UHGV virus genome: UHGV-0123934
Reading direction: 5' to 3' (one strand)
Length of the DNA stretch: 38,805 nt
Source: a virus
Part shown: piece after piece, positions 1 through 38,805 of the stretch
Layout of the letters: every line of letters begins with the position of its first letter
How positions within the stretch are numbered: position 1 is the first letter of the stretch
The notes under the pieces: generated by a model
Databases searched by the model: none
Told to the model about the DNA's origin: nothing
What the model saw: only the letters and a program-made list of their open reading frames with translations
Position numbers and translations under genes: made by a program

Positions 1-633
1 ATGCTGTCCATCGGATATTCGCAGATACTTATGAATCCGTTGATCGACACGCCTTTCATAAACTTATTATTTACGCTTCGTCCTTGTCGTCGAGAAGAAT
101 TGGAATCGGCCTACGACGATTTTCTCCGCACGGTCATCGAAGTCTGCGACAATACGGTCGATTATAAACTGCTTTTTCGGATCTTGACGCATACGCAAGT
201 ACGGTTAGAGATGTTGTATCCGTCGCGTACACGGGTTAAATCGAATGCTGGCGAGGTATCTGCTTCCCGTTATATCGCAGCCGCCAAACGAATCGTCGAA
301 TCGGAGTTGAGCCTTTTGAATGAACGGGTCGTGCATCCGTCGTTGTTTCAGCCGCCCCGTAAAAACGATATTCCGGATTTGTTTTGGAGTTCGGAGTTCA
401 CGAAGCGGGATTTGGTAGAGCTGCTCTCTGCTTTGGAGTATCTCGGTCCGATTTTGAATGCCGTTGGCAAATACGCTCCGTTTTCGGTGTTGGTGGCATT
501 CGCCGAAAAGACGCTCAATGTTTCCTTGCCGAATGCCTATAAAATCCGCGAGGAGGTGTTGAACCGCAAGACGAAGAGTACGGATTTCTTGGAACGGCTG
601 ATCGAGGCACTGATCGAGAAGAGTACGAAATGA
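1..633 (+). CDS. hypothetical protein (possibly 5' truncated at window edge)
   Basis: 210-aa ORF starting at position 1; protein-like composition, no motif I can name; co-oriented with downstream HTH and replication genes. Confidence 0.35.
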   Translation: MLSIGYSQILMNPLIDTPFINLLFTLRPCRREELESAYDDFLRTVIEVCDNTVDYKLLFRILTHTQVRLEMLYPSRTRVKSNAGEVSASRYIAAAKRIVESELSLLNERVVHPSLFQPPRKNDIPDLFWSSEFTKRDLVELLSALEYLGPILNAVGKYAPFSVLVAFAEKTLNVSLPNAYKIREEVLNRKTKSTDFLERLIEALIEKSTK

Positions 634-748
634 CATATTGAATAGCAGACGGATAGAAATATTTTTGCGGGTAGTAATGCGGGTACTGCCCGCATTTTAT
701 TTTTCGACTATTCGGAACTTTGTCCGCGGAAATCGAAACAGAACGATT

Positions 749-1069
749 ATGAAATTAGACGCTATCATCGAAGATATGCAGGGATGCATCTTCTCGCTGC
801 AACAGCGGGTCGAAGAGTTGAAGACGATGGACGACAAGTCGGCCGAAACGATTCTGATGACCCGTCAGGAGGCCGCCGATCTGATCGGCAAGTCGCTGCG
901 GCAACTGGATCGGGATTGCCGGCGATACGGCATCCGAAAGGTCCATGCCAACGGAGGGATCCGAATTCCCAAAATCGACCTGCTCGTGCATATGGGTCTG
1001 GTCGCACGACCGGCGGAGCCGCGCCAAAGCGAGTTGCAACGGGTATTGGGCAGATTCGGACGACGATGA
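749..1069 (+). CDS. helix-turn-helix DNA-binding protein (excisionase/MerR-like)
   Basis: First in-frame ATG at 749 of ORF 638..1069; HTH-like segment TRQEAADLIGKSLRQLDRDCRRYGIRKV; stop overlaps next start (ATGA at 1066-1069). Confidence 0.5.
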   Translation: MKLDAIIEDMQGCIFSLQQRVEELKTMDDKSAETILMTRQEAADLIGKSLRQLDRDCRRYGIRKVHANGGIRIPKIDLLVHMGLVARPAEPRQSELQRVLGRFGRR

Positions 1070-1875
1070 ACTACCTCGCGGAGATAAAACTTTTCAACGA
1101 GTGGCTCGAAACCGAACAACTGCCGTCCAATGCCATCGTGTTGTGGTACGCCTTAATGTTCACGGCGAACCGCTGCGGCTGGCGCGACGAATTCGCGGTA
1201 TCGTTCTCCGTATTGCAGAGCCGCACGAAACTCGACCGATCGACCGTCTGGCGGATGCGTAAGGTTTTGGCGGATAGAGGTATTATCTCCGTGGAGGAAC
1301 GAGGCGGCAATCGGAGCGCGCTTTATCGGCTGCATTCGTTCGAGCGGATGTTTGCGTCGCAACGTACTACGCTGACTGCAACGCAATACGACACGAATCC
1401 GTCCGAAGCGTTGCAAGGCGCGATGCTGTCTGCAACCGTTCATAGACTGAACAGAGATTCTTATGAAAAAGAAAAAACAAGCAAAAAAGAAAAAGGGGGT
1501 TCGGCGGGCGAAGAGAGAAAAAGTTGCGCGAAAAAGAGAGAAATGCCGCGTCTGAACCAGGCGCAGTTCCTCTCGGCGCTCGATCCGGCGTGGCGGGAAC
1601 CGATGACCGTATGGCTGGAGTACAAGCGTTCCCGTCGCGAGAGTTACCGCAGCGAGTCGGGCGCGAGAAAATGTCTGTCGCTGCTGCGCAACCTCTCGGG
1701 CGAGGATCCGACGGTTGCCGTTGCCATCATCGACCGCAGCATCGCCAACAATTGGGCAGGACTGTTCCCGTTGCCGCCGACCCGATCTGCGAGAGGACAA
1801 TATCCCGGACAGATCATCCATCCCGTGACCGACGAACGTACCCGACGGTTATTGGAAAAACTCGACCGCAAATGA
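1066..1875 (+). CDS. putative phage replication initiator/organiser (winged-helix DNA-binding)
   Basis: ATG at 1066 inside ORF 784..1875 (the upstream part overlaps the HTH gene in another frame); wHTH-like RTKLDRSTVWRMRKVLADRGIISVEE; K/E-rich linker; sits directly upstream of the DnaC-like ATPase. Confidence 0.4.
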   Translation: MNYLAEIKLFNEWLETEQLPSNAIVLWYALMFTANRCGWRDEFAVSFSVLQSRTKLDRSTVWRMRKVLADRGIISVEERGGNRSALYRLHSFERMFASQRTTLTATQYDTNPSEALQGAMLSATVHRLNRDSYEKEKTSKKEKGGSAGEERKSCAKKREMPRLNQAQFLSALDPAWREPMTVWLEYKRSRRESYRSESGARKCLSLLRNLSGEDPTVAVAIIDRSIANNWAGLFPLPPTRSARGQYPGQIIHPVTDERTRRLLEKLDRK

Positions 1876-1876
1876 A

Positions 1877-2581
1877 ATGTGGGACAATGACCTCTTTGCG
1901 CAAATACCGACGAAACTATTTTCACACGACAAAACGACACACCGTATGAACCGAATCGCATCGCTTATCGACCGCATGGTTGCAGACAAACGCCTTGTCG
2001 TCCGTTCGCCGCACGACCTCTCGTGGGGCGACAGGGACTATTGCGAGGGTCTGTTCTGCGAAATCTTCCGGAGGTTCGATACTTCGATTGTACGCTACCG
2101 CCACCTGCCCGAGTATGCCGGGATCATCGACTGGATGACCTCGACCGAAGGGCGCGGACTGCTGCTCTACGGCGATTGCGGACGCGGTAAGAGCATCATC
2201 CTCACGGGCGTCGTTCCTGTGCTGCTGGCGATGAAGGAGCGGATGACGGTCGCCATTCACGCCGACGAACTCTCCAAGCCTTACGACCTCGCCCTGCGGA
2301 CTGCCGGATACGATGTGCATACGACGAATCTCGACTACCTGACCCGCACGGCTTATCCCATTATCGACGAGTTGGGCGTCGAGCCGCTCGTAAACGACTA
2401 TGGCGAGAAGTACGAGGGCTTCAACCGCGTCATCAACGCGGCCGAACGCTATCTGCGGCCATTGTTCATCTCTACGAACCTTACGCGCGAACAACTGCTC
2501 GGCCGCTATGGAGAGCGGACTTTCGACCGATTGACGCGCTTGTGCCGTCCGGTGAAGTTCGAGGGCGAGAGCCTGCGCTGA
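1877..2581 (+). CDS. DnaC/IstB-like AAA+ ATPase (helicase loader-like replication protein)
   Basis: Walker A LLYGDCGRGKS and Walker B IIDELG in 234-aa ORF. Confidence 0.6.
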   Translation: MWDNDLFAQIPTKLFSHDKTTHRMNRIASLIDRMVADKRLVVRSPHDLSWGDRDYCEGLFCEIFRRFDTSIVRYRHLPEYAGIIDWMTSTEGRGLLLYGDCGRGKSIILTGVVPVLLAMKERMTVAIHADELSKPYDLALRTAGYDVHTTNLDYLTRTAYPIIDELGVEPLVNDYGEKYEGFNRVINAAERYLRPLFISTNLTREQLLGRYGERTFDRLTRLCRPVKFEGESLR

Positions 2582-2768
2582 CATAAGAAGTTGTTTAACG
2601 CTTTTTACAAATCAATCTTATGGCTCTTTTTGGTCTATTTATCCGCTTTTGCTCGTCAAATGGGAGCCGCCATTCTCCTCACAAAACCGAATAAATATTC
2701 TCAAAAAATAACTAATAATCTTCATTCGCAAAAAGCATTGAACAACTTCTAAAAAAACAGAATACGAT

Positions 2769-3044
2769 ATGAAACTGCAACGAATCATTCATCATTTGGA
2801 AGACGGCCGCCGCAAGTATGTGACCCATAACGGCGAGATGGAGAAATGGACGGAGGTCGAGATCGAGAACCTTCGCCGGAATACGGAACAGTACGGTCCG
2901 GCAGCCTATACCGCCGACTTCGCCAAGTACGGCATCTCCGCTCGCGAGCTTCGCGAACGCTATCCCGAGGCGAAGATCATCCGCATCGTCGGCTTCGAGA
3001 CCGAGGACCACGACCTGCCGTTGAACCCCGAAATCATCTTTTGA
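2769..3044 (+). CDS. hypothetical protein
   Basis: 91-aa ORF with ATG start after an AT-rich intergenic region; no recognisable motif. Confidence 0.4.
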   Translation: MKLQRIIHHLEDGRRKYVTHNGEMEKWTEVEIENLRRNTEQYGPAAYTADFAKYGISARELRERYPEAKIIRIVGFETEDHDLPLNPEIIF

Positions 3045-3210
3045 GAACTCGTGTCGGATTTGTCAACGAATTTATTCGATAGAGATTTTGCTATTATTTC
3101 TCGTTGGAGAATGCGAAGAATAGCGGTTCCTATTCGACAAATTCGACGACGTGAAATAATAGTAAAAGAATAACGAAGAAAGAGATTTATAAATTCGATA
3201 CGAGTTCAAT

Positions 3211-3510
3211 ATGCCGCATCTCAAACGCACTGTACGCCGTCCGTGGCTGCCGGAGCATAAGCCGCAATCGGGACGCCGCCACGCCAACACGGAGTTCTAC
3301 CGGTCTGCCGCATGGCGGAAACTGCGCCTCGTCAAGTTGGAGCAGCAGCCTCTGTGCGAGGAGTGCCTGAAACACGACCGGCATACTCCGGCGCAGATGG
3401 TCGACCACATCGTCCCGATCAATCGGGGCGGGGCGCCGCTCGACTTGCAGAACCTGCAATCCCTCTGCAACTCCTGCCACAACCGCAAGAGCGCTCGGGA
3501 GCGAAGATAA
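3211..3510 (+). CDS. HNH endonuclease (phage packaging-associated type)
   Basis: CEEC...HTPAQMVDHIVPINRGG...NLQSLCNSCHNRK: Cys pairs plus catalytic His/Asn spacing typical of HNH; about 99 aa as in terminase-associated HNH proteins. Confidence 0.85.
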   Translation: MPHLKRTVRRPWLPEHKPQSGRRHANTEFYRSAAWRKLRLVKLEQQPLCEECLKHDRHTPAQMVDHIVPINRGGAPLDLQNLQSLCNSCHNRKSARERR

Positions 3511-3643
3511 CACGATGTCGAACCTCTAAAACGAATGCCTATGATTTAATCGGAACCGGATGGAGCGGATGCGTGGTTTGTAATCAGTCCAAGGGCAATG
3601 TCGGCACCCGTTCCATCCCTTTTTCGAGTAGGCACGAACCGAA

Positions 3644-4579
3644 ATGCGAACGACCCTTAACCTGAATGAAATCATCTCCGAATGGATTTCGGAGTGCGAC
3701 ATACTCCCCGCCACCAAACGGGACTACCGGCGCAAGGTCGCGCTGTGGTTCCGATGGCTGTCGGCGCATGATGTCGATACCCGTTCGCCGGAGCGTCGAC
3801 ACGTCTTGGAGTACAAACAGCAGTTGCAAGCCGAAGGCAAGAGCGTCTATACGGTGAACAGCCTCGTTACGATCCTCAAACTGTTTTACGGCTTCTGCGA
3901 GCGACAGGGCTACTACGGCAATATCGCTGCCGGGATCCGCAGCAGCAAACGCCATACGGAGTACAGCAAACTGCCGCTGACGGCGGAGCAGGCGTTCCGG
4001 CTGTTGGTCAGCATCGATCCCTCGACCGCCATCGGGCGCCGCGACCGACTGATGATTTCGCTGATGCTCTTCAACGGGCTTCGCACCTGCGAGGCGGAGC
4101 GTATCGACATCGGCGACTTCGCCGAGCGCGAGGGGCAACCGATCCTCCGCATTCAGCGCAAGGGACGCACGGACAAGAACGAGATCGTCGTGCTGCATCC
4201 CGACACGGTCGCGTGGCTGGAGGAGTATATCGCCGGCAGGGACTTCGACAGCGACACTCCGCTCTTCGTATCCCACAAGGCGCAATGCGACAACCGGCTC
4301 GTGCGGCAGACGATCGGGCGGATCATCAAACAACGCCTTGCCCGTATCGGCATCTCGCATCCGAAGATCTCGGCGCATTCGCTGCGGCACACGTTCGGGG
4401 CGCTGATGGTCGAAGAGGGGATAGACATCGAGACGATCAAGGATATGATGGGGCACTCCGATACGAAGACCACGCGCATCTATATCGAAATGGCGCAGCA
4501 GCGACGACTGCTCCATCACTCGCCGTCGATGACCATAGGCGATGCGATACTGAAAAACGGCGATAAACCGAAACGATGA
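3644..4579 (+). CDS. tyrosine site-specific recombinase (XerC/XerD-like integrase)
   Basis: C-terminal catalytic signature HSLRHTFGALMVEEGIDIETIKDMMGHSDTKTTRIYIE (H-x-x-R ... Y), upstream Arg in LFNGLRTCE, SAM-like N-terminal domain. Confidence 0.85.
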   Translation: MRTTLNLNEIISEWISECDILPATKRDYRRKVALWFRWLSAHDVDTRSPERRHVLEYKQQLQAEGKSVYTVNSLVTILKLFYGFCERQGYYGNIAAGIRSSKRHTEYSKLPLTAEQAFRLLVSIDPSTAIGRRDRLMISLMLFNGLRTCEAERIDIGDFAEREGQPILRIQRKGRTDKNEIVVLHPDTVAWLEEYIAGRDFDSDTPLFVSHKAQCDNRLVRQTIGRIIKQRLARIGISHPKISAHSLRHTFGALMVEEGIDIETIKDMMGHSDTKTTRIYIEMAQQRRLLHHSPSMTIGDAILKNGDKPKR

Positions 4580-4846
4580 TTGAAGTACAGTGAATTAATG
4601 AATTACGCTATATGTTTAACGGACAAAACATTGCGATTTTTCGTAACTCGCTGAAACCCGACAGTGGGTATCAAAGAGTTGCGTGATCGAGGTACGCTCC
4701 CGACCGAAGACGGGGAGGGGTCGAAAATCCTTCGTGCCCTGCGGAAAGCAATCGCGCCCCAAGTCTTCTGTACGCGCGTGCAGAATCGAGGGAAACGGAA
4801 AATCCGTATTGCGAGAATAAAATGCTCTTTGAAATATCGAACGGAA

Positions 4847-5734
4847 TCAATACTCGATTTTGAAATAGTCGAGTACTGCCTTGTAGTTGTCTTGCGCCGT
4901 CAGGCAGGTGTCTGTCAGATACTCCCGAACTTCCGACCAGCGTTGCAGACCGCGATAGTAGAACATCTTCAGGTCGTCGGTGATGATGAACGGTACGATG
5001 CCGTTTGCCAGACACTCCTTGAACATCACGAGCCGCCCGACACGTCCGTTGCCGTCCTGAAATGGATGGATCGCCTCGAAGCGCTGGTGCAAATCGAGGA
5101 TATCCTCCAACGATTTCTGCCGCTTGGCATTGTATTCGGCAAGCAACGCTTTCATCTCCCGACCTACGTTCTCGGGCGCGGTCGTTTCATGGCCGCCTAC
5201 TTCGTTGGGCAGGCGTTTGTAGGTGCCGACGGCAAACCACTCCTTGCGGCTGTCCGATGTTCCCGACTTGAGTAGGGCGTGCAGCTCCTTGATAAGCGAC
5301 TCGGTCAGCCGCTCCTCGGCACGGTCGATAACGAGGTCGATACAGCGGAAGTGGTTCGTCGTTTCGATAATGTCATCTACACGGACGCTTTCGCCCTCGA
5401 TGCCGACGGTGTTCGTCTCGAAGATATAACGCGTCTGGTCGTGCGTCAGTCGGCTGCCTTCAATGTGGTTGGAGTTATAGGTCAGATCGATCTGCGTCTT
5501 GTGGTAAATGCCGCCTTTGAGCTGCATTCCCTTTTGTTCGCGCAGGGCAGCGAGCAACGGCGACAGTTTCGAACGGCGGCGTTTGCGTGCGGGCAAAGCG
5601 GCATCGGCGGGAATGTTCCATGTTTTTCCCGTGAGGAATGCGCCCTCGATTTTACCTTCGGCGCAATAGTTACGCGCCGTGCGCTCCGAAATGCCGTATT
5701 TCTCGGCGAATGCGACTACTGAAATATATTCCAT
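4847..5734 (-). CDS. Fic family protein (Fic/Doc AMPylation-type toxin) with N-terminal HTH
   Basis: Canonical Fic motif HPFQDGNGRVGR; candidate inhibitory-helix motifs SNHIEG and TVGIEG; N-terminal HTH-like FAEKYGISERTARNYCAEGKI. Confidence 0.9.
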   Translation of the reverse strand: MEYISVVAFAEKYGISERTARNYCAEGKIEGAFLTGKTWNIPADAALPARKRRRSKLSPLLAALREQKGMQLKGGIYHKTQIDLTYNSNHIEGSRLTHDQTRYIFETNTVGIEGESVRVDDIIETTNHFRCIDLVIDRAEERLTESLIKELHALLKSGTSDSRKEWFAVGTYKRLPNEVGGHETTAPENVGREMKALLAEYNAKRQKSLEDILDLHQRFEAIHPFQDGNGRVGRLVMFKECLANGIVPFIITDDLKMFYYRGLQRWSEVREYLTDTCLTAQDNYKAVLDYFKIEY

Positions 5735-5845
5735 AAACTCCGTCTATCGGCAAGTATGATTCCGATTTCGATGCCAAAGATAATAATATTTGCCGGTATC
5801 GGCAAATTATAAATAGAACTTTTATTAGATAATAAATGTGCTGAA

Positions 5846-6325
5846 ATGACGAAAGGTCGTAAGAAATTGCCGGATGAATTGAAATCCCTGCGCGGAACGG
5901 ACCAGCCGTGCCGCATGGCCGGCAACGCTGCTTCGACGGGAACCGCCGTCGCGGCATTGCCGCGCTCCGGACTGAAAGGTACAGCGAAGAAGGTGTTCGA
6001 GGTCGTGGCGACGGAGCTGATCCACAAATGCCTGTTGGATGTCGTCGGGGTGGATCTGGTAGTCGCCTATGCTCGCGAGATGGGGTTGTACCACGATATG
6101 ATGCGCGAAACCGAAAAAGAGGGATACACCATCGAAGTGATGACGAAACACGGTACAACGACGGTCGTCAACCCCAAACGCAAAGTCGCCGAATCAGCAC
6201 TCGCCAATGCCAAGGCGTTGGCTGCCGAGTTCGGGTTGACGCCTGCCAGTCGCAGCCGCGTGGCGGCTTTGCTTTCGGATAATACCCCGAAAGACGACTT
6301 CGCCGAGTTCGAGGAGATAAAATAG
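5846..6325 (+). CDS. terS: phage terminase small subunit (P27-family-like)
   Basis: 159-aa protein immediately upstream of the large terminase; conserved-looking stretches AKKVFEVVATEL and GLTPASRSRV. Confidence 0.75.
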   Translation: MTKGRKKLPDELKSLRGTDQPCRMAGNAASTGTAVAALPRSGLKGTAKKVFEVVATELIHKCLLDVVGVDLVVAYAREMGLYHDMMRETEKEGYTIEVMTKHGTTTVVNPKRKVAESALANAKALAAEFGLTPASRSRVAALLSDNTPKDDFAEFEEIK

Positions 6326-6335
6326 TTATCGCAAT

Positions 6336-8003
6336 ATGGCTGCCGTTAAGAAATATCCCGCCGAACTTTATGCCGAGCAGGTGCGCTCCGGCGAGATTCT
6401 CGTCTGCGAGTATGTCCGACTCGCTGTCAGACGCTACTACACCGACCTCGACCGTGCGCTCGACAAGGGATGGTATTTCGATAAGAAAGCCGCTCTGCGT
6501 GCGATCCACTTCATCGAAAAACTCAAACATACCAAAGGCGAGTGGGCGGGACAGCGGTTCCGACTGGAGCCGTGGCAGCAGTTCGTGCTGTGGAATATCT
6601 TCGGGTGGAAGAATGCCGACGGCTCGCGCCGCTTCCGATACGCTTATATCGAGATCGCCCGCAAGAACGGCAAGACTGCGTTGTCCGCCGGTGTCGGGTT
6701 GTATATGCTCTTCGCCGACGGCGAGAGCCGCCCGGAGGTTTACTCGGCCGCGACGGTCAAGGATCAGGCGAAGATATGCTTTTCGGATGCTGTGGAGATC
6801 GTCAAGGCGACCGATCTGAAAAACTACCTCACGCCATACCGAAACTCGATCGTCTATGAACTCAAAGGCGGTACGATGAAACCTCTCTCGTCGGATTACG
6901 GCACGCACGACGGTCTGAATCCGAGTTGCGGCATCATCGACGAGTTTCACGCCCATAAGGACAGCGGAATGTTCGACGTCATCAAGTCGGCTTTCGGTGC
7001 ACGGCGGCAGCCGCTCATGTTCATCATCACGACAGCCGGTTTCAACAAGTCGGGAGCCTGCTATGCCTATCGGGAAAATGTCATCAAAGTGCTGCGCGGC
7101 GTGAACGAGGACGATTCATTGTTCGGCATCATCTACACGCTCGACGATAAGTCGGAGTGGGACGACCCGAAGATGTGGATCAAGGCCAATCCCAACCTCG
7201 GCGTGAGTTTGAGTGCCGACTACCTCGCCGACCAAGTGAAGGACGCCAAGAACCGCCCCGAAGCCGTCCGCAACGTGATGACGAAGAACGTCGATCTATG
7301 GGTCGATGCCGGACGGACGTGGATTTTGGACGATGTATGGATGAAGTGCATCGGTACGATCGATCCCGCCGACCTGAAAGGCTGCGCCTGCTGGGGCGGT
7401 TTGGACCTCTCGAACGTGTCGGATATTACGGCTTACGTGCTGCTCTTCCACGAGAACGACCGTTTCCAGTTGCTGCCGCACTTTTGGGTTCCCGAAGAGA
7501 AGATGCTGGAGAAGATCCGCAAAGAGAATATCAACTACGACAAGTGGGTGGCGGAGGGCTATGTAACCGTTACGCCGGGCAATGTCATCGATTACGACTT
7601 CGTCAAGGCGGATATCCTGCGCATCGTGGCCGATTACGACCTGCGGACATCGGCTTACGACCGTTGGAACTCTTCGCAGACGATCATCGACTTGCAGAAC
7701 GAGGGGATGGAGTGCAACCCCTTCGGACAGGGCTATGGCTCGATGTCGGCGCCGACCAAGGAGTTCGAGAAACTGGTGCTGACCGGGAAGATCGAGCACT
7801 TCGGCAATCCGGTCCTGCGGTGGATGCTCGCATCGACGCTCGTCAAGACCGATCCTGCGGGCAATATCAAACCCGATAAGGAGAAATCGACGCAGAAGAT
7901 CGACGGCATCGTAGCCTCGATCATGGCACTCGGAGAGTGGATGACCGCACAGGCCGACGACGAGAGCAACCCGTATGAAAACAGAGGATTATTGACTTTA
8001 TAA
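6336..8003 (+). CDS. terL: phage terminase large subunit
   Basis: 555-aa protein with ATPase-like IEIARKNGKTALSAG and nuclease-domain acidic residues; position between TerS and portal. Confidence 0.9.
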   Translation: MAAVKKYPAELYAEQVRSGEILVCEYVRLAVRRYYTDLDRALDKGWYFDKKAALRAIHFIEKLKHTKGEWAGQRFRLEPWQQFVLWNIFGWKNADGSRRFRYAYIEIARKNGKTALSAGVGLYMLFADGESRPEVYSAATVKDQAKICFSDAVEIVKATDLKNYLTPYRNSIVYELKGGTMKPLSSDYGTHDGLNPSCGIIDEFHAHKDSGMFDVIKSAFGARRQPLMFIITTAGFNKSGACYAYRENVIKVLRGVNEDDSLFGIIYTLDDKSEWDDPKMWIKANPNLGVSLSADYLADQVKDAKNRPEAVRNVMTKNVDLWVDAGRTWILDDVWMKCIGTIDPADLKGCACWGGLDLSNVSDITAYVLLFHENDRFQLLPHFWVPEEKMLEKIRKENINYDKWVAEGYVTVTPGNVIDYDFVKADILRIVADYDLRTSAYDRWNSSQTIIDLQNEGMECNPFGQGYGSMSAPTKEFEKLVLTGKIEHFGNPVLRWMLASTLVKTDPAGNIKPDKEKSTQKIDGIVASIMALGEWMTAQADDESNPYENRGLLTL

Positions 8004-8015
8004 CACGATACGATT

Positions 8016-8318
8016 ATGAGCAGCAGAAAAATGAACCGAAAACAATACAAGCGTTATCACTCGCCGGTCATCGCCGCCGAGCGCGAGAAAGTCGAAGCGG
8101 AACTGTCGGCGATGAATCCGCTCGAACCCGAAGTGCGGCATTTCCTCTCATTCGAGGGCTTCGCGGAACTATATCTCCGTATGCGTGACCTCTATCCGAC
8201 GCAGTTGGAGGCTTACGAGCGGTTGGAGGATTTCTACATCACCATCACCGGCAAGCGCAGATACTCCGAATTCAGTTCATTCAGGAGGGTGTTGAATAGA
8301 ACGAGAAATATACGTTGA
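8016..8318 (+). CDS. hypothetical protein
   Basis: 100-aa ORF directly after terL, still GC-rich backbone; no motif. Confidence 0.4.
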   Translation: MSSRKMNRKQYKRYHSPVIAAEREKVEAELSAMNPLEPEVRHFLSFEGFAELYLRMRDLYPTQLEAYERLEDFYITITGKRRYSEFSSFRRVLNRTRNIR

Positions 8319-8479
8319 TATATTACATTGGTTATCAATATGAAAACGGAGTGCGATTAACTTTCTATTAAAAAATATGTAAAAAATTATGTAGAGAACA
8401 AAAATTTACTTACCTTTGCAAAAGAAACCCACGAGTGCGAGTCGTGGGCAATGTAAAAACATATAAATACGTTTTTCTA

Positions 8480-9112
8480 ATGAAAAACTTTACAAAAGTA
8501 AGTTTATTTTCGGATTCTACAAATTCCGAGGAACAAAAAATCTATGAGTCGATGACTCGATTCGTAAGTAAAGAACTTTATTTGCTTCCTCAAATGATTG
8601 GGGATGCTTATTCTGAAACTAATGACGAATTGGGGATTCTTCCACCTCACGCAAGAAGGCGGAATAGCCGACCTGTTCGAGTAAATGAAAAGATAGCCCA
8701 GAAATGTGCTGAAATCTACCCCGAATATTTCAGAGAAGTTTCGAGTGGTAAATTTATGCTTTATGTACCGGGATTCGCTCAATTTCACATTGTGAAAACG
8801 AATAGGGGCAAATTGCCTCCCAGACGTACTCGACAAGCTCAAAATGAGGTATATCAACAGAACCTACCATTCAAAGGTTGCCCAATTTTGCATATCGGTC
8901 ATGATCATCAATATGGTCATACAAGTGTAACCTTAATGTTATATGATGCAGGACAATGCGTGTGGAGTTGTTCTTTCAGTGATATTTTGTACATCCAAAA
9001 CTCTACAGCGGAACAGACTATTTCATTGACGCAAACATATAATGATTCTAAGGAGGTTTTTGCCAAGCCAAAAGCCAATGCTCGAAAGAAGGTGACAGTA
9101 GAGGCTATTTGA
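8480..9112 (+). CDS. hypothetical protein (AT-rich island cargo; candidate effector partner of the HTH-ImmA gene)
   Basis: First ATG (8480) of ORF 8435..9112; AT-rich codon usage unlike neighbours; preceded by TAccTTTG -7-like motif (8411-8418) and a 7-bp-stem hairpin (8428-8448); 31 nt upstream of HTH-ImmA gene on same strand. Confidence 0.5.
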   Translation: MKNFTKVSLFSDSTNSEEQKIYESMTRFVSKELYLLPQMIGDAYSETNDELGILPPHARRRNSRPVRVNEKIAQKCAEIYPEYFREVSSGKFMLYVPGFAQFHIVKTNRGKLPPRRTRQAQNEVYQQNLPFKGCPILHIGHDHQYGHTSVTLMLYDAGQCVWSCSFSDILYIQNSTAEQTISLTQTYNDSKEVFAKPKANARKKVTVEAI

Positions 9113-9143
9113 TGCGGACAATTTGTGAGAGCTTAAATGATAT

Positions 9144-10250
9144 ATGAATGTTAATAACAAAATGATCACTATCGCACGAGAAGTGCGAGGAATGACTCAG
9201 ATGCAATTATCTGCGTCTATACCTAAACTATCTCAAGGAAATCTCTCAAAAATGGAAAAAGGGATTATTGGGGTTACGGAGGAAGTTATTGAGAAAATAG
9301 CCTCTGCCCTCAATTTTCCCGTTTCGTTCTTTTATGAAGAATATACATTCCCTCCATTTAGCAATGTATATTACCGAAAGCTCATTACGGCTTCTGTCAA
9401 AAAGATGTCTCAATTGGAGGCTATCTTTAAAACAACTATGTTTGTTGTAGACAACTTGTTGGAGTCTATTGATATCCCAGAATATACCATCCCAGAGTTG
9501 GATGTTGAGAATGAATTTGCAAAAACGAATACAAACAAGACAACCCAGCGAGTTGAAGATATTGCTCGAAGAGTTCGTTTTGTATTGGGCATTCCAGATG
9601 GACCAATAACAGATATTTCGGATATTCTTGAAAAAAATGGTATTATCATTATTGAAATAAATACTGATATGGCAAAATTTTCAGGAATGTCTGCCCAAAC
9701 TCAGAATGGGGCAAAAATAATTTTCTTAAACGGAAATATGTCCAATGATCGTAAGCGATTTACCATTGCTCACGAATTAGGACATATTGTCATGCATATT
9801 CCTTTCATTGCAATATCTGAAGATAGAGATTTGGAGAATGAAGCGAATGTTTTTGCAGGCGAATTTTTAATGCCTTATAAGGATTTTCGTAAAGATGTCT
9901 CTCAATATTTATCATACAACCATTTGGATATGTTGAAGGCATATTGGAGAGCATCGAAACAGGCGATTATTCGAAAGGCATATCAAGATCAAATTATTTC
10001 TGCACAGAAATACCAATCTTTGATGGTACAAATGAGTATGAATGGGGAAAGAAAATGCGAACGCATAATTGTTGATTTCCCTGATCCTAAATTATTAAAA
10101 AAAATAATAGATGTTTTTTACGATGATTTAGGTTATACTCAAGATGACCTTACGCAAGCTATTAGTGTAAATCTTAATAGTTTGCCTTTAATGATTAATA
10201 AAAGACCTAATATGATTTTATTGAGGTCCAAGACCAGAATACAATTATAG
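9144..10250 (+). CDS. XRE-family HTH fused to ImmA/IrrE-type zinc metallopeptidase (COG2856-like)
   Basis: N-terminal HTH (MITIAREVRGMTQMQLSASIPKLSQGNLSKMEKG) and HEXXH motif in FTIAHELGHIVMH followed by E at ENEANVFAGEFLMP. Confidence 0.8.
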   Translation: MNVNNKMITIAREVRGMTQMQLSASIPKLSQGNLSKMEKGIIGVTEEVIEKIASALNFPVSFFYEEYTFPPFSNVYYRKLITASVKKMSQLEAIFKTTMFVVDNLLESIDIPEYTIPELDVENEFAKTNTNKTTQRVEDIARRVRFVLGIPDGPITDISDILEKNGIIIIEINTDMAKFSGMSAQTQNGAKIIFLNGNMSNDRKRFTIAHELGHIVMHIPFIAISEDRDLENEANVFAGEFLMPYKDFRKDVSQYLSYNHLDMLKAYWRASKQAIIRKAYQDQIISAQKYQSLMVQMSMNGERKCERIIVDFPDPKLLKKIIDVFYDDLGYTQDDLTQAISVNLNSLPLMINKRPNMILLRSKTRIQL

Positions 10251-10311
10251 TAGGGACAATATCCATTTAATATTCTTTCCACTTCATTAAGTTTGCCGCA
10301 AAGCAAGTTTG

Positions 10312-11529
10312 ATGAAGTGGTTCCCATTTTTGCATAGAGGCGAGCGGCGCGATATTTCATCGGCCGAGTTCGAGGCTGCGGTGAATAAAGTCATTACCGC
10401 CGACACGGTCGCCGATGCCACGCGCCAGCCGTATATCACTGAGGAGGGCGCACTGAACCTTACAGCGGTTTGGGCTTGCGTGCGAATCCTCTCCGAGACG
10501 GTCGGAACGCTCCCTTTGCACCTCTATCGCCGTACTGCTCGCGGTCGAGAGCGACAGTACGACCATCTTTGCCACCGACTCGTGCAGGCTCCCAACTCCT
10601 ATTCCACACGTTTCGACCTGATGCACCATCTGATGGTCTCATGCGCTCTGTGGGGCAACGGCTATGTCCGCATTTTTCGGGACAAACGCTATCGTCCCGT
10701 TCGGCTGAAGTTCATCCATCCTGCCCGTATCGAGCCGCTCCTTACCGACAACGACGAACTCTTCTACCGATCGGACACGGGCGAACTGCTCCCGAACGAA
10801 GACGTCATCCACTTGCGCGGACTCTCGACCAATGGCTATAAGGGCAAAAGTCCGATCGCCGTCCATCGCGACAACCTCGCACTCTCCGTCTCTGCGCAAC
10901 TCTACGGTAAACGCTTCTTCGATCAGGGCGGCAATATGTCGGGCGTCTTCAAATATCCCTCGACGCTCAAGCCCGAAGCCTACCAGCGGCTCAAGAAAGA
11001 CCTCATCGCCCAATCGGTCGGTTTGCACAACGCTCACGTCCCGCTGCTGTTGGAGGGCGGTATGACCTACGAACGCATCTCCATTCCTCCTGAAGATGCG
11101 CAGTTCATCGCTACGCGCAAGTTCCAAAAGACCGAGATCGCCACCATCTACGGCATTCCGCCGCATATGATCGCCGATTTGGAACGTGCCACGAACAACA
11201 ACATCGAGCATCAGGGAATGGAGTTCGTGCAGTATTGCCTGATGCCGTACCTCGTCCGCATCGAGGAGGAGTTCAACCGCAAATTGCTACGCGAGGAGGA
11301 GTTCGGGGAGTATTACTTCCTCTTCGGTCTGAACGGACTGCTGCGCGGCGATGCCAAGACCCGCTCGGAATACTACAAGAATATGAATATCGTCGGCGCG
11401 ATGTCTGCCAACGAGATCCGCTCCCTCGAAGATATGAACTCCTACGATGGCGGCGACGAATACTTCGTACAAATGAACATGCAGCCGGTAACGACTGCCG
11501 TAAAACCTGAAACGAATGGAACCGAATAA
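10312..11529 (+). CDS. phage portal protein (HK97 family)
   Basis: About 405-aa protein between terminase and prohead protease with portal-like core (GNGYVRIF, SPIAVHRDNLALSV, IYGIPPHMI); ATG at 10312 follows the TTG used by the ORF track. Confidence 0.85.
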   Translation: MKWFPFLHRGERRDISSAEFEAAVNKVITADTVADATRQPYITEEGALNLTAVWACVRILSETVGTLPLHLYRRTARGRERQYDHLCHRLVQAPNSYSTRFDLMHHLMVSCALWGNGYVRIFRDKRYRPVRLKFIHPARIEPLLTDNDELFYRSDTGELLPNEDVIHLRGLSTNGYKGKSPIAVHRDNLALSVSAQLYGKRFFDQGGNMSGVFKYPSTLKPEAYQRLKKDLIAQSVGLHNAHVPLLLEGGMTYERISIPPEDAQFIATRKFQKTEIATIYGIPPHMIADLERATNNNIEHQGMEFVQYCLMPYLVRIEEEFNRKLLREEEFGEYYFLFGLNGLLRGDAKTRSEYYKNMNIVGAMSANEIRSLEDMNSYDGGDEYFVQMNMQPVTTAVKPETNGTE

Positions 11530-12157
11530 TGAAATAGAGATCCGGAGCCTTATCGGCGATCTGCATATCGAGAGCCGCGAGGAGGGAATCGTCAGTCGGA
11601 CGATCGTCGGCTATGCCGCGAAATTCGAGAGTTGGAGCGCCCCTATTATGGGGTGGTTCCGGGAGAAGATCGCGCGGGGCGCATTCGACGGGTGCGACCT
11701 GTCGGACGTCATCATGTGTTTCAACCATAACACCGATTCGATCCTCGCCCGCACGACAAGCGGGACGCTGCGATTGGAGGTGGACGACGTCGGTCTGCGC
11801 TTCGCGTTCGAGGCTCCGAATACGACTTCGGGGAGCGATATGCTGGAGTTGGTACGCCGGGGCGACGTCTCGAAATGTTCGTTTCGCTTCGGCGTCGAGC
11901 AGGACGAGTGGCAGTATGCCGACGAGCAGAACGGTCTCGCGATGGACGAGCGGACGATACTCCGGTTCTCGCGTGTGGTAGATGTGTCGCTCGTGGTATT
12001 TCCTGCCTATCCCGAAACCGAAGCCTCGGTGCGGTATCTCGAAGAGCGGAAAGCCGAGTGGTTATCATCAAATAAAACGGAAGCATCGAATCATTCTTAT
12101 AAAATAAAATCTCGAAACCGTTTGTGTGATTTTCTTAAAGTTGCAAATAGGCACTAA
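11516..12157 (+). CDS. HK97-family prohead protease; C-terminal about 30 codons AT-rich, possibly altered by the adjacent island
   Basis: VGYAAKFES, REKIARGAF, CFNHN, KCSFRFG motifs; start overlaps portal stop. Confidence 0.8.
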   Translation: MEPNNEIEIRSLIGDLHIESREEGIVSRTIVGYAAKFESWSAPIMGWFREKIARGAFDGCDLSDVIMCFNHNTDSILARTTSGTLRLEVDDVGLRFAFEAPNTTSGSDMLELVRRGDVSKCSFRFGVEQDEWQYADEQNGLAMDERTILRFSRVVDVSLVVFPAYPETEASVRYLEERKAEWLSSNKTEASNHSYKIKSRNRLCDFLKVANRH

Positions 12158-12176
12158 CCGAAATTTCCATATCTTT

Positions 12177-12206
12177 GTAACAGCCGATGATTTCATCGGC
12201 TGTTAC
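12177..12206 (+). other. perfect 14-bp inverted repeat gtaacagccgatga-tt-tcatcggctgttac (terminator or operator)
   Basis: Read directly from the sequence; lies between the prohead protease stop and the first R-M island gene. Confidence 0.5.
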
Positions 12207-12236
12207 TTGTTATACAAATTAAGTAAATAAAGCATA

Positions 12237-12815
12237 ATGAAACTACGAATTCCAAACTCGGAAGTTCAAGAACTTCTAACCGACAAGTCTTTTGAGTATC
12301 CTAAATACGCGACTCAAATTATGAACTTGGCGAATCAAAATGCACAAGGTACTCGTCCGAATATTGTAGGTCAAATGAGCGACCTGATTCAAGAATTCGG
12401 AGCGGGATCGATGATTGAATGGGATGCTTGGTATAAGAACGGTCACCCGGAAGCGATTAAGACTGCAACCGAACGAGTATATCGGATGATTGAATTATTT
12501 AAAGAGAGTATTCAGACCATCGATAAGGATATGGTCCGAAAATGGATCGAAGAGCTTGTTGTTGTCAAAACTTATTGCGGATTAAAATTCCAAGAGGCCA
12601 TTCTCCGTAAAATTGCAGAAGAAAAGCAGTCGGACTACAGATTGGCGACCCCAGAAGAAGAAGCACAAGGTATAGATGGATTCATTGGAAATTCCCCGGT
12701 TAGTATCAAGCCGATCACGTATCGGATTATGAATGAACTACCGGAGCACATCGATGTGCCGATTATTTACTATGACAAGAAGAAATCAGAAATAGTGGTT
12801 GAATATAATTTTTGA
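12237..12815 (+). CDS. putative type II restriction endonuclease (or REase subunit)
   Basis: 192-aa AT-rich ORF convergent with the DNA methyltransferase in the same island; call rests on gene context only. Confidence 0.35.
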   Translation: MKLRIPNSEVQELLTDKSFEYPKYATQIMNLANQNAQGTRPNIVGQMSDLIQEFGAGSMIEWDAWYKNGHPEAIKTATERVYRMIELFKESIQTIDKDMVRKWIEELVVVKTYCGLKFQEAILRKIAEEKQSDYRLATPEEEAQGIDGFIGNSPVSIKPITYRIMNELPEHIDVPIIYYDKKKSEIVVEYNF

Positions 12816-12819
12816 TATT

Positions 12820-13440
12820 ATGCCATATACTGGAGGACCATTGAATACATTAAATGGGAAAATGGGTATTTCTGCTCCGGAGAATAGTGTACCTGTTATG
12901 AAATTAATTCGCATACATCATCCTAAAAGTAAAGAGGAATTAGTCGAATTAATAAAATGGCATTCTGAAAACAAGTGTGAATGCGGTATTATTAGTAGAG
13001 GAACGGTTGAACAATTTGGGAAAAATTTATATGAAGCTCAAAAAGCATTTTGGGGAGAATATAAATTTTCATTAGCAATATGCATCCAATGGGAATATGA
13101 TTTATTTGTTTTACAATCATTAAAAGGTTCTTTGGTTGAAGATGCTGCTATTAGGACTTTAGAGACCCAATTAGAGCCTGAATATGCTTTTTTAGAAGCA
13201 ACCGGTTATATGGATGAAGAATTGCGAATTGATATTATTTGCAAATATAACAATAGCATTATTGCCGGCATTCAGGTCAAACCTTTAACATTTTTAATGA
13301 TGAGACGAGAAATTATTACTTATAATGCTATGGCTAATCAAAAATGGGATAAACCTGTATATTATTTATATTATGACGAAAATGAAAATTTCGTAAATAT
13401 TGAAGAAGTAAAGTCTCATTTAAAATCATCGATTCTTTAA
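12820..13440 (+). CDS. hypothetical protein, R-M island (possible second REase subunit or specificity factor)
   Basis: ATG at 12820, 5 nt after the upstream stop; AT-rich; stop overlaps the MTase stop (convergent). Confidence 0.35.
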   Translation: MPYTGGPLNTLNGKMGISAPENSVPVMKLIRIHHPKSKEELVELIKWHSENKCECGIISRGTVEQFGKNLYEAQKAFWGEYKFSLAICIQWEYDLFVLQSLKGSLVEDAAIRTLETQLEPEYAFLEATGYMDEELRIDIICKYNNSIIAGIQVKPLTFLMMRREIITYNAMANQKWDKPVYYLYYDENENFVNIEEVKSHLKSSIL

Positions 13441-14582
13441 AATGTTAATGCAATCTGCGTTCGGGAAGGAATAGAAATAATACGCTTTCTATTCCCTACT
13501 TTTATTTCAGCAGTGACCGGAATAGTGTCCGCATATTCAGCAGTAATCATGTGATTGTTCCCTCTTATTGCAGATAAATAGACGAACCGCATATCTGTTT
13601 CTTGTGAAGTCATGACCGGCATCTGGAGATGCTCGTTGAAATGTTTGATCTCTTTATTTTGCGTTCGTTGCGAAACGAATTCTTTATGTGCTGCTATTCG
13701 ATTAGCAATAACTTCGTTCATTTGGTCAACCGATGATGAATGAATATTATCGGCTATAATATCTATAAACTTATCATCAATTTCATAACCAATACTATTG
13801 CGATTGCTCATGATAGATGCAATCGTAGTTGTACCGGTTCCTAAAAAAGGATCCATTACCGTATCTCCTTGCAACGAATACATATTGATTAGACGGTATG
13901 GAACTTCCAATGGATAGGCTGCACTCCTGTCTCGACTTTCTGCTGATATTTTTTGTTTGGTACCTTTTATATTGTCCCACAAATCGGAAAACCACACATT
14001 GCGTTCCTCCCAAAAGAACGAACTCTCACGGCGTTTCTGTTTGTCTATTGCAGATTTGAATTCGCGTTTACCTCCTTTGCGAAAAATCAAAATCCATTCG
14101 TGTTCCAATGTTACATATGCTCCTGCAGGAAGCATTCCGGACCCCATAAATTTATTTGGAGCATTCGTTTGCTTCCTCCAAATAATGTTTGGAAGATTTA
14201 CATACCCGTGAGCGGTGAAATAGTTAATTATACGGGAATGATTGGAGTATAAAGCAAAATTGCCATTGAATGTTCGCGTCGCATCACCGACATTGATACA
14301 GACGATTCCACCCGGGACAAGGACACGTGTCACCTCATCCCATACTTTATCCAGCTCTTGATGCATTAATTCAAAAGCCGCATCCGGCTGGTTTTCATCA
14401 AGGGCATTTGCAATACAAGGATTTTGTTTGCTTAATATCTCATCCCACATTTGAATCATGGGATATGGCGGAGATGTAACGACTAACTCGACCGAGTTGT
14501 CATTAATTTCTTTCATCTGTTGGGCAGCCCCAGTATATATGCTATGCGTTGTCTTCATAATTTCAAAGCAAAGATAATTCAT
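13437..14582 (-). CDS. DNA methyltransferase, beta-class amino-MTase (N4-cytosine or N6-adenine)
   Basis: Motif IV TSPPY near the N-terminus and motif I DPFLGTGTT further C-terminal (IV before I = beta class). Confidence 0.85.
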   Translation of the reverse strand: MNYLCFEIMKTTHSIYTGAAQQMKEINDNSVELVVTSPPYPMIQMWDEILSKQNPCIANALDENQPDAAFELMHQELDKVWDEVTRVLVPGGIVCINVGDATRTFNGNFALYSNHSRIINYFTAHGYVNLPNIIWRKQTNAPNKFMGSGMLPAGAYVTLEHEWILIFRKGGKREFKSAIDKQKRRESSFFWEERNVWFSDLWDNIKGTKQKISAESRDRSAAYPLEVPYRLINMYSLQGDTVMDPFLGTGTTTIASIMSNRNSIGYEIDDKFIDIIADNIHSSSVDQMNEVIANRIAAHKEFVSQRTQNKEIKHFNEHLQMPVMTSQETDMRFVYLSAIRGNNHMITAEYADTIPVTAEIKVGNRKRIISIPSRTQIALTF

Positions 14583-14694
14583 TTCCTCCTATAATCCTCC
14601 ATTATTCAACTTTATTCTAAAATTGCGACAAAGTTTCCTTTTAGAGGCTGTTCGGTGGATTAAGTTTGCTCCCGAAGAATCAATAACGAGATTT

Positions 14695-15894
14695 ATGAGC
14701 AAACTGAAAACCCTTAAAGAGAGCCGTGCTGCCGTGTTCGCAAAGATCGACGAGTTGCGTACCGCGACCGACGGTCGCGAGATGACCTCCGAGGAGCAGG
14801 AGAGGTGGAACACGCTGCTTGCGGAGTACGAGCAGGCCGACCGAGCTGTCGAAGCCGAGGAGCGCTACGTCGATATCGAGCGCCGGCAAGCCGAGCAGCA
14901 GTATGTTCGACAGACTTCCGGCGAGCAGCCCGACGAACGTCGTGCCGAGGAGTACCGCACCGCTTTCCGCGACTACCTGCTGCGCGGCGCAGCGGATATT
15001 TCGCCCGAGCACCGGACACTCTTCGAGCAGCGCGCCGGCATCACGGGTTTGTCGGGCGGCGTGATCGTCCCTTCGTCGCTGGCCGACAGCATCGAGGTTG
15101 CGCTGAAAGCCTACGGCGGGATGTTCGAGGCGGGTTCCATTCTCACCACGAGTAAGGGCGGCGACCTGATTATGCCGACGGTAAACGATACCGATGCGAG
15201 GGCTACGGTCGTTGCCGAATACCAGCAGTCGACCAAGTCCGCACCGTCGTTCGGCTCCGAAACGCTCAAAGCCTATACCTACCGCACGCCCATCGTTCCC
15301 GTGTCGTTGGAGCTGTTGCAGGACTCGGCATTCGACCTCGAATCGCTGCTCTCGGGTCTGCTGGCCGAGTCGTTCGGACGGGGCATCAACTACGACCTTA
15401 CGCGCGGCGACGGCAAGGGCAAACCCAAGGGCATCGTCGAGTGGGCGCACGCCTGTGCTACTAACCCCTCTGCTGCAGGCATCTCGCTCGATGCTCTGAT
15501 CGAGCTCGTCAAGGGCGTGGATTCCTCCTATGCCCGACACGGGCGGTTCATGTTCAACCGCAATACGCTCTACTCGCTCGTCAAGATCAAGGATACGACG
15601 GGACGCTACATCTGGCAGGAGGGTGCGAAGGACGGCACGCCGCCGACCTTGTTCGGCAAGGCGTATATCCTGAACGACGACCTCGACGATGCCGCAGCGG
15701 GCAAGACTTCGGTGTTGTTCGGCGACTTCTCGAAGTTCAAGATCCGTATGGTCCGATCGTTCCGCGTGATCCGCCTGAACGAGCTGCTCGCCGAGTACCT
15801 TTCGATCGGGCTGTTCGGCTTCGCCCGCACGGACGGCATCCTGTTGGACGCCGGTACGCACCCCGTCCATAAGTTGGTGCATAAATCGGCGTAG
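14695..15894 (+). CDS. phage major capsid protein (HK97 family) with N-terminal coiled-coil delta domain
   Basis: ATG 14695 inside ORF 14623..15894; charged coiled-coil N-terminus then capsid-like core; position after prohead protease. Confidence 0.85.
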   Translation: MSKLKTLKESRAAVFAKIDELRTATDGREMTSEEQERWNTLLAEYEQADRAVEAEERYVDIERRQAEQQYVRQTSGEQPDERRAEEYRTAFRDYLLRGAADISPEHRTLFEQRAGITGLSGGVIVPSSLADSIEVALKAYGGMFEAGSILTTSKGGDLIMPTVNDTDARATVVAEYQQSTKSAPSFGSETLKAYTYRTPIVPVSLELLQDSAFDLESLLSGLLAESFGRGINYDLTRGDGKGKPKGIVEWAHACATNPSAAGISLDALIELVKGVDSSYARHGRFMFNRNTLYSLVKIKDTTGRYIWQEGAKDGTPPTLFGKAYILNDDLDDAAAGKTSVLFGDFSKFKIRMVRSFRVIRLNELLAEYLSIGLFGFARTDGILLDAGTHPVHKLVHKSA

Positions 15895-15897
15895 GGT

Positions 15898-16434
15898 ATG
15901 ACGGTAATCGAGATGCGGGAGCCGCCGATCGCGTTGGAACTCGCCAAGCAGCACCTGCGGGTAGGCAGCGCCACCCATGACGATACTTTGATCGCTGCGA
16001 AACTCGACATGGCCGTTGCCGTGGCGGAGGATATGACAGGACGGACCATTCGGGAGAAGAGGGTACGGTTCGACGTATCGATCCCCTCCGACGCTCCCAT
16101 CGTCCGCCTGCCCGTCCCTACGACGCGCATCGAGCGGCTCTCCGTCTCTCGAACCATCGTTCCCGAATCCGACTACACGCTTTTGGAAGACGACTACGAC
16201 CCGATGCTGATTGCTGAGCCGCAGTACGGCGGACAGACTGCGACGGTTACGGCCGTCGTCGGCTACGATCGCGATAATATACCTCCGGCAATCAAGGCGG
16301 CTATTCTCTTGATCTTGGGTACGCTCTACGACAACGAATCGGACAATCTGGTCGGCCGCTCCGTCTCGGAGCTGTCGCTCACGGCCGAAAAACTCCTGCT
16401 TCCGTGGCGGGTAACTCCTTACGGCGATGTTTGA
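15898..16434 (+). CDS. head-tail connector (gp6-like DNA packaging) protein
   Basis: Start ELAKQHLRV...TGRTI typical of gp6-like connectors; directly after the capsid gene. Confidence 0.7.
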   Translation: MTVIEMREPPIALELAKQHLRVGSATHDDTLIAAKLDMAVAVAEDMTGRTIREKRVRFDVSIPSDAPIVRLPVPTTRIERLSVSRTIVPESDYTLLEDDYDPMLIAEPQYGGQTATVTAVVGYDRDNIPPAIKAAILLILGTLYDNESDNLVGRSVSELSLTAEKLLLPWRVTPYGDV

Positions 16435-16744
16435 CACGCGCATCGAAATCCTCGACTACACCGAGGAGCGGGATGAGTACAACGACCTCACGAAATCGCT
16501 CCGGCGCGTCGCCGTCTGCTACGCCCAGCGTACCGAGAACGGCGGTCGGGAAAACCTCTACGCCGGACGCATCGTCCACGAGAACGAAACGGTCTATACG
16601 ATCCGTTGGCAATCCGACCTGCGCCCCGATATGGTCGTTCGCGACGAGGGGTATCTGCGGAAGATAACTTCGATCCACGAGGAGGGACGCCGCTGGCGCC
16701 TGCACCTCAAATGCCGGAAGAGCGATGCTGACGATCGAGGTTGA
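16427..16744 (+). CDS. phage head closure / head-tail adaptor protein
   Basis: 105-aa protein overlapping the connector stop; size and position typical of SPP1 gp16-like head closure proteins. Confidence 0.65.
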   Translation: MFDTRIEILDYTEERDEYNDLTKSLRRVAVCYAQRTENGGRENLYAGRIVHENETVYTIRWQSDLRPDMVVRDEGYLRKITSIHEEGRRWRLHLKCRKSDADDRG

Positions 16745-17249
16745 AGGTTATGCCGAAGCCAAACGGATTCTGGACGAGCTGCCGAACACGATGCAGAAAC
16801 GGATGCTGCTTGCAGCTCTGCGCGCCTCGGCCAAACCGATGTTGCAATCGGCACGGAGCAAAGTTCCCGTCCGCACGGGCAAACTGAAGAAGCAGTTGCG
16901 CACGGTTCGCTACAAGGACCGCAACGCTTCGAAGTCGGAGGTGGCCATCGCCGTGAAGCCGGTCTTCGAACGCACGAAGAAGAAAGGCACCGTGAACGAA
17001 TACTACGGCAAGTTCATCCACGAGGGGACTGCCGATCCTCGCACTTCGAAAAAGGGCAGGCTGCTGGTCTTCGACGATGTGCAGGGTAAAAAGGTCTTCG
17101 TCCATAGCGTAAAGGGCATCCGGCCGACGCCTTATTTGGAGCAGGCTTATACGGAGAACTCCGAGCGTACGGTCGCACTTTTCGGCGACGAGTTGGCTGC
17201 TGCGGTCGAGAAGTTCGTGAATAAAAACTTCAAACCGGTATCGAAATGA
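16725..17249 (+). CDS. HK97 gp10-like phage protein
   Basis: PVRTGKLKKQL motif, size and synteny. Confidence 0.6.
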   Translation: MLTIEVEGYAEAKRILDELPNTMQKRMLLAALRASAKPMLQSARSKVPVRTGKLKKQLRTVRYKDRNASKSEVAIAVKPVFERTKKKGTVNEYYGKFIHEGTADPRTSKKGRLLVFDDVQGKKVFVHSVKGIRPTPYLEQAYTENSERTVALFGDELAAAVEKFVNKNFKPVSK

Positions 17250-17602
17250 TGGATTTCAAGAAACATCTGATCGCGCTTTTGGAGCGTGAGATTCCAGAAT
17301 TGGCGGATAAGATTCAAGCCGGTGCGGTCGATGCCCGGACGCCTGCGCCTTTCGCCGCGTTCTCCGTACCGGAAGAGACGCCCGTAAGGACGCTACACGG
17401 CATCGTCGGCTATCGGACGATGTTCGAGGTAGCGGTCTATGACAGCAGGTTCTCCGGTGCGGAACGCCTCAAGCATCGGGTGATCGCCGCCTTGGAGGGT
17501 GCGGAGTTCGACGGCAAGCGCAGCCGCTTCGTCTCCTCGGCGGCGGAATACTATGCAGACTACGACGTGCACGGTGCGACGATGACATTCAGAATTGTTT
17601 AA
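17246..17602 (+). CDS. putative tail completion/terminator protein
   Basis: 118-aa ORF overlapping upstream stop (ATGA), last gene of the head-tail joining block; no motif. Confidence 0.4.
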   Translation: MMDFKKHLIALLEREIPELADKIQAGAVDARTPAPFAAFSVPEETPVRTLHGIVGYRTMFEVAVYDSRFSGAERLKHRVIAALEGAEFDGKRSRFVSSAAEYYADYDVHGATMTFRIV

Positions 17603-18242
17603 CCCAATCCGTAAAATCGAGTTTTATGAGTTGCCAGATTTTATTTTCAAGACAAACAGGGTCGGGATCACCATCCGCTCTCGTAAAATCGGTCAATCCC
17701 GCAAGGCATTCTTCGCGCGATGCTCCGTAGGGATATCGTGCTGCGTATAAAGCGAGCAGCTGCTCGATAGAATAGGCATTATGAAGAAGATGCAAATCCC
17801 AAAAGTCCTTTTTACGGCCGCCGCGGGCGATAACATCCATCTTCATCGCAACGATGTCGTCTACGGACGCCATACGGATCGTATCGTGCTGCTCTGCCGG
17901 GCGGATGAAGTCATCCGTATAGAACAGGTCGAGTTTTACGGACTTTTCCCGGTTCTGTCCGATGATATATGAGGCCCCGAAGCCGACGATTTCTCCGCAA
18001 TCACCCTGACAATAAGGAAACTCTTTGCGCAGAATATCCTGCAATTTATGGAAATCCAAAGATCTATACTCGGCATCGGTAAATAGATCTATATCGTCGG
18101 ACATACGATGTCCATAGCGCAAACTGAGCGAGGTGCCGCCGACAAGGCGGAACGGGGCGAATGCTTCGAGAGTCATCAGATGTTCGAGTGACGACCGCAG
18201 AATGGGTTTGACAGTATGGTATTGCAACGCTTTATGCTTCAT
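17589..18242 (-). CDS. nucleotidyltransferase, AbiEii/AbiGii toxin-like (DUF1814-like)
   Basis: N-terminal FRLVGGTSLSLRYGHRMSDDIDLF (GGT...S.DIDL polymerase-beta-like NTase signature); start overlaps upstream partner. Confidence 0.75.
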   Translation of the reverse strand: MKHKALQYHTVKPILRSSLEHLMTLEAFAPFRLVGGTSLSLRYGHRMSDDIDLFTDAEYRSLDFHKLQDILRKEFPYCQGDCGEIVGFGASYIIGQNREKSVKLDLFYTDDFIRPAEQHDTIRMASVDDIVAMKMDVIARGGRKKDFWDLHLLHNAYSIEQLLALYAARYPYGASREECLAGLTDFTRADGDPDPVCLENKIWQLIKLDFTDWVKQF

Positions 18243-18753
18243 AATCGAGATATTGCTTCAGGTTCTTTTTGATAACCGATGAGAATGGAGATGACGGCGA
18301 TAATCCGATCTTGCTTAAAATGGTTTCTCGACCATAAAAACGGATGGTTTCGATGATCTCTTCTTCATTGCCTCGCTCCATTACGCGATTGATAACGTAA
18401 CTGCTATGGGCATCCCAATTGATATTGTCGAACGATGTGTCCCAAAACAGGGAAGGTCGGTATTTTTCGAGATCCGGATGGTGAGCGGACGAAAGTTTTC
18501 GCTTCTCCTGCACAATGTCGTAGTGAACCTGCAGGGTCATGAGTATGCCTTCCTCTAATGCGAGCGCATGTTCGATTCGCAACGACAGCGGAATATTCAT
18601 CGACCTGCGGCCGCGAATAATGGCGCTTATGGTTTGGGGGTGCTCACCGATAGATTTAGCGAACCGACCGCTTTTCAGGTTTCGATTATTCAGCTCGCGT
18701 TGTAAGAAGAGTCCCGGATGTACTCCTTTCAGTATGTCGATTAAATTGTTCAT
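18232..18753 (-). CDS. HigA-like HTH antitoxin/regulator with C-terminal extension
   Basis: VHPGLFLQREL ... ISAIIRGRRSMNIPLSLRIEHALALEEGILMTLQVHYDI resembles the HigA/VapI antidote HTH; 11-nt overlap with the NTase gene; ATG at 18753 (track start 18762 is TTG). Confidence 0.6.
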   Translation of the reverse strand: MNNLIDILKGVHPGLFLQRELNNRNLKSGRFAKSIGEHPQTISAIIRGRRSMNIPLSLRIEHALALEEGILMTLQVHYDIVQEKRKLSSAHHPDLEKYRPSLFWDTSFDNINWDAHSSYVINRVMERGNEEEIIETIRFYGRETILSKIGLSPSSPFSSVIKKNLKQYLDYEA

Positions 18754-18817
18754 ACAACGCAAAAGTAAACATATTTGTTTATTTTAACAAATTTTATGCC
18801 GAAATATTTTTACGCTT

Positions 18818-19258
18818 ATGCCTGAAACTTACGGAAACAAACAGGTCGTCCAAGGCGAGGACATCATCCTCTTGGTGGACGATAAGACGACGCTCCACGC
18901 CACGACGCACACGCTGAAGGTGGATTTGGAGATGAAAGAACTGCGCACGAAAGATACTGACGGCAAAGAGAAGTGGCCGGGCGATGTTTCGTGGTCGGTG
19001 GACGGCGACGGACTGGTGGTCATCGACGATTCGATCGAGAACAGCCATACCGCCGAGGAAGTCCTCGACTTGGTGCTTCAAAAGAAACTCGTCGAGGTGG
19101 TCGTCAAATCGCCGCTCACGGGACTCGCGAAGATGTACACGGGCAAAGCCTACATCACGACATTCTCGCTCTCGACGCCTGCGGGCGATAACGCTTCTTA
19201 CAGTTATTCGCTTACCGGCAGCGGCAACCTGACACCTGTAGACAAACCTAAATCCTGA
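18818..19258 (+). CDS. phage major tail protein (TP901-1/phi13-like)
   Basis: C-terminal YTGKAYITTFSLSTPAGDNASYSYSLTGSGNL typical of siphovirus major tail proteins. Confidence 0.8.
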   Translation: MPETYGNKQVVQGEDIILLVDDKTTLHATTHTLKVDLEMKELRTKDTDGKEKWPGDVSWSVDGDGLVVIDDSIENSHTAEEVLDLVLQKKLVEVVVKSPLTGLAKMYTGKAYITTFSLSTPAGDNASYSYSLTGSGNLTPVDKPKS

Positions 19259-19263
19259 CCGCA

Positions 19264-19623
19264 ATGAAAGAGATCATCATTCAAGGTACGCCGCGTCCGA
19301 TCCATTTCGGACTGCGCGCCATCGACGAGTTCGTCAAGCAGCGCGGTGCGGAGTTCGGGCAGACGGTCGCTTCGACCGACGCTCTCGGATCGCTGGACAG
19401 CATCGTTGCGCTGACCGCTACGGGTCTCAACGAGGGCGCACGGCGTGCCGACAGCGACCGTCGCTACACCGAAGACGAGGTGTGGGACATCTTCGACGAG
19501 GAGCCGTCGCTCATCCTCGCTGTCTCGGAACTCTTCGTTGAGAGCATCGCGCCGCTGACGGATAAGTTGGGCGACCTCTCAAAAAACGGGAAACGCCCGA
19601 CGACGGGGAGCCGCAAGCGGTAA
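19264..19623 (+). CDS. tail assembly chaperone (gpG-like)
   Basis: 119-aa acidic protein right after the major tail gene; slippery heptamer near its 3' end. Confidence 0.6.
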   Translation: MKEIIIQGTPRPIHFGLRAIDEFVKQRGAEFGQTVASTDALGSLDSIVALTATGLNEGARRADSDRRYTEDEVWDIFDEEPSLILAVSELFVESIAPLTDKLGDLSKNGKRPTTGSRKR

Positions 19624-19946
19624 CCTACGAGCGGTGGTTCGCCATCGCCGTCGGGCAGATGGGACTGGCACCCGAAGCCTTCGAACGCCTGACGCCCGCC
19701 GAGTTCATCTATGCGTGGCTCGGCTGGGCGAAACGCGAGGAAGACCGGCAGCGGCAGGCATGGGAGCGCGAACGGTGGGCGGTATGGGTTACGACTTGCA
19801 TCCAGCTTGACCGCAAAGACCGCCGACCGATGACCGAGATGTTCCCGCTGCCGTGGGAGGAACCGACGGCTCCCGCAAAGCAAGAACCGACCATGCAGGA
19901 ACGCATGGAACGAATCGAAGAAATGAAACGATGTATCCGAAAATAA
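19264..19946 (+). CDS. tail assembly chaperone G-T fusion via predicted -1 programmed ribosomal frameshift
   Basis: A_AAA_AAC heptamer at 19581-19587 in the gpG frame; the -1 frame is open from the slip site through ORF 19659..19946 (KKRETPDDGEPQAVTYERWFAIAVGQMGLAPEAFERL...). Confidence 0.55.
19581..19587 (+). other. -1 slippery heptanucleotide A_AAA_AAC
   Basis: Codons tca aaa aac in the gpG frame; manual frame tracing shows no stop in the -1 frame downstream. Confidence 0.55.
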
Positions 19947-20440
19947 CCTTGATTATCCTGACGATCGCAGCCAGCGGCTGCTCTCCGCTCCGAAGCACGC
20001 GATCCGAGCGGCACGAAACGCTTGCCATCTCCGACTCGACTGTTACGGAACTGGTCCGGCAGGAGTTCGGGCGGCAGATCGGAACGCTCCGCCGAACCGT
20101 CGTGGAGTTTTATCCGCCGACGGAATATCCGGAACCGAGCGACGATCGATTCCCGAATCCGATCGATACGCTCCGTGCCGTTCTTTCGCCTCCGAAAATT
20201 CCGGCGGCGAGCGCTTCCCGACAGCCGGTCAAACGCATCTCCTATACCGAGGTATCGATGCAGAATGACCGAACTATCCTTATCGACAGCATTTCGCATA
20301 GCCGCATCAACACGGCAGCCCGCAACGACGTGCAGGAGCAGACCGACGAGCAACCATCCTCCGGTGTCGCGTGGCTCAAATGGGCGACGGCGCTCGTCGC
20401 ACTGACGCTTCTGCTGCTCTTATTCCTCAAACTCCGATAA
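19931..20440 (+). CDS. putative lipoprotein with C-terminal membrane anchor
   Basis: ATG 19931 inside ORF 19853..20440; signal peptide with lipobox LTIAASGC; C-terminal hydrophobic helix WATALVALTLLLLLFL. Confidence 0.5.
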   Translation: MYPKITLIILTIAASGCSPLRSTRSERHETLAISDSTVTELVRQEFGRQIGTLRRTVVEFYPPTEYPEPSDDRFPNPIDTLRAVLSPPKIPAASASRQPVKRISYTEVSMQNDRTILIDSISHSRINTAARNDVQEQTDEQPSSGVAWLKWATALVALTLLLLLFLKLR

Positions 20441-20450
20441 CCGAACCCAT

Positions 20451-21233
20451 ATGGCAAGATTGAAAACTCCGATTTCATACTATGGCGGCAAGCAGATGCT
20501 TTTGAAGCATATCCTGCCGCTGATTCCCGAACATACGCTCTACACGGAAGCCTTCTGCGGCGGCTGCGCCGTGCTGTTCGCCAAGCCGCCCGCGCAGTGC
20601 GAAGTCATCAACGACACGAACACCGAATTGGTGAACTTCTACCGCGTGGCGCAGACCCAGTATGCGGCACTCAAGGCGATGATCGACGCGACGCTCCACA
20701 GCCGCGAGATACACGCGCACGCACGGCATATCAACGAGCATCCGTCGTTCTTCACGCCCGTCGAGCGGGCTTGGGCTGTATGGGTCTGCACGAAGTTGGG
20801 CTTCGCCTCGATGATCGACGGAACGTTCGGCTACGACCGCAGCGGTACGACGACGCTGAAACTCCGCAATGCGAAAGAGGCCTTCACCGAGGAGTTGTGC
20901 GGACGCCTCGGCCGCGTTACGGTCGAGTGCGAGGACGGCATCGATGTCATCCGCCGCTACGACTGTCCCGAGGCGTTCCACTTCGTCGATCCGCCCTATG
21001 TCGGCAGCGACTGCGGACACTACAACGGTACGTTCGACGAGGAGGATTTTTCGAGGCTGCTCGACACGCTCGCAACGGTCGAAGGGAAGTTCATGCTCAC
21101 GATGTTTCCGCACGAGAAGATCGAACGCCTCGCCGCCCGGCACGGCTGGACGATCCATCGGCTCGACCGCACCATCACCGCCTCGAAAGTTTCCCGCCGC
21201 CGGCAGGAGGAGTGGATTACGACGAACTACTGA
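20451..21233 (+). CDS. dam: DNA adenine methyltransferase (Dam-like, alpha class)
   Basis: N-terminal ISYYGGKQMLLKHILPLIP...EAFCGGCAVLF and motif IV FVDPPY. Confidence 0.85.
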   Translation: MARLKTPISYYGGKQMLLKHILPLIPEHTLYTEAFCGGCAVLFAKPPAQCEVINDTNTELVNFYRVAQTQYAALKAMIDATLHSREIHAHARHINEHPSFFTPVERAWAVWVCTKLGFASMIDGTFGYDRSGTTTLKLRNAKEAFTEELCGRLGRVTVECEDGIDVIRRYDCPEAFHFVDPPYVGSDCGHYNGTFDEEDFSRLLDTLATVEGKFMLTMFPHEKIERLAARHGWTIHRLDRTITASKVSRRRQEEWITTNY

Positions 21234-21240
21234 TACCGAC

Positions 21241-22017
21241 GTGGGTACATTCGCTTACGATAACCCCGCTTACATCGCTTCGTGCTCGTTCGGCAAGGAT
21301 TCGATCGCTACGATCCTCCTTGCCCTCGAATATGGCGAGCCGCTCGATGCCGCTGTCTTTTCGGAGGTGATGTTCGACCATCGGCGCAATATCAGCGGCG
21401 AGATGCCCGAACACATCGAGTGGATCTATTCGACGGCGATTCCGCGTCTTGCCGCCTTGGGCGTACGGGTCGATGTCGTCCGTTCGGAGAAAGACTATCT
21501 TACGTTATTCCATACGGTCATAGGGAGCAGTACGCATAAGGGTATGCTGCGCGGCTGGCTCATCGGCGGCAAGTGCTGCGCCAATCGCGACCTCAAAATC
21601 CGGCCTATACATCGCTATTATGCCCGTTATCGAGAGCAAGGCATCGTGCAGTACGTCGGCATCGCGGCCGACGAACCGAGACGCCTCGCGCGGATGCAGG
21701 ACAAAGGGTATAACCGTAAAACGAGTCTGCTCGCCAAGTACGGGTACACCGAGGCGGACGCCCGACGCAAGTGCGAAGAATACGGTCTGCTGTCGCCTCT
21801 CTACCGCACCTCGCATCGGGGCGGTTGCTGGTTCTGCCCCAACTGTCGCATTCCGGTCTTCGCCGAACTGCGCCGCCGCCATCCTGAATTGTGGCGTGAA
21901 CTGCAACTGCTTTCGAAGGTCGGAAATAAGTCCTCCGAAGGTTTCAAATACGGGCTGACTTTCGAGGAGGTCGAGCGGCGGATGGATCTCTTCGAACACT
22001 CACCGACGCCATTCTAA
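21241..22017 (+). CDS. PP-loop ATPase, PAPS reductase/QueC-like family protein
   Basis: PP-loop SFGKDS near the N-terminus, C-terminal Cys cluster GGCWFCPNC; start uncertain (GTG 21241 is the first start after the dam stop). Confidence 0.65.
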   Translation: MGTFAYDNPAYIASCSFGKDSIATILLALEYGEPLDAAVFSEVMFDHRRNISGEMPEHIEWIYSTAIPRLAALGVRVDVVRSEKDYLTLFHTVIGSSTHKGMLRGWLIGGKCCANRDLKIRPIHRYYARYREQGIVQYVGIAADEPRRLARMQDKGYNRKTSLLAKYGYTEADARRKCEEYGLLSPLYRTSHRGGCWFCPNCRIPVFAELRRRHPELWRELQLLSKVGNKSSEGFKYGLTFEEVERRMDLFEHSPTPF

Positions 22018-22020
22018 ACA

Positions 22021-22105
22021 ACTGAAAATAAATACGATAATAGTCGCCGAATAACTTGCGTGTTCCGAATAACGATGTTATGTTTGTCATGCAATAAACA
22101 ACTAA
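22021..22105 (+). promoter_or_regulatory. Promoter/leader repeat copy 1 (-33 TTG 22056-22058, -7 TAtgTTTG 22079-22086)
   Basis: Conserved about 85-bp element also at 22497, 23311, 23957 and 24588; motif spacing 20 nt fits the Bacteroidota sigma promoter pattern. Confidence 0.6.
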
Positions 22106-22118
22106 AATAGAGCGAATT

Positions 22119-22422
22119 ATGAAAAAGACAGTCATCGTGAAAGGCGAGCGTCGCAAGGTAGAATTCGAGTATCGAGTAATCGATAAATTGGTTAGTTGCC
22201 AAAAAGCAAACGATGGGATAAGCAGGGGGATGGCTTCCGGTCGAAACCTATTACCACGAAGCCGTTGCCATTATCGACGGTGTAGAATATCCGAGCGTTC
22301 GACGCTGGCATACCAATGGCGGCAGGTATTCGGAACAGTTCTTTTACAACGGACATTTCTATGATTCGTATAAGAAAATGATCGAGCGCATTCTCGAATC
22401 GGCAGACGAAAGTAACTCTTGA
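22119..22422 (+). pseudogene. small gene apparently frameshifted at a G5 run (or a sequencing indel)
   Basis: Frame 0 ORF 22119..22364 loses protein-like character after the G5 run at 22225-22229; the +1 frame continues as a convincing sequence (WLPVETYYHEAVAIIDGVEYPSVRRWHTNGGRYSEQFFYNGHFYDSYKKMIERILESADESNS) to a stop at 22420-22422. Confidence 0.45.
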
Positions 22423-22444
22423 ACCTCGATGGAAGCAGATGGAA

Positions 22445-22475
22445 AAACAGGCTCCGTACGGAGCCTGTTTCGATC
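22445..22475 (+). terminator. putative intrinsic terminator
   Basis: Perfect 10-bp stem aacaggctcc/ggagcctgtt with gtac loop, followed by tttcg. Confidence 0.5.
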
Positions 22476-22496
22476 TTTCGCTGTAAGCGTAAATAA

Positions 22497-22580
22497 CTGA
22501 AAATAAATATGATAATAGTTACCGGATAACTTGTGTGTTCCGAATAACGATGTTATGTTTGCAGTACGATAAACAACTGA
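22497..22580 (+). promoter_or_regulatory. Promoter/leader repeat copy 2 (-7 TAtgTTTG 22554-22561)
   Basis: Near-identical to copy 1. Confidence 0.6.
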
Positions 22581-22606
22581 ATAATAGACGATTAAAACAC
22601 CCGAAC

Positions 22607-23029
22607 ATGACAAGTGCACAGGCAAAACAGATCGCATCGAACTATATGCGGCAGCAGAGCGATTATGTATTTTCGGCGGTAACGGTTAAAAGCCTCGCTC
22701 CGGCGAACGGACCAGTCAAGGTGTGGCTCACCACCGAAGACGACTACGGGGACGAACTGATCGTCGAGGTCGAGATGGACCCGCAGTCGAATGAGATCCG
22801 CTGGAAGAAGATCTGCAACACGGGACGCCTATCCGAATATCTGAAGCCGGCTACTCGGATCGATAAACTTTCGGCGGGGCAGCGCTTCCGGCTGCAAGGC
22901 GACTGCGTGGTTTACGAGTTCGTGGACAATGTAAAGGACCGCAGCAATATTCCCTATATCATCCGACGGGCAGACCGATCCGGTTGCGTATCGAGAGTCG
23001 GATGGCAGGAAGTTTTTCCTATCGAGTAA
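22607..23029 (+). CDS. hypothetical small protein
   Basis: ATG 22607 downstream of promoter copy 2 (ORF track start 22535 lies inside the promoter repeat). Confidence 0.5.
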   Translation: MTSAQAKQIASNYMRQQSDYVFSAVTVKSLAPANGPVKVWLTTEDDYGDELIVEVEMDPQSNEIRWKKICNTGRLSEYLKPATRIDKLSAGQRFRLQGDCVVYEFVDNVKDRSNIPYIIRRADRSGCVSRVGWQEVFPIE

Positions 23030-23081
23030 CCGATAACCGCGCACCTTGCCGAAAGGCAGGTGCGCATAAAACGATACGACG

Positions 23082-23312
23082 ATGAAACTCCGCCGAACGA
23101 AAACCGGAACTTACACGATTGCTGGTATTACCGCAACTCAATATCGCACCCTTGCGGCAGTGCTTATGACCGCCGATGAGCGTTGCTTCGACGAACAGGA
23201 CGAGGACGGCAACTATTACAGCAACGACGATTTCGTCTGCTCGCTCGATGGCGATGAACGGGTGGCTTTGCGACAGGTGTGCGACGCACTTCGGCAACGT
23301 GTAAAATATTGA
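23082..23312 (+). CDS. hypothetical small acidic protein
   Basis: 76-aa ORF; preceded by hairpin with GAAA loop (23037-23065). Confidence 0.4.
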   Translation: MKLRRTKTGTYTIAGITATQYRTLAAVLMTADERCFDEQDEDGNYYSNDDFVCSLDGDERVALRQVCDALRQRVKY

Positions 23313-23390
23313 AAATAAATGCGATAATAATTAATGGAAAACTTGCGTGTCCCGAATTATGATGCCATCTTTGCAGTGCAATAAACAACT
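23311..23390 (+). promoter_or_regulatory. Promoter/leader repeat copy 3 (degenerate -7)
   Basis: Shares aacttgcgtgt and gcagtgcaataaacaact cores with the other copies. Confidence 0.5.
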
Positions 23391-23405
23391 AATATAGAGC
23401 GCATT

Positions 23406-23738
23406 ATGAGTACAAGAGCAAGAATCGGCGTAAGACTTCCCGACGGAAAAATCAAAAGCATTCATATATGGCGGGACGGACATCCCGATACGTTGGGCGA
23501 AACATTGTCAGCGCACTACAACACATTGGAAACGGCAATGGCACTGGTCGAACGAGGCAACATAATCGATGTGGAAGCACGTCTCGAAGAGTGCCGGTTC
23601 GAGAAATCGAATGAACGGTACGATACCGAGCCTCGGATTTATGAATCGGTTGCCGCCTATGAACGAGAAATCGAGGAGGATATATGTTACAAATATCTCT
23701 ATCGGGACGGCAAGTGGGAATACCGGGCGGTCGATTAG
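23406..23738 (+). CDS. hypothetical small protein
   Basis: 110-aa ORF with ATG start downstream of promoter copy 3. Confidence 0.5.
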   Translation: MSTRARIGVRLPDGKIKSIHIWRDGHPDTLGETLSAHYNTLETAMALVERGNIIDVEARLEECRFEKSNERYDTEPRIYESVAAYEREIEEDICYKYLYRDGKWEYRAVD

Positions 23739-23772
23739 TAACCGACTTCCGATCGTAAGGAGCGAATGCTCC

Positions 23773-23802
23773 GAGCCTCCGACGGGAGGCTTTCTCTCGT
23801 TT
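23773..23802 (+). terminator. putative intrinsic terminator
   Basis: Stem agcctcc/ggaggct, loop gacg, then T-rich ttctctcgttt. Confidence 0.5.
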
Positions 23803-23821
23803 CATTCAGTTGTTTATTGCG

Positions 23822-23856
23822 ACCGGAGCCGTGCATCGTGTACGACTCCGGTTTTC
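23822..23856 (+). terminator. putative intrinsic terminator preceded by inverted leader motif cagttgtttattgc (23807-23820)
   Basis: Stem accggag/ctccggt followed by tttt; paralogous to the element at 25080-25133. Confidence 0.5.
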
Positions 23857-23956
23857 GTTCAAAGGCGGGACATTGTTTCTGCAACGGATCTTCGGCAGCA
23901 TGTATATTTACCATATGGGACATGCTTGATAAATAGTTGATATTCTTTGAATTAAG

Positions 23957-24014
23957 TTGCCGATAAACTTGCGCGTTCCGAATAATGATGTTATGTTTGC
24001 AGTGCAATAAACAA
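23957..24014 (+). promoter_or_regulatory. Promoter/leader repeat copy 4 (-7 TAtgTTTG 23992-23999)
   Basis: Core gccgataaacttgcgcgttccgaataatgatgttatgtttgcagtgcaataaacaa. Confidence 0.6.
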
Positions 24015-24044
24015 TTGAACTACAATCTATTAAACGACTCGATT

Positions 24045-24263
24045 ATGAATACTGCGAATCGAAAAAGAACGGAAATCGACGCCGAACTCGACCGGTTGGA
24101 GGTCGAATTCGAGAAGAACCGCAAGGAGATGCAACGCCTTGCCGACGAAAACAGACGTGCCGGCAACCGCTACGGCGAATTATCGAATGCGAATCACGAC
24201 ATCAACAACCGGATCCTCACATTGCTCGCTGAGCGTTGGGAATCGGAAGAGACGGCTGATTGA
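24045..24263 (+). CDS. hypothetical small coiled-coil protein
   Basis: ATG 24045 downstream of promoter copy 4. Confidence 0.45.
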   Translation: MNTANRKRTEIDAELDRLEVEFEKNRKEMQRLADENRRAGNRYGELSNANHDINNRILTLLAERWESEETAD

Positions 24264-24338
24264 CGAAACGAGAGACGACCCCGCCGAGAAATCTTCCTCG
24301 GCGGGGTTAAGACCCGAAACCGGAAAACACATAAAGAG

Positions 24339-24536
24339 ATGAAAACGATGAATGCAAATGCAACGGTAGGCGACAAGATTCGCATTATCCATCTTCGCGA
24401 CGAGGACAGCCGTTACGACGGCAAGGTGGGAACGATCGAGTTCATCGACTCGCTCGGGCAATTGCACGGTACATGGGGCGGGTTGGCAGTCATTCCCGAA
24501 GTCGATCGGTTCGTAATTATCGAGAAAGCGGAATAA
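24339..24536 (+). CDS. hypothetical small protein
   Basis: 65-aa ORF; preceded by 10-bp perfect stem hairpin 24279-24306 (no U tract). Confidence 0.4.
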   Translation: MKTMNANATVGDKIRIIHLRDEDSRYDGKVGTIEFIDSLGQLHGTWGGLAVIPEVDRFVIIEKAE

Positions 24537-24587
24537 TCGCCTGCAACGATAATGCTCGGTTCCGTCATCTTTTCTGAACGTCTAATT

Positions 24588-24672
24588 TACTGAAAATAAA
24601 TACGATAATAGCCGCCGAACAACTTGCATGTTCCGAATAACGATGTTATGTTTGCAGTACGATAAACAACTA
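24588..24672 (+). promoter_or_regulatory. Promoter/leader repeat copy 5 (-7 TAtgTTTG 24647-24654)
   Basis: Near-identical to copies 1 and 2. Confidence 0.6.
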
Positions 24673-24687
24673 AAAAAAGAGCGAATT

Positions 24688-24975
24688 ATGAGAACGAACA
24701 TCGACCGGTTTTTAGAGAGATTCCCGAAGAATGCCACGGATTGGGCGCAGGCGACGGACGAGGTGCACGATATGGCTCGCAAGGCTCGCGAATTGTTGGA
24801 AGAGTACGAAGGCGTAATCGTCGAACCGGTAAATTTCCAGGCTATCGAGACCCCGGCCGAGTGGAATACCGAAGGTCGCGAGTTCATCCTGACGAATTTC
24901 GATCGCATGGCGGATAGAACCAAAGAGCGCTTCTACGACTACTTCCGCGAGTGGTTCGAAGGCGAAGAGGAATAG
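24688..24975 (+). CDS. hypothetical small acidic protein
   Basis: ATG 24688 downstream of promoter copy 5. Confidence 0.5.
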   Translation: MRTNIDRFLERFPKNATDWAQATDEVHDMARKARELLEEYEGVIVEPVNFQAIETPAEWNTEGREFILTNFDRMADRTKERFYDYFREWFEGEEE

Positions 24976-25094
24976 ACCGACGCACGGATGCTCCTCGTTC
25001 AAGCTGCGGGGAGCATCCGTCCTAACCCCGGAGCAGGGTTGCACACGTCTCTTTCGATAGGAAATCTATCGTGCTCCATCAGTTGTTTATTGCA

Positions 25095-25133
25095 GCCGGA
25101 GCCGCATTATGTGCGGCTCCGGTATTTTATTTT
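25095..25133 (+). terminator. intrinsic terminator preceded by inverted leader motif cagttgtttattgca (25080-25094)
   Basis: Perfect 11-bp stem ccggagccgca/tgcggctccgg, 5-nt loop, then attttatttt. Confidence 0.7.
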
Positions 25134-25175
25134 GTATGTAAATAATGATTAAATTTGTAACGAAAACAGAATACG

Positions 25176-26216
25176 ATGAAAGCCTATACCTATATCGAAC
25201 ACGGGCGGTTCGAGCTGCTCGACAAGCCGGAACCCGCCTTGCAGGACCCTCGCGACGCCATCGTGCGCGTGACGCTCGCGAGCATTTGTACCAGCGACCT
25301 GCATATCAAGCACGGCAGCGTACCCCGCGCCATTGAGGGCATCACCGTCGGCCACGAGATGGTCGGCATCGTCGAGGAGGTCGGGTCGGAGGTGCGCAGC
25401 GTAAAGGTCGGCGACCGCGTGACGGTCAACGTCGAGACCTTCTGCGGCGAATGCTTCTTCTGCAAGCGCGGCTACGTGAACAACTGCACCGATCCCGACG
25501 GAGGCTGGGCACTTGGCTGCCGCATCGACGGCGGGCAGGCGGAGTATGTCCGCGTGCCGCATGCCGATCAAGGGTTGAACCGCATTCCCGATACGGTGAG
25601 CGACGAGCAGGCATTGTTCGTGGGCGATATTCTGGCTACAGGTTATTGGGCGGCGAAGATTTCGGAGATTGCGCCCGACGACACGGTCCTGATTATCGGT
25701 GCCGGACCGACGGGTATCTGCACGCTGCTTTGCGCAAGATTGAAGCGCCCGAAGCGAATCATCGTCTGCGAAAAATCGCCCGAACGGCGGCGATTCGTGC
25801 GGGAACACTATCCCGAGGTGCTGACGGTCGCACCGGAGGAGTGTCGCGAGGCGGTTTATGCGAACAGCGACCGTGGTGGCGCCGACGTCGTGCTGGAGGT
25901 GGCCGGTGCGGAGGATACGTTTCGCCTGGCGTGGGAGTGCGCCCGCTCCAATGCGACGGTTGTTATTGTTGCGCTCTACGACCGGCCGCAGATGTTGCCG
26001 CTGCCCGACATGTACGGCAAGAACCTCACCTTCAAGACGGGCGGCGTAGATGGCTGCGACTGCGCCGAGATACTCCGGCTGATCGAGGCGGGCGAGATTG
26101 ACACCACGCCGCTCATCACGCACTGTTATCCGCTCGGCCGCATCGCCGAGGCATACGACCTCTTCGAAAACCGCCGCGACGGAGCGATCAAGGTGGCTAT
26201 CGATTGTACCGAATAG
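25176..26216 (+). CDS. zinc-dependent alcohol dehydrogenase family protein (MDR superfamily)
   Basis: Catalytic-zinc signature GHEMVGIVEEVG, structural-zinc Cys cluster CGECFFCKRGYVNNC, Rossmann motif LIIGAGPTG. Confidence 0.85.
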   Translation: MKAYTYIEHGRFELLDKPEPALQDPRDAIVRVTLASICTSDLHIKHGSVPRAIEGITVGHEMVGIVEEVGSEVRSVKVGDRVTVNVETFCGECFFCKRGYVNNCTDPDGGWALGCRIDGGQAEYVRVPHADQGLNRIPDTVSDEQALFVGDILATGYWAAKISEIAPDDTVLIIGAGPTGICTLLCARLKRPKRIIVCEKSPERRRFVREHYPEVLTVAPEECREAVYANSDRGGADVVLEVAGAEDTFRLAWECARSNATVVIVALYDRPQMLPLPDMYGKNLTFKTGGVDGCDCAEILRLIEAGEIDTTPLITHCYPLGRIAEAYDLFENRRDGAIKVAIDCTE

Positions 26217-26241
26217 AGGTATGTATCCGCGCGATAATATT

Positions 26242-26943
26242 TCACGTCAGCGTCCACCCCTTGTCTGTTGCGATCGCTTTTTGGATAGCATTCAGTTTCG
26301 CGAGGTTCTTCGCTCCGATATTGCAGGTCTTGCCATTGCCGGTATCGGATAGCGCGTTCAACAGGAATACCAAACTCTCTACCATGAGTTTCGGACAGCC
26401 GTTCACGGCGATGTCTACATTGACGGGGCCGTCGATGATTACCGTTTCGAGTGCGGAGCAGGAGACGAACGTCGTGTCGATCTTCGATGTTACCTTGCTG
26501 AAGTCAAGTCTTCCGCCGATTTTACGCAGGCTCTTGCAGCCGTGGAACATCTCCGAAGCGGAAGTAATGCGCGAGGTGTCCAGTCCGCCGATCTCCTGCA
26601 AGTTCGTACAACCGTAGAAAGCATACATCATATTCGCGACGTTCGAGGTGTCGAGCGTCGGCACACGCTCCAGCGCCGTACAGCCGTAGCACATCTGATA
26701 CATCGAATCGAACGACGCTGTGTCGAGTGCCGGAAATACCGACATCGTCGTATTGCCCCGAAAGAGCTGGTAGCCGTTGCGGATCTGATTCATTCCGCTG
26801 GTGCTGTCCACCAATGCGACTTTATCGACGAGCGATACCAACGTCTCTTCGTCGGTTATCGCCACGCCTTTGTCGCGTAGCGCCCCGGCAAGGTGCTGCC
26901 GCAGCGCATCGAGCCGCAAAACGAGTGAAGTAAAGTCTGCCAT
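26242..26943 (-). CDS. BspA-type leucine-rich repeat protein (putative tail-associated adhesin/receptor-binding component)
   Basis: Tandem repeats of the F.GC..L..I...DTS....M..F.GC type (MCYGCTALERVPTLDTSNVANMMYAFYGCTNLQEIGGLDTSRITSASEMFHGCKSLRKIG). Confidence 0.65.
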   Translation of the reverse strand: MADFTSLVLRLDALRQHLAGALRDKGVAITDEETLVSLVDKVALVDSTSGMNQIRNGYQLFRGNTTMSVFPALDTASFDSMYQMCYGCTALERVPTLDTSNVANMMYAFYGCTNLQEIGGLDTSRITSASEMFHGCKSLRKIGGRLDFSKVTSKIDTTFVSCSALETVIIDGPVNVDIAVNGCPKLMVESLVFLLNALSDTGNGKTCNIGAKNLAKLNAIQKAIATDKGWTLT

Positions 26944-26946
26944 ACG

Positions 26947-27180
26947 CTATCCGATAATATGGTTCAGTGCCTCCTCGATGCCCGTCAGTCCGAGCGAAGC
27001 GGTCATCGCATCGACCAACGTCGCATAAGTTACGGCAGCACCCGTACCGTTGCGGTCGATTTCGATAAGGTCGGTGGCTGCCAAAGTCGTCACCTTCGGG
27101 AGTTGAGAGAGCGTGATCGTATCGGTATCCGATCCGGTTGCAAGCCGTCCTATAATCGCCCCTGTTTGTTCTGTTGCCAT
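26947..27180 (-). CDS. hypothetical small protein (tail fibre module)
   Basis: 77-aa ORF tightly packed between the tail fibre and LRR genes. Confidence 0.4.
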   Translation of the reverse strand: MATEQTGAIIGRLATGSDTDTITLSQLPKVTTLAATDLIEIDRNGTGAAVTYATLVDAMTASLGLTGIEEALNHIIG

Positions 27181-27184
27181 AATT

Positions 27185-29323
27185 CTATTCTTCGTAAATC
27201 TTGAATTCGGACATCATCTGATAAGTTACGTGCCACATGCATTTGGCGGAGGAATAGGGCGACGGCACAGCCAACAGTTGCAGTAGTCCTCCGTAGGTCT
27301 CGATGCGAGGAACCGGCAGATAGCCCATTCCGTAGGCATCTTTCTTCAGTGTCGTCACGATGCCCGACTGCGTGTCGTCCGCCGCAAGTACCAGACTGGG
27401 CGACGAACGGGTGCGGATCGGACAGTCGTAGAGGTTCACCACGCTGCCGATATATTCGGCCGATGTCGGCAGGTTAAGCCAAATGAGGTAAGTGCCGAAA
27501 TCCGCGCCGTTGGCGATCAGGTTGAAGTTGCGGTTCAATGTATACTTGCGGGTCGAGGCGTTGTAGTCCGTGCCTTCGTCCGTGAAGTATTTGAACTGCA
27601 CCTTCGAATATCCGCTGAAGATACCGCTCGCCATTTCGACATGTCCGTCTTCGTAGATGCGTGTGGCAGCCGTCGCAGCATTCTCGATACCGTCCGCGCC
27701 GGCGAAGAACATCAACTTGCCGTGCTTCGACGTCGGAGCGCCTTTCAATGCGCAGCCAGCCATACCCGCTACGACCTTCTTGTCCGTATCATCCTTTACG
27801 CCGACGAACCCTGACAGCACCACACCGCTTCCGGCATCGATCTCCGTCGAGATATCCTGAAAGTTCTCGCGCAGATACTCCAGATCGCTGTTGTCGCTTT
27901 TCGCCGCTTCGTCCAAGAGCGCTCCGATCGTCCGGCGGGCCGTGTAGTAAGCCTCGATGTCGGCGAAATCATCCTCGACCGGAATGAACTCCGGTTCCGG
28001 CTGCGTATATTTCCCGATGGCGGCGACGGCCCGCTGATAGGCATCTTCGTAGGGTGTCCACTCATCGGCGAGCAACCGAACGGCGCGCCGCTTGCCGTGC
28101 ACCATAAGTATTTTCCCGTTCGCGCTGCGATAACGAAACACAGAGAGCAGCCGCAGGGCATTGGCGCGGAGTTGTTCGTATTCGGTTCGGATATCCTGCA
28201 AGCGCTCTTTCAGGAACGACTTCTCCACAGGAGAGACGTACTCATCGGAGTTGATACGACCGAGCGTCTCCAACGTCGAGGAGATCGTCTGCATCAACTC
28301 GTCGAAATCCGTTCCGGCATCGGGCTTCGCGGGATCGATGCGACCGAAGCGTAAGATCCCGTTGCGGAAACTTACGCCATAACCCGTCGTACGGTTGAAG
28401 AGCTGCATATCGCCCGTCGCGGAGTCGAACCACGAGTCGCCCGACCTGTCCGAGAGGAAGCCCGAGAGGTAGATGTTTTTCAAATAGGCCGAATAACCGG
28501 TCATATCCAGACCGTGCGCCTTGAGATTCGAAAGGTCGCCGAACTGCGCTGCGATATTCTCCGTGCGGATCGTCCAGTCGTCCATACCCGTGAGAAACCG
28601 CAGGTAGGTGCGGGTTTCGTAGCGGGAGGTCCGGCGCTCCTTGTCGGTCGTATTGCCGAATGCCACGAACTGCATCGCCGCCTGCGGGTGATAGGGATAA
28701 CCCTCGCGCAATTCGTACCGCCATTCGGCGTAGGTATCGCGGTCGAGGCACTCGGTAAGCCGGAAGTAGCAGGTTGTGAAGCCGGCATAGGTGCGGTTGC
28801 CGAACGAGTCGTCCGAATCGACGGTATTGCCGCTCGATGCGTCCATTGCCGAGTTCAGAAAGATGCCGATACAGAGATCGTTCTCGCGTAGGGTGCTTGT
28901 TTCGCCCTCCTCCAACTTGACGACCAGCATCCGGTTCTCCGGCGAGACGAGCTCGACGATGCCGCCGCCCGGAGCGGACCACCGATCGCCGACGACCGTT
29001 TCGATGCGGTTGTAGCGATATTCGGGGACCTCCAGGAACTCCTCCAAATGAAGCCGCCGCAGGTACGTATCGCCCATAACCGATAAGTCGCCCGAGATCG
29101 TACCGCCTTTCTTGTCCAACTTCTTGTCGAGTTCGCCCGACAGTCCCGTGATGTCGGAGACGGCGTGCGTATGCTTCTTCGGAGCCATTACGCTTTTGAT
29201 CTCCTTACCGGAAACCTTCATCGATGCGGCGGCTGTCGGGACGTCGACGATGAACTCGAATGCGTCGAACTCCGCCAATTGTCCCGAAGCGCTCGCGAGG
29301 TCTTTGATGCGAACTTCGTCCAT
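27185..29323 (-). CDS. phage tail fibre / receptor-binding protein
   Basis: ATG at 29323 (ORF track extends to 29503); N-terminal KKHTHAVSDITGLSGELDKKLDKKGGTISGDLSV-type fibre segment. Confidence 0.55.
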   Translation of the reverse strand: MDEVRIKDLASASGQLAEFDAFEFIVDVPTAAASMKVSGKEIKSVMAPKKHTHAVSDITGLSGELDKKLDKKGGTISGDLSVMGDTYLRRLHLEEFLEVPEYRYNRIETVVGDRWSAPGGGIVELVSPENRMLVVKLEEGETSTLRENDLCIGIFLNSAMDASSGNTVDSDDSFGNRTYAGFTTCYFRLTECLDRDTYAEWRYELREGYPYHPQAAMQFVAFGNTTDKERRTSRYETRTYLRFLTGMDDWTIRTENIAAQFGDLSNLKAHGLDMTGYSAYLKNIYLSGFLSDRSGDSWFDSATGDMQLFNRTTGYGVSFRNGILRFGRIDPAKPDAGTDFDELMQTISSTLETLGRINSDEYVSPVEKSFLKERLQDIRTEYEQLRANALRLLSVFRYRSANGKILMVHGKRRAVRLLADEWTPYEDAYQRAVAAIGKYTQPEPEFIPVEDDFADIEAYYTARRTIGALLDEAAKSDNSDLEYLRENFQDISTEIDAGSGVVLSGFVGVKDDTDKKVVAGMAGCALKGAPTSKHGKLMFFAGADGIENAATAATRIYEDGHVEMASGIFSGYSKVQFKYFTDEGTDYNASTRKYTLNRNFNLIANGADFGTYLIWLNLPTSAEYIGSVVNLYDCPIRTRSSPSLVLAADDTQSGIVTTLKKDAYGMGYLPVPRIETYGGLLQLLAVPSPYSSAKCMWHVTYQMMSEFKIYEE

Positions 29324-29671
29324 AACGACGTGAAAATAACGCTTCGCCGAACCTTTTTCGGGATACAAAGTCCCTAATTCCGAAGAATGCCTTATCTTTG
29401 TAATTGCATTCCGCTCTGTCGGGATGCGACATATTATTCGACTTAACCTCGGAAAAAACTGGTAATTTTTTAGCAAATGGTTAAGCACTCCGTATCCTCG
29501 CATCGAACGGCTCCTGCCGTAAGGTTCGGGATATGGTCATATCCCTGCTTTACGGCGTGGGCTATACGTGCTTATCATTTGCAGGTATACCAGTACCTTT
29601 CCGAGATAGGCGGCAGTAGGCCCACGTTCTTTTTTGTCCGGCGGACAGACGCGATCCTATCTGCCATTTCG

Positions 29672-30181
29672 ATGATTATGAAAGCAACGAATCGAATACC
29701 GGATCGCCGTGTCGTGCGACCGTTGACCGCACGGATATTGCGGTCGTTTCTGGTGGCGTCGGAACGCTCGCATCACCATATTTATGCGCTGTGGGAACAC
29801 GCATCGATCCTGTCATTTGCGATAAAGAATGCAGACGGCGAATATTTGTCTTTGCGAGAGTTTTTCAGCAAGGGCGATGCGGTTGCGCCCGACGATCCGC
29901 TCATCGTCATCTTCCACGAAATGCATATCGAAACCGTGGAAGAATTGACCGCTGAATATATCGAACGCATTTATGAATCGTTTCTCTACCATCATTGCGA
30001 GATGGAATTGCGCCGCAACGCCCCGCTCCGTTTGACTCCGGAATCGATACGACGATACGGCTTGACCGAGGCGGATGCTGTCCTTGTCGGCGAGCATCTC
30101 GAAGTCCTGAACGAGATGATCCGTCGGAAACTCCAGCGGCAATACGACGAACTCAAAGCCTTGGATTGCATTCGGAAGTAG
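29672..30181 (+). CDS. hypothetical protein
   Basis: ATG 29672 inside ORF 29477..30181; GC-rich, divergent from the tail fibre gene, upstream of the SIR2-NTPase gene. Confidence 0.4.
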   Translation: MIMKATNRIPDRRVVRPLTARILRSFLVASERSHHHIYALWEHASILSFAIKNADGEYLSLREFFSKGDAVAPDDPLIVIFHEMHIETVEELTAEYIERIYESFLYHHCEMELRRNAPLRLTPESIRRYGLTEADAVLVGEHLEVLNEMIRRKLQRQYDELKALDCIRK

Positions 30182-30255
30182 TATTTTAAGTACTATCATA
30201 AGTTTTATGGAGTAGATTCTCATTCTTTTTTGCTGGAAATTGCGAAATAAAGAAG

Positions 30256-30279
30256 ATTTTGCTATTTTTATAGCAAAAT
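30256..30279 (+). promoter_or_regulatory. perfect 10-bp inverted repeat attttgctat-tttt-atagcaaaat, operator-like, 8 nt upstream of the SIR2-NTPase start
   Basis: Read directly from the sequence. Confidence 0.5.
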
Positions 30280-30287
30280 AATATAAT

Positions 30288-32780
30288 ATGGACGCTAAGA
30301 TTGAAAAACTTAAATTCAGCCTGCGACACAATAATCCTAATTTATTTGTTGGTGCAGGGTTTTCGTTAGGTGCTACTCTGCAAAATAATGCACCGATTCC
30401 AAGTGGAGCGACATTAAAAGATGGCATTATTACAAATATCCTTAAATACCCGAAATCCAGCCCGGAATATAATGAACTTTCCATATTACCATTGTGTAAA
30501 GTTTGTACTATTACAGTCGCAGAAAAAGGTCGTGAAGAACTTTATTCTTATTTACAGTCCATATATCAAAATGTGCAACCAGCCGAATTCCATAAATCAT
30601 ATATTAAATATCCTTGGCATAACATATATTCGACCAATATCGATGATGTAATTGAAAATGCTTGTGCAATTGAGAATGTGCCTATTATTATATATAATGA
30701 GCCACATAACCCTAAACCAAAACAAGATAAAAGTCTTGTATTATATAAATTGCATGGCTGTGTTAATAACATGGACGCAGGCGTTATTTTTGATGAGGAA
30801 GAATATATCGATTCTATTTTAGATAGAACTGACCATAGATTTGGTAATTTATCTATTGAATTTCAAACAAAAGATTTTGTTTTCGTTGGATCTGATTTTG
30901 ATGATTTTAACATTAATTATTATTTAAGTTTATACTCAGCAAATGGTACAGATTCAGGCCGAGGAAATTTGTTTTTTATTAATCCAAAGCCATCATATGC
31001 TTTTAAGAGTAGGATAAAGCAGGTTGGAGGAATTTTGATAGAATTCAATGCGAAGCAATTTGCAGAATTGATTGATTCCATAAGATTTGATTTAGAGACA
31101 ATAAACGAAACCAAACTGTCGTATGATGGTTATGTGCGTGTCAAACAATTAAAAGACAATTTGTCGTCAAATCATTACGATTCGGATTTATATCTTGGAG
31201 CGCGTCCGAAATGGACAGATATTTTTTACGATTGGGATATTATTTTATCGCCCGCAATTAAGACATTCATTTCTACATTGGATGATTTTGAAATCGATGA
31301 TAAGAATACTTTGGTTTATGCTATACACGGGCGAGGATATTCCGGGAAGTCTGTACTAATAAAAAGACTTGCTAACATTCTCATTGATGCAAATTATGAA
31401 ATCATTTCATTTGAAGGAAAAAATTTCAACTCCAATAGATTCTTACATTATATAAATAAATCACAATATCACAAGTTTGCATTAATTGTTGATGATGCCA
31501 GTTATTTATATAGCCAGTTTGAATATTTGTGCAAGAAAGTATCTGGAAAAATTAAACTGTGTATTATATCGGCTTCAAGAATATTTCTTCATAACAAGCG
31601 AAAATATAGTCTTGTAAATATAAATAGCGTAGAATACGAGATGACAATAACTATAGATGAAGCTATTGCATCTGATATTATTAACAAATTAAACCAAAGA
31701 GGCTATTTAGGACGTATTCTTCGTTCCTGCCCAGATAAAGATTCTCAAATTCAATTCGCAAAAAATAATACGGATATAGCATCTGCTATTTTTGCTATTA
31801 CATATGGGAAAGATTTCCAACGCCGTTTTGCTGCAGATGTCAATAATATTATCAAAGATGGCAATTATAGAGATCCGCTAATCAAATTGGCAATTTTTCA
31901 GAAAATGCAATTAGCATATTGCCCTCGAGAGTTATTCGTTAGATTATATGGAAAGCGAATTATAGGGATATTGCAACGTATGGAGAATATTTTAAGAGAT
32001 GCGCATTCTCCACGCCTTGAGCTAAAAAATGATTTTATTGGAGATATTATCCTTAAAAATTCAACATCTGTAGAAATAATAAATAGTTTGAAAGAGCTAT
32101 TGGTATATATTTCATCAATGGTTGAAAACACCTCCAATTCTTACTGGAATGAGATTCAGTCTATATTAATGAGAGATAAGTTAGTTCGTGATGTCTTAAA
32201 TATAAAACCTTCTGATTTTAAGCAAATGCTATATGAAATAAGAGAATATTATTATGACAATTACAACTATTGGCTTCAATTAGGAATTGCGGAGCAATTG
32301 GCAGGAGATTATGATAAGGCGTTAATTCATTTTAGCCAAGCACAAATATACGGCCCCAAATCCTATATGGTAAAAAACGCAATTGGTCGCAATTATATAT
32401 TTCAGGCAATTAAAGAATTGGATAATGATATTGCTATAAAATTATTTAATGAAGGGAAATGTATTTTATTTGAATTAATTAAAAATAGAGAAGAATATCA
32501 AGCGAAAGCATATTCAACGCATACATATATTGCTGGATTGATAAGGTTTTATAAACGAAAGCACAATTTGAAAATTTCCTCAAAAGAAGCTAAAGAAGCA
32601 CAGTCTCTTATCAATACAATACGCATAAAATATAAAGGAGATCCAATATTTGAAAATTTAAACTCGACTTTCACTAAATTTATTTTACAACATTCTTCGA
32701 ATATGACATTAAATTTACAAGAGTTACAAATGTCATATAGAAATTGTGTAGATGAAGTGGAATTCATAGATATGGATTAG
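30288..32780 (+). CDS. SIR2-like domain protein fused to P-loop NTPase and helical repeat domain (SIR2-STAND / Avs5-like candidate antiphage protein)
   Basis: SIR2-family motifs LFVGAGFSLGA, IYSTNIDDVIE, LYKLHGCV, FVFVGSDFDDF; Walker A IHGRGYSGKS and Walker B FALIVDDA; C-terminal about 450 aa helical/TPR-like; strongly AT-rich. Confidence 0.75.
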   Translation: MDAKIEKLKFSLRHNNPNLFVGAGFSLGATLQNNAPIPSGATLKDGIITNILKYPKSSPEYNELSILPLCKVCTITVAEKGREELYSYLQSIYQNVQPAEFHKSYIKYPWHNIYSTNIDDVIENACAIENVPIIIYNEPHNPKPKQDKSLVLYKLHGCVNNMDAGVIFDEEEYIDSILDRTDHRFGNLSIEFQTKDFVFVGSDFDDFNINYYLSLYSANGTDSGRGNLFFINPKPSYAFKSRIKQVGGILIEFNAKQFAELIDSIRFDLETINETKLSYDGYVRVKQLKDNLSSNHYDSDLYLGARPKWTDIFYDWDIILSPAIKTFISTLDDFEIDDKNTLVYAIHGRGYSGKSVLIKRLANILIDANYEIISFEGKNFNSNRFLHYINKSQYHKFALIVDDASYLYSQFEYLCKKVSGKIKLCIISASRIFLHNKRKYSLVNINSVEYEMTITIDEAIASDIINKLNQRGYLGRILRSCPDKDSQIQFAKNNTDIASAIFAITYGKDFQRRFAADVNNIIKDGNYRDPLIKLAIFQKMQLAYCPRELFVRLYGKRIIGILQRMENILRDAHSPRLELKNDFIGDIILKNSTSVEIINSLKELLVYISSMVENTSNSYWNEIQSILMRDKLVRDVLNIKPSDFKQMLYEIREYYYDNYNYWLQLGIAEQLAGDYDKALIHFSQAQIYGPKSYMVKNAIGRNYIFQAIKELDNDIAIKLFNEGKCILFELIKNREEYQAKAYSTHTYIAGLIRFYKRKHNLKISSKEAKEAQSLINTIRIKYKGDPIFENLNSTFTKFILQHSSNMTLNLQELQMSYRNCVDEVEFIDMD

Positions 32781-35137
32781 AACCCACCCAACACCTCCGA
32801 CTTGAAGTTCTCTTTTCCGAGAACATACACCAAATCCCGACCCTTGGCAGTCAATTGACCGCCGAGGGTTATTCGTAGGTTCTGCGTGCTGCCGCTCATC
32901 GGAAGCATCGCCTGCAACTTCGACAGCGGCGCGATGACTTCGGGATCCGTACCGGCATTGGGATTGTCGCCGACCATCGCATAGGTAGGACCGTATGCCA
33001 GACCGCCGTTGGCCAATGCCGGCACGCTCTTTTCCGCATTCTTGTTGATGAGCGCCGTCATCACGGCTGCCGCCGCGACCATCGCAGCACCGATGGCGAT
33101 CGCCGCCCATGGGTTCGCGAGGACGGATTTCAACGCCGACTTGAAGGCGATGATCATCACGCCGAACTCGATGAGTTGCGAGCCGATATTTTTCAGAAAA
33201 GAGGCGAACTGCGTCAGGATCGCTTTCATCAGCCCTCCGAATCCCAAATCGCCGGCAATGATCTGCCCGATAGCCTCCGCCGCTGCGACGATGCTGTCGG
33301 CCATAAACTTCGACACCTGCTGATCGAAGCGCGTCATCACCTCCGCAATCGTGGCGTGGACATGCTCCAATGCCGCCGAGAACGACCAGCCTTTCGCCGT
33401 CAGTGCCGTCGTGTAGTTCTCGACGGTCGAGACCGTATCGGCGACGTGCTCCTGCAAGTATGCGCTGTTGTCGTCCGCCCAGCCGTATAACCCTTCGCGT
33501 ACCGCACCGAATATCGCCTGCATCTGCTGCGCGTATTGCGATGTTACGGGTTTCAGATCGCCCATTTTGAGTTTCGGCGCCGGCAGTTCCAACTCGAAGC
33601 CCTCGGGCAGAATGCCGTTCATCTTGACGACGGGTTTCAGGTCTTCGGGCTTGATATTCTTGATCCGCTCCAACTCTTTTTGCAGCTTCTCGATCTCGGC
33701 GTTCGCCGCAGCGATATCTTCGACAGTCGATTCGGGCAGTAGTTTCTTCTTTTCGAGGGCCTCGATCCGCGCCTGCAATTTACCGATGATGCCCGTGCTT
33801 TGTTCCGTCTGCGCGTTGGTTCCGGCGATGGACTTCATCAGCTCCTCGGTCTGCTTGCGAGCCTCGTCCGTTACCTTGTCCAGTTCGGCCTGCGCCTCGG
33901 CCGCCTTCTTCTCCGTTTCGCGTTTCTTTTCGATGGCTGCCGTCAGCAGGTCGTACTCCTTGCGCAAGGGTGCGAGTTTCGATTCGTCGGGTACTTTCTG
34001 CAAGGTAAAACCGGCGACCAATCCCCCGAAATTCGGAACCATCCGCGTCTTGGTCGTCGTGGCGATGATCTCTTTCTGCTCGGCGATATTTTCCTGCAAC
34101 TTGCGTTCGAGCTCGTCGAGCGATTCGGTCTCTGCCATCTCGTCGATCATCTTCTGCTTTTGGATGCGGGCATAGGCAAACGCCGCACCGAGCGCGAGGA
34201 TCGCCGCCATAATCAACCCGACAGGCGAGAGCAATGCCGTAAATCCTGCCGCCAGCATCGGCAGCACCTTGATCACGGCGCCGATTCCGAGCGAAAGGGG
34301 ACCGACCGCTGCGACCAGCCCCGCCACGACGACGATCGTCTGCATCATCGCCGGCGACATCGATTGCAACATCTGCACGACCGTCGAGAGCGCACCCGCC
34401 ACTTTCATCGCGAAAGGCATGATGGCCGCACCGATCTGTTCCAAGAAGTCGCCCCATGCGTTCTTGAGCTGCTGCACGGCTCCGAGTCCCGTTCGTGCGG
34501 CGGCTTCGGCCTGCCCGCCGAACTTGCGCTCCAACTCGTCGAGGATCATCGCCTGCGCTCTGGCTATGTCGCCCGTCTCGGCGAGTTTCTTGATCACCTC
34601 CGCCTGCTCCTTGGAGAAGGCTATGCCGGCACGCGACAGCGACGAGAGCTTCGTCGCGGGATCGGAGAGCGCCTTGCCCAACTGCAACGACGCCGCACCC
34701 AAATCCATCTCCAACGCCGTGGCGAGGTCCAATGCCAACGCCTGCGTGCGCTTGAAGTTCTCGCCTGTGATATTGGTAAAAGCCAACAGGCGGGCGGTGG
34801 ATTTGTCGAGAATCGTCTCGTCGCCGAAAAGCGTTTTGCTCTGCAACTCCGAAGCGTAGTCGGCCAGCTGCCGGAAGTTGTAACCGACAGCCCGATTCGT
34901 AACCTTGAGCGCCTGCTGCACCTTCGCCTCGGCTTTGGCCTGCACGTCGGCCAAGTGCAGCGACACGCCGCCCAATGCCGCAAGGGGCGCGGTGAGCTTC
35001 AGCGAGAGCGACTTGCCGACGGAGGTCAACTTCTTTTCGAGCGAGCCGAGACCTTTCTCGACCTGCTGCGCCTTCTGCTGGAACTCATACGAGTCGGCTC
35101 CGATCTTGATAAGCAGATCGGCGATTCTTCGGGACAT
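32777..35137 (-). CDS. phage tail tape measure protein (TP901-family-like)
   Basis: 786-aa protein with coiled-coil segments, central hydrophobic helices (IVVVAGLVAAVGPLSLGIGAV, GLIMAAILALGAAFAYA) and a TP901-type N-terminal core. Confidence 0.85.
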   Translation of the reverse strand: MSRRIADLLIKIGADSYEFQQKAQQVEKGLGSLEKKLTSVGKSLSLKLTAPLAALGGVSLHLADVQAKAEAKVQQALKVTNRAVGYNFRQLADYASELQSKTLFGDETILDKSTARLLAFTNITGENFKRTQALALDLATALEMDLGAASLQLGKALSDPATKLSSLSRAGIAFSKEQAEVIKKLAETGDIARAQAMILDELERKFGGQAEAAARTGLGAVQQLKNAWGDFLEQIGAAIMPFAMKVAGALSTVVQMLQSMSPAMMQTIVVVAGLVAAVGPLSLGIGAVIKVLPMLAAGFTALLSPVGLIMAAILALGAAFAYARIQKQKMIDEMAETESLDELERKLQENIAEQKEIIATTTKTRMVPNFGGLVAGFTLQKVPDESKLAPLRKEYDLLTAAIEKKRETEKKAAEAQAELDKVTDEARKQTEELMKSIAGTNAQTEQSTGIIGKLQARIEALEKKKLLPESTVEDIAAANAEIEKLQKELERIKNIKPEDLKPVVKMNGILPEGFELELPAPKLKMGDLKPVTSQYAQQMQAIFGAVREGLYGWADDNSAYLQEHVADTVSTVENYTTALTAKGWSFSAALEHVHATIAEVMTRFDQQVSKFMADSIVAAAEAIGQIIAGDLGFGGLMKAILTQFASFLKNIGSQLIEFGVMIIAFKSALKSVLANPWAAIAIGAAMVAAAAVMTALINKNAEKSVPALANGGLAYGPTYAMVGDNPNAGTDPEVIAPLSKLQAMLPMSGSTQNLRITLGGQLTAKGRDLVYVLGKENFKSEVLGGF

Positions 35138-35143
35138 AGCGGT

Positions 35144-35551
35144 TTAGGGTTTGTGTTGCAGATAGAGCATCCAGCCGGCCTCGACATCCGATAGTACCGC
35201 CGACCGCCCGTTTTCCACACGCGATATAGCCGCCACGATGGGGATCATCGTTTCGCCCTCCTGCGTATCTACCGGCTCGTCGGCGCCGATGCCCGACCAC
35301 TCGGCCACGCAACGGATATAGTTCTCGGTATGGTTCTCGACGGGCGGAGCGTAGCGCGAGATCATCTGCCGGATTGTCCGGTAACCCTTGCGGGAGTAGG
35401 AGTCCAGCAGCACGAACATCGCGCGGTAGCCCCACGCCATCGTCTCGAATTGCTTGAATGCCGTATCGCGCGAGGGCGCAACTTCGCCCAGATACTTCGT
35501 CGCCGACCGGCGGATATTGCCGGGATTACGATTGCTCAGTCCTCTGCTCAT
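35144..35551 (-). CDS. hypothetical protein (NPGNIR motif; possible lysis or virion protein)
   Basis: ATG at 35551 (upstream part of ORF 35144..35755 is low-complexity S/R-rich and overlaps the neighbouring gene). Confidence 0.4.
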   Translation of the reverse strand: MSRGLSNRNPGNIRRSATKYLGEVAPSRDTAFKQFETMAWGYRAMFVLLDSYSRKGYRTIRQMISRYAPPVENHTENYIRCVAEWSGIGADEPVDTQEGETMIPIVAAISRVENGRSAVLSDVEAGWMLYLQHKP

Positions 35552-35555
35552 TGCT

Positions 35556-35930
35556 TTATGATTTTCGGTTATTCTCGTCGTTCTCTTTGCGCTTGCGCTC
35601 CAACTCGGCTCTTTTGAGCAAGACCGGGCAATGTTCGGGCGGCGTTTCGCACTTGTAGGCCTGTCGGATGACGATGCGGCTGCGATCGATTTCCACGTCC
35701 TTGTGCTCGATGATGATTTCGAGTTTGCCGACCTTCTCTTCGAGTTTCTCCACACGCCCGTCCAGCCGCGTGATCTGCTCGGACTGGATCGCTACGACTT
35801 TCTCCGTGTTCGCTAATTCGGCGGAGTCGGCGGCCGCGTTCTCCTTGCGTTTCTTCGCGTTGAAAAAGAGAATCGTTCCCGCCAGACCGCTGGCGAGAAT
35901 GAAGTTCAGAATGATGGATAGTGTTTCCAT
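35556..35930 (-). CDS. membrane-anchored coiled-coil protein (holin/spanin-like candidate)
   Basis: N-terminal hydrophobic helix LSIILNFILASGLAGTILFF followed by a charged coiled coil. Confidence 0.45.
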   Translation of the reverse strand: METLSIILNFILASGLAGTILFFNAKKRKENAAADSAELANTEKVVAIQSEQITRLDGRVEKLEEKVGKLEIIIEHKDVEIDRSRIVIRQAYKCETPPEHCPVLLKRAELERKRKENDENNRKS

Positions 35931-35940
35931 AGTATTGCAC

Positions 35941-38805
35941 TTATTCAGGAATGAATTTGTAAATCGCCCGTTCGCGCACGATATAGAGGTCGCCGTAGAT
36001 GAAGAATAATCCCATGATGTTCTCGCCCCAGCCGGCGACGTTCCGGACGTCGGTCGTCGTGTCGTCGCGGAAGTTCCGGATGAAGATACCGTCGTCGTAG
36101 GAGTGCACGACCTCGCTCATCGTATGGTCGGCATGATCCGCCCAGCGTCCCAACCGCCGGAGCAGCGTCCGCTCGGTAATTGAATCCCGCCGGTAGAACC
36201 ACAGCATATCGTCGGCGTTGATGCCGATATAGTTGTCGGAGATGGTGACGATCTGCTCGCCCGCAGCGAATTGCAGCATCTTGCAGGGCTGGTGGAACCG
36301 TTTGTCGTGCAAATAGGCGCCCTGCGAGGTATTCACGACGATCGTATTTTCCGTGCGCCGCAGGGCGAGGATCGCACCCGACATCGGCGTACCCTCGTAG
36401 GCATATCCCCGTCCGCGATAGCCGGTCGAGGCGTCGGGCGAAACGTACTTGCACTCCGGGCGCGAGAGGTAACGATAGGTACGATAGTTCGGATCCTCGT
36501 CCTCTGCCGTGCGGGCGCTGCGTCCGCCGGCATTGCCGCCCCGCGGACCGATATACTGCCGGTAAGATTTCAGGATATGGATATACCCGTCCATGTAGGT
36601 CGCGACGTTGCGGTACTCCTCCGGCGGGACGTATATCCGTTCGACCGTGCCGCGATAGTCGAGGTAGCGGACCTCTTTCCCGTCCACCGCAACGAACCCC
36701 TCGTCCGCTTCGTACATCTCGAAGGACGTCGTGCTGCGATAGATCTCCCGCACCTGCCGCGTAGCGGTATCGAAGGCATAGACCGTCTTTTTATCGGCGG
36801 ACTGGAGCAGCAGTCGGTTCAGGCAGCGGATCGCCTTGCCGACCGTGAAGGAGAGCGTCGCGACCGCTATGCAGTCGTCGCCCTTCGGCGGCTTCTCCGT
36901 CGCGAGCAGATGCGGCATCTCCGTGAGTTCGCTGTTATAGGAGTCGTCGAGGGCATTCAGTTCGATGGAGTTCAGATAATAAGCGGCGTTCAGGAACTTG
37001 TCGTCCCGAACCACCGTATTCATATCGATATGCTGCCCCGTGAAGATCTCGCCCGTGATACGGCGGCTCGGCAGCTGCTTGTACCGCAATGCTCCCTGTA
37101 CGATATGGCCGACGAGCGTGTCGTAGTCGTTCCGATCTTTCGTATGCCAGATGCGCGTGGGATTGCCGGCGGCATCGAGGTAGTAGAGCGCATAGAGCAG
37201 CCGGTCGTTCGGAATGGCGGGAATATCGCTCACGGGCAACGTTACGGACATATCGACGTTGTTCGCGGGATCGACGAGCGACTCGTAGCGCAAACCCTTG
37301 TCGTAGCTGTCGCCCGCATCGATCGAGAGCGTCATCTTGCGGAATGCGGCGCTCTCCTGATAGCCCGAGGTGCGGCCGCTCGGGTTGCCGAAGCGGTCGG
37401 TATAGGTCGTGATCTTGCCTATGAGCGTCTGCCGGATGAAGAACCGCCACTCGCCGTCGCAGGGGATGCCGTCGATCTCGATCTTCATATTCTGCTCGTT
37501 GCCGGTCTTGACCGTACTCGCGATCTCCCCGTCGGAGGACTGCACCCACGAGCCGCTCTCGGTGAGGCTGTATGTCGCCTTCTCGCCGACGATGCGGACG
37601 CCGTAATGCACCGCGACATCGACGCTCTCGTTCGGGCGGTAAACGCCCAATCCCCATTCCCGATGGAAGGTCTGCAACCCGAACTCCCATACGAGCGGGA
37701 AGTTGCACTGCTCGACGGAGAAGCCCCGAGTTACGACCTCCGCACCCCGATAGGCATCTTCGCCGCTGAAATAGAGTTCCTCCCCGCTCTTCACGGAGAC
37801 GAAGCCGTGCGGATCCGTCCAAGCGTCGGGATCGTAGAACCCGATGCGGGCGATCAGGTTGTCGAGGCTCTTGTTCTTTACATCGACCGAGACCTTGCGC
37901 AGCGCAGGGACGATGTCGAGCGTCGAACTTCCCTCGATGTGCAGGTCGCCCGTCCACATACCGTCGATGCGCTCGCGGGCCGCCGACGTGACGACCTGCG
38001 CACCGGTATGGATCACGAGCCGCAGTCCGCTGCCCGTAACGATCCTCCCGACGGGATGCTCCGTGCCGACGCGGTAGAAATTCACGGGACGGGCAGTTCG
38101 GTAGAGCGACACGGCGCGGCGGATATGCAGGGCGCCGTTCGACTGGAAGATCTGTCCGGCGAACGGACGCAGACACAGTTCGAGGATGTCGCGATAGGTA
38201 GGCTCCTCGTAGACGTAATAGAGCCGTTCGAGGTCGATATAGGTTTGACGGAGCGGAGAGGCGTTCTCGTCCATACCCTCGGCATACAGGTCCATCCAGT
38301 CCGCCGTATCGAGATCCAACTCCAACAGGTCGATGCAGGAGGAGAGCAGTTCCCACAGCGACCGTCTGCCCGCGATACCGATATGTACGAGGTCGCGGAA
38401 CGGAATGCTCGACAAGAGGTTGAAGCCGTCCACGGCCTTGATCGTGACGGTATAAGGCGGAGCCGTGAAGTTCTCGGAGTAGAGATCGGAGGTGACGTAG
38501 CCCCGCCAGTAGAGCTGCCGATTGCGGAAGATCGAGACACGAAAATAACGGGGATCGGAGGTGAACAGAGCCAGGTAATGGAAATTCTCCTTGCAGAGGA
38601 TGTTGATGGTCGCCTCCGAAGCCTTGACCGGCACGTAGAACTCGTCGCCCCGTTTCTCCCACGTGATCTGCAACGGCGTACCGCCGTCGAAGGCCATCTC
38701 CTCCGACGGACCTGCGTACCCCCGCTCCGAAATCTCCACGCGCCACAAGACGCCCTTGTACTTAGAGCGAAGTTCAGCGTAATATTTCAGACCAAAAATC
38801 GCCAC
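35941..38805 (-). CDS. large phage structural protein (over 950 aa), N-terminus may lie beyond the window edge
   Basis: Long ORF with diverse, aromatic-rich composition, unlike the Arg/Gly/Pro-rich alternative frame; upstream of the tape measure in the same orientation. Confidence 0.5.
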   Translation of the reverse strand: MAIFGLKYYAELRSKYKGVLWRVEISERGYAGPSEEMAFDGGTPLQITWEKRGDEFYVPVKASEATINILCKENFHYLALFTSDPRYFRVSIFRNRQLYWRGYVTSDLYSENFTAPPYTVTIKAVDGFNLLSSIPFRDLVHIGIAGRRSLWELLSSCIDLLELDLDTADWMDLYAEGMDENASPLRQTYIDLERLYYVYEEPTYRDILELCLRPFAGQIFQSNGALHIRRAVSLYRTARPVNFYRVGTEHPVGRIVTGSGLRLVIHTGAQVVTSAARERIDGMWTGDLHIEGSSTLDIVPALRKVSVDVKNKSLDNLIARIGFYDPDAWTDPHGFVSVKSGEELYFSGEDAYRGAEVVTRGFSVEQCNFPLVWEFGLQTFHREWGLGVYRPNESVDVAVHYGVRIVGEKATYSLTESGSWVQSSDGEIASTVKTGNEQNMKIEIDGIPCDGEWRFFIRQTLIGKITTYTDRFGNPSGRTSGYQESAAFRKMTLSIDAGDSYDKGLRYESLVDPANNVDMSVTLPVSDIPAIPNDRLLYALYYLDAAGNPTRIWHTKDRNDYDTLVGHIVQGALRYKQLPSRRITGEIFTGQHIDMNTVVRDDKFLNAAYYLNSIELNALDDSYNSELTEMPHLLATEKPPKGDDCIAVATLSFTVGKAIRCLNRLLLQSADKKTVYAFDTATRQVREIYRSTTSFEMYEADEGFVAVDGKEVRYLDYRGTVERIYVPPEEYRNVATYMDGYIHILKSYRQYIGPRGGNAGGRSARTAEDEDPNYRTYRYLSRPECKYVSPDASTGYRGRGYAYEGTPMSGAILALRRTENTIVVNTSQGAYLHDKRFHQPCKMLQFAAGEQIVTISDNYIGINADDMLWFYRRDSITERTLLRRLGRWADHADHTMSEVVHSYDDGIFIRNFRDDTTTDVRNVAGWGENIMGLFFIYGDLYIVRERAIYKFIPE

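Follow-up and report, generated by a model that had tools for sequence, protein, structure and literature searches.

Organization of the gene pair

The window, i.e., the complete stretch of 38,805 nucleotides of virus genome UHGV-0123934 that was analysed, contains two closely spaced genes, designated ORF A and ORF B, which encode a DNA methyltransferase and a PP-loop protein, respectively. The features of this locus are the following:

20451..21233, + strand: ORF A, orphan D12-class (alpha) N6-adenine DNA methyltransferase, from ATG 20451 to TGA 21233, 260 aa
nt 20553-20564, + strand: motif I of ORF A, F35-C-G-G38
nt 20982-20999, + strand: F178-V-D-P-P-Y183 of ORF A, including motif IV DPPY (residues 180-183) at nt 20988-20999
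21234..21240, + strand: spacer of 7 nt, counted in the sequence, separating the TGA of ORF A from the GTG of ORF B
21241..22017, + strand: ORF B, orphan SspD-like PP-loop ATP pyrophosphatase with a predicted PAPS-reductase-like fold, GTG start, 258 aa
21286..21303, + strand: PP-loop of ORF B, S16-F-G-K-D-S21, putative ATP alpha/beta-phosphate binding loop, aligning with SGGKDS of SspD
21574..21579, + strand: Cys112-Cys113 of ORF B; C112 is the candidate first metal/sulfur ligand, C113 occurs in close relatives only
21772..21774, + strand: Cys178 of ORF B, conserved in the phage/MGE family and not in SspD
21820..21846, + strand: G194-G-C196-W-F-C199-P-N-C202 of ORF B; conserved in its GCWFCPN core, variable at C202

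The first-pass annotation of this DNA had reported the 7-nt gap between the methylase and the PP-loop gene, as well as the SFGKDS and GGCWFCPNC motifs, and each of these was recovered at the coordinates listed above. A scan for promoters and terminators detected no promoter-like or terminator-like site between ORF A and ORF B, and because the 7-nt spacer lacks such a site, the two genes probably share one transcript. A longer reading of the ORF B frame, starting from an ATG at 20869, was rejected, since it overlaps the methylase gene and homologues begin at or just after the GTG at 21241.

The same ORF A/ORF B junction was present in loci L001-L005 and in other Alistipes loci, and Alistipes prophages inherit the pair together, down to approximately 78% identity. 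Frameshifted copies of ORF A or ORF B were encountered in some prophages, which indicates that the cassette is dispensable for lysogeny. The pair lies in a moron zone: a lipoprotein gene precedes it, and it is followed by five cassettes, each consisting of a promoter and a small gene.

ORF A is a D12-class adenine methyltransferase

ORF A matches Pfam family PF02086 (MethyltransfD12) with an E-value of 1.2e-20 (74.8 bits, cut-off 22), phrog_56 with an E-value of 1e-62, and, in PADLOC, the MTase_II family with an E-value of 3.9e-34. The FCGG motif precedes DPPY, i.e., the motifs follow the alpha order, and the protein thereby belongs to the D12 class. The earlier assignment of the upstream gene as an alpha-class adenine methyltransferase carrying FVDPPY is thus supported by both the family match and the position of the motifs. 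Relatives of ORF A were found in 348 phage records. The protein shares with the orphan phage adenine methylases of the D12/Dam family the alpha-class succession of FxGxG, target-recognition region, and DPPY, and the matches extend over the full length. No restriction endonuclease gene was found beside ORF A. The TIGR00571 'dam' model, which represents the GATC-specific Dam subfamily, scored 70.2 bits, below its cut-off of 114.85, and both DpnM (E 2e-7) and T4 Dam (E 1e-3) are remote from ORF A; therefore, GATC cannot be assumed to be the target.

Conserved motifs of the PP-loop protein

ORF B is a member of the phage 'PAPS reductase' family that comprises the NinC-type and p0018-type proteins. 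It matches phrog_424 with an E-value of 2.5e-31, and phage PAPS reductases were its best matches in a structural search of BFVD. Homologues of ORF B amounted to 3633 in the database, and the family comprises 1466 clusters at 50% identity. Residue conservation was assessed in alignments A1 and A2, and in an alignment of 83 sequences consisting of the window protein and 82 representatives at 35-51% identity. The PP-loop and Cys residues are strongly conserved across 35-95% identity. Residues S16, G18, K19, D20, and S21 are invariant in A1 and A2, and the PP-loop residues of ORF B were found in 70-75 of the 83 aligned sequences.

Among the Cys residues, C112 is invariant in A1 and A2 and present in 79 of the 83 sequences (95%), and its counterparts in the alignments are the Cys in segment 'RWCTV' of SspD and C110 of the Vibrio phage protein p0018. 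Its neighbour C113 is variable, being replaced by Ala, Tyr, Trp, or Val among the representatives. Conservation of C178 is at least 90% in A1 (69/83, i.e., 83%, in the larger alignment), and Leu occupies the aligned position in SspD. The C-terminal Cys cluster GGCWFCPNC, which had been pointed out in the first-pass annotation, is present and retains C196 (at least 90% in A1; 68/83) and C199 (invariant in A1; 69/83, 82-83% for the two residues), but its third Cys is not conserved, as C202 occurs in only 9 of the 83 sequences. Besides C199, residues W197, F198, P200, and N201 are invariant in A1, and the GCWFC segment aligns with 'GCFFC' of SspD and 'NCVFC' of p0018.

On the basis of only fold similarity, motif order, and spacing, the Cys motifs of ORF B may be equivalent to the Fe-S ligands of APS reductases; the distance from CC to CxxC is 84 residues in ORF B versus 83 in the Fe-S-type CysH of B. 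mycoides. In the AF2 model, which was predicted from alignment A2, residues 111-120 and 191-200 form the two internal blocks of lowest confidence (pLDDT 74). Such values at both Cys motifs are expected if these are loops that are ordered by a cofactor absent from the model. Sequence searches of the PDB, using either ORF B alone or its profile, returned nothing significant.

Relation to SspD and other phosphorothioation enzymes

The reference for SspD was the sspBCD operon on plasmid A of Trichormus variabilis (NC_007410.1), of which the members were verified as SspB (5e-125), SspC (E 0), and SspD (7e-119). In hhalign, profile A1 matched this SspD with a probability of 98.9% and an E-value of 1.1e-17 over 200 columns, and in the alignment the PP-loop, C112, C196xxC199, and HPEL[WF] all match up. 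This result agrees with the earlier placement of the downstream gene in the PAPS-reductase-like branch of PP-loop enzymes. SspD was moreover the sole PADLOC family matched by ORF B at E <= 0.01, although the match was partial (39.6 bits, E 1.2e-10, residues 113-235 only), whereas the true SspD scores 394.7 bits over its full length. In four other members of the ORF B family, SspD was the only PADLOC match or, for one of them, by far the best. Thus, ORF B carries the SGGKDS-type PP-loop ATP pyrophosphatase domain that is typical of SspD, and its match to the SspD model falls short of the full-length match given by true SspD proteins.

By these comparisons, ORF B is an SspD homologue that belongs to a separate clade. 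The two proteins are similar in size (268 aa for SspD, 258 aa for ORF B), are approximately 27% identical, and have in common SxGKDS, a single Cys before a K-x-x-P helix, G-C-[WF]-F-C, GI[AR]ADE, and HPEL[WF]. SspD has no counterpart of Cys178, the extra conserved Cys of the ORF B family. Furthermore, SspD is encoded alongside sspA, sspB, and sspC in chromosomal defence islands, whereas the ORF B family resides in prophages and conjugative elements without these genes.

DndC and BrxP share the PAPS-reductase-like PP-loop superfamily with ORF B, and the chemistry proposed for them, ATP pyrophosphatase activity combined with sulfur insertion (PMC12914056, PMC10853773), is the same as that proposed here. 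Neither DndC nor BrxP models in PADLOC or NCBIfam matched ORF B at E <= 0.01, and the true SspD, included as a control, matches the DndC models weakly. The profiles of DndC (468-586) and BrxP (779) are much longer than the 258 aa of ORF B. The Cys dyad specific for DndC (as in PMC10853773) is not conserved in ORF B, in which C113 is variable. In BrxP the PAPS-reductase domain is fused to DUF4007 and encoded beside brxC, brxZ, and brxL, whereas ORF B is a single-domain protein without DUF4007. The first-pass annotation had placed the PP-loop protein in a family with DndC-like and QueC-like enzymes; this holds in so far as the characterised proteins closest to it, SspD first of all, act in DNA phosphorothioation, but neither DndC nor QueC gave an NCBIfam match.

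Relatives in other phages

Two phage proteins were aligned with the ORF B family, and both matches were weaker than that of SspD. The first is the PAPS-Dam fusion protein p0018 of Vibrio phage 44E38.1 (hhalign probability 90%, E 1.5e-6), which itself matches the PADLOC SspD model at E 1.4e-15. The p0018 gene region was reported to make a phage that is otherwise sensitive to Dnd resistant to it (preprint 10.1101/2021.05.05.442762 of Piel et al. 2022). It has the C...CxxC and GI.ADEP.R motifs in common with ORF B, and in both phages an adenine methylase belongs to the same expression unit. The two arrangements differ in several respects. In p0018 a single fused protein of 479 aa carries the PAPS domain at the N-terminus, whereas here two genes are involved and the methylase comes first. 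The p0018 methylase is of the small phage Dam type (PADLOC oMTase; Dam domain in 10.1101/2021.05.05.442762) and not D12. Its PP-loop reads SGGRTS, and its identity to ORF B is approximately 25%. Finally, the host of 44E38.1 is a Vibrio with a known Dnd system, i.e., a phosphorothioation (PT) system, and the host here is an Alistipes.

The second protein is the NinC-type gp21 of Escherichia phage ArgO145 ('putative NinC protein', KY914478.1), for which hhalign gave a probability of 94.9% and an E-value of 4.5e-8, and which matches the PADLOC SspD model at E 2.4e-14. Like ORF B, this lambdoid protein is encoded by a phage as a separate PP-loop protein and shows the same motifs. It differs in belonging to another clade (23% identity, 292 aa) and in being encoded in the early region of a lambdoid phage, where the examined stretch has no methylase immediately beside it.

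ORF B-type genes lack the partner genes of PT systems

When SspB and SspC were used as phmmer queries against all six-frame ORFs of the window and 118 related loci, no homologue was found; the same search with SspD as the query recovered 1 ORF in the window and 112 in the related loci. The BrxC model recognises the SspC query at 2.6e-138, and no homologue of the SspC/BrxC type was detected in the window or the 118 loci. Annotation of the window with Pfam and PHROG likewise contained no SspB, SspC, DndD/E, BrxC, cysteine desulfurase, or 7-deazaguanine genes, and ORF B is accordingly not part of an operon with sspB (DUF4007 nickase), sspC (ATPase), and sspA (desulfurase). A ParB-like partner, which had been put forward as a gene to look for nearby, was absent. 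The ORF B family thus consists of orphan SspD-like genes of prophages and conjugative elements.

Known PT synthesis requires an ATPase partner (SspC, BrxC, or DndD), and isolates that were positive for a PAPS-reductase gene but had no such partner lacked PT (PMC12914056). The required ATPase partner is not encoded in the window, which counts against SspD-like PT activity of ORF B.

Methylase genes next to SspD-like genes

Gene neighbourhoods were compared in 52 non-redundant loci, of which 11 (approximately 21%) have a methylase within 300 bp of the SspD-like gene. These immediate neighbours comprised C5 methylases (5), D12 (3), N6_N4 (2), and PF05869 Dam (1), and in one locus a fifth methylase type (DUF4942/MTS) was encoded one small gene away. 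Methylases accounted for 11 of the 98 adjacent genes versus 11 of the 342 genes at least 3 positions away (odds ratio 3.8, Fisher p = 0.003). All 11 adjacent methylases were co-oriented with the SspD-like gene, with gaps ranging from -25 to +38 nt, except for one of 212 nt. The immediate neighbours also included ArdC-N, SAM synthetase, and topoisomerase, and ArdC-N, SAM synthetase, SSB, and YopX were frequent among the neighbours.

Proposed function and alternative explanations

At roughly even probability, the pair may serve an Alistipes prophage of the siphovirus type as a cassette for epigenetic counter-defence that is transcribed as one unit. In the proposed mechanism, ORF A would mark phage DNA at some site and thereby blunt methyl-sensitive restriction. 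In Ssp PT systems, SspD is the ATP-pyrophosphatase/sulfur-insertion subunit, and ORF B would be its stand-alone homologue. ORF B would bind ATP, adenylate its substrate, and release PPi, and its Cys set could hold an Fe-S cluster or a persulfide, the sulfur being supplied by a host cysteine desulfurase. DNA is the predicted target, and ORF B could either join the PT machinery of the host (Ssp, BREX type 4, Dnd) or compete with it; the methylase encoded next to it might also help it to bind DNA. The presumed benefit would be escape from PT-based or other modification-sensing defences, as reported for the remote, Dam-fused homologue of the Vibrio phage. A joint action of ORF A and ORF B in providing a second modification is unproven, because ORF B occurs without any known PT-system partner and a methylase is adjacent in only about one-fifth of the loci.

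ORF A and ORF B could also be functionally independent anti-restriction or moron genes that accumulate at the same variable sites in phages and conjugative elements; the SspD-like protein would then act alone or with host factors, and its reaction would owe nothing to the methylase. We regard this as possible, although it is not the explanation we favour. About four-fifths of the non-redundant loci have no adjacent methylase, the other common neighbours include ArdC-N, SAM synthetase, SSB, and YopX genes, and the surroundings of the pair in the window are themselves a moron zone. Moreover, the adjacent methylases come from four or more families that are not related to each other, which makes a specific partnership between the two proteins less likely. 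However, independence does not readily explain the approximately 3.8-fold enrichment of methylases directly beside the SspD-like gene, nor their uniform co-orientation, with most of them abutting or overlapping that gene, nor the existence of Vibrio phages in which a homologous domain is naturally fused with a Dam methylase.

It appears unlikely that ORF B is a self-sufficient or methylase-guided DNA sulfur-modifying enzyme, for which the adjacent or, as in p0018, fused methylase would serve as sequence-recognition module in place of the DNA-scanning partners SspB/SspC or DndD/E, so that a phosphorothioate or thio-base would be placed near methylase sites. If true, phages and conjugative elements could add a second epigenetic mark with as few as two genes and without recourse to the PT machinery of the host.

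Two further explanations are both quite improbable. ORF B could be a thiolase of tRNA, or another RNA-modifying PP-loop enzyme, that acts in the manner of TtuA, NcsA, or TtcA and retunes translation or shields tRNAs from host anticodon nucleases. Although tRNA thiolases were the best Foldseek matches of the ORF B model in the PDB, the TM-scores were low (0.40-0.44), no tRNA thiolase family HMM matches ORF B, and the SspD profile match is far better (E 1e-17). Moreover, the neighbouring genes encode DNA methylases, ArdC, and replication functions rather than tRNAs. Alternatively, ORF B could be an antagonist without modifying activity, which titrates SspB/C, BrxC, DndD/E, or the cysteine desulfurase of the host, or depletes a cofactor, such that PT-dependent self/non-self discrimination is disabled and the phage DNA stays unmarked. 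Consistent with such a role, ORF B corresponds to a single subunit of a machine that is built from several, and occurs without the others, and the anti-Dnd phenotype of the Vibrio homologue was reported without a mechanism. However, the strong conservation of the catalytic PP-loop residues and cysteines points to enzyme activity rather than mere binding.

A role of ORF B as an auxiliary metabolic gene, i.e., a CysH-type PAPS/APS reductase that boosts sulfate assimilation of the host during lysogeny, is very improbable. The Pfam PF01507 score was 18.0 bits (cut-off 22.5), no NCBIfam CysH model matched, and the hhalign comparisons with CysH of E. coli and B. mycoides were not significant (E 0.13 and 0.22). 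The C-terminal catalytic ECG[LI]H motif, which is present in both CysH proteins, is absent from the 258 aa of ORF B, and where CysH has SSSFGIQA / CSFGVEG, ORF B keeps the full SxGKDS ATP-pyrophosphatase loop. No other cys genes occur nearby. The classification as a metabolic CysH homologue, which the first-pass annotation had itself named as the finding that would overturn its proposal, was consequently not obtained. Finally, the probability that ORF B is a QueC-like enzyme feeding 7-deazaguanine modification of DNA is negligible, since neither a QueC family HMM match nor preQ0 pathway and DpdA/TGT genes were found, and the signals in its favour were limited to a weak, non-significant profile match to B. 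subtilis QueC over the PP-loop and CxxC segment (E 0.27) and to phage QueC structures low in the BFVD list.

Implications for phage 'PAPS reductase' genes

Of the phage genes that still lack an explanation, those annotated as 'PAPS reductase' rank among the most common, and they are often still interpreted as auxiliary genes of sulfur metabolism, as exemplified by a 2026 preprint on Bifidobacterium prophages. The comparative evidence presented here indicates that a large, gut-associated clade of such genes, comprising the 1466 clusters described above, consists of orphan SspD homologues. The retention of catalytic motifs, the lack of known partners, and the preferential adjacency to unrelated methylase families together support, at the level of sequence, a DNA-directed counter-defence role of ORF B-type genes. 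The gene type is known from many phages and has been linked to defence evasion, and phage PAPS reductases have been published as DndC/SspD-like anti-defence candidates; the gain is therefore incremental.

Apparent fusion proteins in the ORF B family

Several longer proteins were evaluated as candidate fusions and rejected. P0012, an apparent methylase-PP-loop fusion of 450 aa, has lost internal segments from each half and carries a mutated motif, DSPY; it is therefore a decayed or mis-assembled copy. Ten longer 'fusions' among the representatives, with an integrase, TraG/T4CP, PTS, decarboxylase, or no extra Pfam domain as the partner and in no case a methylase, are probably gene-call chimeras. 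They show only that the ORF B family resides in conjugative elements as well.

Organization of the methylase and PP-loop genes

The first-pass annotation had described an adenine methylase with an FVDPPY motif, followed after 7 nt by a PP-loop protein with SFGKDS and GGCWFCPNC motifs, and reading of the sequence confirmed these features exactly. The two genes (ORF A and ORF B) and the gene preceding them are:

19931-20440: predicted lipoprotein gene, ending 10 nt before ORF A; 169 aa, N-terminus containing LTIAASGC, C-terminal hydrophobic helix
20451-21233, plus strand: ORF A, methylase gene, ATG to TGA; 260 aa, motif I F35-C-G-G38, F178-V-D-P-P-Y183
21241-22017, plus strand: ORF B, PP-loop gene, GTG start; 258 aa, S16-F-G-K-D-S21, G194-G-C-W-F-C-P-N-C202

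The ORF A stop codon and the ORF B GTG are 7 bases apart, and scanning of the junction for promoter-like and terminator-like sites detected none. The ORF B frame is open upstream to an ATG at 20869, an extension that overlaps the methylase; since homologues begin at the GTG or slightly downstream, the GTG at 21241 was taken as the start. The GC content of the pair (0.585-0.60) is that of the phage backbone. The lipoprotein-type product had zero family matches, and its gene may represent a surface or exclusion moron.

ORF A is predicted from its sequence to encode an ordinary phage orphan methylase of the D12 class. It matched PF02086 (E 1.2e-20), phrog_56 (1e-62) and PADLOC MTase_II (4e-34), had relatives in 348 phage records, scored under the cut-off of TIGR00571 'dam', and was only remotely related to DpnM and T4 Dam. 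No restriction endonuclease directly adjoins it.

ORF B encodes an SspD-like enzyme

The ORF B product matched phrog_424 'PAPS reductase' (2.5e-31) and, as its sole PADLOC family, SspD (1.2e-10), which belongs with DndC and BrxP to the PAPS-reductase-like enzymes of phosphorothioate (PT) systems. PDB sequence searches returned nothing. A structure model (AF2, 55-sequence alignment, pLDDT 89.9) gave Fe-S tRNA thiolases as top Foldseek matches, at low TM-scores, and phage 'PAPS reductases' as top BFVD matches. A reference SspD was reached through a weak plasmid match; it derives from the textbook sspBCD operon of Trichormus variabilis, which PADLOC recognizes as SspB (5e-125), SspC (E 0) and SspD (7e-119). 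In hhalign, a family profile built on the ORF B protein aligned to this SspD over 200 columns (Prob 98.9%, E 1.1e-17), to a lambdoid NinC-type protein with E 4.5e-8, and to the PAPS domain of Vibrio phage 44E38.1 p0018 with E 1.5e-6. The PP-loop, C112, GIAADE, G-C196-W-F-C199 and HPELW of ORF B each align with the corresponding SspD segment. CysH carries an ECGLH catalytic tail that ORF B lacks, whereas ORF B retains the full ATP-pyrophosphatase loop that CysH has lost. On the basis of the SspD match, the missing tail and the intact loop, ORF B is therefore assigned as an SspD-like enzyme, and the pair very probably consists of an orphan SspD-like enzyme beside an orphan D12 methylase.

The absent tail and intact loop, together with hhalign E-values against CysH of 0.13 (E. 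coli) and 0.22 (B. mycoides), rule out a metabolic reductase; the PF01507 score was sub-threshold (18 bits, cut-off 22.5) and NCBIfam gave no CysH match, and the protein did not classify as the metabolic CysH homologue considered at first pass. Of the DndC-like or QueC-like readings proposed there, the PT-enzyme branch was upheld by the SspD alignment, and NCBIfam gave no DndC match; the QueC-like branch was rejected, as NCBIfam gave no QueC match and the profile aligns to SspD instead.

Conservation was assessed in 30 sequences at 35-85% identity and in an 83-sequence alignment of the window protein with 82 cluster representatives (35-51% identity). The PP-loop hardly varies. C112 occurs in 95% of sequences, and C178, C196 and C199 in 82-83% each, the missing cases being mostly entries with a truncation or frameshift; conservation does not extend to C113 and C202. 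The distance from C112/113 to C196 (84 residues) almost equals that from CC to CxxC in one Fe-S-type CysH (83 residues). Within the AF2 model, confidence is lowest in two internal blocks, which coincide exactly with the C112 and C196/C199 motifs. We infer a putative Cys-ligated Fe-S or persulfide site beside the ATP site.

Distribution and genomic neighbors

The ORF B family lacks every partner needed by known PT systems and is an orphan SspD-like family. Phmmer searches of all six-frame ORFs of the window and 118 related loci gave no match for SspB or SspC and 113 ORFs for SspD. The window gene annotation contained no cysteine desulfurase, DndD/E, BrxC or QueD/E, nor the ParB-like or DpdA/TGT partners suggested at first pass. 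Clustering at 50% identity divides the family into 1466 clusters. Members occur in prophages of Bacteroidales, Clostridia and Helicobacter, in an archaeal virus, in phage-plasmids, and in conjugative elements beside TraG, TrbL, ArdC and topoisomerase.

The association with methylases is real but facultative. In Alistipes MAGs, relatives at 78-95% identity keep the same D12 methylase directly upstream wherever upstream sequence is available. In distant loci the neighbor is variable and often a methylase of another family (C5 (PF00145), D12, N6_N4 or PF05869 Dam); for example, a PF05869 Dam methylase starts 2 nt past the stop codon of the homologue in L037, and in L033 a single small gene separates the homologue from a DUF4942/MTS methylase. 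In 11 of 52 non-redundant loci (80% identity) a co-oriented methylase occurs within 300 bp, and in 10 of these it abuts the PP-loop gene at -25 to +38 nt. Counting genes of at least 100 aa, methylases made up 11/98 adjacent and 11/342 distant genes (three or more positions away; odds ratio 3.8, Fisher p = 0.003).

In L037, a 36-kb viral contig, the homologue is flanked at 2236-5195 by a diversity-generating retroelement (bAvd and reverse transcriptase) on one side and the Dam methylase on the other, with a MazG gene next. The reference sspBCD locus (L123, Trichormus variabilis plasmid A, 326078-340716) adjoins a 'DNA phosphorothioation-associated putative methyltransferase', a DndB-annotated gene, a DEAD-box helicase and a phospholipase D-family gene, again placing a PT enzyme next to a methylase.

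Proposed role of the pair

Observations on ORF B comprise SspD homology, intact catalytic motifs, orphan status, mobile-element residence and methylase-adjacent enrichment, and at the window locus the tight spacing to ORF A. In the proposed mechanism, the ORF B protein would carry out an ATP-dependent adenylation, after which sulfur supplied by a host desulfurase would be transferred from its Cys/Fe-S site to DNA as the substrate; the enzyme would either work with host PT machinery or bind DNA through the neighboring methylase, and the benefit would be counter-defence. Taken as a whole, the counter-defence reading has about an even chance of being correct, and methylase-guided, partner-independent DNA sulfur modification is improbable. 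The first-pass interpretation is partly supported; the two genes may act jointly, as it proposed, to provide methylation plus a second modification.

This kind of gene is already known, and the pair is a further example. A Vibrio podovirus gene region makes a Dnd-sensitive phage Dnd-resistant, its main product being a PAPS-domain/Dam fusion (Piel et al. 2022, preprint, 10.1101/2021.05.05.442762). In the hhalign comparison, the PAPS domain of this fusion is remotely homologous to ORF B. Aca-regulated phage PAPS reductases have been described as homologues of DndC/SspD with a putative anti-defence role (NAR, 2026). In gut Bacteroidota, BrxP amounts to a fusion of SspD and SspB and generates PT jointly with BrxC, and PT is missing in isolates with a PAPS-reductase gene but without a partner ATPase (Nature Communications, 2026; PMC12914056). 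Other studies still class such genes as sulfur-metabolism auxiliaries.

The surrounding prophage

The window represents an Alistipes prophage, integrated and of siphovirus type, and identical copies of the pair were found on 55-459 kb contigs. Its genes run in the order RteC-like regulator, replication initiator, integrase, small and large terminase, portal, S78 protease, HK97 capsid, connectors, tail tube, chaperone-sized genes, lipoprotein, methylase, PP-loop gene, five small genes, and tape-measure and other virion proteins; the large unannotated proteins are tail or virion proteins. Defence morons sit in low-GC islands, with GC of 0.32-0.39 for those at 12237-14582 and 30288-32780, versus 0.55-0.61 for the backbone:

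12237-14582: two MjaI-like restriction endonuclease ORFs and an N4/N6 methylase
17596-18814, minus strand: AbiEii toxin gene and DUF6922/HTH gene, inside the tail module
30288-32780: SIR2_2 plus nSTAND NTPase protein (SIR2-STAND)

The AbiEii and DUF6922/HTH genes are missing from L001 and L003, which are elsewhere 97-98% identical to the window, suggesting recent gain or loss of this moron.

A direct repeat of about 104 nt occurs five times in 22006-24693 (62-85% identical; starts 22006, 22481, 23293, 23919 and 24574), and its first copy covers the final 12 nt of the PP-loop gene. A small ORF follows directly after each copy, with the ATG at the repeat 3' end in three of them (22119, 23406 and about 24688), and every copy contains a TAtgTTTG box resembling the Bacteroidetes -7 promoter element; the region is an array of predicted promoter-plus-small-gene cassettes, one product of which matches phrog_1987.

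From about 25122 onward, the window (25123-38805) is inverted relative to 13960-20122 of the L001 prophage (94-98% identical). The genes for the 954-aa virion protein and the tape-measure protein come immediately next in L001, on the plus strand, whereas the window has them on the minus strand, past the ADH, DUF285, 772-aa and SIR2-STAND genes. The inversion is not a misassembly, because L002 and L003 have the window arrangement.

Some Alistipes copies of the pair show decay or interruption: in L006 an insert of about 975 nt (1790-2764) separates the two genes, frameshifts affect the methylase of L007 and the PP-loop gene of L015, P0016 and P0025, and P0012 is a deletion fusion of both genes.

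Follow-up and report, generated by a model that had tools for sequence, protein, structure and literature searches.

Small-gene cassettes behind repeated promoter-like elements: a probable accessory region of Alistipes prophages, apparently shuffled by recombination

Why does a temperate phage carry five copies of one short sequence element, each just upstream of a small gene, among its structural genes? We addressed this question in a 38,805-nt stretch of DNA (the window), a siphovirus-like prophage of the gut bacterium Alistipes that encodes terminase, portal, protease, capsid, major tail and tape-measure proteins as well as an integrase. The array lies at the meeting point of two convergent gene blocks, with the major tail gene and methylases on its 5' side and a convergent tape-measure block on its 3' side, in agreement with the preliminary description, which had placed it between structural modules. 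Its immediate neighbors are a PAPS-reductase-like gene, whose stop codon falls within repeat 1, and a Zn-dependent alcohol dehydrogenase gene, which keeps this position in most relatives and has a TAaaTTTG box of its own (Table 1). The GC content of the array is 0.47-0.50, compared with 0.585-0.60 in the flanks. Multi-copy arrays of the element occur in Alistipes MAG contigs.

Table 1. Position of the array, its repeats, genes and hairpins, and neighboring genes in the window
Feature	Position	Strand	Remarks
Tyrosine recombinase gene	3644-4579		311 aa
Dam-type N6-adenine methyltransferase gene	20451-21233	+	upstream neighbor
PAPS-reductase-like gene	about 21240-22017	+	upstream neighbor
Repeat 1 (P-A)	22006-22109	+	AT-rich upstream part; TTG 22056-58; TATGTTTG 22079-86; leader GCAATAAACAACT 22091-22103
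g1, cassette A	22119-22422	+	pseudogene in the window; weak DUF7381 match
Hairpin after g1	22445-22470	+	AACAGGCTCCGtacgGGAGCCTGTT, then T-rich tail; z -4.07
Repeat 2 (P-B)	22481-22584	+	long (class II) leader; ATG 45 nt past core
g2, cassette B, first gene	22607-23029	+	140 aa
Hairpin between g2 and g3	23039-23065	+	stable, no U-tract; z -5.13
g3, cassette B, second gene	23082-23312	+	76 aa; no promoter copy of its own
Repeat 3 (P*-C)	23293-23396	+	conserved -7 variant GATGCCATCTTTG
g4, cassette C	23406-23738	+	110 aa; phrog_1987
Cassette C 3' end	23759-23858	+	two hairpins; inverted leader 23808-23820; conserved terminator hairpin and T-run 23821-23858
Repeat 4 (P-D)	23919-24022	+	upstream part divergent; class II leader (GCAATAAACAATT)
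g5, cassette D, first gene	24045-24263	+	72 aa; predicted coiled coil
Hairpin between g5 and g6	24277-24308	+	stable, no U-tract; z -5.67
g6, cassette D, second gene	24339-24536	+	65 aa; DUF4314 (E 3.6e-9); no promoter copy of its own
Repeat 5 (P-E)	24574-24677	+	found by repeat search, alignment and core pattern
g7, cassette E	24688-24975	+	95 aa; acidic, pI 4.5
Cassette E 3' end	24984-25134	+	long hairpin 24984-25020; inverted leader 25081-25093; terminator 25095-25133
Zn-dependent alcohol dehydrogenase gene	25176-26216	+	downstream neighbor; TAaaTTTG box 25148-25155

A repeat search of the window returned a single family of five direct copies of 104 nt, all on the + strand, and their alignment gave 62-85% identity to the reference copy, which upholds the five conserved elements reported previously. 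The core pattern TTG..GT.CCGAAT.A.GATG..AT.TTTG matched five times on the + strand, against 0.00 expected from 100 shuffles, and an nhmmer search with a profile built from 66 unique element copies found no copies in the 38.8-kb window beyond these five. Four of them read TTG-N20-TAtgTTTG, with the 20-nt spacing already described, and copy 3 reads CAtcTTTG (its -7 box being CATCTTTG). This copy had been called degenerate; however, we rejected the idea of a decayed box, since most relatives have the variant GATGCCATCTTTG in the corresponding cassette position and 5/6 copies of the related locus L006 carry it too; it is thus a distinct, conserved form. The strict promoter consensus TTG-N20-TAnnTTTG occurs at nine sites on both strands of the window, four of which lie within the array. 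The leader GCAATAAACAACT is exact in two copies, has one mismatch in another and two mismatches (ACGATAAACAACT) in the other two, and at all five copies the next small ORF starts either 32 or 45 nt past the core, just downstream of each element as first noted.

As expected for translation starts in Bacteroidota, the leaders lack a Shine-Dalgarno sequence and carry A at positions -3, -12 and -13. Among the 66 unique copies, ACTTGCGTGT, GATG and ATAAAC are invariant, and nucleotide diversity is 0.11-0.18 in the core versus 0.28-0.63 in the sequence 5' of it. In the promoter numbering of Baez et al. 2019 (T-12 A-11 ... T-8 T-7 T-6 G-5; PMC6847099), the predicted start site coincides with base 1 of the conserved leader. 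These features support the view that the elements are built like sigma-A promoters of Bacteroidota with a 5' leader behind them, and it is from sequence that we infer that they act as promoters, where transcripts start and when (in lysogeny or early in the lytic cycle). Two details speak against this view: position -9 of the main -7 variant is a G, a base that F. johnsoniae promoters hardly ever have there, and T-12, which is nearly invariant, is missing from the P* variant. Conservation exceeds what sigma binding needs, both in the spacer and from +1 to +13, and thus a dedicated regulator, or else a function at the RNA level, may also be involved.

The elements head five cassettes: A (g1), B (g2 and g3), C (g4), D (g5 and g6) and E (g7). 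The view of individually promoted small genes therefore applies to the five first genes and not to g3 and g6, which are second genes; the stop codon of g3 lies within repeat 3. Relative to the intact 101-aa allele found in L004 and L008, g1 carries two 1-nt deletions (A6 to A5 near 22201, and AGTGGGG to AGGGGG near 22225), and identical lesions are present in L001 and L081. The pN/pS ratios of all seven ORFs (0.11-0.23) indicate purifying selection, as expected of real genes, and the cargo proteins are small, soluble and under selection. The g2 family is confined to these phages, and its AF2 model comprises an N-terminal helix with a four-strand sheet and a C-terminal small beta-barrel. The g4 family (phrog_1987) is widespread in phages, with 900 cluster representatives and with homologues in T4-like cyanophages as well as in phages of Streptococcus, Erwinia and Yersinia.

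Stable hairpins (z -3.2 to -5.7) lie 3' of g1, g2, g4, g5 and g7, and the folding z-score scan found none 3' of g3 or g6. A strict hairpin-plus-T-run scan retained two + strand sites, 3' of g4 and g7, and five sites on both strands, not above the shuffle mean of 4.0. Hence, of the earlier claim that most genes end in hairpin terminators, the hairpins stand, but strict terminators are limited to g4 and g7. The g2-g3 hairpin, which has no U-tract, may, given its place within a cassette, serve as an attenuator or stabiliser instead of terminating transcription fully. Moreover, repeat 1 is not separated from the PAPS-reductase-like gene by a terminator, nor is repeat 5 from g6; upstream read-through is therefore possible and the cassettes, although several are followed by hairpins, are not fully insulated as had been proposed. 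The 3' unit of cassette E, whose terminator is a 13-bp hairpin with a T-run, is homologous to that of g4, and in both cassettes C and E the reverse-complement leader AGTTGTTTATTGC lies directly 5' of the conserved terminator. This inverted 13-mer is present at 44/64 terminator-proximal sites of relatives.

The inverted leader admits more than one reading. The 5' leader of the cassette C and E transcripts could pair with its reverse complement, forming a panhandle that shields the 5' end or hides the translation start. Both predicted transcripts do show a 12-13-bp 5'-3' helix in their MFE and centroid folds, yet a 13-nt complement trivially yields such a helix. The inverted copy is kept even in the divergent L006, and two loci have AGTTGTTTATCGT, which complements the ACGAT-type leader exactly; however, covariation was not significant (11.44 Watson-Crick pairs versus 11.09 shuffled, p = 0.07, 16 unique pairs), some loci have A-C mismatches, and only 2/5 cassettes have an inverted copy, making this pairing quite improbable. 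Another reading is that the spacer CGTGTTCCGAA, GATG, the +1 leader ATAAACAACT and the inverted copies are operators of a phage or host DNA-binding protein, which would switch all cassettes as one regulon, possibly by looping the promoter-proximal site to the inverted distal one. The invariance of the core motifs and the recurrence of the inverted 13-mer are consistent with this, as is a 31-nt core of almost the same sequence that precedes integrase genes in unrelated Bacteroidales elements and resembles a shared regulatory target. Nevertheless, dyad symmetry is not conserved (the ATAAC/GTTAT and GATGnCATC palindromes are each confined to one variant), a candidate regulator was not found, and concerted evolution together with recent common descent can account for much of the extra conservation. 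We thus hold such a regulon to be a genuine possibility, but lean against it.

We compared 136 related loci, holding 275 promoter copies, and found 23 clusters of first ORFs, of which a few are spurious or non-phage, behind the one element, in many orders. An ORF starts 21-104 nt downstream of 241/275 copies, with modes at 32 and 45 nt, and all copies are on one strand in every locus but one. The architectures include ABCDE, BCDE, ABDE and BDE, along with divergent arrays with other cargo, e.g., f14-f13-A-f9-C-E, A-B1-D1-f5-f10-C and f5-f8-D1. Two junctions are chimeric: in L008 the left half of P*-C continues into the right half of P-D, the crossover lying in the shared TTTGCAGTGCAATAAACAA, and in L012 P-B combines an upstream part from P-A with the P-B leader, with the crossover inside the core. 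These junctions show that cassettes were gained or lost through crossovers within the repeat. Since the two crossover intervals are largely distinct (~4 nt in common), they suggest homologous rather than site-specific exchange. This bears on the idea that the inverted 13-mers are invertase sites flipping g4 or g7, or the repeats attC-like sites of integron type. Although inverted 13-nt repeats bracket both genes and the window encodes a tyrosine recombinase, the inverted-junction pattern had 0 matches in viral and metagenome collections, the normal configuration was found in 55 cassettes, and no stem-loop or attC-like structure was detected within the repeat (z about 0). Together with the distinct crossovers, these results largely refute site-specific rearrangement, which we consider highly improbable. 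Furthermore, paralogous copies are 0.73 identical in the window and 0.70 in L006, versus 0.58-0.63 for window-L006 orthologues, a pattern that suggests concerted evolution. The preliminary description thus overlooked that the repeats are recombination substrates that shuffle cassettes across this Alistipes phage family; it also overlooked the pseudogene state of g1, the conservation of the copy 3 variant and the inverted leader at two terminators.

What, then, might the cargo do? The small proteins could form an anti-defence (or anti-repressor) island, inhibiting host defence and made at once on infection from strong host-type promoters. Known anti-defence loci are typically small, individually promoted, variable and mildly acidic, and the array genes likewise are small, individually promoted, variable among relatives and mildly acidic (pI 4.5-5.2 for g3-g7). 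In addition, g6 has DUF4314, a small domain often found in mobile elements. Genomic context offers a single hint: in all relatives, the array follows DNA methyltransferase genes, which have a self-protection function, namely Dam in the window (along with the PAPS-reductase-like gene) and in L026, and N4/N6 or C5 methylases in L008, L010, L011 and L006. However, PHROGs gave no anti-defence or host-takeover family, PADLOC, Pfam and NCBIfam nothing beyond domains of unknown function, and the PDB sequence search no match. Structures were predicted for two of the proteins, and fold searches found no significant match for the g2 model and no known fold for the confident g4 model (pLDDT 95.8). Nothing significant for an anti-defence role thus emerged from any of these searches, in keeping with the earlier remark that none of the proteins has a nameable motif. 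Anti-CRISPR and other anti-defence operons of temperate phages also comprise small variable genes, transcribed from a strong promoter and located between structural genes. The array resembles them in its small variable genes of unknown fold at such a site, but has several promoters instead of one, and it lacks both an Aca-type (HTH) repressor gene and homologues of known Acr or anti-RM proteins. Overall, we regard an anti-defence island as unlikely.

In its organization, the array appears analogous to the promoter-early stem-loop (PeSL) cassettes in hyperplastic regions of T4-like myoviruses (Arbiol et al. 2010, PMC2839356; Comeau et al. 2014, PMC4122927). In both, repeated intergenic motifs that fit the host primary-sigma promoter consensus are gathered in a variable region directly 5' of small ORFans, with an AT-rich part 5' of the first box that contains the preceding gene's stop codon and with the next start codon at the motif's 3' end; likewise, indel and replacement end points between related phages fall within the repeats. 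The differences are considerable. PeSL phages are lytic T4-like myoviruses with sigma-70 -35/-10 boxes and ~50 copies per genome, whereas here a temperate siphovirus-like prophage of a Bacteroidota host has -33/-7 boxes (TTG / TAnnTTTG), a single five-copy array without Shine-Dalgarno sequences, and no stem-loop in the repeat, the terminator hairpins being separate and mostly non-repeated. Promoter and terminator activity and mini-circles were proven by experiment for PeSLs, whereas the promoters and terminators of the Alistipes array are predicted from sequence.

Two further concepts apply in part. The morons of temperate phages, reportedly defined by Juhala et al. in 2000, are autonomous promoter-gene-terminator units between phage genes. 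The array cassettes similarly have their own host-type promoter and 3' hairpin, a GC content below the about 0.59 of the flanks, a place at the edge of the structural region and variable presence among relatives; yet classical morons are single unrelated insertions with promoters of their own, whereas these units share a homologous module that itself mediates exchange. Mobile promoters, said to have been described by Matus-Garcia, Nijveen and van Passel in 2012, are homologous promoters upstream of non-homologous genes. Here too, one promoter of ~31-100 nt precedes unrelated first ORFs and its core reappears before integrase genes, but that concept came from genome-wide statistics in bacterial genomes, whereas the array has tandem phage copies and documented junctions.

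We therefore favor, as probable, an accessory region of self-transcribed cassettes shuffled via portable promoter repeats; in phage terms, the array is likely a hyperplastic (moron-type) region of a temperate siphovirus-like Alistipes phage, with promoter/leader modules of a portable Bacteroidota type. Each cassette comprises a portable ~100-nt module, one or two small genes and usually a hairpin. The module runs from the AT-rich part through an extended -33 box ACTTGCGTGT and an extended -7 box GATGyyATsTTTG to a leader that begins at about the predicted +1 as (G/A)C(A/G)ATAAACAACT and extends, with no Shine-Dalgarno sequence, up to the ATG. Host primary sigma-A RNA polymerase would transcribe each cassette separately from the flanking structural operons. 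As the comparison of loci shows, the repeats double as ~100 bp of portable homology, in which crossovers delete, insert and reorder cassettes and also homogenise the copies inside one genome; related phages thereby come to differ in cargo sets and orders behind one promoter. The cargo, as a guess from context, most likely acts in phage-host interaction, be it host takeover, counter-defence or exclusion. The gain, loss and reordering of units at promoter copies, familiar from T4-like phages, is seen here in another type of phage and in another bacterial phylum.

Repeat search and alignment resolved one family of five direct repeats of ~104 nt, all on the same strand, standing in front of cassettes A (g1), B (g2 and g3), C (g4), D (g5 and g6) and E (g7) and referred to as P-A, P-B, P*-C, P-D and P-E (repeats 1-5; the asterisk marks a variant -7 box). 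The preliminary description had reported five conserved promoter-leader elements, and these were borne out by the search, the alignment and a pattern count, in which the core of the repeat, TTG-N20-TA/CAnnTTTG, matched five times versus 0.00 expected from shuffles. It had also called the small genes individually promoted; this holds for g1, g2, g4, g5 and g7, which have a repeat in front, but not for g3 and g6, the second genes of the two-gene cassettes. With a profile made from 66 unique copies, no sixth one turned up in the 38.8-kb window, and the strict Bacteroidota consensus TTG-N18-22-TAnnTTTG occurs there at only nine sites on both strands, four of them inside the array.

Positions of array elements and other features in the window (single positions for the repeats)
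Feature	Position	Strand	Product length
Fic/DOC-domain protein gene	4847-5734	-	
TTG-N-TAnnTTTG box near the Fic/DOC gene	5775-5805	-	
Insert between terminase and portal genes	8480-10250	+	
Insert between protease and capsid genes	12237-14582		
AbiEii pair	17589-18753	-	
TTG-N-TAnnTTTG box near the AbiEii pair	18760-18790	-	
Major tail and chaperone-like genes	18818-20440	+	
Repeat 1 (P-A)	22006	+	
g1	22119-22422	+	
Repeat 2 (P-B)	22481	+	
g2	22607-23029	+	140 aa
g3	23082-23312	+	76 aa
Repeat 3 (P*-C)	23293	+	
g4	23406-23738	+	110 aa
Reverse-complement leader and terminator, cassette C (after g4)	23806-23858		
Repeat 4 (P-D)	23919	+	
g5	24045-24263	+	72 aa
g6	24339-24536	+	65 aa
Repeat 5 (P-E)	24574	+	
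g7	24688-24975	+	95 aa
Reverse-complement leader and terminator, cassette E (after g7)	25079-25133		
Zn-dependent alcohol dehydrogenase gene with its own TAaaTTTG box	25148-26216	+	
Insert in the tail-gene block	30288-32780	+	830 aa
Tape-measure-like gene	32777-35137	-	

A sigma-A promoter of the Bacteroidota has a TTTG or TTG about 19-21 nt 5' of the -7 element and a start about 5 nt past the G of TTTG; a sigma-70 promoter scan is uninformative for this phylum. All 66 unique copies carry the TTG of the -33 element with a 20-nt spacer, which lies within this range, and the -7 box, TATGTTTG in four of the five window copies and CATCTTTG in copy 3, counts as sigma-A TAnnTTTG. In F. johnsoniae the -7 element is refined to TAHHTTTG, with T-12, A-11, T-8, T-7, T-6 and G-5 nearly invariant (PMC6847099); the repeats depart from this at -9, where four copies have G, and at -12, where copy 3 has C, and their invariant T-15/G-14 (GATG) may constitute an extended -7 element. 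In every window copy the -7 box is followed, with 0-2 mismatches, by the 13-mer leader GCAATAAACAACT, whose first base is the predicted start site when the G of TTTG is numbered -5 after Baez et al. 2019 (PMC6847099). The leader is A-rich and lacks a Shine-Dalgarno sequence, and the ATG lies 32 nt (g1, g4, g7) or 45 nt (g2, g5) past the core. Judged by its sequence, the module is a good, if imperfect, match to a Bacteroidota primary-sigma promoter, and we infer that the cassettes are transcribed autonomously by the host polymerase. A literature search with the core sequences returned nothing relevant.

Other identities for the repeat were also considered. The repeats are no more stably folded than shuffled sequences (z 0.01, -2.81, 1.56, 0.93 and 0.47 for repeats 1-5), and these scores led us to reject a PeSL-like stem-loop or an attC-like structured repeat; Rfam covariance models at gathering score gave 0 matches in the window, and a tRNA scan of the window found none. 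A MITE or IS origin was rejected on the fixed orientation of the copies and their fixed distance to start codons, as well as on the lack of terminal inverted repeats and of copies dispersed in the window.

For the small ORFs that had been put forward as genes, conservation and a coding signal are present in relatives: pooled pN/pS was 0.11-0.23 in every gene (13-28 alleles of each, taken from related loci), and they are thus real protein-coding genes. Compared with the intact g1 allele of L004 and L008, the window copy lacks two single nucleotides spaced by 25 nt, the first from an A-run and the second a T ahead of a G-run. Since related loci L001 and L081 carry the identical lesions, g1 is a genuine pseudogene here rather than a read error; an intact 101-aa g1 is kept in L004, L008, L021 and L038. 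All array proteins are hydrophilic; g2-g7 have a pI of 4.5-6.3, and the product of the intact g1 allele one of 8.6. Searches of Pfam, PHROGs, PADLOC and NCBIfam yielded only a DUF4314 domain in g6 (for which a literature search gave nothing relevant), a weak DUF7381 match in g1, and the assignment of g4 to phrog_1987, a family without assigned function. The g4 family (~110 aa; consensus MSTRxxIGxxxxDGxxxSIYCHxDGYP...W) is widespread in phages; g2 is confined to Alistipes phages of this group. A PDB sequence search with g2, g4, g6 and g7 gave no match, and the cargo of related arrays showed no known domains except DUF4259 and DUF6237, both below cut-off.

Protein annotation identified the window as a siphovirus-like prophage. 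Its plus strand encodes a DnaC-like loader, an integrase, the small and large terminase subunits, portal, protease and major capsid protein and, after the head-tail genes and major tail protein, a Dam methylase and a PAPS-reductase-like protein; the array comes next, and then a Zn-alcohol dehydrogenase. On the minus strand, a block that converges on these genes encodes a tape-measure-like protein, a lysin and large structural proteins, and this annotation agrees with the earlier placement of the array between structural modules. The GC content of the array is 0.47-0.50 vs 0.585-0.60 in the flanks. Multi-copy arrays of the element sit in Alistipes MAG contigs, which makes Alistipes (Rikenellaceae) the host; DNA similarity searches against GenBank phages gave no match.

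The split of the tail genes, with major tail and chaperone-like genes on one strand and the tape-measure-like gene among other large structural genes on the other, makes the two structural blocks converge on the accessory region, an arrangement kept in relatives. The alcohol dehydrogenase gene, unusual for a prophage as a metabolic gene, lies directly 3' of the array in most related phages. The window holds several further inserts. One of GC 0.31, adjoining the tape-measure-like gene in the minus-strand tail-gene block, encodes a SIR2-like and STAND NTPase protein, a ThsA/Avs-like defence candidate. A low-GC insert separates the protease gene from the capsid gene; its products are a restriction endonuclease of type II (PADLOC REase_II, E 5.7e-66), an MjaI-like protein just under the Pfam cut-off and, from the opposite strand, a DNA methyltransferase. 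The head-tail genes are separated from the major tail genes by an AbiEii nucleotidyltransferase toxin with an HTH/DUF6922 partner, a type IV TA/abortive-infection pair accompanied by a TTG-N-TAnnTTTG box. Another low-GC insert, flanked by the terminase and portal genes, codes for a 368-aa XRE-HTH and ImmA/IrrE-type metalloprotease protein and a 210-aa protein without assignment. Adjoining the integrase is the gene of a Fic/DOC-domain protein that has an HTH at its N-terminus, with a consensus TTG-N-TAnnTTTG box nearby.

A fold scan found stable hairpins (z -3.2 to -5.7) 3' of g1, g2 and g5, with three after g4, two to three after g7 and none after g3 or g6. Of the hairpin terminators ascribed earlier to most genes, the hairpins are thus present behind five genes and absent behind two. 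All lie outside the repeats, in the unrepeated 3' parts of the cassettes. A strict scan for a hairpin plus T-run retained only two plus-strand sites, after g4 and after g7 (five sites on both strands, a total not above the shuffle mean of 4.0). The T-rich tail of the g1 hairpin is only partial, and the hairpins after g2 and g5, read from the sequence, are internal to cassettes B and D and lack a U-tract. In cassettes C and E the leader's reverse complement AGTTGTTTATTGC lies directly 5' of the conserved terminator hairpin CCGGAGCC...GGCTCCGG, to which it is fused; the two 3' units are homologous to each other, form a second repeat family and are conserved in relatives. Among the matches listed, the reverse-complement leader is perfect at 44 of 64 sites in relatives. 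DNA inversion of the g4 and g7 segments is unsupported, as 0 inverted-junction matches appeared in viral and metagenome collections; the inverted-repeat segment has its normal orientation in 55 cassettes among the matches listed.

Pattern scans found the element in 12 viral contigs, several Alistipes genomes and at least 120 metagenome stretches. The matches listed comprise 136 loci and 275 copies, with all copies on one strand in every locus but one, and 23 first-ORF clusters behind the element, a few of them spurious or non-phage. The order ABCDE is found in the window, L004+L005, L021 and L038, BCDE in 11 loci, ABDE in L008, and BDE in L002 and L009. More distant phages carry f14-f13-A-f9-C-E (L006, L141), A-B1-D1-f5-f10-C (L092), f5-f8-D1 (L037) and B1-f5-E (L134), where f-numbers, B1 and D1 denote cargo of the relatives' arrays. 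Two elements are chimeric. The one before D in L008 joins the left half of P*-C, which brings the g3 3' end and the CC..C variant, to the P-D leader, with the crossover within the shared TTTGCAGTGCAATAAACAA; the one before B in L012 joins the upstream part of P-A to the P-B leader, with the crossover inside the core. The crossover intervals of L008 and L012 differ for the most part (~4 nt in common), which fits homologous rather than site-specific exchange. Evolution of the copies is concerted: paralogous copies are 0.73 identical in the window and 0.70 in L006, and orthologues between the two only 0.58-0.63. Within cassette classes, core pi is 0.11-0.18 vs 0.28-0.63 in the sequence 5' of it. 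As shown by this comparison of loci, the repeats act as recombination substrates.

Taken together, the evidence best supports a hyperplastic accessory region put together from promoter/leader modules that are portable; the promoter-driven small-gene cassettes proposed at the outset have the backing of sequence anatomy and of the comparison between loci. In T4-like phages, PeSL cassettes consist of repeated sigma-70 early promoters with AT-rich 5' parts and ORFans downstream; indel end points fall in the repeats, and recombination of adjacent repeats yields excised mini-circles (PMC2839356, PMC4122927). The Alistipes array is functionally analogous: a repeated host-consensus promoter, AT-rich upstream, precedes ORFans in a variable region, and indels and replacements end in the repeats, as in the chimeric junctions and the many architectures. 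However, it is not a strict PeSL member, because its repeat is missing the stem-loop that defines the PeSL motif, its promoter grammar differs, and the phage is temperate and siphovirus-like with a single array. The array also fits the moron concept, its cassettes having their own predicted promoter and terminator, a GC content unlike that of their neighbours, and a presence/absence pattern among relatives.

As to what the cargo does, the array proteins are candidate anti-defence proteins, a proposal resting on context: DNA methyltransferase genes always precede the array in relatives, and its genes, small and variable, are promoted individually. Sequence, domain and fold searches linked none of the proteins to a known anti-defence protein, by homology or by fold, and showed no associated Aca-type regulator. 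Structure prediction, which had been suggested as a check, pointed to no such fold: the g2 model, of moderate quality (pLDDT 79.8), had PepSY-like (YpmB) and Tudor-like similarities, none of them significant, and g4, although modelled very confidently, resembles no known fold or solved structure and belongs to no Pfam family.

A 31-nt core that is nearly identical, TTGCGTGTTCCAAAGTGTGATGTTATGTTTG, also precedes 433-aa tyrosine integrase genes in L068, L082, L095, L100, L113 and L125, as well as in L102 and L075; these contigs are unrelated, lower-GC Bacteroidales sequences with unrelated flanks. In L123:49-248, two convergent core copies lie 140 bp apart. Since the core precedes integrases in unrelated contigs, it may be a promoter that Bacteroidales mobile elements have in common, or a shared regulator's target. 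We consider it rather improbable that the accessory cassettes are under a dedicated control layer shared across these elements, working through pairing of the mRNA 5' and 3' ends or through a DNA-binding factor bridging the promoter and terminator ends. The conserved leader, its inverted copy before the C and E terminators and the recurrence of the core at integrases would fit such a layer, which, if true, has not been described previously. In RNA folding, the predicted C and E transcripts close into a 5'-3' helix; covariation for this pairing was not significant (p = 0.07).

Read as an assembly of portable promoter cassettes, the array extends promoter-repeat cassette shuffling, experimentally documented only in T4-like myoviruses, to temperate gut Bacteroidota phages, in a case that uses a different promoter grammar. 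The ~31-nt core offers a simple sequence handle with which metagenomes can be searched for the rapidly changing accessory genes of Alistipes phages, and the module could serve as an expression part in Alistipes and other Bacteroidales. The array family provides a catalogue of about 20 small selected proteins without assigned function, the widespread g4 family among them, and its cargo are natural candidates for phage-host interaction screens in an abundant, little-studied gut genus.

Follow-up and report, generated by a model that had tools for sequence, protein, structure and literature searches.

Inverted copies of a promoter leader adjoin hairpins in a small-gene cassette array of an Alistipes prophage

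The window (UHGV-0123934, the whole 38,805-nt stretch of DNA analyzed here) contains phage structural genes for TerL, portal, protease, an HK97 gp10-like protein and tail tube, and also encodes a Xer-like tyrosine recombinase (3644-4579) and an HTH-M78 protein (9144-10250). Beyond the window end an integrase gene is followed by the host genes MutS and PIF1, and Alistipes MAG contigs, the longest of 282 kb, had the motif and hairpin pattern described below. Judged from this gene content, the window is an integrated, siphovirus-like Alistipes prophage.

Between 22.0 and 25.1 kb lies a co-directional array of seven small genes and five promoter elements (Table 1). None of the seven ORFs belonged to an informative family, the only assignments being phrog_1987, phrog_3782 and phrog_2431 (all of unknown function) and DUF4314. 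The promoter elements form a direct-repeat family (D1) of five 104-nt copies with 62-85% identity to the reference copy, in which a -33 TTG and a -7 TATGTTTGC (TAnnTTTGY) were found at conserved spacing, matching by sequence the -33/-7 promoter consensus of Bacteroidota (PMC12632263). P1, P3 and P5 overlap the preceding gene's stop codon or begin at it, and a hairpin was found directly upstream of only two of the five elements, P2 (22445-22470) and P4 (hairpin h1).

Table 1. Features of the small-gene array, with positions given in window coordinates.
Feature	Position	Strand	Description
P1 promoter element	22006-22109	+	-33 TTG, -7 TATGTTTG; leader TGCAATAAACAACT at 22090-22103; repeat family D1, alignment, motif match
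Gene 1	22119-22364		ORFan; putatively driven by P1
P2 promoter element	22481-22584	+	Leader TACGATAAACAACTGAAT at 22565-22582; hairpin directly upstream
Genes 2 and 3	22607-23029 and 23082-23312		Putatively driven by P2
P3 promoter element	23293-23396	+	-7 variant CATCTTTG; leader TGCAATAAACAACT at 23377-23390
Gene 4	23406-23738		phrog_1987 (unknown function); putatively driven by P3
T1	23773-23802	+	8-bp GC-rich hairpin with T-rich tail; terminator-like; just upstream of h1 unit
Inverted leader block of h1 unit	23795-23821	+	TCTCGTTTCATTCAGTTGTTTATTGCG; leader-complementary core 23805-23821; inverted repeats I8, I11, I16
h1 hairpin	23822-23852	+	ACCGGAGCCGTGCA-TCG-TGTACGACTCCGGT; weak T tail, TTTTCGTT/TTTCGTT, to 23859
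P4 promoter element	23919-24022	+	Leader TGCAATAAACAATTGAA at 24003-24019
Genes 5 and 6	24045-24263 and 24339-24536		Gene 6, DUF4314; both putatively driven by P4
P5 promoter element	24574-24677	+	Leader TACGATAAACAACT at 24658-24671
Gene 7	24688-24975		Putatively driven by P5
Hairpin A	24984-25020	+	3' UTR of gene 7; 14-bp stem, no T tract; I25
Small conserved hairpin	25055-25071	+	CGATAGG-AAA-TCTATCG; just upstream of h2 block
Inverted leader block of h2 unit	25075-25094	+	TCCATCAGTTGTTTATTGCA; inverted repeats I5, I9, I12
h2 hairpin	25095-25123	+	13-bp stem, 9 G-C pairs; tail ATTTTATTTT to 25133

A search of both strands of the window with the leader sequence TGCAATAAACAACT, allowing up to 2 mismatches, gave 7 matches where 0.23 were expected, a number reached in none of 100 shuffles, and all 7 fell between 22090 and 25094. 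Five matches (22090, 22565, 23377, 24003 and 24658) were on the plus strand, all within D1 copies, and by their position these five are the putatively transcribed leaders of the Bacteroidota-type promoter elements. The remaining two matches were on the minus strand (23808-23821 and 25081-25094), giving an array in which the five promoter copies are sense and the two end copies antisense. The reverse complement written as cagttgtttattgc occupies 23807-23820 and 25080-25093, with base 25094 (a) lengthening the complement to TGCAAT, and each copy is followed on its 3' side by a hairpin at a spacing of 0-1 nt. The preliminary description had placed a reverse complement of the leader directly 5' of two paralogous hairpins, and both the matches and their positions bear this out. 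The P4 leader and the h1 block together form a 16-nt inverted repeat whose arms are 183 nt apart (I11).

When the inverted block was aligned with the leaders, similarity extended over 17-18 nt (GCAAT to ACTGAATGA), and in comparison with the P2-type leader of the relative L012 it reached 21 of 23 identical positions if a 2-nt indel was allowed, so the likeness is not confined to a short low-complexity A/T run without flanking similarity. No similarity was found on the promoter side of the alignment. Homology between block and leader thus spans about 23-27 nt, from close to the transcription start to approximately +25, with the boundary of homology no more than ~2 nt from the expected start, as placed from the -7 box alone, and directly adjoining the base of the hairpin in all three paralogues. 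Chance similarity might be suspected of a motif that is A-rich and only 14 nt long, but this reading is already refuted by the match counts (with the shorter 12-mer TAAACAACTGAA, 10 matches versus 1.8 expected), by a similarity that reaches 17-23 nt and by conservation of the motif and hairpin arrangement in more than 30 independent contigs. Two look-alikes with 2 mismatches, at 2589 and 2735, had neither a hairpin nor a promoter element and are probably due to chance.

The h1 and h2 units contain a common 26-nt direct repeat, TCAGTTGTTTATTGCNNCCGGAGCCG, with 92% identity (D5); they are paralogues, and the unit was duplicated. Their proximal 14-16 nt are identical, while the distal part of the leader copy and the hairpin loops have diverged, a contrast that rests on small numbers. 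The two hairpins had been described as paralogous terminators. In the window h2 has a 13-bp stem and the tail ATTTTATTTT, while h1 has one stem mismatch and only the weak T tail TTTTCGTT, so that a terminator scan passed it over. T1 is probably gene 4's own terminator. Relatives of the L078 type have CAATCTCATT after h2 and lack a T tract there, yet their hairpin and block are still intact, so intrinsic termination cannot be the sole role there. Hairpin A has compensatory changes at three pairs, and in a consensus fold of the 3' UTR alone the h2 block was single-stranded between conserved hairpins. The loops of hairpin A, h1 and h2 were each found in both orientations among near-identical genomes, i.e. 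short inverted repeats do recombine in this lineage. A reading of the two units, which are 1.27 kb apart inside the prophage, as attL and attR was rejected. No tRNA genes were found, and no match to known RNA families was obtained at gathering scores; a match to Esr41 seen when the search was run at E up to 1 (21.8 bits versus a gathering score of 102, E = 0.54) was treated as chance.

Comparison of ~35 related contigs showed that the genes of the array are gained, lost and reordered, and that this occurs by recombination within the repeated elements. L014 and L005 lack window positions 23389-23956 (gene 4, T1 and h1) and carry a chimeric promoter that follows P3 as far as the -7 box and P4 from beyond AAACAA, placing the crossover within the common TTTGCAGTGCAATAAACAA, inside the leader motif itself. 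Gene 1 is missing from L010, L015 and L031, again with a chimeric promoter, here from a P1/P2 crossover; L012 and L062 carry a different set of cassettes, and other orders, with 4-8 cassettes, were found in L024, L016, L083 and L105. The number of promoter element copies per relative ranged from 3 to 8. The h1 unit (~60 nt, block and hairpin) moves as a whole and was found in three different contexts: behind gene 4 in the window, behind gene 3 in L012 and L062 as a diverged form, h1v (AGTCGTTTATTGT and a different hairpin), and in L073 at the border of a low-GC island. In other words, the unit has been duplicated and carried into different contexts by the same recombination process. The last paired base of h2 (25122/25123) is also the point at which relatives diverge into three different right-hand sequences, and the hairpins thus mark mosaic junctions.

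The inverted block has a much narrower distribution than the leaders. Nine more distant relatives, each tested with its own leaders, contained no reverse-complement copy despite having 3-8 elements of the same leader family, and when 60 loci were screened for terminators whose upstream 16 nt are complementary to promoter-proximal sequence only this clade was recovered, so there is no independent second instance. The motif search in related phages that had been proposed therefore returned inverted blocks in this narrow clade only. Among orthologues the motif was invariant, but no more so than most of the surrounding intergenic DNA, and a metagenome scan anchored on the flank, which left the motif free to vary, yielded 11 further copies in which it was again invariant, adding no statistical power.

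In its general behavior the array is similar to a cassette system of T4-like phages, the PeSL (promoter-early stem-loop) cassettes (Arbiol et al. 2010, PMC2839356; Comeau et al. 2014, PMC4122927). Both systems have conserved composite intergenic elements of ~100 bp that combine an AT-rich upstream segment with a promoter of host type, and both have stem-loops at the cassette borders. In both, the elements flank small ORFans in a plastic region, and close relatives differ by insertion, deletion or replacement with crossovers inside the elements. PeSLs occur in T4-like myoviruses with sigma-70 early promoters, whereas the array belongs to a temperate siphovirus-like prophage of Alistipes, a host in the Bacteroidota, and has the -33/-7 promoter and no Shine-Dalgarno sequence. 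A hairpin directly upstream is restricted to 2/5 of the array elements, unlike in PeSLs, and the inverted leader copy at two of the array hairpins was not found in the published passages on PeSLs that were consulted. In its mode of action the array is PeSL-like, although it falls outside the PeSL set. The morons of temperate phages, as discussed in PMC2839356, are likewise small accessory genes with their own promoter and terminator in a prophage, but are not defined by conserved flanking repeats, while the flanks in the array are repeated and serve as crossover sites.

We favor, with a probability of roughly one half, the explanation that the block is an inverted leader copy which was fused to a hairpin as an unselected by-product of cassette recombination. 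The unit itself is a real, lineage-specific cassette-boundary module and probably a product of recombination. The ~60-nt combination of inverted leader and GC-rich hairpin would represent the 3' or boundary module of a PeSL-like cassette system in which each small ORFan gene would sit behind a ~100-nt conserved promoter element of Bacteroidota type. The inverted leader would derive from the transcribed start (~+1 to +25) of a promoter element belonging to the array itself, and the copy would have arisen once, through a small inversion or an inverted duplication. The hairpins would stop or attenuate transcription at cassette ends, and the block may persist because it is harmless, that is, because it carries no promoter. 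As a side effect, a transcript running from a leader through the unit would have complementary ends, with a predicted helix of 12-20 bp stacked on the hairpin.

Among the three readings offered by the preliminary description, footprints of duplication and inversion during cassette shuffling received the most direct support, from the crossovers inside promoter elements, the homology of block and leader, the mobility of the unit and its absence from more distant relatives with the same promoters. The block has diverged to an extent consistent with neutral change: of 21 block positions, 2-3 differ between h1v and h1, the neighboring genes being 79-82% identical, and the motif is conserved to no greater degree than its surroundings. 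The h1 unit of L073, which has lost its upstream cassette, has decayed, and this is weak evidence for relaxed selection because the adjacent spacer has also diverged (~76%). There are, however, several observations that an unselected by-product does not readily account for. A random relic need not end within ~2 nt of the transcription start and abut the hairpin base in three paralogues, whereas such a boundary would be expected if the block were a partner for an RNA 5' end or a copied operator. Identity between h1 and h2 was kept over the proximal 14-16 nt while the distal part and the hairpin loops diverged (small numbers), two changes in the L073 h2 block make it match its own P5 leader perfectly over 14 nt of complement, and the L078-type hairpin and block have been kept without a T tract.

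A second reading is a selected function of the block at the RNA level, in cis or in trans, which we regard as possible but less likely than the by-product explanation. In the cis version, pairing of the block with the extreme 5' end of the mRNA (P3 or P2 to h1; P5 or P4 to h2) would produce a panhandle that stacks on the terminator hairpin and would either shield the 5' end from 5'-end-dependent RNases or adjust translation; in the trans version, all five leaders could be targets of a fragment processed from the 3' UTR and made up of the seed AGUUGUUUAUUGC and the hairpin. The presence of both complementary stretches in one transcript is inferred from the positions of putative promoters and terminators. 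Folding of leaders together with 3' regions predicted a helix of 12-20 bp (12-14 bp in the window, 20 bp in L012/L062) with pair probability of at least 0.9 (0.9-1.0 in four promoter-to-hairpin transcripts), and the helix was formed in both the MFE and the centroid folds of 23375-23860 and 24656-25135. The complementary stretch extends from approximately the transcription start to the base of the hairpin, the h2 block is left unpaired when the 3' UTR is folded alone, the perfectly matching h2 block of L073 has a predicted energy of -23.4 versus -18.6 kcal/mol, and for h1v a 20-bp pairing with its P2 leader is predicted at -24.9 kcal/mol.

Long-range pairing between leaders and 3' ends, as first suggested, is thus strongly predicted on thermodynamic grounds, but covariation did not add significant support: in a low-power test of 12 distinct cognate pairs, 97.6% of cells were paired compared with 96.8 +/- 0.6% in shuffles, the observed pairing was reached by 94 of 500 shuffles, and the two pairs found changed on both sides were matched in 263 of 500. 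Because the block is G/U-rich, it can form wobble pairs with every leader variant seen. Against a selected function there is also the changed h2 block of L012, which mismatches its own recombinant leader, and the possibility that T1 stops P3 transcripts short of the block; in addition, more distant relatives keep the same leaders without the partner, so the leader needs none.

There is precedent for such a helix in the B. subtilis hbs mRNA, where a 14-bp pairing of 5' and 3' UTRs protects against RNase Y (PMC5737220), and in S. aureus icaR, with 5'/3'-UTR pairing within one mRNA (reviewed in PMC7821165). The array shares with these a helix joining the 5' leader of short mRNAs to their 3' UTR, here predicted, of 12-14 bp and up to 20 bp in L012/L062. 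It differs in that the 5' partner is formed by the very first transcribed nucleotides and not by a ribosome-binding region or RNase site, and in that the 3' partner adjoins the terminator stem, one module being predicted to serve several cassettes. Since all promoters write the same first ~14 nt, any cassette mRNA ending in the unit would have its 5' end paired beside the terminator. That the unit is a portable 'mRNA-closing' terminator module of this kind, or gives rise to a 3'-UTR fragment that wobble-pairs with all leader variants in trans, is a tentative proposal from the folding models, and we would hold it a little less probable than an RNA-level function of any kind.

A DNA-level role appears improbable. 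Here a prophage regulator would recognize an asymmetric 13-14 bp site, RYRATAAACRAYT, at the promoter starts and at two cassette ends, acting as an operator at the former and as a roadblock or looping partner at the latter, in the manner of operators and stoperators. The candidate site is asymmetric and overlaps ~+1 to +14 of the five promoters, the same R/Y polymorphisms (GCAAT, ACGAT, GCGAT, ACAAT; CAACT, CGACT) are seen in leaders and inverted blocks alike, distant relatives have kept the leader core ATAAA..AYT, and the HTH-M78 protein might be suited to such a role. The motif is nevertheless confined to 22.0-25.1 kb, apart from the weak look-alikes, and relatives with the same leaders are without end copies. 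In cluster A mycobacteriophages more than 20 stoperators are spread genome-wide in one orientation relative to transcription (PMC9283540); like them, the motif is an asymmetric site of 13-14 bp found both at promoters and where genes end, in the short spaces between them, but the array has 7 sites in 3 kb and its end sites are reversed, opposite to transcription, unlike the orientation-dependent stoperators. The palindromic half-site arrangement for a regulator that had been suggested earlier agrees poorly with this best-known precedent, since the motif is restricted to a 3-kb array and is found in both orientations relative to transcription.

Invertons of the Mpi/Tsr type have short inverted repeats flanking a promoter-bearing segment. 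An analogous switch, with an invertible terminator-and-promoter segment bounded by the h1 block and the P4 leader, or with genes 4 and 7 invertible between leader/block pairs, is very improbable, even though the ~215-bp segment with its 16-nt repeats (I11) resembles Bacteroidales invertible promoters, the Xer-like tyrosine recombinase is encoded in the window and hairpin loops flip in this lineage. The predicted inverted junction would read, for example, GTTTATTGCACTGCAAACATAAC, and no inverted variant was found in 60 loci; 0/60 had a promoter element on the opposite strand, a count made on assembled contigs, from which a rare orientation could be absent, and the h1-P4 segment had the same orientation in every copy. 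A recombinase acting on the motif would delete genes because the motif is present five times in direct orientation, and h2 is without a downstream partner. Compared with the invertible promoters of Bacteroidales mentioned in PMC12632263, the array likewise has inverted repeats around a promoter-bearing segment of ~200 bp (h1 block to P4 leader), but no inverted state in 60 loci, a repeat that is five times direct and no adjacent recombinase gene.

The host element is a very common human-gut Alistipes prophage, and the array extends promoter-repeat cassette shuffling, known from T4-like coliphages, to a temperate Bacteroidota phage using that phylum's own promoter type, which is of use in annotating accessory and anti-defense gene arrays in gut viromes. 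Should the 5'-3' complementarity prove functional, it would offer a compact, transferable design for control of mRNA fate and a rare bacterial case of end-to-end mRNA closure, and an mRNA-closing module would allow modular setting of stability or translation for shuffled accessory genes in a phylum without Shine-Dalgarno-based initiation. If the block is solely a by-product of recombination, it would still be a convenient marker of cassette boundaries and would show short inverted repeats arising beside palindromes.

A search of INPHARED gave no relative of the array, the two weak matches both being to the ADH region. No inverted repeats were found at the ends of the 12.5-kb tail module, so inversion of that module was not ascribed to h2 or the motif. 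Four IMG/VR contigs start identically 69 nt upstream of the tail gene, but longer contigs continue into ORF6N and the integrase, and the common start was therefore rejected as a physical end and assigned to trimming of the provirus where a gene begins or ends. The tail protein of the window, as an exact sequence, was indexed in 205 blocks of the assembly collection.

With up to two mismatches allowed, the leader motif TGCAATAAACAACT was found seven times in the 38.8-kb window, where 0.23 matches are expected, and all seven copies are confined to 22090–25094 (Table). As the preliminary description had it, the reverse complement of the motif stands directly 5' of two hairpins, h1 and h2; motif, inverted copies and hairpins are all real and not a product of chance. 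Each inverted copy (block) and its hairpin make up a unit of ~60 nt, and the two units have a 26-nt direct repeat in common (92% identity). When the reverse complements of the block flanks were aligned with the leaders, the transcribed starts of the promoter elements, similarity ran from GCAAT to ACTGAATGA, reached 21/23 against the P2-type leader of relative L012 (allowing a 2-nt indel) and ended abruptly on the promoter side. The match is thus not a short low-complexity A/T run, the outcome that the preliminary description had named as refuting, and it shows homology between the blocks and the transcribed start of a promoter element.

Table. Positions of the array features and of other features discussed (window coordinates unless a locus is named)
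Feature	Position	Strand	Remarks
Leader motif, direct copies	22090, 22565, 23377, 24003, 24658	+	3' parts of 104-nt repeats P1–P5
Leader motif, reverse-complement copies	23808–23821; 25081–25094	-	each abutting a GC-rich hairpin
Hairpin h1	23822–23852		GC-rich, adjoins first reverse-complement copy
Hairpin h2	25095–25123		13 bp, then ATTTTATTTT; adjoins second reverse-complement copy
Hairpin T1	23773–23802		just upstream of h1 unit
Hairpin A	24984–25020		3' UTR of gene 7
Loops of hairpin A; h2; h1	24998–25006; 25107–25113; 23833–23841		
12-mer, further copies	22015–22026; 22490–22501		upstream edges of P1, P2
Small ORFs (genes 1–7)	22119–22364, 22607–23029, 23082–23312, 23406–23738, 24045–24263, 24339–24536, 24688–24975		behind promoter elements
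ADH gene	25176–26216		
ORF between h2 and ADH promoter	L011 12290–13410	-	~1.2 kb; also L014, L071, L115
Tail module (12.5 kb)	26240–38805		954-aa protein to DUF285 protein
Pre-tail element	L078 9926–10000; L080 1–69; L083/L085/L090 upstream of tail gene		
Xer-like tyrosine recombinase	3644–4579		311 aa; Phage_integrase and N-terminal SAM-like domain
Low-GC islands	9144–10250; 13437–14582 (-); 17589–18242 (-); 30288–32780 (+)		
Dam-type methyltransferase ORF	20451–21233		
PAPS-reductase-like ORF	20869–22017		
Beyond window end, next to tail gene	L128–L132 8017–10000 (locus coordinates)		ORF6N (196 aa); 437-aa integrase with Arm-DNA-bind_5 domain; then host genes for RsmD-like methyltransferase, PIF1 helicase, MutS

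The five direct copies belong to a five-member family of direct repeats (P1–P5), each with TTG at -33 and TATGTTTGC at -7, fitting the Bacteroidota promoter consensus TAnnTTTGY (PMC12632263). The conserved motif begins 5–6 nt after the -7 box and would therefore be the first ~14 transcribed nt. A 12-mer of the leader, TAAACAACTGAA, has 10 matches in the window (1.8 expected) and recurs at the upstream edges of P1 and P2, so that their core promoters are bracketed by direct repeats ~79 nt apart. No informative family was found for the seven small ORFs, their matches being limited to phrogs of unknown function (phrog_1987 for gene 4, phrog_3782, and phrog_2431 for gene 6) and DUF4314, and neither tRNA genes nor an Rfam family was found in the window.

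Recombination in the promoter repeats has shuffled the array, and crossovers can fall inside the leader motif itself. Approximately 35 independent related contigs were gathered for comparison, and a profile of P1–P5 detected one to eight promoter elements in each of 60 loci, always on one strand. Close relatives, ~92–98% identical, differ by entire cassettes. L014/L005 are without 23389–23956 (gene 4, the hairpin T1 and h1) and carry a chimeric promoter that follows P3 up to and including the -7 box and P4 downstream of AAACAA, with the crossover in the common TTTGCAGTGCAATAAACAA, inside the leader motif. L010, L015 and L031 have lost gene 1 via a P1/P2 crossover, L012/L062 show a further cassette combination, and L016, L024, L083, L088 and L105 hold 4–8 cassettes in different orders. 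Such gain, loss and reordering is the behaviour of PeSL cassettes in T4-like phages (PMC2839356, PMC4122927), and its occurrence in a temperate Bacteroidota phage, with an inverted-leader terminator module, is a variant of known PeSL-type shuffling in a prophage that is very common.

Block and hairpin form one unit which has been duplicated and relocated, and which was found in three contexts: after gene 4 and T1 in the window type, after gene 3 in L012/L062 (a diverged h1-type copy, h1v, with ccattcAGTCGTTTATTGTg and a different hairpin), and after gene 7 (h2). In L073 a low-GC minus-strand island takes the place of genes 1–4 and extends to the left boundary of an h1 unit that has decayed; whatever its left neighbour, the h1 unit lies ~100 nt upstream of the gene 5 promoter. 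At h2, a mosaic junction, the sequence after the last paired base takes one of three forms among relatives: the ADH gene, which is the arrangement of the window, a 1.2-kb minus-strand ORF and then ADH, or the tail module directly. In the window-type relatives that have this extra ORF, it is inserted exactly between h2 and the ADH promoter. The unit is lineage-specific and limited to this narrow clade: an all-locus screen for terminators whose upstream 16 nt are complementary to another site returned only this clade's units, and nine more distant relatives, with 3–8 elements and the leader family RYRATAAAnnAYT, had no reverse-complement copy of their own leaders. Since these relatives keep the leader without the inverted copy, the leader is old and presumably has a function independent of that copy, which was added recently.

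Our main reading, to which we give a probability of about one half, is that the unit is essentially a by-product serving as a terminator or boundary module. It would stem from a single small inversion or inverted duplication beside a palindrome, and cassette shuffling would then have spread it. Where the preliminary description had suggested duplication and inversion during cassette shuffling, the shuffling of the array and the duplication and relocation of the unit were borne out, while the inversion we infer. Functional readings stay alive for three reasons: homology ends at the transcription start on one side and at the hairpin base on the other, the paralogues have an identical core, and L073 has a compensatory-looking change.

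The first of these readings, that 5'–3' (or trans) RNA pairing is selected, we consider possible but rather doubtful. P3-to-h1 and P5-to-h2 transcripts were predicted to form a 13- or 12-bp helix in both MFE and centroid folds, bringing together the very 5' terminus and the bases that immediately precede the terminator hairpin, with predicted pair probabilities of 0.9–1.0 for P3–h1, P5–h2, P4–h2 and P2–h1. In L012/L062 the predicted helix with the P2 leader reaches 20 bp (-24.9 kcal/mol), and in L073 two h2-block changes make the block complementary to its own leader over 14 nt without a mismatch (-23.4 vs -18.6 kcal/mol). The consensus fold of the gene 7 3' UTR alone leaves the block single-stranded between conserved hairpins. 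The long-range pairing proposed earlier was thus recovered as a predicted helix, and the comparison among relatives lacked the power to tell cognate from shuffled partners: across 12 distinct cognate leader/block pairs 97.6% of cells were paired against 96.8 ± 0.6% with partners shuffled, a value reached by 94 of 500 shuffles, and both-side changes occurred in only two cognate pairs, which 263 of 500 shuffles equalled. With a G/U-rich block and A/G and C/U leader polymorphisms, any leader/block combination can pair by wobble. One counter-example is L012, where the h2 block (ATCGC) does not match the recombinant leader of the same locus. T1, itself terminator-like, might end transcription from P3 before the block is reached. 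The motif is invariant among orthologues, as is most neighbouring intergenic DNA.

A DNA-binding site of the kind of stoperator-like repressor sites (PMC9283540) appears improbable: the R/Y polymorphisms found in leaders and blocks alike fit either a shared recognition code or an exchange of sequence, but the motif is confined to 3 kb and its end copies are oppositely oriented relative to transcription. Very little credence goes to an inverton. The h1 block forms a 16-nt inverted repeat with the P4 leader, 183 nt away, and the two could flank an invertible segment; the window also encodes a Xer-like recombinase. However, no inverted state was seen in any of the 60 loci, and five copies of this motif are in direct orientation. 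Chance similarity merits very little as well, none of 100 dinucleotide-preserving shuffles having given seven matches to the motif.

Among near-identical genomes the loops of hairpin A, h2 and h1 occur in both orientations (TTCAAGCTG vs CAGCTTGAA; GCATCATGTGC vs GCACATGATGC; GTACACGATGTAC vs GTACATCGTGTAC). These variants are flip-flop inversions between stem arms, so short inverted repeats appear to recombine in this lineage. The tail module is inverted in place relative to L078/L079/L082, and also to the distant relatives L016, L024, L083 and L105, all of which have it after the cassette array and in the same direction. At the left junction of the window type lies the ADH gene, convergent with the module. 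The breakpoint is at 25122/25123, the module ends showed no inverted repeats, and both arrangements are present in long Alistipes contigs. Directly upstream of the first tail-module gene all relatives have a conserved element, GGGACAAAGTnTCCC and ~25 nt on TACCTTTAnnnnnAAAGG, a possible late promoter or regulatory site whose first half is found on the other strand in L078-type contigs (GGGACTTTGT).

Overall, the window is a prophage that encodes TerL, portal, prohead protease, HK97 gp10-like and tail tube proteins along with DNA methyltransferases and a PAPS-reductase-like protein. The longest contigs with the motif-plus-hairpin pattern measure 282 kb among Alistipes MAGs and 698 kb among metagenomes, and longer contigs with the exact tail protein run past the window end into ORF6N and an integrase, beyond which lie host genes. 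Since the window, like four IMG/VR contigs, stops here at a gene boundary, these are trimmed provirus calls missing the integrase, which is distinct from the Xer-like recombinase encoded upstream of the terminase. Low-GC islands (32–41% vs ~56% elsewhere) are inserted among the structural genes. As probable defence cargo they encode an HTH and M78 peptidase protein, an N6/N4 DNA methylase, an AbiEii toxin and a SIR2-STAND NTPase. Relatives lack several of these islands or have other sequence in their place. The Dam-type methyltransferase and PAPS-reductase-like ORFs overlap by ~365 nt in the window. Several relatives (L014/L015/L078) have a 1–2 kb insertion at window 21231–21256, and their similarity to the PAPS-like protein begins only at residue 99 or ~130, so the true start of this gene is probably internal.

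Follow-up and report, generated by a model that had tools for sequence, protein, structure and literature searches.

A host-derived zinc-dependent alcohol dehydrogenase as likely moron-type cargo of a predicted Alistipes prophage

The virus genome UHGV-0123934, a stretch of 38,805 nucleotides referred to here as the window, carries on its + strand at positions 25176–26216 a gene for a Zn-dependent alcohol dehydrogenase of the MDR family (ADH), which is likely to be a moron-type cargo gene whose oxidoreductase product benefits the lysogen. The original prediction had described a full-length enzyme of this family, with a structural Zn cluster of cysteines and a Rossmann GAGPTG motif, encoded inside a prophage between an array of small genes and the tail genes, and had suggested that it may be an auxiliary metabolic gene (AMG). 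The description has stood up in each of these respects, with the addition that the tail genes run towards ADH on the other strand. The suggestion holds in part, in that a metabolic cargo gene is indeed present in a phage, but in its anatomy it is closer to a moron or lysogenic-conversion gene than to an AMG in the strict sense.

The ADH open reading frame starts with ATG and encodes 346 amino acids, over which both Pfam domains of the family score above their cutoffs, PF08240 (ADH_N) with 92.2 bits against 23.5 and PF00107 (ADH_zinc_N) with 39.9 bits against 31.8. PHROG 2640, the 'zinc containing alcohol dehydrogenase superfamily', is a full-length match (E = 6e-72), and among solved structures 5YLN (E = 8e-69) and 4CPD (E = 5e-52) come closest. 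The catalytic Zn ligands are assigned, with the backing of the 5YLN alignment, to C38, H60, E61, and D151, with a G59-H60-E61-MVGIVEEVG motif found in the protein; the structural Zn cluster consists of C90, C93, C96, and C104, and the Rossmann GxGxxG is present as G175-A-G-P-T-G180. A Cys-His-(Glu)-Asp Zn site, a four-Cys structural Zn lobe, and a Rossmann domain are shared with 5YLN, 4CPD, and the TbADH/CbADH enzymes (1YKF and 1KEV), which are of the tetrameric type with Asp as the third ligand, and the sequence similarity of ADH to any solved or characterized enzyme is moderate only. E199 is the acidic residue that ends the second Rossmann β strand, with an Asp at the aligned position of 5YLN, and the Zn ligands, G175xGxxG180, and E199 are each at least 98% conserved among 100 homologs. 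As a general rule for Rossmann folds, an acidic residue closing the second strand goes with a preference for NAD(H). Since Glu199 of ADH stands at the place of Gly-Ser-Arg in the NADP-dependent TbADH group, the cofactor of ADH is predicted to be NAD(H). Judged from these residues, the gene encodes a complete MDR-family Zn alcohol dehydrogenase with an intact active site. An attempt to place it in a defined enzyme subfamily gave no result, since no NCBIfam equivalog, including those for threonine 3-dehydrogenase, IolM, AdhP, sorbitol dehydrogenase, and others, reaches its cutoff; the best scores are 149 bits for IolM (cutoff 450) and 146 bits for Tdh (cutoff 458). A literature search on alcohol dehydrogenases of prophages or as AMGs in Alistipes or gut phages, and on PDB 5YLN, returned nothing relevant.

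The gene is located well inside an integrated element. Exact direct repeats of 61 bp lie 5,751 bp to the left of window position 1 and 2,764 bp to the right of position 38805, both outside the window, and the element between them spans approximately 47.4 kb, with ADH approximately 31 kb from the left repeat and approximately 15 kb from the right one. Beyond the right end of the window are ORF6N, a 437-aa tyrosine integrase of the Bacteroidetes type, and then the host genes rsmD, pif1, and mutS. On the other side, where the flank was read through exact records of the Xer-like integrase (3644–4579), an aminotransferase gene lies outside the left repeat; the 363-aa protein at 784–1875 has no exact database record. 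The possibility raised with the original prediction, that the window spans a prophage boundary and ADH is simply a host gene at its edge, is excluded by the repeats together with the phage genes on both sides.

Genes on the + strand run in the order HNH, Xer-like integrase, head and proximal tail genes, Dam methylase, PAPS-reductase-like gene, small-gene array, and ADH. The head and proximal tail module (5846–19946, + strand), recognized by Pfam and broken by defense islands, consists of TerS, TerL, portal, prohead protease, major capsid, connector, and gp10-like genes in this order, followed by tail completion, tail tube, and two chaperone-like genes. The small-gene array 5′ of ADH (22006–24975, + strand) holds five copies of a 104-nt promoter/leader cassette (repeat family D1), each containing TATGTTTG and one standing before each of five small genes; the ADH upstream region is outside this repeat family. 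The end of the tail arm (26242–29503, − strand), assigned by Pfam and PHROG, converges on ADH with genes for a DUF285/BspA-like protein (26242–26943), a 77-aa protein, and a 772-aa tail protein, and at the DNA level resembles a gene annotated as 'tail' in Porphyromonas phages. The rest of this arm (32777–38805, − strand) encodes a lysin-like protein and two large proteins, one structural (954 aa) and one tape-measure-like (786 aa), the latter matching PHROG 27166 (tape measure) with E = 2.5e-54; weak DNA similarity to Gordonia phage tape-measure genes was also seen. ADH thus sits where the head/early-gene arm and the tail arm converge. The gene set is complete, with packaging, head, tail tube, tape measure, and distal tail proteins all found, and is accompanied by an integrase and by direct repeats (att) on both flanks, beyond which host genes lie; no DNA match to the structural genes was found among deposited GenBank phages. 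From its genes, the element is predicted to be an integrated temperate siphovirus-like prophage of Alistipes, and near-identical ADHs come from sources named 'uncultured Alistipes sp.'.

Immediately upstream, an intrinsic terminator at 25095–25123 (+ strand) closes the last small-gene cassette, with a 13-bp stem containing nine GC pairs followed by a T run. A strong terminator had been proposed at this place, and its folding energy of −26.9 kcal/mol (z = −5.7), equaled by none of 200 shuffles, bears this out. Its 5′ lead-in is also found at a second terminator (23806–23853), which assigns it to the small-gene cassettes instead of ADH. On the 3′ side, no terminator is present between ADH and the converging DUF285 gene.

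A pattern scan for TAnnTTTG, the −7 consensus of Bacteroidetes, places a putative ADH promoter, TAAATTTG, at 25150–25157 (+ strand), a perfect match 18 nt 5′ of the ATG. The motif is enriched in the window, with 26 sites against 14.2 expected, a count reached in no shuffle. A −33 TTTG element is found approximately 15 nt from the box, which is closer than the 19–21 nt or so that usually separate the −33 and −7 elements in the published Bacteroidetes consensus. TAAATTTG or a near-identical box lies approximately 20 nt 5′ of the chromosomal ADH copies L019 and L023, and likewise of the phage copies L103 and L105, whose leaders otherwise differ. Given that the box is kept upstream of chromosomal and phage copies, ADH appears to travel with its own promoter, and TAAATTTG is the candidate for that role. 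Four contigs of a sister phage lineage (L015–L018) are organized differently: their ADH begins 11 nt past a Fic-HTH gene, without a −7 box, and is probably co-transcribed with it. Membership of the ADH promoter in the family of 104-nt small-gene cassettes was considered and rejected, as none of the five copies is 5′ of ADH.

On the 3′ side of the box lies an A-rich stretch of 15 nt (25163–25177, + strand), probably the entire short 5′ untranslated region of ADH, which is identical to 2754–2768. A match of 14 nt to the leader of the gene at 2769 had been pointed out originally; the identity is real, and is actually 15 nt, but as evidence it is at chance level. Besides this pair, about a dozen isolated exact 14-mers are common to unrelated sites in the window; the leaders of the close relatives L103 and L105, whose ADHs are 95–96% identical, differ from that of the window; and the pattern scan found no −7 box near gene 2769. 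A-rich leaders lacking a Shine–Dalgarno sequence are, moreover, the norm in Bacteroidetes. On these grounds, a shared regulatory element was rejected, and chance best explains the match.

In a lysogen, the terminator at 25095–25123 would stop read-through from phage genes into ADH, which would be transcribed from its own promoter, and we infer that expression of ADH in the lysogen is autonomous. The transcript would continue antisense into the tail-fiber genes, and, with no terminator 3′ of ADH, the unit is not a textbook promoter–gene–terminator moron. It is unlikely that ADH is an AMG in the strict sense, that is, a gene expressed in the lytic phase, by read-through or from its own promoter, to shift the NADH/NAD+ ratio or fermentation flux and thereby raise phage yield instead of serving the lysogen. 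Its position at the 3′ end of a + strand unit with early-like small genes, Dam, and the PAPS-reductase-like gene would suit such a role, as would the fact that Zn-ADHs are already among phage protein families (PHROG 2640). Lytic expression by read-through is, however, opposed by the strong terminator between the upstream genes and ADH, the promoter box is the same as in chromosomal copies, and integrase and att repeats mark the phage as temperate. Almost all 'phage' records with matches to the ADH protein are unverified VLP contigs or mislabeled bacterial contigs, and no bona fide phage with this ADH was found among GenBank phages. While standard pipelines would label ADH an AMG from its full-length match to PHROG 2640, it differs from most 'phage' records of this type, unverified or host-contaminated as they are, in that its context is verified by flanking structural genes and att.

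The nearest relatives of ADH are chromosomal ADHs of Rikenellaceae, with 84–85% identity; in the Alistipes contigs L019–L022, for example, an 84% identical ADH is located between xseA/xseB with a methyltransferase gene and secA. A phylogeny against chromosomal ADHs of the host, which had been named as the appropriate check, was run by neighbor joining (NJ). In the NJ trees, the phage ADH clade of the window is recovered with 100% bootstrap among chromosomal Rikenellaceae ADHs, and the ADHs of the sister phage lineage (L015 and L118, 100%) are placed elsewhere among Alistipes sequences; a single clade of all phage copies appears in none of 200 bootstrap replicates. In addition, a mouse-gut Alistipes MAG (L023) has a 93% identical ADH that is nested in the phage clade and adjoins genes for an MFS transporter and a C92 peptidase, a non-phage context. 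As the phage ADH groups with chromosomal ADHs of Rikenellaceae and Alistipes, it is host-derived cargo, and the split of the phage clades together with the nesting of L023 implies that ADH has been exchanged between phage and chromosome more than once, the deeper nodes of the trees having weak support (46–52%).

Once captured, the gene has stayed for a long time. Within the lineage of the window, ADH nucleotide identity is 90.7–94.5%, compared with 84–97% for flanking phage genes, and dN/dS between prophage copies is 0.07–0.14. These values mark ADH as old cargo that has co-diverged with the phage under purifying selection. The GC content of the ADH region is approximately 60%, within the 54–61% of the phage backbone, the defense islands having 32–41%; the base composition of ADH does not stand apart from that of the backbone in the way expected of a moron, and fits capture from an Alistipes host followed by long residence.

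The following course of events is proposed. An ancestor of the prophage lineage would have taken a self-contained cassette, in which the ADH open reading frame is preceded by a Bacteroidetes −7 box and a short A-rich leader, from the chromosomal gene pool of Rikenellaceae, and the cassette would have been inserted at the convergent junction, where relatives hold other optional cargo. Its product would interconvert an alcohol and an aldehyde or ketone in an NAD(H)-dependent manner, from which the lysogen, and hence the prophage, would gain. The role is probably detoxification of a reactive carbonyl or an alcohol, or redox balance. The idea of detoxification draws on the mobility of the gene and on the pumps and the nitroreductase, ArsC-like, and SDR genes that neighbor its homologs in other genomes, hints that are loose given the near absence of synteny across genomes.

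The wider family is large and scattered. A scan of one genome per species returned at least 570 relatives of ADH, of which the best 80 are 76–97% identical, this prophage being 1 of the 80 loci. The hosts include Alistipes and other Rikenellaceae, Bacteroides, Phocaeicola, Parabacteroides, and Odoribacteraceae, as well as cultured Firmicutes, for example, Roseburia yibonii, a Blautia sp., Anthropogastromicrobium aceti, and Brotocaccenecus, and across Bacteroidales and Firmicutes the identity is 76–82% in unrelated contexts. Conserved synteny, sought as a clue to the pathway around the homologs of the 80 species, is essentially absent. Among the neighbors are genes for MATE and MFS pumps, a nitroreductase, a TrmH-like methyltransferase, an ArsC-like protein, an SDR, and TraX, together with a type I restriction-modification system and a relaxase/ImpB element filed as viral by IMG/VR. 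Chromosomes, phages, and a relaxase-bearing element all carry members of the family. A bolder proposal built on this distribution is that the single-gene, promoter-bearing ADH cassette spreads across phyla as a resistance-like detoxification trait, for which phages would serve as recurrent vehicles; we consider this improbable.

That ADH is optional in its own lineage is directly seen by comparing relatives. The exact ADH protein has the same phage context in every contig read, and the same ADH is found in the same phage context in five IMG/VR contigs (L103–L107), which are predictions. The sister lineage L015–L018 has an 81–82% identical ADH at the same junction, flanked by the Fic-HTH gene and DUF3825, and L118, of that lineage as well, also carries an ADH of 81–82% identity there; ADH is thus retained in two prophage sub-lineages. 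Seven mid-distance relatives (L131–L137) have the same convergent architecture without ADH, and in its stead L133 holds a C5-MTase with EcoRII and Mrr, and L132 holds DUF1848. Among close relatives, three have an integrase after DUF285, and in others additional genes are inserted next to ADH, on one side or the other, for a CoiA-like/Zn-ribbon protein, an ExoX-C-like protein, or an unknown 256-aa protein. ADH is therefore optional cargo, present in some members of the lineage and absent or replaced in others, and the junction is a site where cargo is gained and exchanged. Prophages and satellites are known to have such cargo hotspots, for example, the defense hotspots of P2/P4. The ADH junction resembles these in being a fixed site of the backbone at which unrelated accessory genes are swapped among relatives, and differs from them in that one occupant is a metabolic enzyme, stably kept in two sub-lineages.

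The company that ADH keeps at this site raises the question of whether it belongs to an unrecognized anti-phage or counter-defense function. The prophage is rich in defense islands, and the occupants of the junction in relatives (EcoRII with Mrr, Fic, DUF1848, or CoiA-like nuclease genes) would be in line with this. PADLOC, however, gives no full-length match of ADH to any defense component, its sole hit being a local one of 54 residues in the Rossmann region to mad2 (E = 6e-6); the active site is typical of ordinary oxidoreductases; and the close homologs stand alone as single genes, in housekeeping settings such as xseB–secA and in unrelated neighborhoods. A defense role is accordingly regarded as very unlikely. 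Hardly credible at all is the notion that the head and tail arms are two adjacent or nested elements with ADH in a sliver of chromosome between them, which could draw on the unusual distance of approximately 13 kb between the tail tube gene and the tape measure and distal tail genes on the opposite strand, on the second, Xer-like integrase at 3644–4579, and on the integrase after DUF285 in three close relatives, but which is contradicted by the fact that neither arm alone encodes a complete virion, by the single pair of 61-bp repeats enclosing the entire element, by the gaps of 25 bp between the stop codons of ADH and the DUF285 gene and of approximately 200 bp, containing the terminator of the phage cassette, between ADH and the small genes, by the divergence of ADH, which follows that of the phage genes, and by the convergent layout, which is kept in relatives at 58–72% protein identity, with or without ADH, and is for that reason not an artefact of two adjacent elements.

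As cargo of benefit to the lysogen, ADH may be set against the morons and lysogenic-conversion genes of well-studied phages, such as bor and lom of lambda and the morons of the HK97 type. Like these, it is an extra, non-virion gene between modules of a temperate phage, host-derived and variably present, with a promoter-like element of its own and a terminator predicted to insulate it. The differences are that the terminator is upstream and none is downstream, that the GC content is that of the phage backbone, that the gene is old in the lineage and has co-diverged with it under purifying selection, and that the product is a metabolic oxidoreductase instead of a surface or immunity protein.

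In its outline, the pattern is already known, namely an accessory gene of host origin that a temperate phage carries at a variable site, and Zn-ADHs are a recognized phage family, so that this case alone leaves the understanding of phage cargo unchanged. What is added is a verified viral context, long retention under selection, and an ADH family that is strikingly mobile across gut phyla. Many AMG calls from viromes rest on contaminated contigs; here, relatives with and without ADH back the viral context, which makes ADH a well-documented case of a temperate gut phage stably keeping a host-type oxidoreductase that is predicted to be functional. If ADH does detoxify a specific gut electrophile, alcohol, or drug, it would represent a phage-borne, cross-phylum, 'resistance-like' trait, and identification of its substrate, for example, an aldehyde from the diet or from microbes, an alcohol, or a drug, would reveal how prophages change the chemistry of an abundant genus of the gut.

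The structural genes of the prophage are laid out in an unusual arrangement, in which the head arm and the tail arm converge. About 13 kb separate a tape-measure-like gene (32777-35137), which is on the opposite strand, from the genes for the tail tube and the chaperones (18818-19946), and the same convergent organization is kept in the relatives L132-L136. Downstream of the tail tube and chaperone genes, a Dam-type (D12) methylase gene is followed by one for a 258-aa protein (together 20451-22017), the latter with a weak PAPS-reductase/SspD-like match (PADLOC SspD, E = 3e-10). The pair could constitute a phage DNA-modification module.

The small-gene array that precedes the alcohol dehydrogenase (ADH) gene carries a 104-nt direct repeat, present five times in the window (22006-22109, 22481-22584, 23293-23396, 23919-24022, and 24574-24677) with identities of 62-100%. 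All five copies contain a -7 box, TATGTTTG, and each is immediately followed by a small gene. The repeat looks like a promoter/leader cassette, repeated to drive the array. Two terminator modules that match each other are also found in this region (23806-23853 and 25079-25123).

No fewer than five islands of accessory or defence genes, the majority of them low in GC, are interspersed among the structural genes of the window (4847-5734, 8435-10250, 12237-14582, 17589-18762, and 29672-32780). They encode an RmrA-like HTH-M78 protein with its partner, two MjaI-family endonucleases with an N4/N6 methylase, an AbiEii/AbiEi pair, a SIR2-STAND NTPase with a ThsA-like SIR2 domain, and a Fic protein (PADLOC PDC-S04). 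Because two of these sites are occupied in the relative L014 by a reverse transcriptase with an HTH protein and by an AbiE pair, the island sites are swap hotspots.

An RteC-like regulator at the left end of the window (1-633) and a 311-aa Xer-like tyrosine recombinase (3644-4579), the second in the element and located between the HNH and TerS genes, could be either phage genes or the leftover of another mobile element. The element itself spans about 47.4 kb between exact 61-bp direct repeats that contain a terminator-like hairpin, both outside the window (L013, 606-666; L007, 7177-7237). Its left 5.7 kb, also outside the window, encodes an ArsR-type HTH protein, a DsbD-like protein, a thioredoxin, two ArsP permeases, and a hexapeptide acetyltransferase, which represent additional cargo or perhaps belong to a nested second element.

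Outside the prophage, the ADH family occurs in Firmicutes at 76-80% identity (loci L056, L059, L062, L063, L066, L067, L072, L076, L078, L085-L087, L089, L092, L093, L095-L097, L100, and L102), cultured Roseburia, Blautia, and Anthropogastromicrobium among them, with neighbours such as MATE pumps (L063), a nitroreductase (L102), and TraX (L066). An ADH of 79% identity is also carried by L109 (IMGVR_UViG_3300029594_000232), filed as viral in IMG/VR; this contig, which also encodes a MobA/VirD2 relaxase and ImpB, probably represents a mobilisable or conjugative element rather than a virus. The 76-80% identity of the Firmicutes genes points to horizontal transfer of the ADH across phyla as a single gene.

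Follow-up and report, generated by a model that had tools for sequence, protein, structure and literature searches.

A leucine-rich-repeat protein encoded at the end of the tail operon of Rikenellaceae prophages: a putative virion-borne binding subunit

Genes and features of the locus

The window analysed here is the whole 38,805-nucleotide stretch of the virus genome UHGV-0123934, in which the tape measure protein (TMP) anchors the identification of a tail module with the gene order TMP, T712, S77 and LRR233, the latter being the terminal and most distal gene of the operon (Table 1). The last three open reading frames (ORFs) lie on the minus strand and, as originally predicted, in a tightly packed operon, where the TAG stop codon of T712 is separated by 4 nt from the ATG of S77, and the TAG of S77 by 3 nt from the ATG of LRR233. 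The LRR233 gene is thus closely packed with the tail genes, with which it is predicted to be co-transcribed. A sigma-70 promoter and terminator scan of the window was given no weight for a Bacteroidota genome. The mechanical ORF of T712 extends to position 29503 in the ORF list, but a start at 29323 (MDEVRIKDL) matches the start of its homologues (MSEVRIKEL), and therefore the end coordinate 29323 given in the original prediction is correct.

Table 1. Tail genes and LRR233 segments in the window (positions in nucleotides of the whole stretch)
Feature	Position	Strand	Basis
LRR233: 233-aa DUF285/PARCEL-type leucine-rich-repeat protein, last gene of the tail operon	26242..26943	-	ORF and domain matches
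LRR233 residues 1-56: N-terminal helical hairpin (helices 4-24 and 35-49)	26776..26943	-	AF2 model, DSSP
LRR233 residues 57-198: about five 23-26-residue repeats, one beta-strand each	26350..26775	-	Alignment and AF2
LRR233 residues 199-233 and stop codon: helical C-terminal cap ending in conserved IATDKGWTL	26242..26349	-	Alignment and AF2
S77: 77-aa ORF with a conserved core of about 63 aa, directly upstream of LRR233	26947..27180	-	ORF, homologues
T712: 712-aa tail (fibre-like) protein, first conserved gene past the tape measure	27185..29323	-	Similarity to tail/tail-fibre proteins
Tape measure protein (TMP), 786 aa	32777..35137	-	phrog_27166 tail length tape measure, E=2.5e-54

The naming of the upstream gene as a tail fibre gene is supported by residues 84-292 of T712, for which proteins annotated as tail or tail-fibre in Porphyromonas, Bacteroides and crAss-like phages show an identity of about 50%. 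A weak fibre repeat (HTH...GL..LD..L) is also present, with a PTR-like repeat at residues 41-72. T712 has 884 homologues, and its C-terminal ~140 residues are replaced by others in five relatives (L014-L016, L020 and L100). The AlphaFold (AF2) model of the T712 monomer is poor (pLDDT 57.8) and gave only chance-level matches in the Foldseek search of the PDB (E of at least 0.06). In the P. gingivalis phages and LoVEphage, where the T712 domain is present, the small ORF and the gene that follows it show no similarity to S77 or LRR233.

Regarding S77, all 38 distinct homologues collected are encoded directly before an LRR gene. Of the 225 database homologues, each of the 120 listed stands alone and measures 62-104 aa, and a Rosetta-stone search among these 120 matches detected no fusion to a larger protein. 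S77 itself has no match in Pfam, PHROGs or NCBIfam. A docking motif common to S77 and the N-terminus of T712, suggested by a resemblance seen by eye, was rejected after an hhalign comparison (probability 0.2%, E=0.3).

Conservation in related prophages

The trio of T712, S77 and LRR233 recurs in synteny behind the tape measure gene, with 50-97% identity, about 45 times among Alistipes/Tidjanibacter prophage loci and IMG/VR contigs, being kept in L003 and L005, in 26 of the 29 full-length IMG/VR contigs (L006-L034) and in 17 of 19 loci from Alistipes/Tidjanibacter metagenome-assembled genomes (MAGs). The original prediction had made itself dependent on conservation in related phage tail modules, and the trio is indeed syntenic in all informative relatives. 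In three contigs (L030-L032), an S77 homologue and the LRR gene follow the tape measure gene directly, without T712, and the LRR gene is the sole sizeable gene past the tape measure. Among the T712-bearing relatives, which span Alistipes and Tidjanibacter, the LRR gene was never found swapped for another binding module. LRR233 is a core late gene of this siphovirus-like prophage of Rikenellaceae (Alistipes/Tidjanibacter). Single 90%-identity clusters of proteins of the prophage family have hundreds of members, and one S77 cluster occurs on 1000 or more contigs, indicating a family abundant in gut metagenomes. Rikenellaceae phages are almost unstudied.

Family and fold of LRR233

LRR233 matches the Pfam family DUF285 (PF03382; E=2e-10, 40.9 bits, cut-off 25) and the PARCEL repeat of NCBIfam (TIGR02167; 39.1 bits, cut-off 30), but falls under the gathering cut-off of the BspA model LRR_5 (PF13306; 23.6 versus 27.7 bits), and therefore its precise family is DUF285/PARCEL within the LRR clan. 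A PF13306 match is precomputed for some of its relatives, and PF03382 for nearly all of the 120 homologues listed; judged by these profile scores, LRR233 would stand in a borderline sister-family relationship to LRR_5. Thus, of the original description as a BspA-like LRR protein, the leucine-rich repeats hold, whereas the strict BspA assignment does not. In any case, the profile of the LRR233 family matches the solved BspA-like LRR structures 4fs7 and 4gt6 (E=1e-10).

The structure prediction that had been proposed as a check yielded a confident AF2 model (pLDDT 90.9) in which a helical hairpin at the N-terminus precedes about five turns of LRR closed by a helical cap, with a regular strand every 24-26 residues (DSSP strands at 93-97, 117-121, 141-147 and 167-171). 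The model thus predicts a right-handed solenoid with one short parallel strand per repeat, which is the fold of the LRR clan. Foldseek matches in the PDB and BFVD are all LRR proteins, with weak E-values in the PDB (at least 0.05). The repeats follow the form xxxMFxGCxxLxxIxxLDTSxVTx, in each of them a Cys and a Phe/Tyr are invariant or nearly so, and their repeat nature is far beyond chance. In alignment A1, residues F61, N64, C85, C88, C112 and C162 are invariant, and C136 and C183 near-invariant. The 184 homologues of the protein are nearly all 232-235 aa long.

Sequence analysis of LRR233 detected no transmembrane segment, signal peptide, lipobox or secretion domain: the maximum 19-residue hydropathy is 1.29, seven of the first 25 residues are charged, and no Cys lies close to the N-terminus. 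The window was found to contain just one copy of the LRR gene.

Sequence variation and selection

The hairpin is the fastest-evolving part of LRR233 (entropy of 1.69 bits versus 1.02 for the repeats). Mean pairwise distances amount to 0.51 for the hairpin, 0.28 for the LRR repeats, 0.32 for TMP and 0.40 for the C-terminus of T712, which places the repeats among the most conserved parts of the tail module. A receptor binder would be expected to have a binding domain that diverges further, or is exchanged more frequently, than the other parts of the tail module, and LRR233 does not show this. The dN/dS values of the whole gene (0.09-0.19) correspond to purifying selection, with no sign of diversifying selection at that level, unlike a typical receptor-binding domain engaged in an arms race. 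Within the repeats, variability peaks at the exposed positions of the strand, namely registers 12-13 and 15-17. On the other hand, the dS of the LRR gene reaches 0.36 in L012 and 0.69 in L013, compared with 0.22-0.24 for its neighbours, and this excess, which is the sole sign of exchange of LRR233, indicates allele exchange by recombination. Mirror-tree analysis and partial correlations between the parts of LRR233 and either S77 or the segments of T712 revealed a shared phylogeny throughout and no specific partner.

The possibility of a diversity-generating retroelement (DGR) with LRR233 as its variable protein is raised by LoVEphage, which carries a related tail domain and a reverse transcriptase (RT) gene near its tail genes. 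However, no RT domain was detected in the ~35 ORFs of the window scanned, and a tblastn search with the LoVEphage RT found nothing in the window or in ~100 related loci. Neither was a template/variable repeat pair found, since no repeat involves positions 26242-26943 and the best secondary blastn match covers 17 nt. Moreover, LRR233 has an LRR fold and not the C-type lectin or Ig-type scaffold of a variable region, and its variation is spread along the protein under purifying selection. The absence of RT and template repeat noticed originally is therefore borne out, as is the view that LRR233 is not a DGR target: the DGR reading is already refuted within the available sequence, and we leave it virtually no probability.

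Occurrence of the modules in distant phage proteins

In about 50 viral contigs, phage proteins of 137-1232 aa have a module homologous to the LRR repeats plus cap at their very C-terminus, and in all but two of these ~50 loci 0-3 residues separate the end of the match from the stop codon. The longest of these proteins (up to 1232 aa) contain many DUF285 repeats and have the homologous module at their C-terminus. Among the 22 loci with drawn ORF maps, the module begins in 14 within ~20 nt of where an upstream ORF (320-1665 aa) terminates; PHROG annotation of ten such large upstream proteins gave one match to a 'tail protein'.

Other phage proteins match the hairpin profile once or in tandem. 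The hairpin lies at the N-terminus, or is repeated in tandem, in proteins with other C-terminal binding domains (LRR_5, Big_1, fn3), and also in members of phrog_26419 'tail fiber protein'. Some matches of this profile (P0368, P0372) correspond to ankyrin or other helical repeats with motif-level similarity, and were set aside. In another phage, a protein with the hairpin and LRR_5 is encoded in the head module, flanked by the genes for the portal and the prohead protease, and therefore such proteins are not confined to tail tips. The predicted architecture of LRR233 would fit that of an N-terminal anchor followed by a C-terminal binding domain, although the hairpin also occurs in this head-module protein.

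As a separate observation, related LRR genes are placed in head and tail-tube modules of other gut phages.

Discussion

The C-terminal placement of the LRR and cap module in phage proteins, together with the lack of a signal peptide, makes a binding subunit carried by the virion at the distal tail end the best reading of LRR233, which we put forward with middling confidence. The gene is co-oriented with the tail module and lies distal to the tape measure gene, with conserved synteny; its operon linkage, phage-like G+C content and LRR fold, the absence of any export signal, the recurrence of the hairpin in proteins with other binding domains, the clustering of repeat variation at exposed strand positions, the allele exchange in L012 and L013 and the viral precedents described below point in the same direction, while the conserved repeats, the low dN/dS, the lack of swapping, the head-module relative and the neighbours mostly without PHROG annotation speak against it. 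In such a subunit, the hairpin would oligomerise the protein or dock it on the tail tip, a step in which S77 may act as an adaptor or chaperone, and the exposed face of the LRR beta-sheet would bind a ligand on the bacterial surface. Given that the LRR repeats are conserved and the C-terminus of T712 is variable and exchanged, LRR233 is read as an accessory component and not as the main determinant of host range: its apparent role is that of an accessory adhesin with a conserved ligand, or of a binder of a conserved co-receptor. The C-terminus of T712 is the better candidate for host-range determination because it is more variable and is swapped between relatives.

A stronger role, in which LRR233 would be the primary receptor-binding protein at the tip of the T712 fibre and set the host range, would agree with its most distal position in the tail operon, the general C-terminal placement of the module in phage proteins, the recombinational exchange of LRR alleles and the situation of the gene as the only sizeable one after the tape measure in L030-L032. 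However, divergence of the repeats is below that of the tape measure and far below that of the C-terminus of T712, the whole-gene dN/dS gives no hint of diversification, and it is the T712 C-terminus, and never LRR233, that is swapped in Alistipes/Tidjanibacter relatives, so we consider this role unlikely. Of the receptor-binding tip or fibre accessory originally proposed, membership in the tail operon stands, and the fibre 'tip' becomes doubtful in view of the T712-less L030-L032, the slowly evolving repeats and the head-module relative. The same repeat conservation and purifying selection would be expected if LRR233 and S77 bound a conserved phage partner as a non-virion assembly factor, with the LRR scaffold holding or chaperoning the tail tip, the fibre or the tape measure and being released afterwards. 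Genes that directly follow fibre genes, as S77 and LRR233 do, often encode assembly chaperones, as is established for Tfa-type proteins, and LRR233 is always paired with the small conserved S77. Nevertheless, neither protein matches any known tail assembly chaperone family, including Tfa and Caudo_TAP, in Pfam, PHROGs or NCBIfam; the pair persists in the lineage lacking T712, and is thus not a T712-specific chaperone; and the occurrence of a homologous module at the C-terminus of far larger phage proteins is unlike a chaperone. An assembly factor is, on balance, unlikely.

Alternatively, LRR233 could be a cargo or lysogenic-conversion gene with no role in the virion, acting in or on the bacterial cell, for instance by binding a protein of the host or of a competitor phage. 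This reading would agree with the position of the LRR gene beside the integrase at the prophage end in some relatives, its adjacency to a cargo alcohol dehydrogenase gene in the window, the plentiful imported defence genes of the prophage and the moron-like positions of LRR proteins in head modules of other gut phages. Against it, the G+C content of LRR233 (0.56) is like that of its neighbours and unlike that of the evident imported genes of the window (0.32-0.41), the 3-nt gap leaves no space for a promoter of its own, and the gene is present in every relative, unlike true cargo such as SIR2-STAND and AbiE, which is sporadic. Moreover, LRR233 has no PADLOC match, and the missing export signal rules out that it serves the lysogen as a surface adhesin, all of which makes a cargo role quite improbable.

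A more speculative proposal, which we consider very improbable, is that the LRR module does not recognise the bacterial host and has as its ligand some conserved component of the animal gut, for example mucin or a different host glycoprotein, as a BspA-like adhesin decorating the virion. The phage would then be held in the mucus layer where Alistipes lives, in an LRR-based counterpart of the Ig-domain 'adherence to mucus'. This would explain the conservation of the repeats across prophages of different Alistipes/Tidjanibacter species, the persistence of the S77 and LRR pair without T712, and the related LRR genes in head and tail-tube modules of other gut phages.

Returning to the tail binding subunit, if S77 and LRR233 were a minimal self-contained binding unit, they would offer a tractable handle for finding the Alistipes receptor, and the first functional assignment for many DUF285/BspA-like LRR genes of gut, marine and giant viruses.

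Comparison with known systems

Other phage-borne LRR proteins share the repeat family and fold of LRR233 (Foldseek E down to 1e-8; 29-41% identity by tblastn) and, like it, are often encoded near tail or fibre genes. However, they are mostly larger (250-1357 aa), with different N-terminal parts and names derived from automatic annotation, whereas LRR233 stands alone as a minimal version, carries a helical hairpin and has an obligatory partner gene of 63-77 aa. Searches of the accessible literature yielded no phage LRR protein with an experimentally characterised receptor-binding role.

The BspA-like LRR surface proteins of bacteria (LRR_5), which include Tannerella BspA, belong to the same LRR clan, as exemplified by 4fs7 of Bacteroides ovatus and 4gt6 of Faecalibacterium. 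These proteins are adhesion modules, and their F-x-G-C-x-x-L repeat core aligns with that of LRR233, but they reach from hundreds to more than 1000 aa, in contrast to a 233-aa protein without export signal encoded in a phage tail operon. The PARCEL/DUF285 surface lipoproteins of Mycoplasma and Listeria (TIGR02167) have the same 24-26-residue repeat and match the same HMMs, although they are exported lipoproteins with long arrays encoded in cellular genomes, unlike the about five repeats of LRR233, which lacks a lipoprotein signal and has a phage context. A published description of the PARCEL repeat presents it as moving horizontally and having a variable hydrophilic face (PMC2996958).

Among viruses, DUF285 repeat proteins are packaged in the particles of Aureococcus anophagefferens virus (AaV), as found by proteomics (PMC7507832); AaV is, however, a tailless giant virus of eukaryotes. 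In the jumbo phage Goslar, the DUF7941-LRR 'fibre cloud' proteins carry an LRR or carbohydrate-binding domain behind a phage-specific attachment module and have been proposed to act in host recognition (bioRxiv 10.64898/2026.04.21.720040). Goslar proteins and LRR233 would have in common an N-terminal phage-specific module for attachment or oligomerisation followed by an LRR domain, but differ in that N-terminal module, in phage lineage and in host, the role in Goslar being likewise only a model. In any case, LRR233 represents no new kind of system; it exemplifies, with good documentation, a class of phage proteins that is common and uncharacterised.

Gene organization of the tail module

The window comprises one prophage, of which 13869-38805 is collinear with several IMG/VR viral contigs, and related loci originate from Alistipes and Tidjanibacter MAGs. 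Its head arm, on the plus strand, encodes TerL, portal, protease, HK97 capsid, adaptor and tail completion proteins, and its tail arm, on the minus strand, a 954-aa structural protein (X954), small ORFs, the tape measure protein (TMP), the fibre-like tail protein T712, the 77-aa ORF S77 and the leucine-rich-repeat (LRR) protein LRR233. Both arms are transcribed towards each other, not collinearly, and meet at 26216/26242, an arrangement also present in IMG/VR contigs L007 and L011-L013. Two small ORFs lie between the X954 gene and the tape measure gene; the PHROG matches of X954, which include a family named 'virion structural protein', are confined to the first ~240 residues. No Dit- or Tal-like gene was found after the tape measure, and the tail module is unusually minimal.

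Coordinates of the tail operon and of neighbouring or inserted features in the window
Feature	Coordinates	Strand	Remarks
RmrA-like HTH + M78 peptidase gene, 225-aa ORF upstream	8435-10250		between TerL and portal
Type II restriction-modification set: two MjaI-like endonuclease ORFs + methylase	12237-14582		between prohead protease and capsid gene
AbiEii/AbiEi toxin-antitoxin pair	17589-18762		absent from collinear viral contigs
Five copies of a ~104-nt element	22006-24677	+	spacing 475-812 nt
Zinc-dependent alcohol dehydrogenase gene	25176-26216	+	convergent with LRR233; ends 25 nt past LRR233 stop
LRR233, 233 aa	26242-26943	-	ORF
S77, 77 aa	26947-27180	-	ORF
T712, 712 aa	27185-29323	-	ORF
234-aa ORF	29477-30181	+	antisense to tail operon, between T712 and SIR2 island
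830-aa SIR2-like (ThsA-like) domain + STAND NTPase + TPR protein	30288-32780	+	low-G+C island 30190-32783
TMP	32777-35137	-	tape measure
X954, at least 954 aa	35941-38805, continues past window end	-	at siphovirus major-tail-protein position

The last three genes of the operon are separated by spacers of 4 nt (T712/S77) and 3 nt (S77/LRR233). The mechanical ORF of T712 extends to 29503, and its homologues begin at the position equivalent to 29323 (MSEVRIKEL versus MDEVRIKDL), which is therefore the real start, as originally placed. On the other side of LRR233, the alcohol dehydrogenase gene is kept beside the LRR gene in 6 viral contigs and 4 Alistipes MAG loci, although 0.5-0.8 kb of additional DNA sometimes separates the two genes, and this retention marks it as prophage cargo, not as a flanking host gene.

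Database homologues number 184 for LRR233 (nearly all of 232-235 aa, with identity down to 48%), 225 for S77 (the 120 listed are all standalone proteins of 62-104 aa) and 884 for T712. The order TMP-T712-S77-LRR233 is retained in the related loci L003 and L005, in 26 of 29 full-length viral contigs (L006-L034) and in 17 of 19 MAG loci; of the other two MAG loci, one is a truncated contig and one a decayed copy. The original prediction was to be doubted if related phages did not conserve the gene in their tail modules; they do conserve it. In L030-L032, which represent a divergent branch of this prophage family and come from three samples (e.g. L031, 7455-12396), TMP is followed by a 57-aa S77 homologue, a 235-aa LRR protein and an integrase, with no T712 gene within the available flanks. 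S77 and LRR233 therefore form a pair independent of T712.

Family and fold of LRR233

LRR233 scores above the curated cut-offs for Pfam DUF285 (40.9 bits, cut-off 25) and for the NCBIfam 'PARCEL repeat' TIGR02167 (39.1 bits, cut-off 30). A profile of 52 family members matched two solved structures of BspA-like LRR proteins, 4fs7 and 4gt6, with E=1e-10, and an AlphaFold model built from the alignment of this 52-member family, the structure prediction that had been proposed as a check, gave an LRR fold with a pLDDT of 90.9. The model shows N-terminal helices at residues 4-24 and 35-49 (hereafter the hairpin, residues 1-56), about five turns of 23-26 residues with a single strand per turn, and a C-terminal helical cap terminating in the conserved IATDKGWTL. 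Its Foldseek matches are LRR proteins without exception, those from the viral library being phage proteins labelled 'BspA family LRR surface protein', some of them from crAss-like viruses. The sequence lacks a signal peptide, a lipobox and any hydrophobic segment. Thus, of the description as a BspA-like LRR protein, the repeats and the fold hold, whereas LRR_5, the BspA-type model proper, scores 23.6 bits, under its cut-off of 27.7; within the LRR clan, the protein belongs to DUF285/PARCEL.

In ~50 more distant viral contigs, proteins of 137-1232 aa end in the LRR and cap module, the match stopping 0-3 residues ahead of the stop codon in all but two loci. In 14 of the 22 loci with ORF maps, the start of the LRR gene lies no further than ~20 nt from the end of a 320-1665-aa ORF upstream, and few of these large upstream ORFs belong to annotated families. 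A hairpin profile, searched against 1.8 billion representatives, found this element N-terminally or as tandem copies in proteins that otherwise consist of LRR_5, Big_1 Ig-like, fn3 or unknown sequence. Some proteins of phrog_35590, phrog_3361, phrog_8229 and phrog_26419 ('tail fiber protein') also contain it. Judged by sequence, the hairpin with its variable remainder seems to follow a familiar phage design, in which a phage-specific N-terminal element precedes an exchangeable binding domain. In the unrelated gut phage L106, a gene located between those for the portal and the prohead protease encodes a protein with two hairpin copies and BspA-type LRR_5 repeats (6497-7534). Another LRR_5 protein of this phage (12697-13473) is encoded beside the tail-tube genes, where a 202-aa ORF in the place of the major tail protein gene lies on one side and the ORFs leading up to the tape measure on the other. 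Tail tips are therefore not the only site of LRR proteins, and in gut phages their genes are scattered across structural modules.

Divergence of T712 and LRR233

The upstream gene had been called a tail fibre gene, a reasonable label for T712 because its residues 84-292 are ~50% identical to annotated tail/tail-fibre proteins of Porphyromonas gingivalis phages, LoVEphage and crAss-like phages, and a weak tail-fibre HTH repeat lies at residues 41-72; its fold, however, is not established, as the monomer model (pLDDT 58) gave no meaningful structural matches. The C-terminal ~110-270 residues (window equivalent 27185-27610, the last ~140 residues of T712) are replaced by unrelated sequence in L014-L016, L020 and L100, as would be expected of an exchangeable host-specificity domain. 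These replacements occur among otherwise close relatives.

Across 32 loci, the hairpin has the largest mean pairwise distance (0.51), followed by S77 (0.43), the T712 C-terminus (0.40), TMP (0.32), the LRR repeats (0.28) and the N-terminal part of T712 (0.25). Against close relatives, dN/dS is 0.09-0.19 for LRR233 and 0.06-0.12 for T712, TMP and X954. The dS of LRR233 in L012 and L013 (0.36 and 0.69) exceeds that of T712 (0.22-0.24) by 1.7- to 3-fold, which points to allele exchange by recombination. Variability within the repeats is highest at registers 12-13 and 15-17, exposed strand positions that by analogy would form the canonical LRR binding face. Taken together, distances, dN/dS, exchange and C-terminal replacement suggest that the T712 C-terminus behaves like a host-range determinant and LRR233 like a conserved binder.

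Insertions and repeats

Relatives carry between 0 and 4.6 kb of unrelated DNA at the TMP/T712 junction (e.g. a Zn-ribbon/PH_gly_zipper gene in L005), and these varying contents make the junction an insertion hotspot inside the tail operon. In the window it carries the SIR2-STAND-TPR gene, with a G+C content of 0.32-0.35 against 0.56-0.61 around it, whose product is absent from all ~50 related loci. The adjacent 234-aa ORF, with no family match, occupies the same place at 86-95% identity in eight close relatives (L007, L008, L011-L013, L086, L087 and L100). Three more imported defence-type cassettes break the head arm, the first two in low-G+C islands. Finally, the copies of the ~104-nt element are 62-85% identical to the reference copy, and each has TATGTTTG, which fits the Bacteroidota -7 box TAnnTTTG. 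Copies 1, 3 and 5 terminate at the ATG of a small ORF, and the element looks like a reiterated promoter/leader cassette that would drive a series of small genes.

Possible role of LRR233

The best-supported reading, to which we give about even chances, starts from the gene position and linkage of LRR233, its fold, the lack of export signals, its conservation and the modular reuse of both its halves in phage proteins. LRR233 would be produced late, together with the tail proteins, and remain cytoplasmic until assembly, when the helical hairpin would mount it at the distal tail of the virion, S77 possibly acting as adaptor or chaperone; the beta-sheet face of the LRR would then be available to a conserved surface ligand of Rikenellaceae.

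An assembly factor that stays out of the virion is an unlikely alternative. Slightly less probable still is a primary host-range receptor-binding protein, as the host-range behaviour appears to lie in the T712 C-terminus. A cellular cargo function is improbable; cargo does adjoin the gene, and LRR233 itself keeps its place in the tail operon. As for a diversity-generating retroelement target, no reverse transcriptase domain appeared among the ORFs scanned, a phage reverse transcriptase query had no match in the window or related loci, and no second copy of any LRR gene segment exists in the window; this agrees with the original prediction, which had seen neither such an enzyme nor a template repeat, and leaves that possibility negligible. 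The feature is real, its first description was correct and its interpretation sensible, and the main additions are the strictly linked S77-LRR233 pair and its independence of the fibre gene in one lineage, together with an LRR surface that is conserved rather than hypervariable.

The searchable literature yielded no phage receptor-binding protein of LRR type that has been defined by experiment. For DUF285 proteins, packaging into virions is documented only in a giant algal virus (PMC7507832), and LRR domains have been proposed as recognition elements in fibre-like proteins of phage Goslar (bioRxiv 10.64898/2026.04.21.720040). LRR233 differs from strict BspA-type surface proteins, since it misses the LRR_5 threshold and is not exported, and resembles the many phage proteins annotated as 'BspA family LRR', a functionally uncharacterised group. 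It belongs to the DUF285/PARCEL LRR family and would work like its other members.

Follow-up and report, generated by a model that had tools for sequence, protein, structure and literature searches.

An Avs5-like SIR2-STAND gene in a candidate defence slot of a temperate Alistipes phage

To our knowledge, Avs5 has been studied only in Pseudomonadota, namely in E. coli, E. fergusonii and P. aeruginosa. PaAvs5 and EcAvs5, which represent Avs5 clades 1 and 2, reportedly go back to Gao et al. 2020.

EfAvs5 of Escherichia fergusonii (PDB 9JAP; AVAST type 5 clade 3) is triggered by T7 gp1.7, is activated through filament formation and depletes NAD+; its residues N141, K379 and D426 are each required for defence (PMC11897194). 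PaAvs5 and EcAvs5 have the Sir2-STAND-repeat architecture that is also predicted for the protein described below, and their output is NAD+ hydrolysis; the PaAvs5 sensors have been described as fast-evolving, and the recognised Avs5 clades are 18-21% identical to one another (PMC12931631). The range of Avs5 is mainly Pseudomonadota (PMC11897194), and neither of these two papers mentions prophages, Bacteroidota or Firmicutes.

The window analysed here, a stretch of 38,805 nucleotides of the virus genome UHGV-0123934, belongs to a phage whose host is Alistipes (A. onderdonkii flank). Based on the ORF list, Pfam and a profile match to 9JAP, we localized on its plus strand an Avs5-like SIR2-STAND gene (30288..32780, including the stop codon) that begins with ATG and encodes 830 aa. 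This gene probably specifies a single-protein antiviral STAND of the Avs5 type, expressed in the lysogen as cargo of a temperate Alistipes phage. The protein is a new, divergent Avs5 relative in a known family and not a new kind of system. Unlike EfAvs5, it is prophage-borne and comes from a Bacteroidota gut anaerobe.

Domain architecture and similarity to Avs5

The initial annotation had quoted six motifs in the 830-aa ORF, and all of them were present on checking. Four lie on the SIR2 side, LFVGAGFSLGA (aa 19-29), STNIDD (aa 115-120), YKLHGC (aa 153-158) and FVFVGSDFDD (aa 197-206); the other two are the Walker A sequence GRGYSGKS (aa 348-355, with K354) and the Walker B sequence LIVDDA (aa 399-404, with D402/D403). 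The predicted SIR2 NADase effector domain covers approximately aa 1-280 (30288..31127, plus strand). The proposal of a SIR2 family domain in the first ~270 aa agrees with a Pfam SIR2_2 match at aa 113-236 (E 1.6e-14, 54.7 bits against a cutoff of 24.5) and with matches to the SIR2 domain of ThsA. The NAD-binding loop GAGFS corresponds to G22, A23, G24, F25 and S26, the catalytic residues are N117/D119 and H156, and the NAD+ pocket is intact in the sequence, comprising the GAGFS loop, T116-N117, H156 and Y173.

The STAND NTPase (NOD) region follows at 31191..31967 (plus strand), with helical and winged-helix parts extending to approximately aa 560 and an approximate end. The P-loop NTPase proposed for this region was recovered by Pfam nSTAND_NTPase5 at aa 302-432 with E 4.2e-8 and 33.6 bits, 0.4 below the cutoff of 34; other family members reach 86-91 bits with this model and EfAvs5 itself 32.8, and the Walker residues align with those of EfAvs5. 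The remainder of the protein (31968..32777, plus strand) is predicted to form a C-terminal helical, TPR-like domain and putative sensor, delimited by weak TPR matches and by the profile alignment with EfAvs5. Pfam TPR_2/TPR_1 matched aa 661-690 weakly (E 0.007-0.017, below cutoff), and consensus TPR proteins were matched at E ~5e-6 by a profile of 48 homologs. A single-sequence AlphaFold2 model was of low confidence (pLDDT 34, pTM 0.23), and the all-helical secondary structure of the C-terminus comes from that same model.

The 48 homologs, with identities down to 19%, also served as the conservation set; the closest of them are 58-67% identical to the 830-aa protein. In this set G22, G24, F25, N117, D119 and H156 are invariant and K354 is nearly so, and the conserved C-terminal motif YWLQLG...ALxHFxQA (aa 661-690) contains W662, Q664 and G666, which are invariant or nearly invariant. 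Within the family, the C-terminal domain is conserved as much as the SIR2 domain and identity is uniform across domains; the expectation of a hypervariable, fast-evolving C-terminal sensor was thus not confirmed.

An Avs5-type arrangement of SIR2 effector and STAND NTPase had been suggested for this protein, and the end-to-end profile alignment with the characterised EfAvs5 argues for it. The 48-homolog profile matched 9JAP with E 1.9e-47 in one stretch (profile positions 3-697, chain residues 40-751) that spans SIR2, NOD and most of the C-terminal domain. An hhalign comparison with EfAvs5 gave a probability of 99.7% and E 1.2e-26 over 672 columns at 15% identity, which is below the range found between recognised Avs5 clades; BLASTP against EfAvs5 was marginal and covered the N-terminus only (23% identity, E 4e-4). 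The two proteins share the sequence in which their three parts follow one another, both are single-gene systems, and both carry the TPR-like C-terminal motif (YWLQ/FWVQ). The aligned pairs N117/N141, K354/K379 and D402/D426, the last formed by the first Asp of LIVDDA, bring together our residues and those required for defence in EfAvs5. The spacing is also similar: 237 residues separate the catalytic Asn from the Walker A Lys in our protein and 238 in EfAvs5, and 48 and 47 residues, respectively, separate the Walker A Lys from the Walker B Asp. The differences are that the canonical catalytic His is retained as H156, where EfAvs5 has N180, and that the last ~130 residues of our protein do not align with EfAvs5. 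The protein had been called compact, a description that we do not retain, since 830 aa is typical for Avs5 (EfAvs5, ~849 aa native and 869 as the deposited chain; 9NAH, 769 aa; PADLOC Avs5 model, 771 positions).

PDB entry 9NAH ('SIR2 family protein'), a further SIR2-STAND structure, was matched by the family profile with E 1.2e-24 in three segments, corresponding to SIR2, NTPase and the YWLQ motif. This protein possibly belongs with PaAvs5 and EcAvs5 in Avs5 clades 1/2; our search for a publication on 9NAH found none. For PaAvs5 the reported NTPase model is nSTAND3 (PMC12931631), whereas nSTAND5 is the best one for our protein. An anti-jumbo-phage role cannot be inferred for the window protein. 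Literature searches on nSTAND5, on 9NAH/9NC9 and on an Alistipes prophage hotspot found nothing relevant.

A check against PADLOC had been proposed, and its Avs5 model (PDLC02170) did not match the window protein at E values up to 1. As a control, the same model also missed EfAvs5 residues 40-751, so the miss weighs little; the model matches five of the 48 family members (best E 2.2e-11), covers part of the recognised family and is uninformative as a membership test.

Among single sequences, the closest match was the SIR2 domain of ThsA from Thoeris (6LHX, E 1.4e-9; PADLOC ThsA models, E ~1e-15). ThsA (6LHX, 8BTO) has the same catalytic Asn and His; the ThsA matches are confined to approximately aa 73-240, and in our protein a STAND NTPase and helical repeats come next. 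The window protein did not match a SLOG domain, unlike ThsA, and the ORFs adjoining its gene in the window had no TIR match of the ThsB kind. A Thoeris ThsA reading was set aside on these grounds, the similarity being confined to the SIR2 domain with no partner gene. The DSR2, SIR2-HerA and pAgo-SIR2 readings were rejected likewise, with similarity confined to SIR2 and no conserved partner among 26 loci. PADLOC models of DSR2, SIR2-HerA and SIR2-APAZ-pAgo did not match the window protein, and Dsr2 or Aga_SIR2 models match just one or two of the 48 family members. Across the gene neighbourhoods of the family, no neighbour family was common to more than two of the 26 loci, which indicates a single-gene system.

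The variable slot and its flanking tail genes

The Avs5-like gene has a GC content of 0.308 and a GC3 of 0.24, against 0.593 and 0.79 in the tape measure gene, and the fibre-like gene on its other side has a GC content of 0.576. The early description of an AT-rich gene in a GC-rich backbone (31% against ~58-59% in the tail genes), on the strand opposite to both flanking tail genes, was therefore accurate; the ORF coordinates place it on the plus strand and its neighbours on the minus strand. The convergent overlap with the tape measure gene was also verified from ORF coordinates and junction sequences: the TAG of the Avs5-like gene (32778-32780, plus strand) and the TAA of the tape measure gene (32777-32779, minus strand) share the 4-nt sequence TTAG at 32777..32780.

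The right-hand anchor is the gene for the tape measure protein (786 aa; 32777..35137, minus strand), which matched PHROG 27166 with E 2.5e-54 and whose tblastn matches in deposited phages coincide with genes annotated as tape measure. The left-hand anchor is a tail-fibre-like structural gene (27185..29323, minus strand; 712 aa from its likely start) that is conserved in all relatives; its label rests on weak PHROG and 'phage tail repeat' matches together with its position. A 772-aa ORF originally given for this gene was over-extended, as a homology breakpoint at 29325 and the gene call in relative L002 place the start at approximately 29323. Between the fibre-like and Avs5-like genes lies an accessory gene, orf169 (29672..30181, plus strand; 169 aa, GC 0.52), which is called in L001-L004. 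The statement that the Avs5-like gene lies between tail fibre and tape measure genes thus holds for the tape measure side, while on the other side orf169 also intervenes and the fibre label is weak. No Pfam, PHROG, PADLOC or PDB match was found for orf169. It occurs with five other cargos (in L032, L036, L037, L042 and L046) and is absent from the remaining relatives; its presence is thus independent of the cargo, and it was discarded as an obligate partner of the Avs5-like gene.

The slot was compared in 15 related IMG/VR phage contigs, all informative, none of which carries the variable AT-rich cassette of the window (30190..32781, GC 0.306). These contigs have the common gene order p954, p124, p135, tape measure, variable interval, fibre, p77 and DUF285. 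The homology of the backbone to the related phages stops at 32782-32784 and resumes at 30176-30189, with sharp breakpoints. The first break falls within the final codons of the tape measure gene, from which it follows that the cassette supplies the stop codon of that gene, together with its last codon (F): of the 14 relatives compared, 10 have a protein that ends in ...VLGG*, and in the window it ends in ...VLGGF*.

In the 15 relatives the slot holds 12 alternative contents. Eight match known defence families (AbiJ, Lit-like, bSEFIR, PDC-S11, AbiL with AbiLi + DUF3226, PLD nuclease, putAbiC-like and AbiGi-like), and four are unannotated, with lengths of 214 aa (L033, 12368-13012), ~115 aa (L037/L045; 6319-6669 in L037), 427 aa (L046, 6097-7380) and 81 aa (L044); PDB searches with the cargos of L046 and L037 gave no match. 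Eleven of the 12 alternative cargos, as well as the Avs5-like cargo of the window, are antisense to the tail operon. As judged from these comparisons, the region that separates the tape measure gene from the fibre-like gene is a prophage defence hotspot with interchangeable cargo, and the known defence genes found in it lend weight to the earlier suggestion of a defence carried by the phage.

Prophage and satellite defence hotspots, such as those of P2 and P4, were reportedly described by Rousset et al. 2022. These hotspots likewise have a fixed slot between conserved phage genes and AT-rich, interchangeable and diverse defence cargo, which in both cases is presumably expressed in the lysogen. 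The present slot differs in its host, Alistipes (Bacteroidota), in its location between tape measure and fibre-like genes, in the cassette supplying the tape measure stop codon and in cargo that is mostly antisense to the tail operon.

The intergenic region upstream of the Avs5-like gene (30182..30287, plus strand; GC 0.23) is presumed to hold a putative promoter or operator. Within it lies an interrupted inverted repeat, ATTTTGCTAT-tttt-ATAGCAAAAT (30256-30279), with 10-nt arms at 30256-30265 and 30270-30279 and a 4-nt spacer, which ends 8 nt before the ATG. The initial annotation had taken the first base of this repeat, 30256, as the start coordinate, whereas the ATG is at 30288, and had described a perfect 10-bp palindrome; the 10-nt arms are indeed there, but the spacer interrupts them. 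An equally good second 10-nt inverted repeat lies within the Avs5-like coding sequence (32701/32729), and for this reason the upstream repeat is not clearly beyond chance in AT-rich DNA and is not demonstrably meaningful as a feature. The Bacteroidetes -7 motif TAnnTTTG has no exact match upstream of the Avs5-like gene; some other cargos of the slot have one.

Proposed mechanism and alternative explanations

By analogy with EfAvs5 (PMC11897194) and PaAvs5 (PMC12931631), whose experiments stand behind the mechanism, we infer NAD+ depletion and phage resistance for the window protein, which most likely destroys the NAD+ of the cell when a rival phage infects. The tape measure/fibre-like interval would be a recombination hotspot that takes up many AT-rich cassettes, exchangeable for one another, and the gene would have come in as one of these. 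In the lysogen, its product would be held as an inactive monomer until the C-terminal domain binds a protein of a different, infecting phage. The NOD would then drive dimerisation and higher-order assembly (filaments in EfAvs5) to form an active SIR2 dimer, whose hydrolysis of NAD+ would stall phage replication and thereby protect the lysogen population and the prophage with it.

The divergence from EfAvs5 could also mean that the protein belongs to a distinct SIR2-nSTAND family with Avs5 ancestry and layout that is activated in another way or has another output; its SIR2 domain might, for instance, act by ADP-ribosylation of a target or by synthesis of a signalling nucleotide, or a closed oligomer might replace filaments. 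The identity of just 15%, the retention of H156 in place of Asn180, nSTAND5 as best NTPase model against nSTAND3 for PaAvs5, the occurrence in Bacteroidota, Lachnospiraceae/Clostridia, Treponema and Acidobacteria as opposed to mainly Pseudomonadota, and the unusually conserved C-terminal domain all fit this explanation. We nevertheless consider it improbable, as the pocket residues on which NAD+ hydrolysis depends are conserved, bacterial SIR2 proteins that hydrolyse NAD+, ThsA among them, normally have a His at that position, and the sequence indicates no other chemistry. EfAvs5 itself scores alike on nSTAND3 (32.9 bits) and nSTAND5 (32.8 bits), so the NTPase model does not separate the groups.

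The location of the gene inside a late tail operon, convergent and overlapping with the tape measure gene, could point to a role in the prophage life cycle, as an addiction or stabilisation toxin or as a sensor of late proteins that tunes lysis or kills cells losing or inducing the prophage; cargo in the slot nearly always runs against the tail genes, an arrangement that could tie its expression inversely to transcription of the late genes. Such a role is very unlikely, given that close phage relatives lack the gene and carry unrelated defence genes in the slot instead, which places the Avs5-like gene outside the core programme of the phage, that the family is also found on chromosomes and elsewhere without common neighbours, and that characterised homologs defend against heterologous phages. 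The strongly foreign composition (GC 0.31 against 0.59) and the lack of an exact Bacteroidetes promoter motif upstream might instead suggest an inactive passenger, a horizontally acquired remnant with no current function, but members of the family are typically low in GC in whatever context they lie. The ORF runs uninterrupted over 830 codons and retains every catalytic motif, the conservation in the 48 homologs fits purifying selection on active sites, and the identical protein is listed for 222 blocks of the collection, with at least 107 contigs in cluster records; this explanation therefore has hardly any likelihood. The Avs5-like gene is maintained and is not decaying.

Family range and wider reading

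The hosts of the family are Bacteroidota, Lachnospiraceae/Clostridia, Treponema and Acidobacteria, and other members also lie in viral contigs, antisense to the phage genes around them. Neither tblastn of the 830-aa protein against 50,697 phage records nor megablast of 25000-38805 against deposited phages gave a match. The Bacteroidota/Firmicutes SIR2-STAND group may be a fifth Avs5 clade, in which the canonical His is kept and the C-terminal domain is unusually conserved; the latter could mean that a conserved trigger is sensed. The supplement texts of PMC12931631, in the part available, contain no Clostridium, Bacteroid-, Alistipes, Lachnospir- or WP_027098001, which hints that the clade of the window protein is unsampled in the four-clade tree of that paper. 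Eukaryotic SAMD9/SAMD9L and the FAM118 sirtuins are reported in the Avs5 literature to be structurally related to Avs5 or to antiphage SIR2 proteins (PMC12931631; PMC12700824); our sequence comparisons showed no match to them.

Our results extend the family to an abundant Bacteroidota genus of the human gut and to Firmicutes relatives, and show its carriage by temperate phages. Since current PADLOC models leave both the window protein and EfAvs5 unlabelled as Avs5, defence censuses of the gut microbiome probably undercount the family. Defence borne by Alistipes prophages matters for the dynamics between phages and hosts in the gut and for the design of phage therapy.

A further reading, tentative and on balance doubtful, is that the interval is a dedicated slot for defence cassettes with a functional layout and new cargo proteins and, separately, that the SIR2-STAND group has the rank of a fifth clade. 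As the cargo is nearly always antisense and abuts or completes the tape measure stop codon, late tail transcription on induction would collide with the defence gene and silence it; if true, this silencing would spare the phage's own replication from NAD+ depletion. Under such specificity of the slot, the four cargos that lack annotation would represent novel proteins of defence or counter-defence, and orf169 might be another. Current understanding is not overturned by an Avs5-like gene or by its slot. The candidate defence genes of the hotspot form a compact, clearly bounded set on which guilt-by-association discovery in Bacteroidales could draw. The window also holds three further AT-rich defence islands.

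Domain architecture and Avs5 homology of the SIR2-STAND protein

The SIR2-STAND gene is an ORF of 830 codons located at 30288-32780 on the plus strand, antisense to the tape measure and fibre-like genes at its sides. Its GC content is 0.31 (GC3 of 0.24), against 0.59 (GC3 of 0.79) for the tape measure gene and 0.58 for the fibre-like gene; the initial annotation had described an AT-rich gene of this orientation amid a GC-rich phage, and correctly placed a stop overlap with the tape measure gene, the TAG of the former and the TAA of the latter sharing TTAG at 32777-32780. Concerning the flanks, the tape measure identity is solid, while the fibre label is weak though plausible. The perfect upstream palindrome that had been proposed has its two 10-nt arms (30256-30265 and 30270-30279), but it is an inverted repeat interrupted by a 4-nt spacer, to which we give no weight because an equally good repeat occurs inside the coding sequence. 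A 169-aa ORF absent from the earlier description (orf169, 29672-30181, plus strand), with an intermediate GC content of 0.52 and without a counterpart in the libraries searched, separates the SIR2-STAND gene from the fibre-like gene.

All of the motifs previously quoted were found in the 830-aa protein in the expected order: the GAGFS loop (aa 19-29), STNIDD (aa 115-120), YKLHGC (aa 153-158), FVFVGSDFDD (aa 197-206), the Walker A sequence GRGYSGKS (aa 348-355) and the Walker B sequence LIVDDA (aa 399-404). Pfam profiles bear out both domains of the SIR2-STAND architecture, SIR2_2 far over its cutoff (E 1.6e-14) and nSTAND_NTPase5 marginally below it (E 4e-8, 33.6 bits for a cutoff of 34), with weak TPR matches at aa 661-690. 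PADLOC and a single-sequence PDB search recognised the SIR2 domain alone, as ThsA-like, and a single-sequence structure model reached a pLDDT of only 34. A database search retrieved 52 relatives, nearly all of 810-870 aa with the SIR2_2 and nSTAND5 architecture. A length of 830 aa is ordinary among Avs5 proteins, and the compact size formerly attributed to the protein was mistaken.

The family alignment and profile were built from 48 of these relatives, with identities down to 19%. In it, G22, G24, F25, W110, N117, D119, E123, H156 and G157 are invariant, and G348, G353 and K354 nearly so. The profile matched the cryo-EM-solved Avs5 of Escherichia fergusonii (EfAvs5, PDB 9JAP) with an E-value of 1.9e-47 in a single unbroken stretch (profile positions 3-697, chain residues 40-751), and the SIR2-STAND structure 9NAH with an E-value of 1.2e-24. 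In an hhalign comparison with the EfAvs5 sequence, the probability was 99.7% over 672 columns at 15% identity; pairwise BLASTP of the two proteins was marginal. After correcting the residue pairing for the 20-residue tag of the 9JAP chain, the essential EfAvs5 residues N141, K379 and D426 (PMC11897194) pair with N117, K354 and D402, and the P-loop is intact. The Asn-to-Lys spacing is 237 residues, compared with 238 in EfAvs5, and the Lys-to-Asp spacing 48 compared with 47. Based on our reading of the alignment, the NAD+-pocket residues A41, T140, N141, Y142, N180 and Y202 of EfAvs5 (PMC11897194) correspond to A23, T116, N117, I118, H156 and Y173, a pocket that is intact by sequence; EfAvs5 has an Asn where the present family keeps the canonical His.

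Family members conserve the TPR-like motif YWLQLG...ALxHFxQA (aa 661-690), which is discernible in EfAvs5 and 9NAH too. Within the family, C-terminal identity is on a par with that of the SIR2 domain (59% vs 58% among close relatives, 35% vs 38% at middle distance), whereas the repeat domain of homologs of the Avs5 protein PaAvs5 has been reported to be poorly conserved (PMC12931631).

The single PADLOC model for Avs5 matched five of the 48 relatives and did not match the 830-aa protein. This negative result is uninformative, since the model also fails to match EfAvs5 and the published Avs5 clades are themselves only 18-21% identical to each other (PMC12931631); this blind spot in the model is one of the additions of the present analysis. 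Against nSTAND3 and nSTAND5, the EfAvs5 NOD scored 32.9 and 32.8 bits, respectively, close to the 33.6 bits of the present protein on nSTAND5. The Pfam domains, the 9JAP profile match and the aligned essential residues together support the Avs5-type reading first proposed. The gene is a divergent new member of a known family, and its product lies on, or slightly outside, the recognised boundary of Avs5 diversity.

A prophage defence hotspot between the tape measure and fibre-like genes

The exact protein occurs in 222 blocks of the collection, and the four contexts shown for it, representing 24 contigs read, are one and the same prophage. The window encodes a large terminase. At one end of the prophage lie genes for an ORF6N protein and for a tyrosine integrase of Bacteroidota type, the latter listed under Alistipes in public records; they adjoin a host rsmD whose product is identical to RsmD of Alistipes onderdonkii.

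A search of IMG/VR with the tape measure protein gave 17 loci (67-97% identity), 15 of which span the interval up to the fibre-like gene. The order p954, p124, p135, tape measure, variable interval, fibre, p77, DUF285 is kept in all 15, and the SIR2-STAND gene is absent from every one. The variable interval (0.45-2.1 kb, GC 0.30-0.45) contains instead AbiJ (L032, L042), an NgoFVII/DrmC-like nuclease of the PLD family (L034, L035), a Lit-like peptidase (L036), PDC-S11 (DUF4268; L039), a bSEFIR/TIR protein (L041), AbiLi with a DUF3226 protein (L047), a putAbiC/AbiP-like membrane protein (L038) or an AbiGi-like protein (L043). The slot is therefore a well-defined prophage defence hotspot, in agreement with the suggestion of a phage-carried defence, and it places the SIR2-STAND gene in a mobile defence context. 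The remaining cargos are unannotated: a 214-aa protein in L033 (12368-13012, minus strand; weak PtuB match, E 0.003), proteins of about 115 aa of the same kind in L037 (6319-6669, minus) and L045 (7844-8188, minus), a 427-aa protein in L046 (6097-7380, minus) and only an 81-aa hydrophobic ORF in L044 (6018-6263, plus). All are candidate proteins of undescribed defence or accessory function; none has a convincing Pfam, PADLOC or PDB match. Both the hotspot and these cargos add to the initial annotation. In 11 of 12 alternative contents, as in the window, the cargo is antisense to the tail genes.

The edges of the slot are sharply defined. For most relatives, backbone homology ends on the tape measure side at window positions 32782-32784 (overall range 32762-32787); phages having orf169 regain it at 30176-30189, and those without orf169 at about 29325 (range 29323-29378). 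These breakpoints delimit the island proper to 30190-32781. Because the tape measure-side break falls after the codons for ...V-L-G-G, the cassette supplies the tape measure stop codon, in some cases along with a few additional residues: at the junctions of L032-L047 and the window, 1-7 C-terminal residues are added in the window, where the protein ends in GGF*, and in L043, L044, L045 and L047. The carriers of orf169 are the relatives that also have an alcohol dehydrogenase gene (L032, L036, L037, L042, L046). As orf169 is found with five other cargos and is missing in the remaining related phages, it was rejected as a partner.

Distribution and putative mechanism

Neighbours were compared at 26 loci (21 genomes, four viral contigs and the window prophage), and no neighbour family was common to more than two; the SIR2-STAND gene is a single-gene system. 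Almost everywhere it is AT-richer than its flanks, a usual trait of defence genes that are mobile. Genome matches were found in Bacteroidota MAGs (34-38% identity), in Clostridia including Lachnospiraceae (24-32%, most of them near 30%), and in Treponema and Acidobacteria. Full-length relatives are present on four IMG/VR contigs (L049-L052). Two of them, each 34% identical to the present protein (L050, 9983-12517; L051, 9938-12472), are lone inserts antisense to the phage genes of a different lineage, among packaging/replication and small unannotated genes and a few kb from terminase-like and portal-like ORFs, which suggests repeated capture of the family as phage cargo. The L049 relative adjoins integrase, lysin and tail genes; that of L052 looks chromosomal. 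None of 50,697 deposited phage records searched with the protein encoded a relative.

By analogy with EfAvs5 and PaAvs5, the protein would be kept in the lysogen as an inactive monomer. Its C-terminal domain would recognise a protein made by a phage during infection. Assembly mediated by the NOD would then juxtapose the SIR2 domains, and NAD+ would be hydrolysed, arresting the infection. ATP inhibits the EfAvs5 NADase (PMC11897194), and ATPase activity is essential in PaAvs5 (PMC12931631). Neither paper mentions prophages or the phyla of the present family, and the supplement texts searched for PMC12931631 lack Clostridium, Bacteroid-, Alistipes and Lachnospir- names as well as WP_027098001; the extension of Avs5 to phages of gut Bacteroidota is a further addition of the present analysis.

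Other islands and ORFs of the prophage

With the Avs5-like gene and the islands at 8435-10250, 12237-14582 and 17589-18762, the prophage bears at least four defence-type islands, the three further ones adding to the initial annotation. Directly downstream of the terminase gene, an AT-rich island (8435-10250, GC 0.34-0.42) contains an unannotated 225-aa ORF (8435-9112, plus) preceding an RmrA-like HTH and M78-peptidase protein (9144-10250, plus; PADLOC RmrA models, E 6e-58), the two resembling a defence pair of the Rosmer type (RmrT/RmrA). In the AT-rich type II restriction-modification island (12237-14582, GC 0.30-0.43), the endonuclease is MjaI-like (12237-12815, E 4e-65) and is overlapped by another ORF with weak similarity to MjaI (12799-13440); an N6/N4 DNA methyltransferase is encoded convergently (13437-14582, minus; PADLOC MTase_II, E 3e-149). 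In a lower-GC patch, an AbiEii-like nucleotidyltransferase toxin (17589-18242, minus) and the HTH/DUF6922 protein upstream of it (18232-18762, minus) are likely an AbiE/type IV toxin-antitoxin defence pair.

Metabolic cargo is represented by a gene for a zinc-dependent alcohol dehydrogenase (25176-26216, plus; PHROG 2640, E 6e-72; Pfam ADH_N and ADH_zinc_N), which runs antisense to the tail genes and is present in some relatives and missing in others. Directly downstream of the fibre-like gene, all related phages encode a DUF285/BspA-type leucine-rich-repeat protein (26242-26943, minus), which may take part in receptor binding or act as an adhesin. The region 22000-25000 has a reduced GC content (0.44-0.51) and short ORFs only; the matching gene calls in L001, one of the contexts of the exact protein, include a number of small unannotated products besides a DUF4314 protein. 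Preceding the tape measure gene, a 203-aa ORF (35144-35755, minus) matches endolysin/transglycosylase-type PHROGs (phrog_873, E 2e-40), and its product may be a tail-associated lysin; the L001 gene calls give only a 135-aa product there, overlapping a 124-aa ORF.
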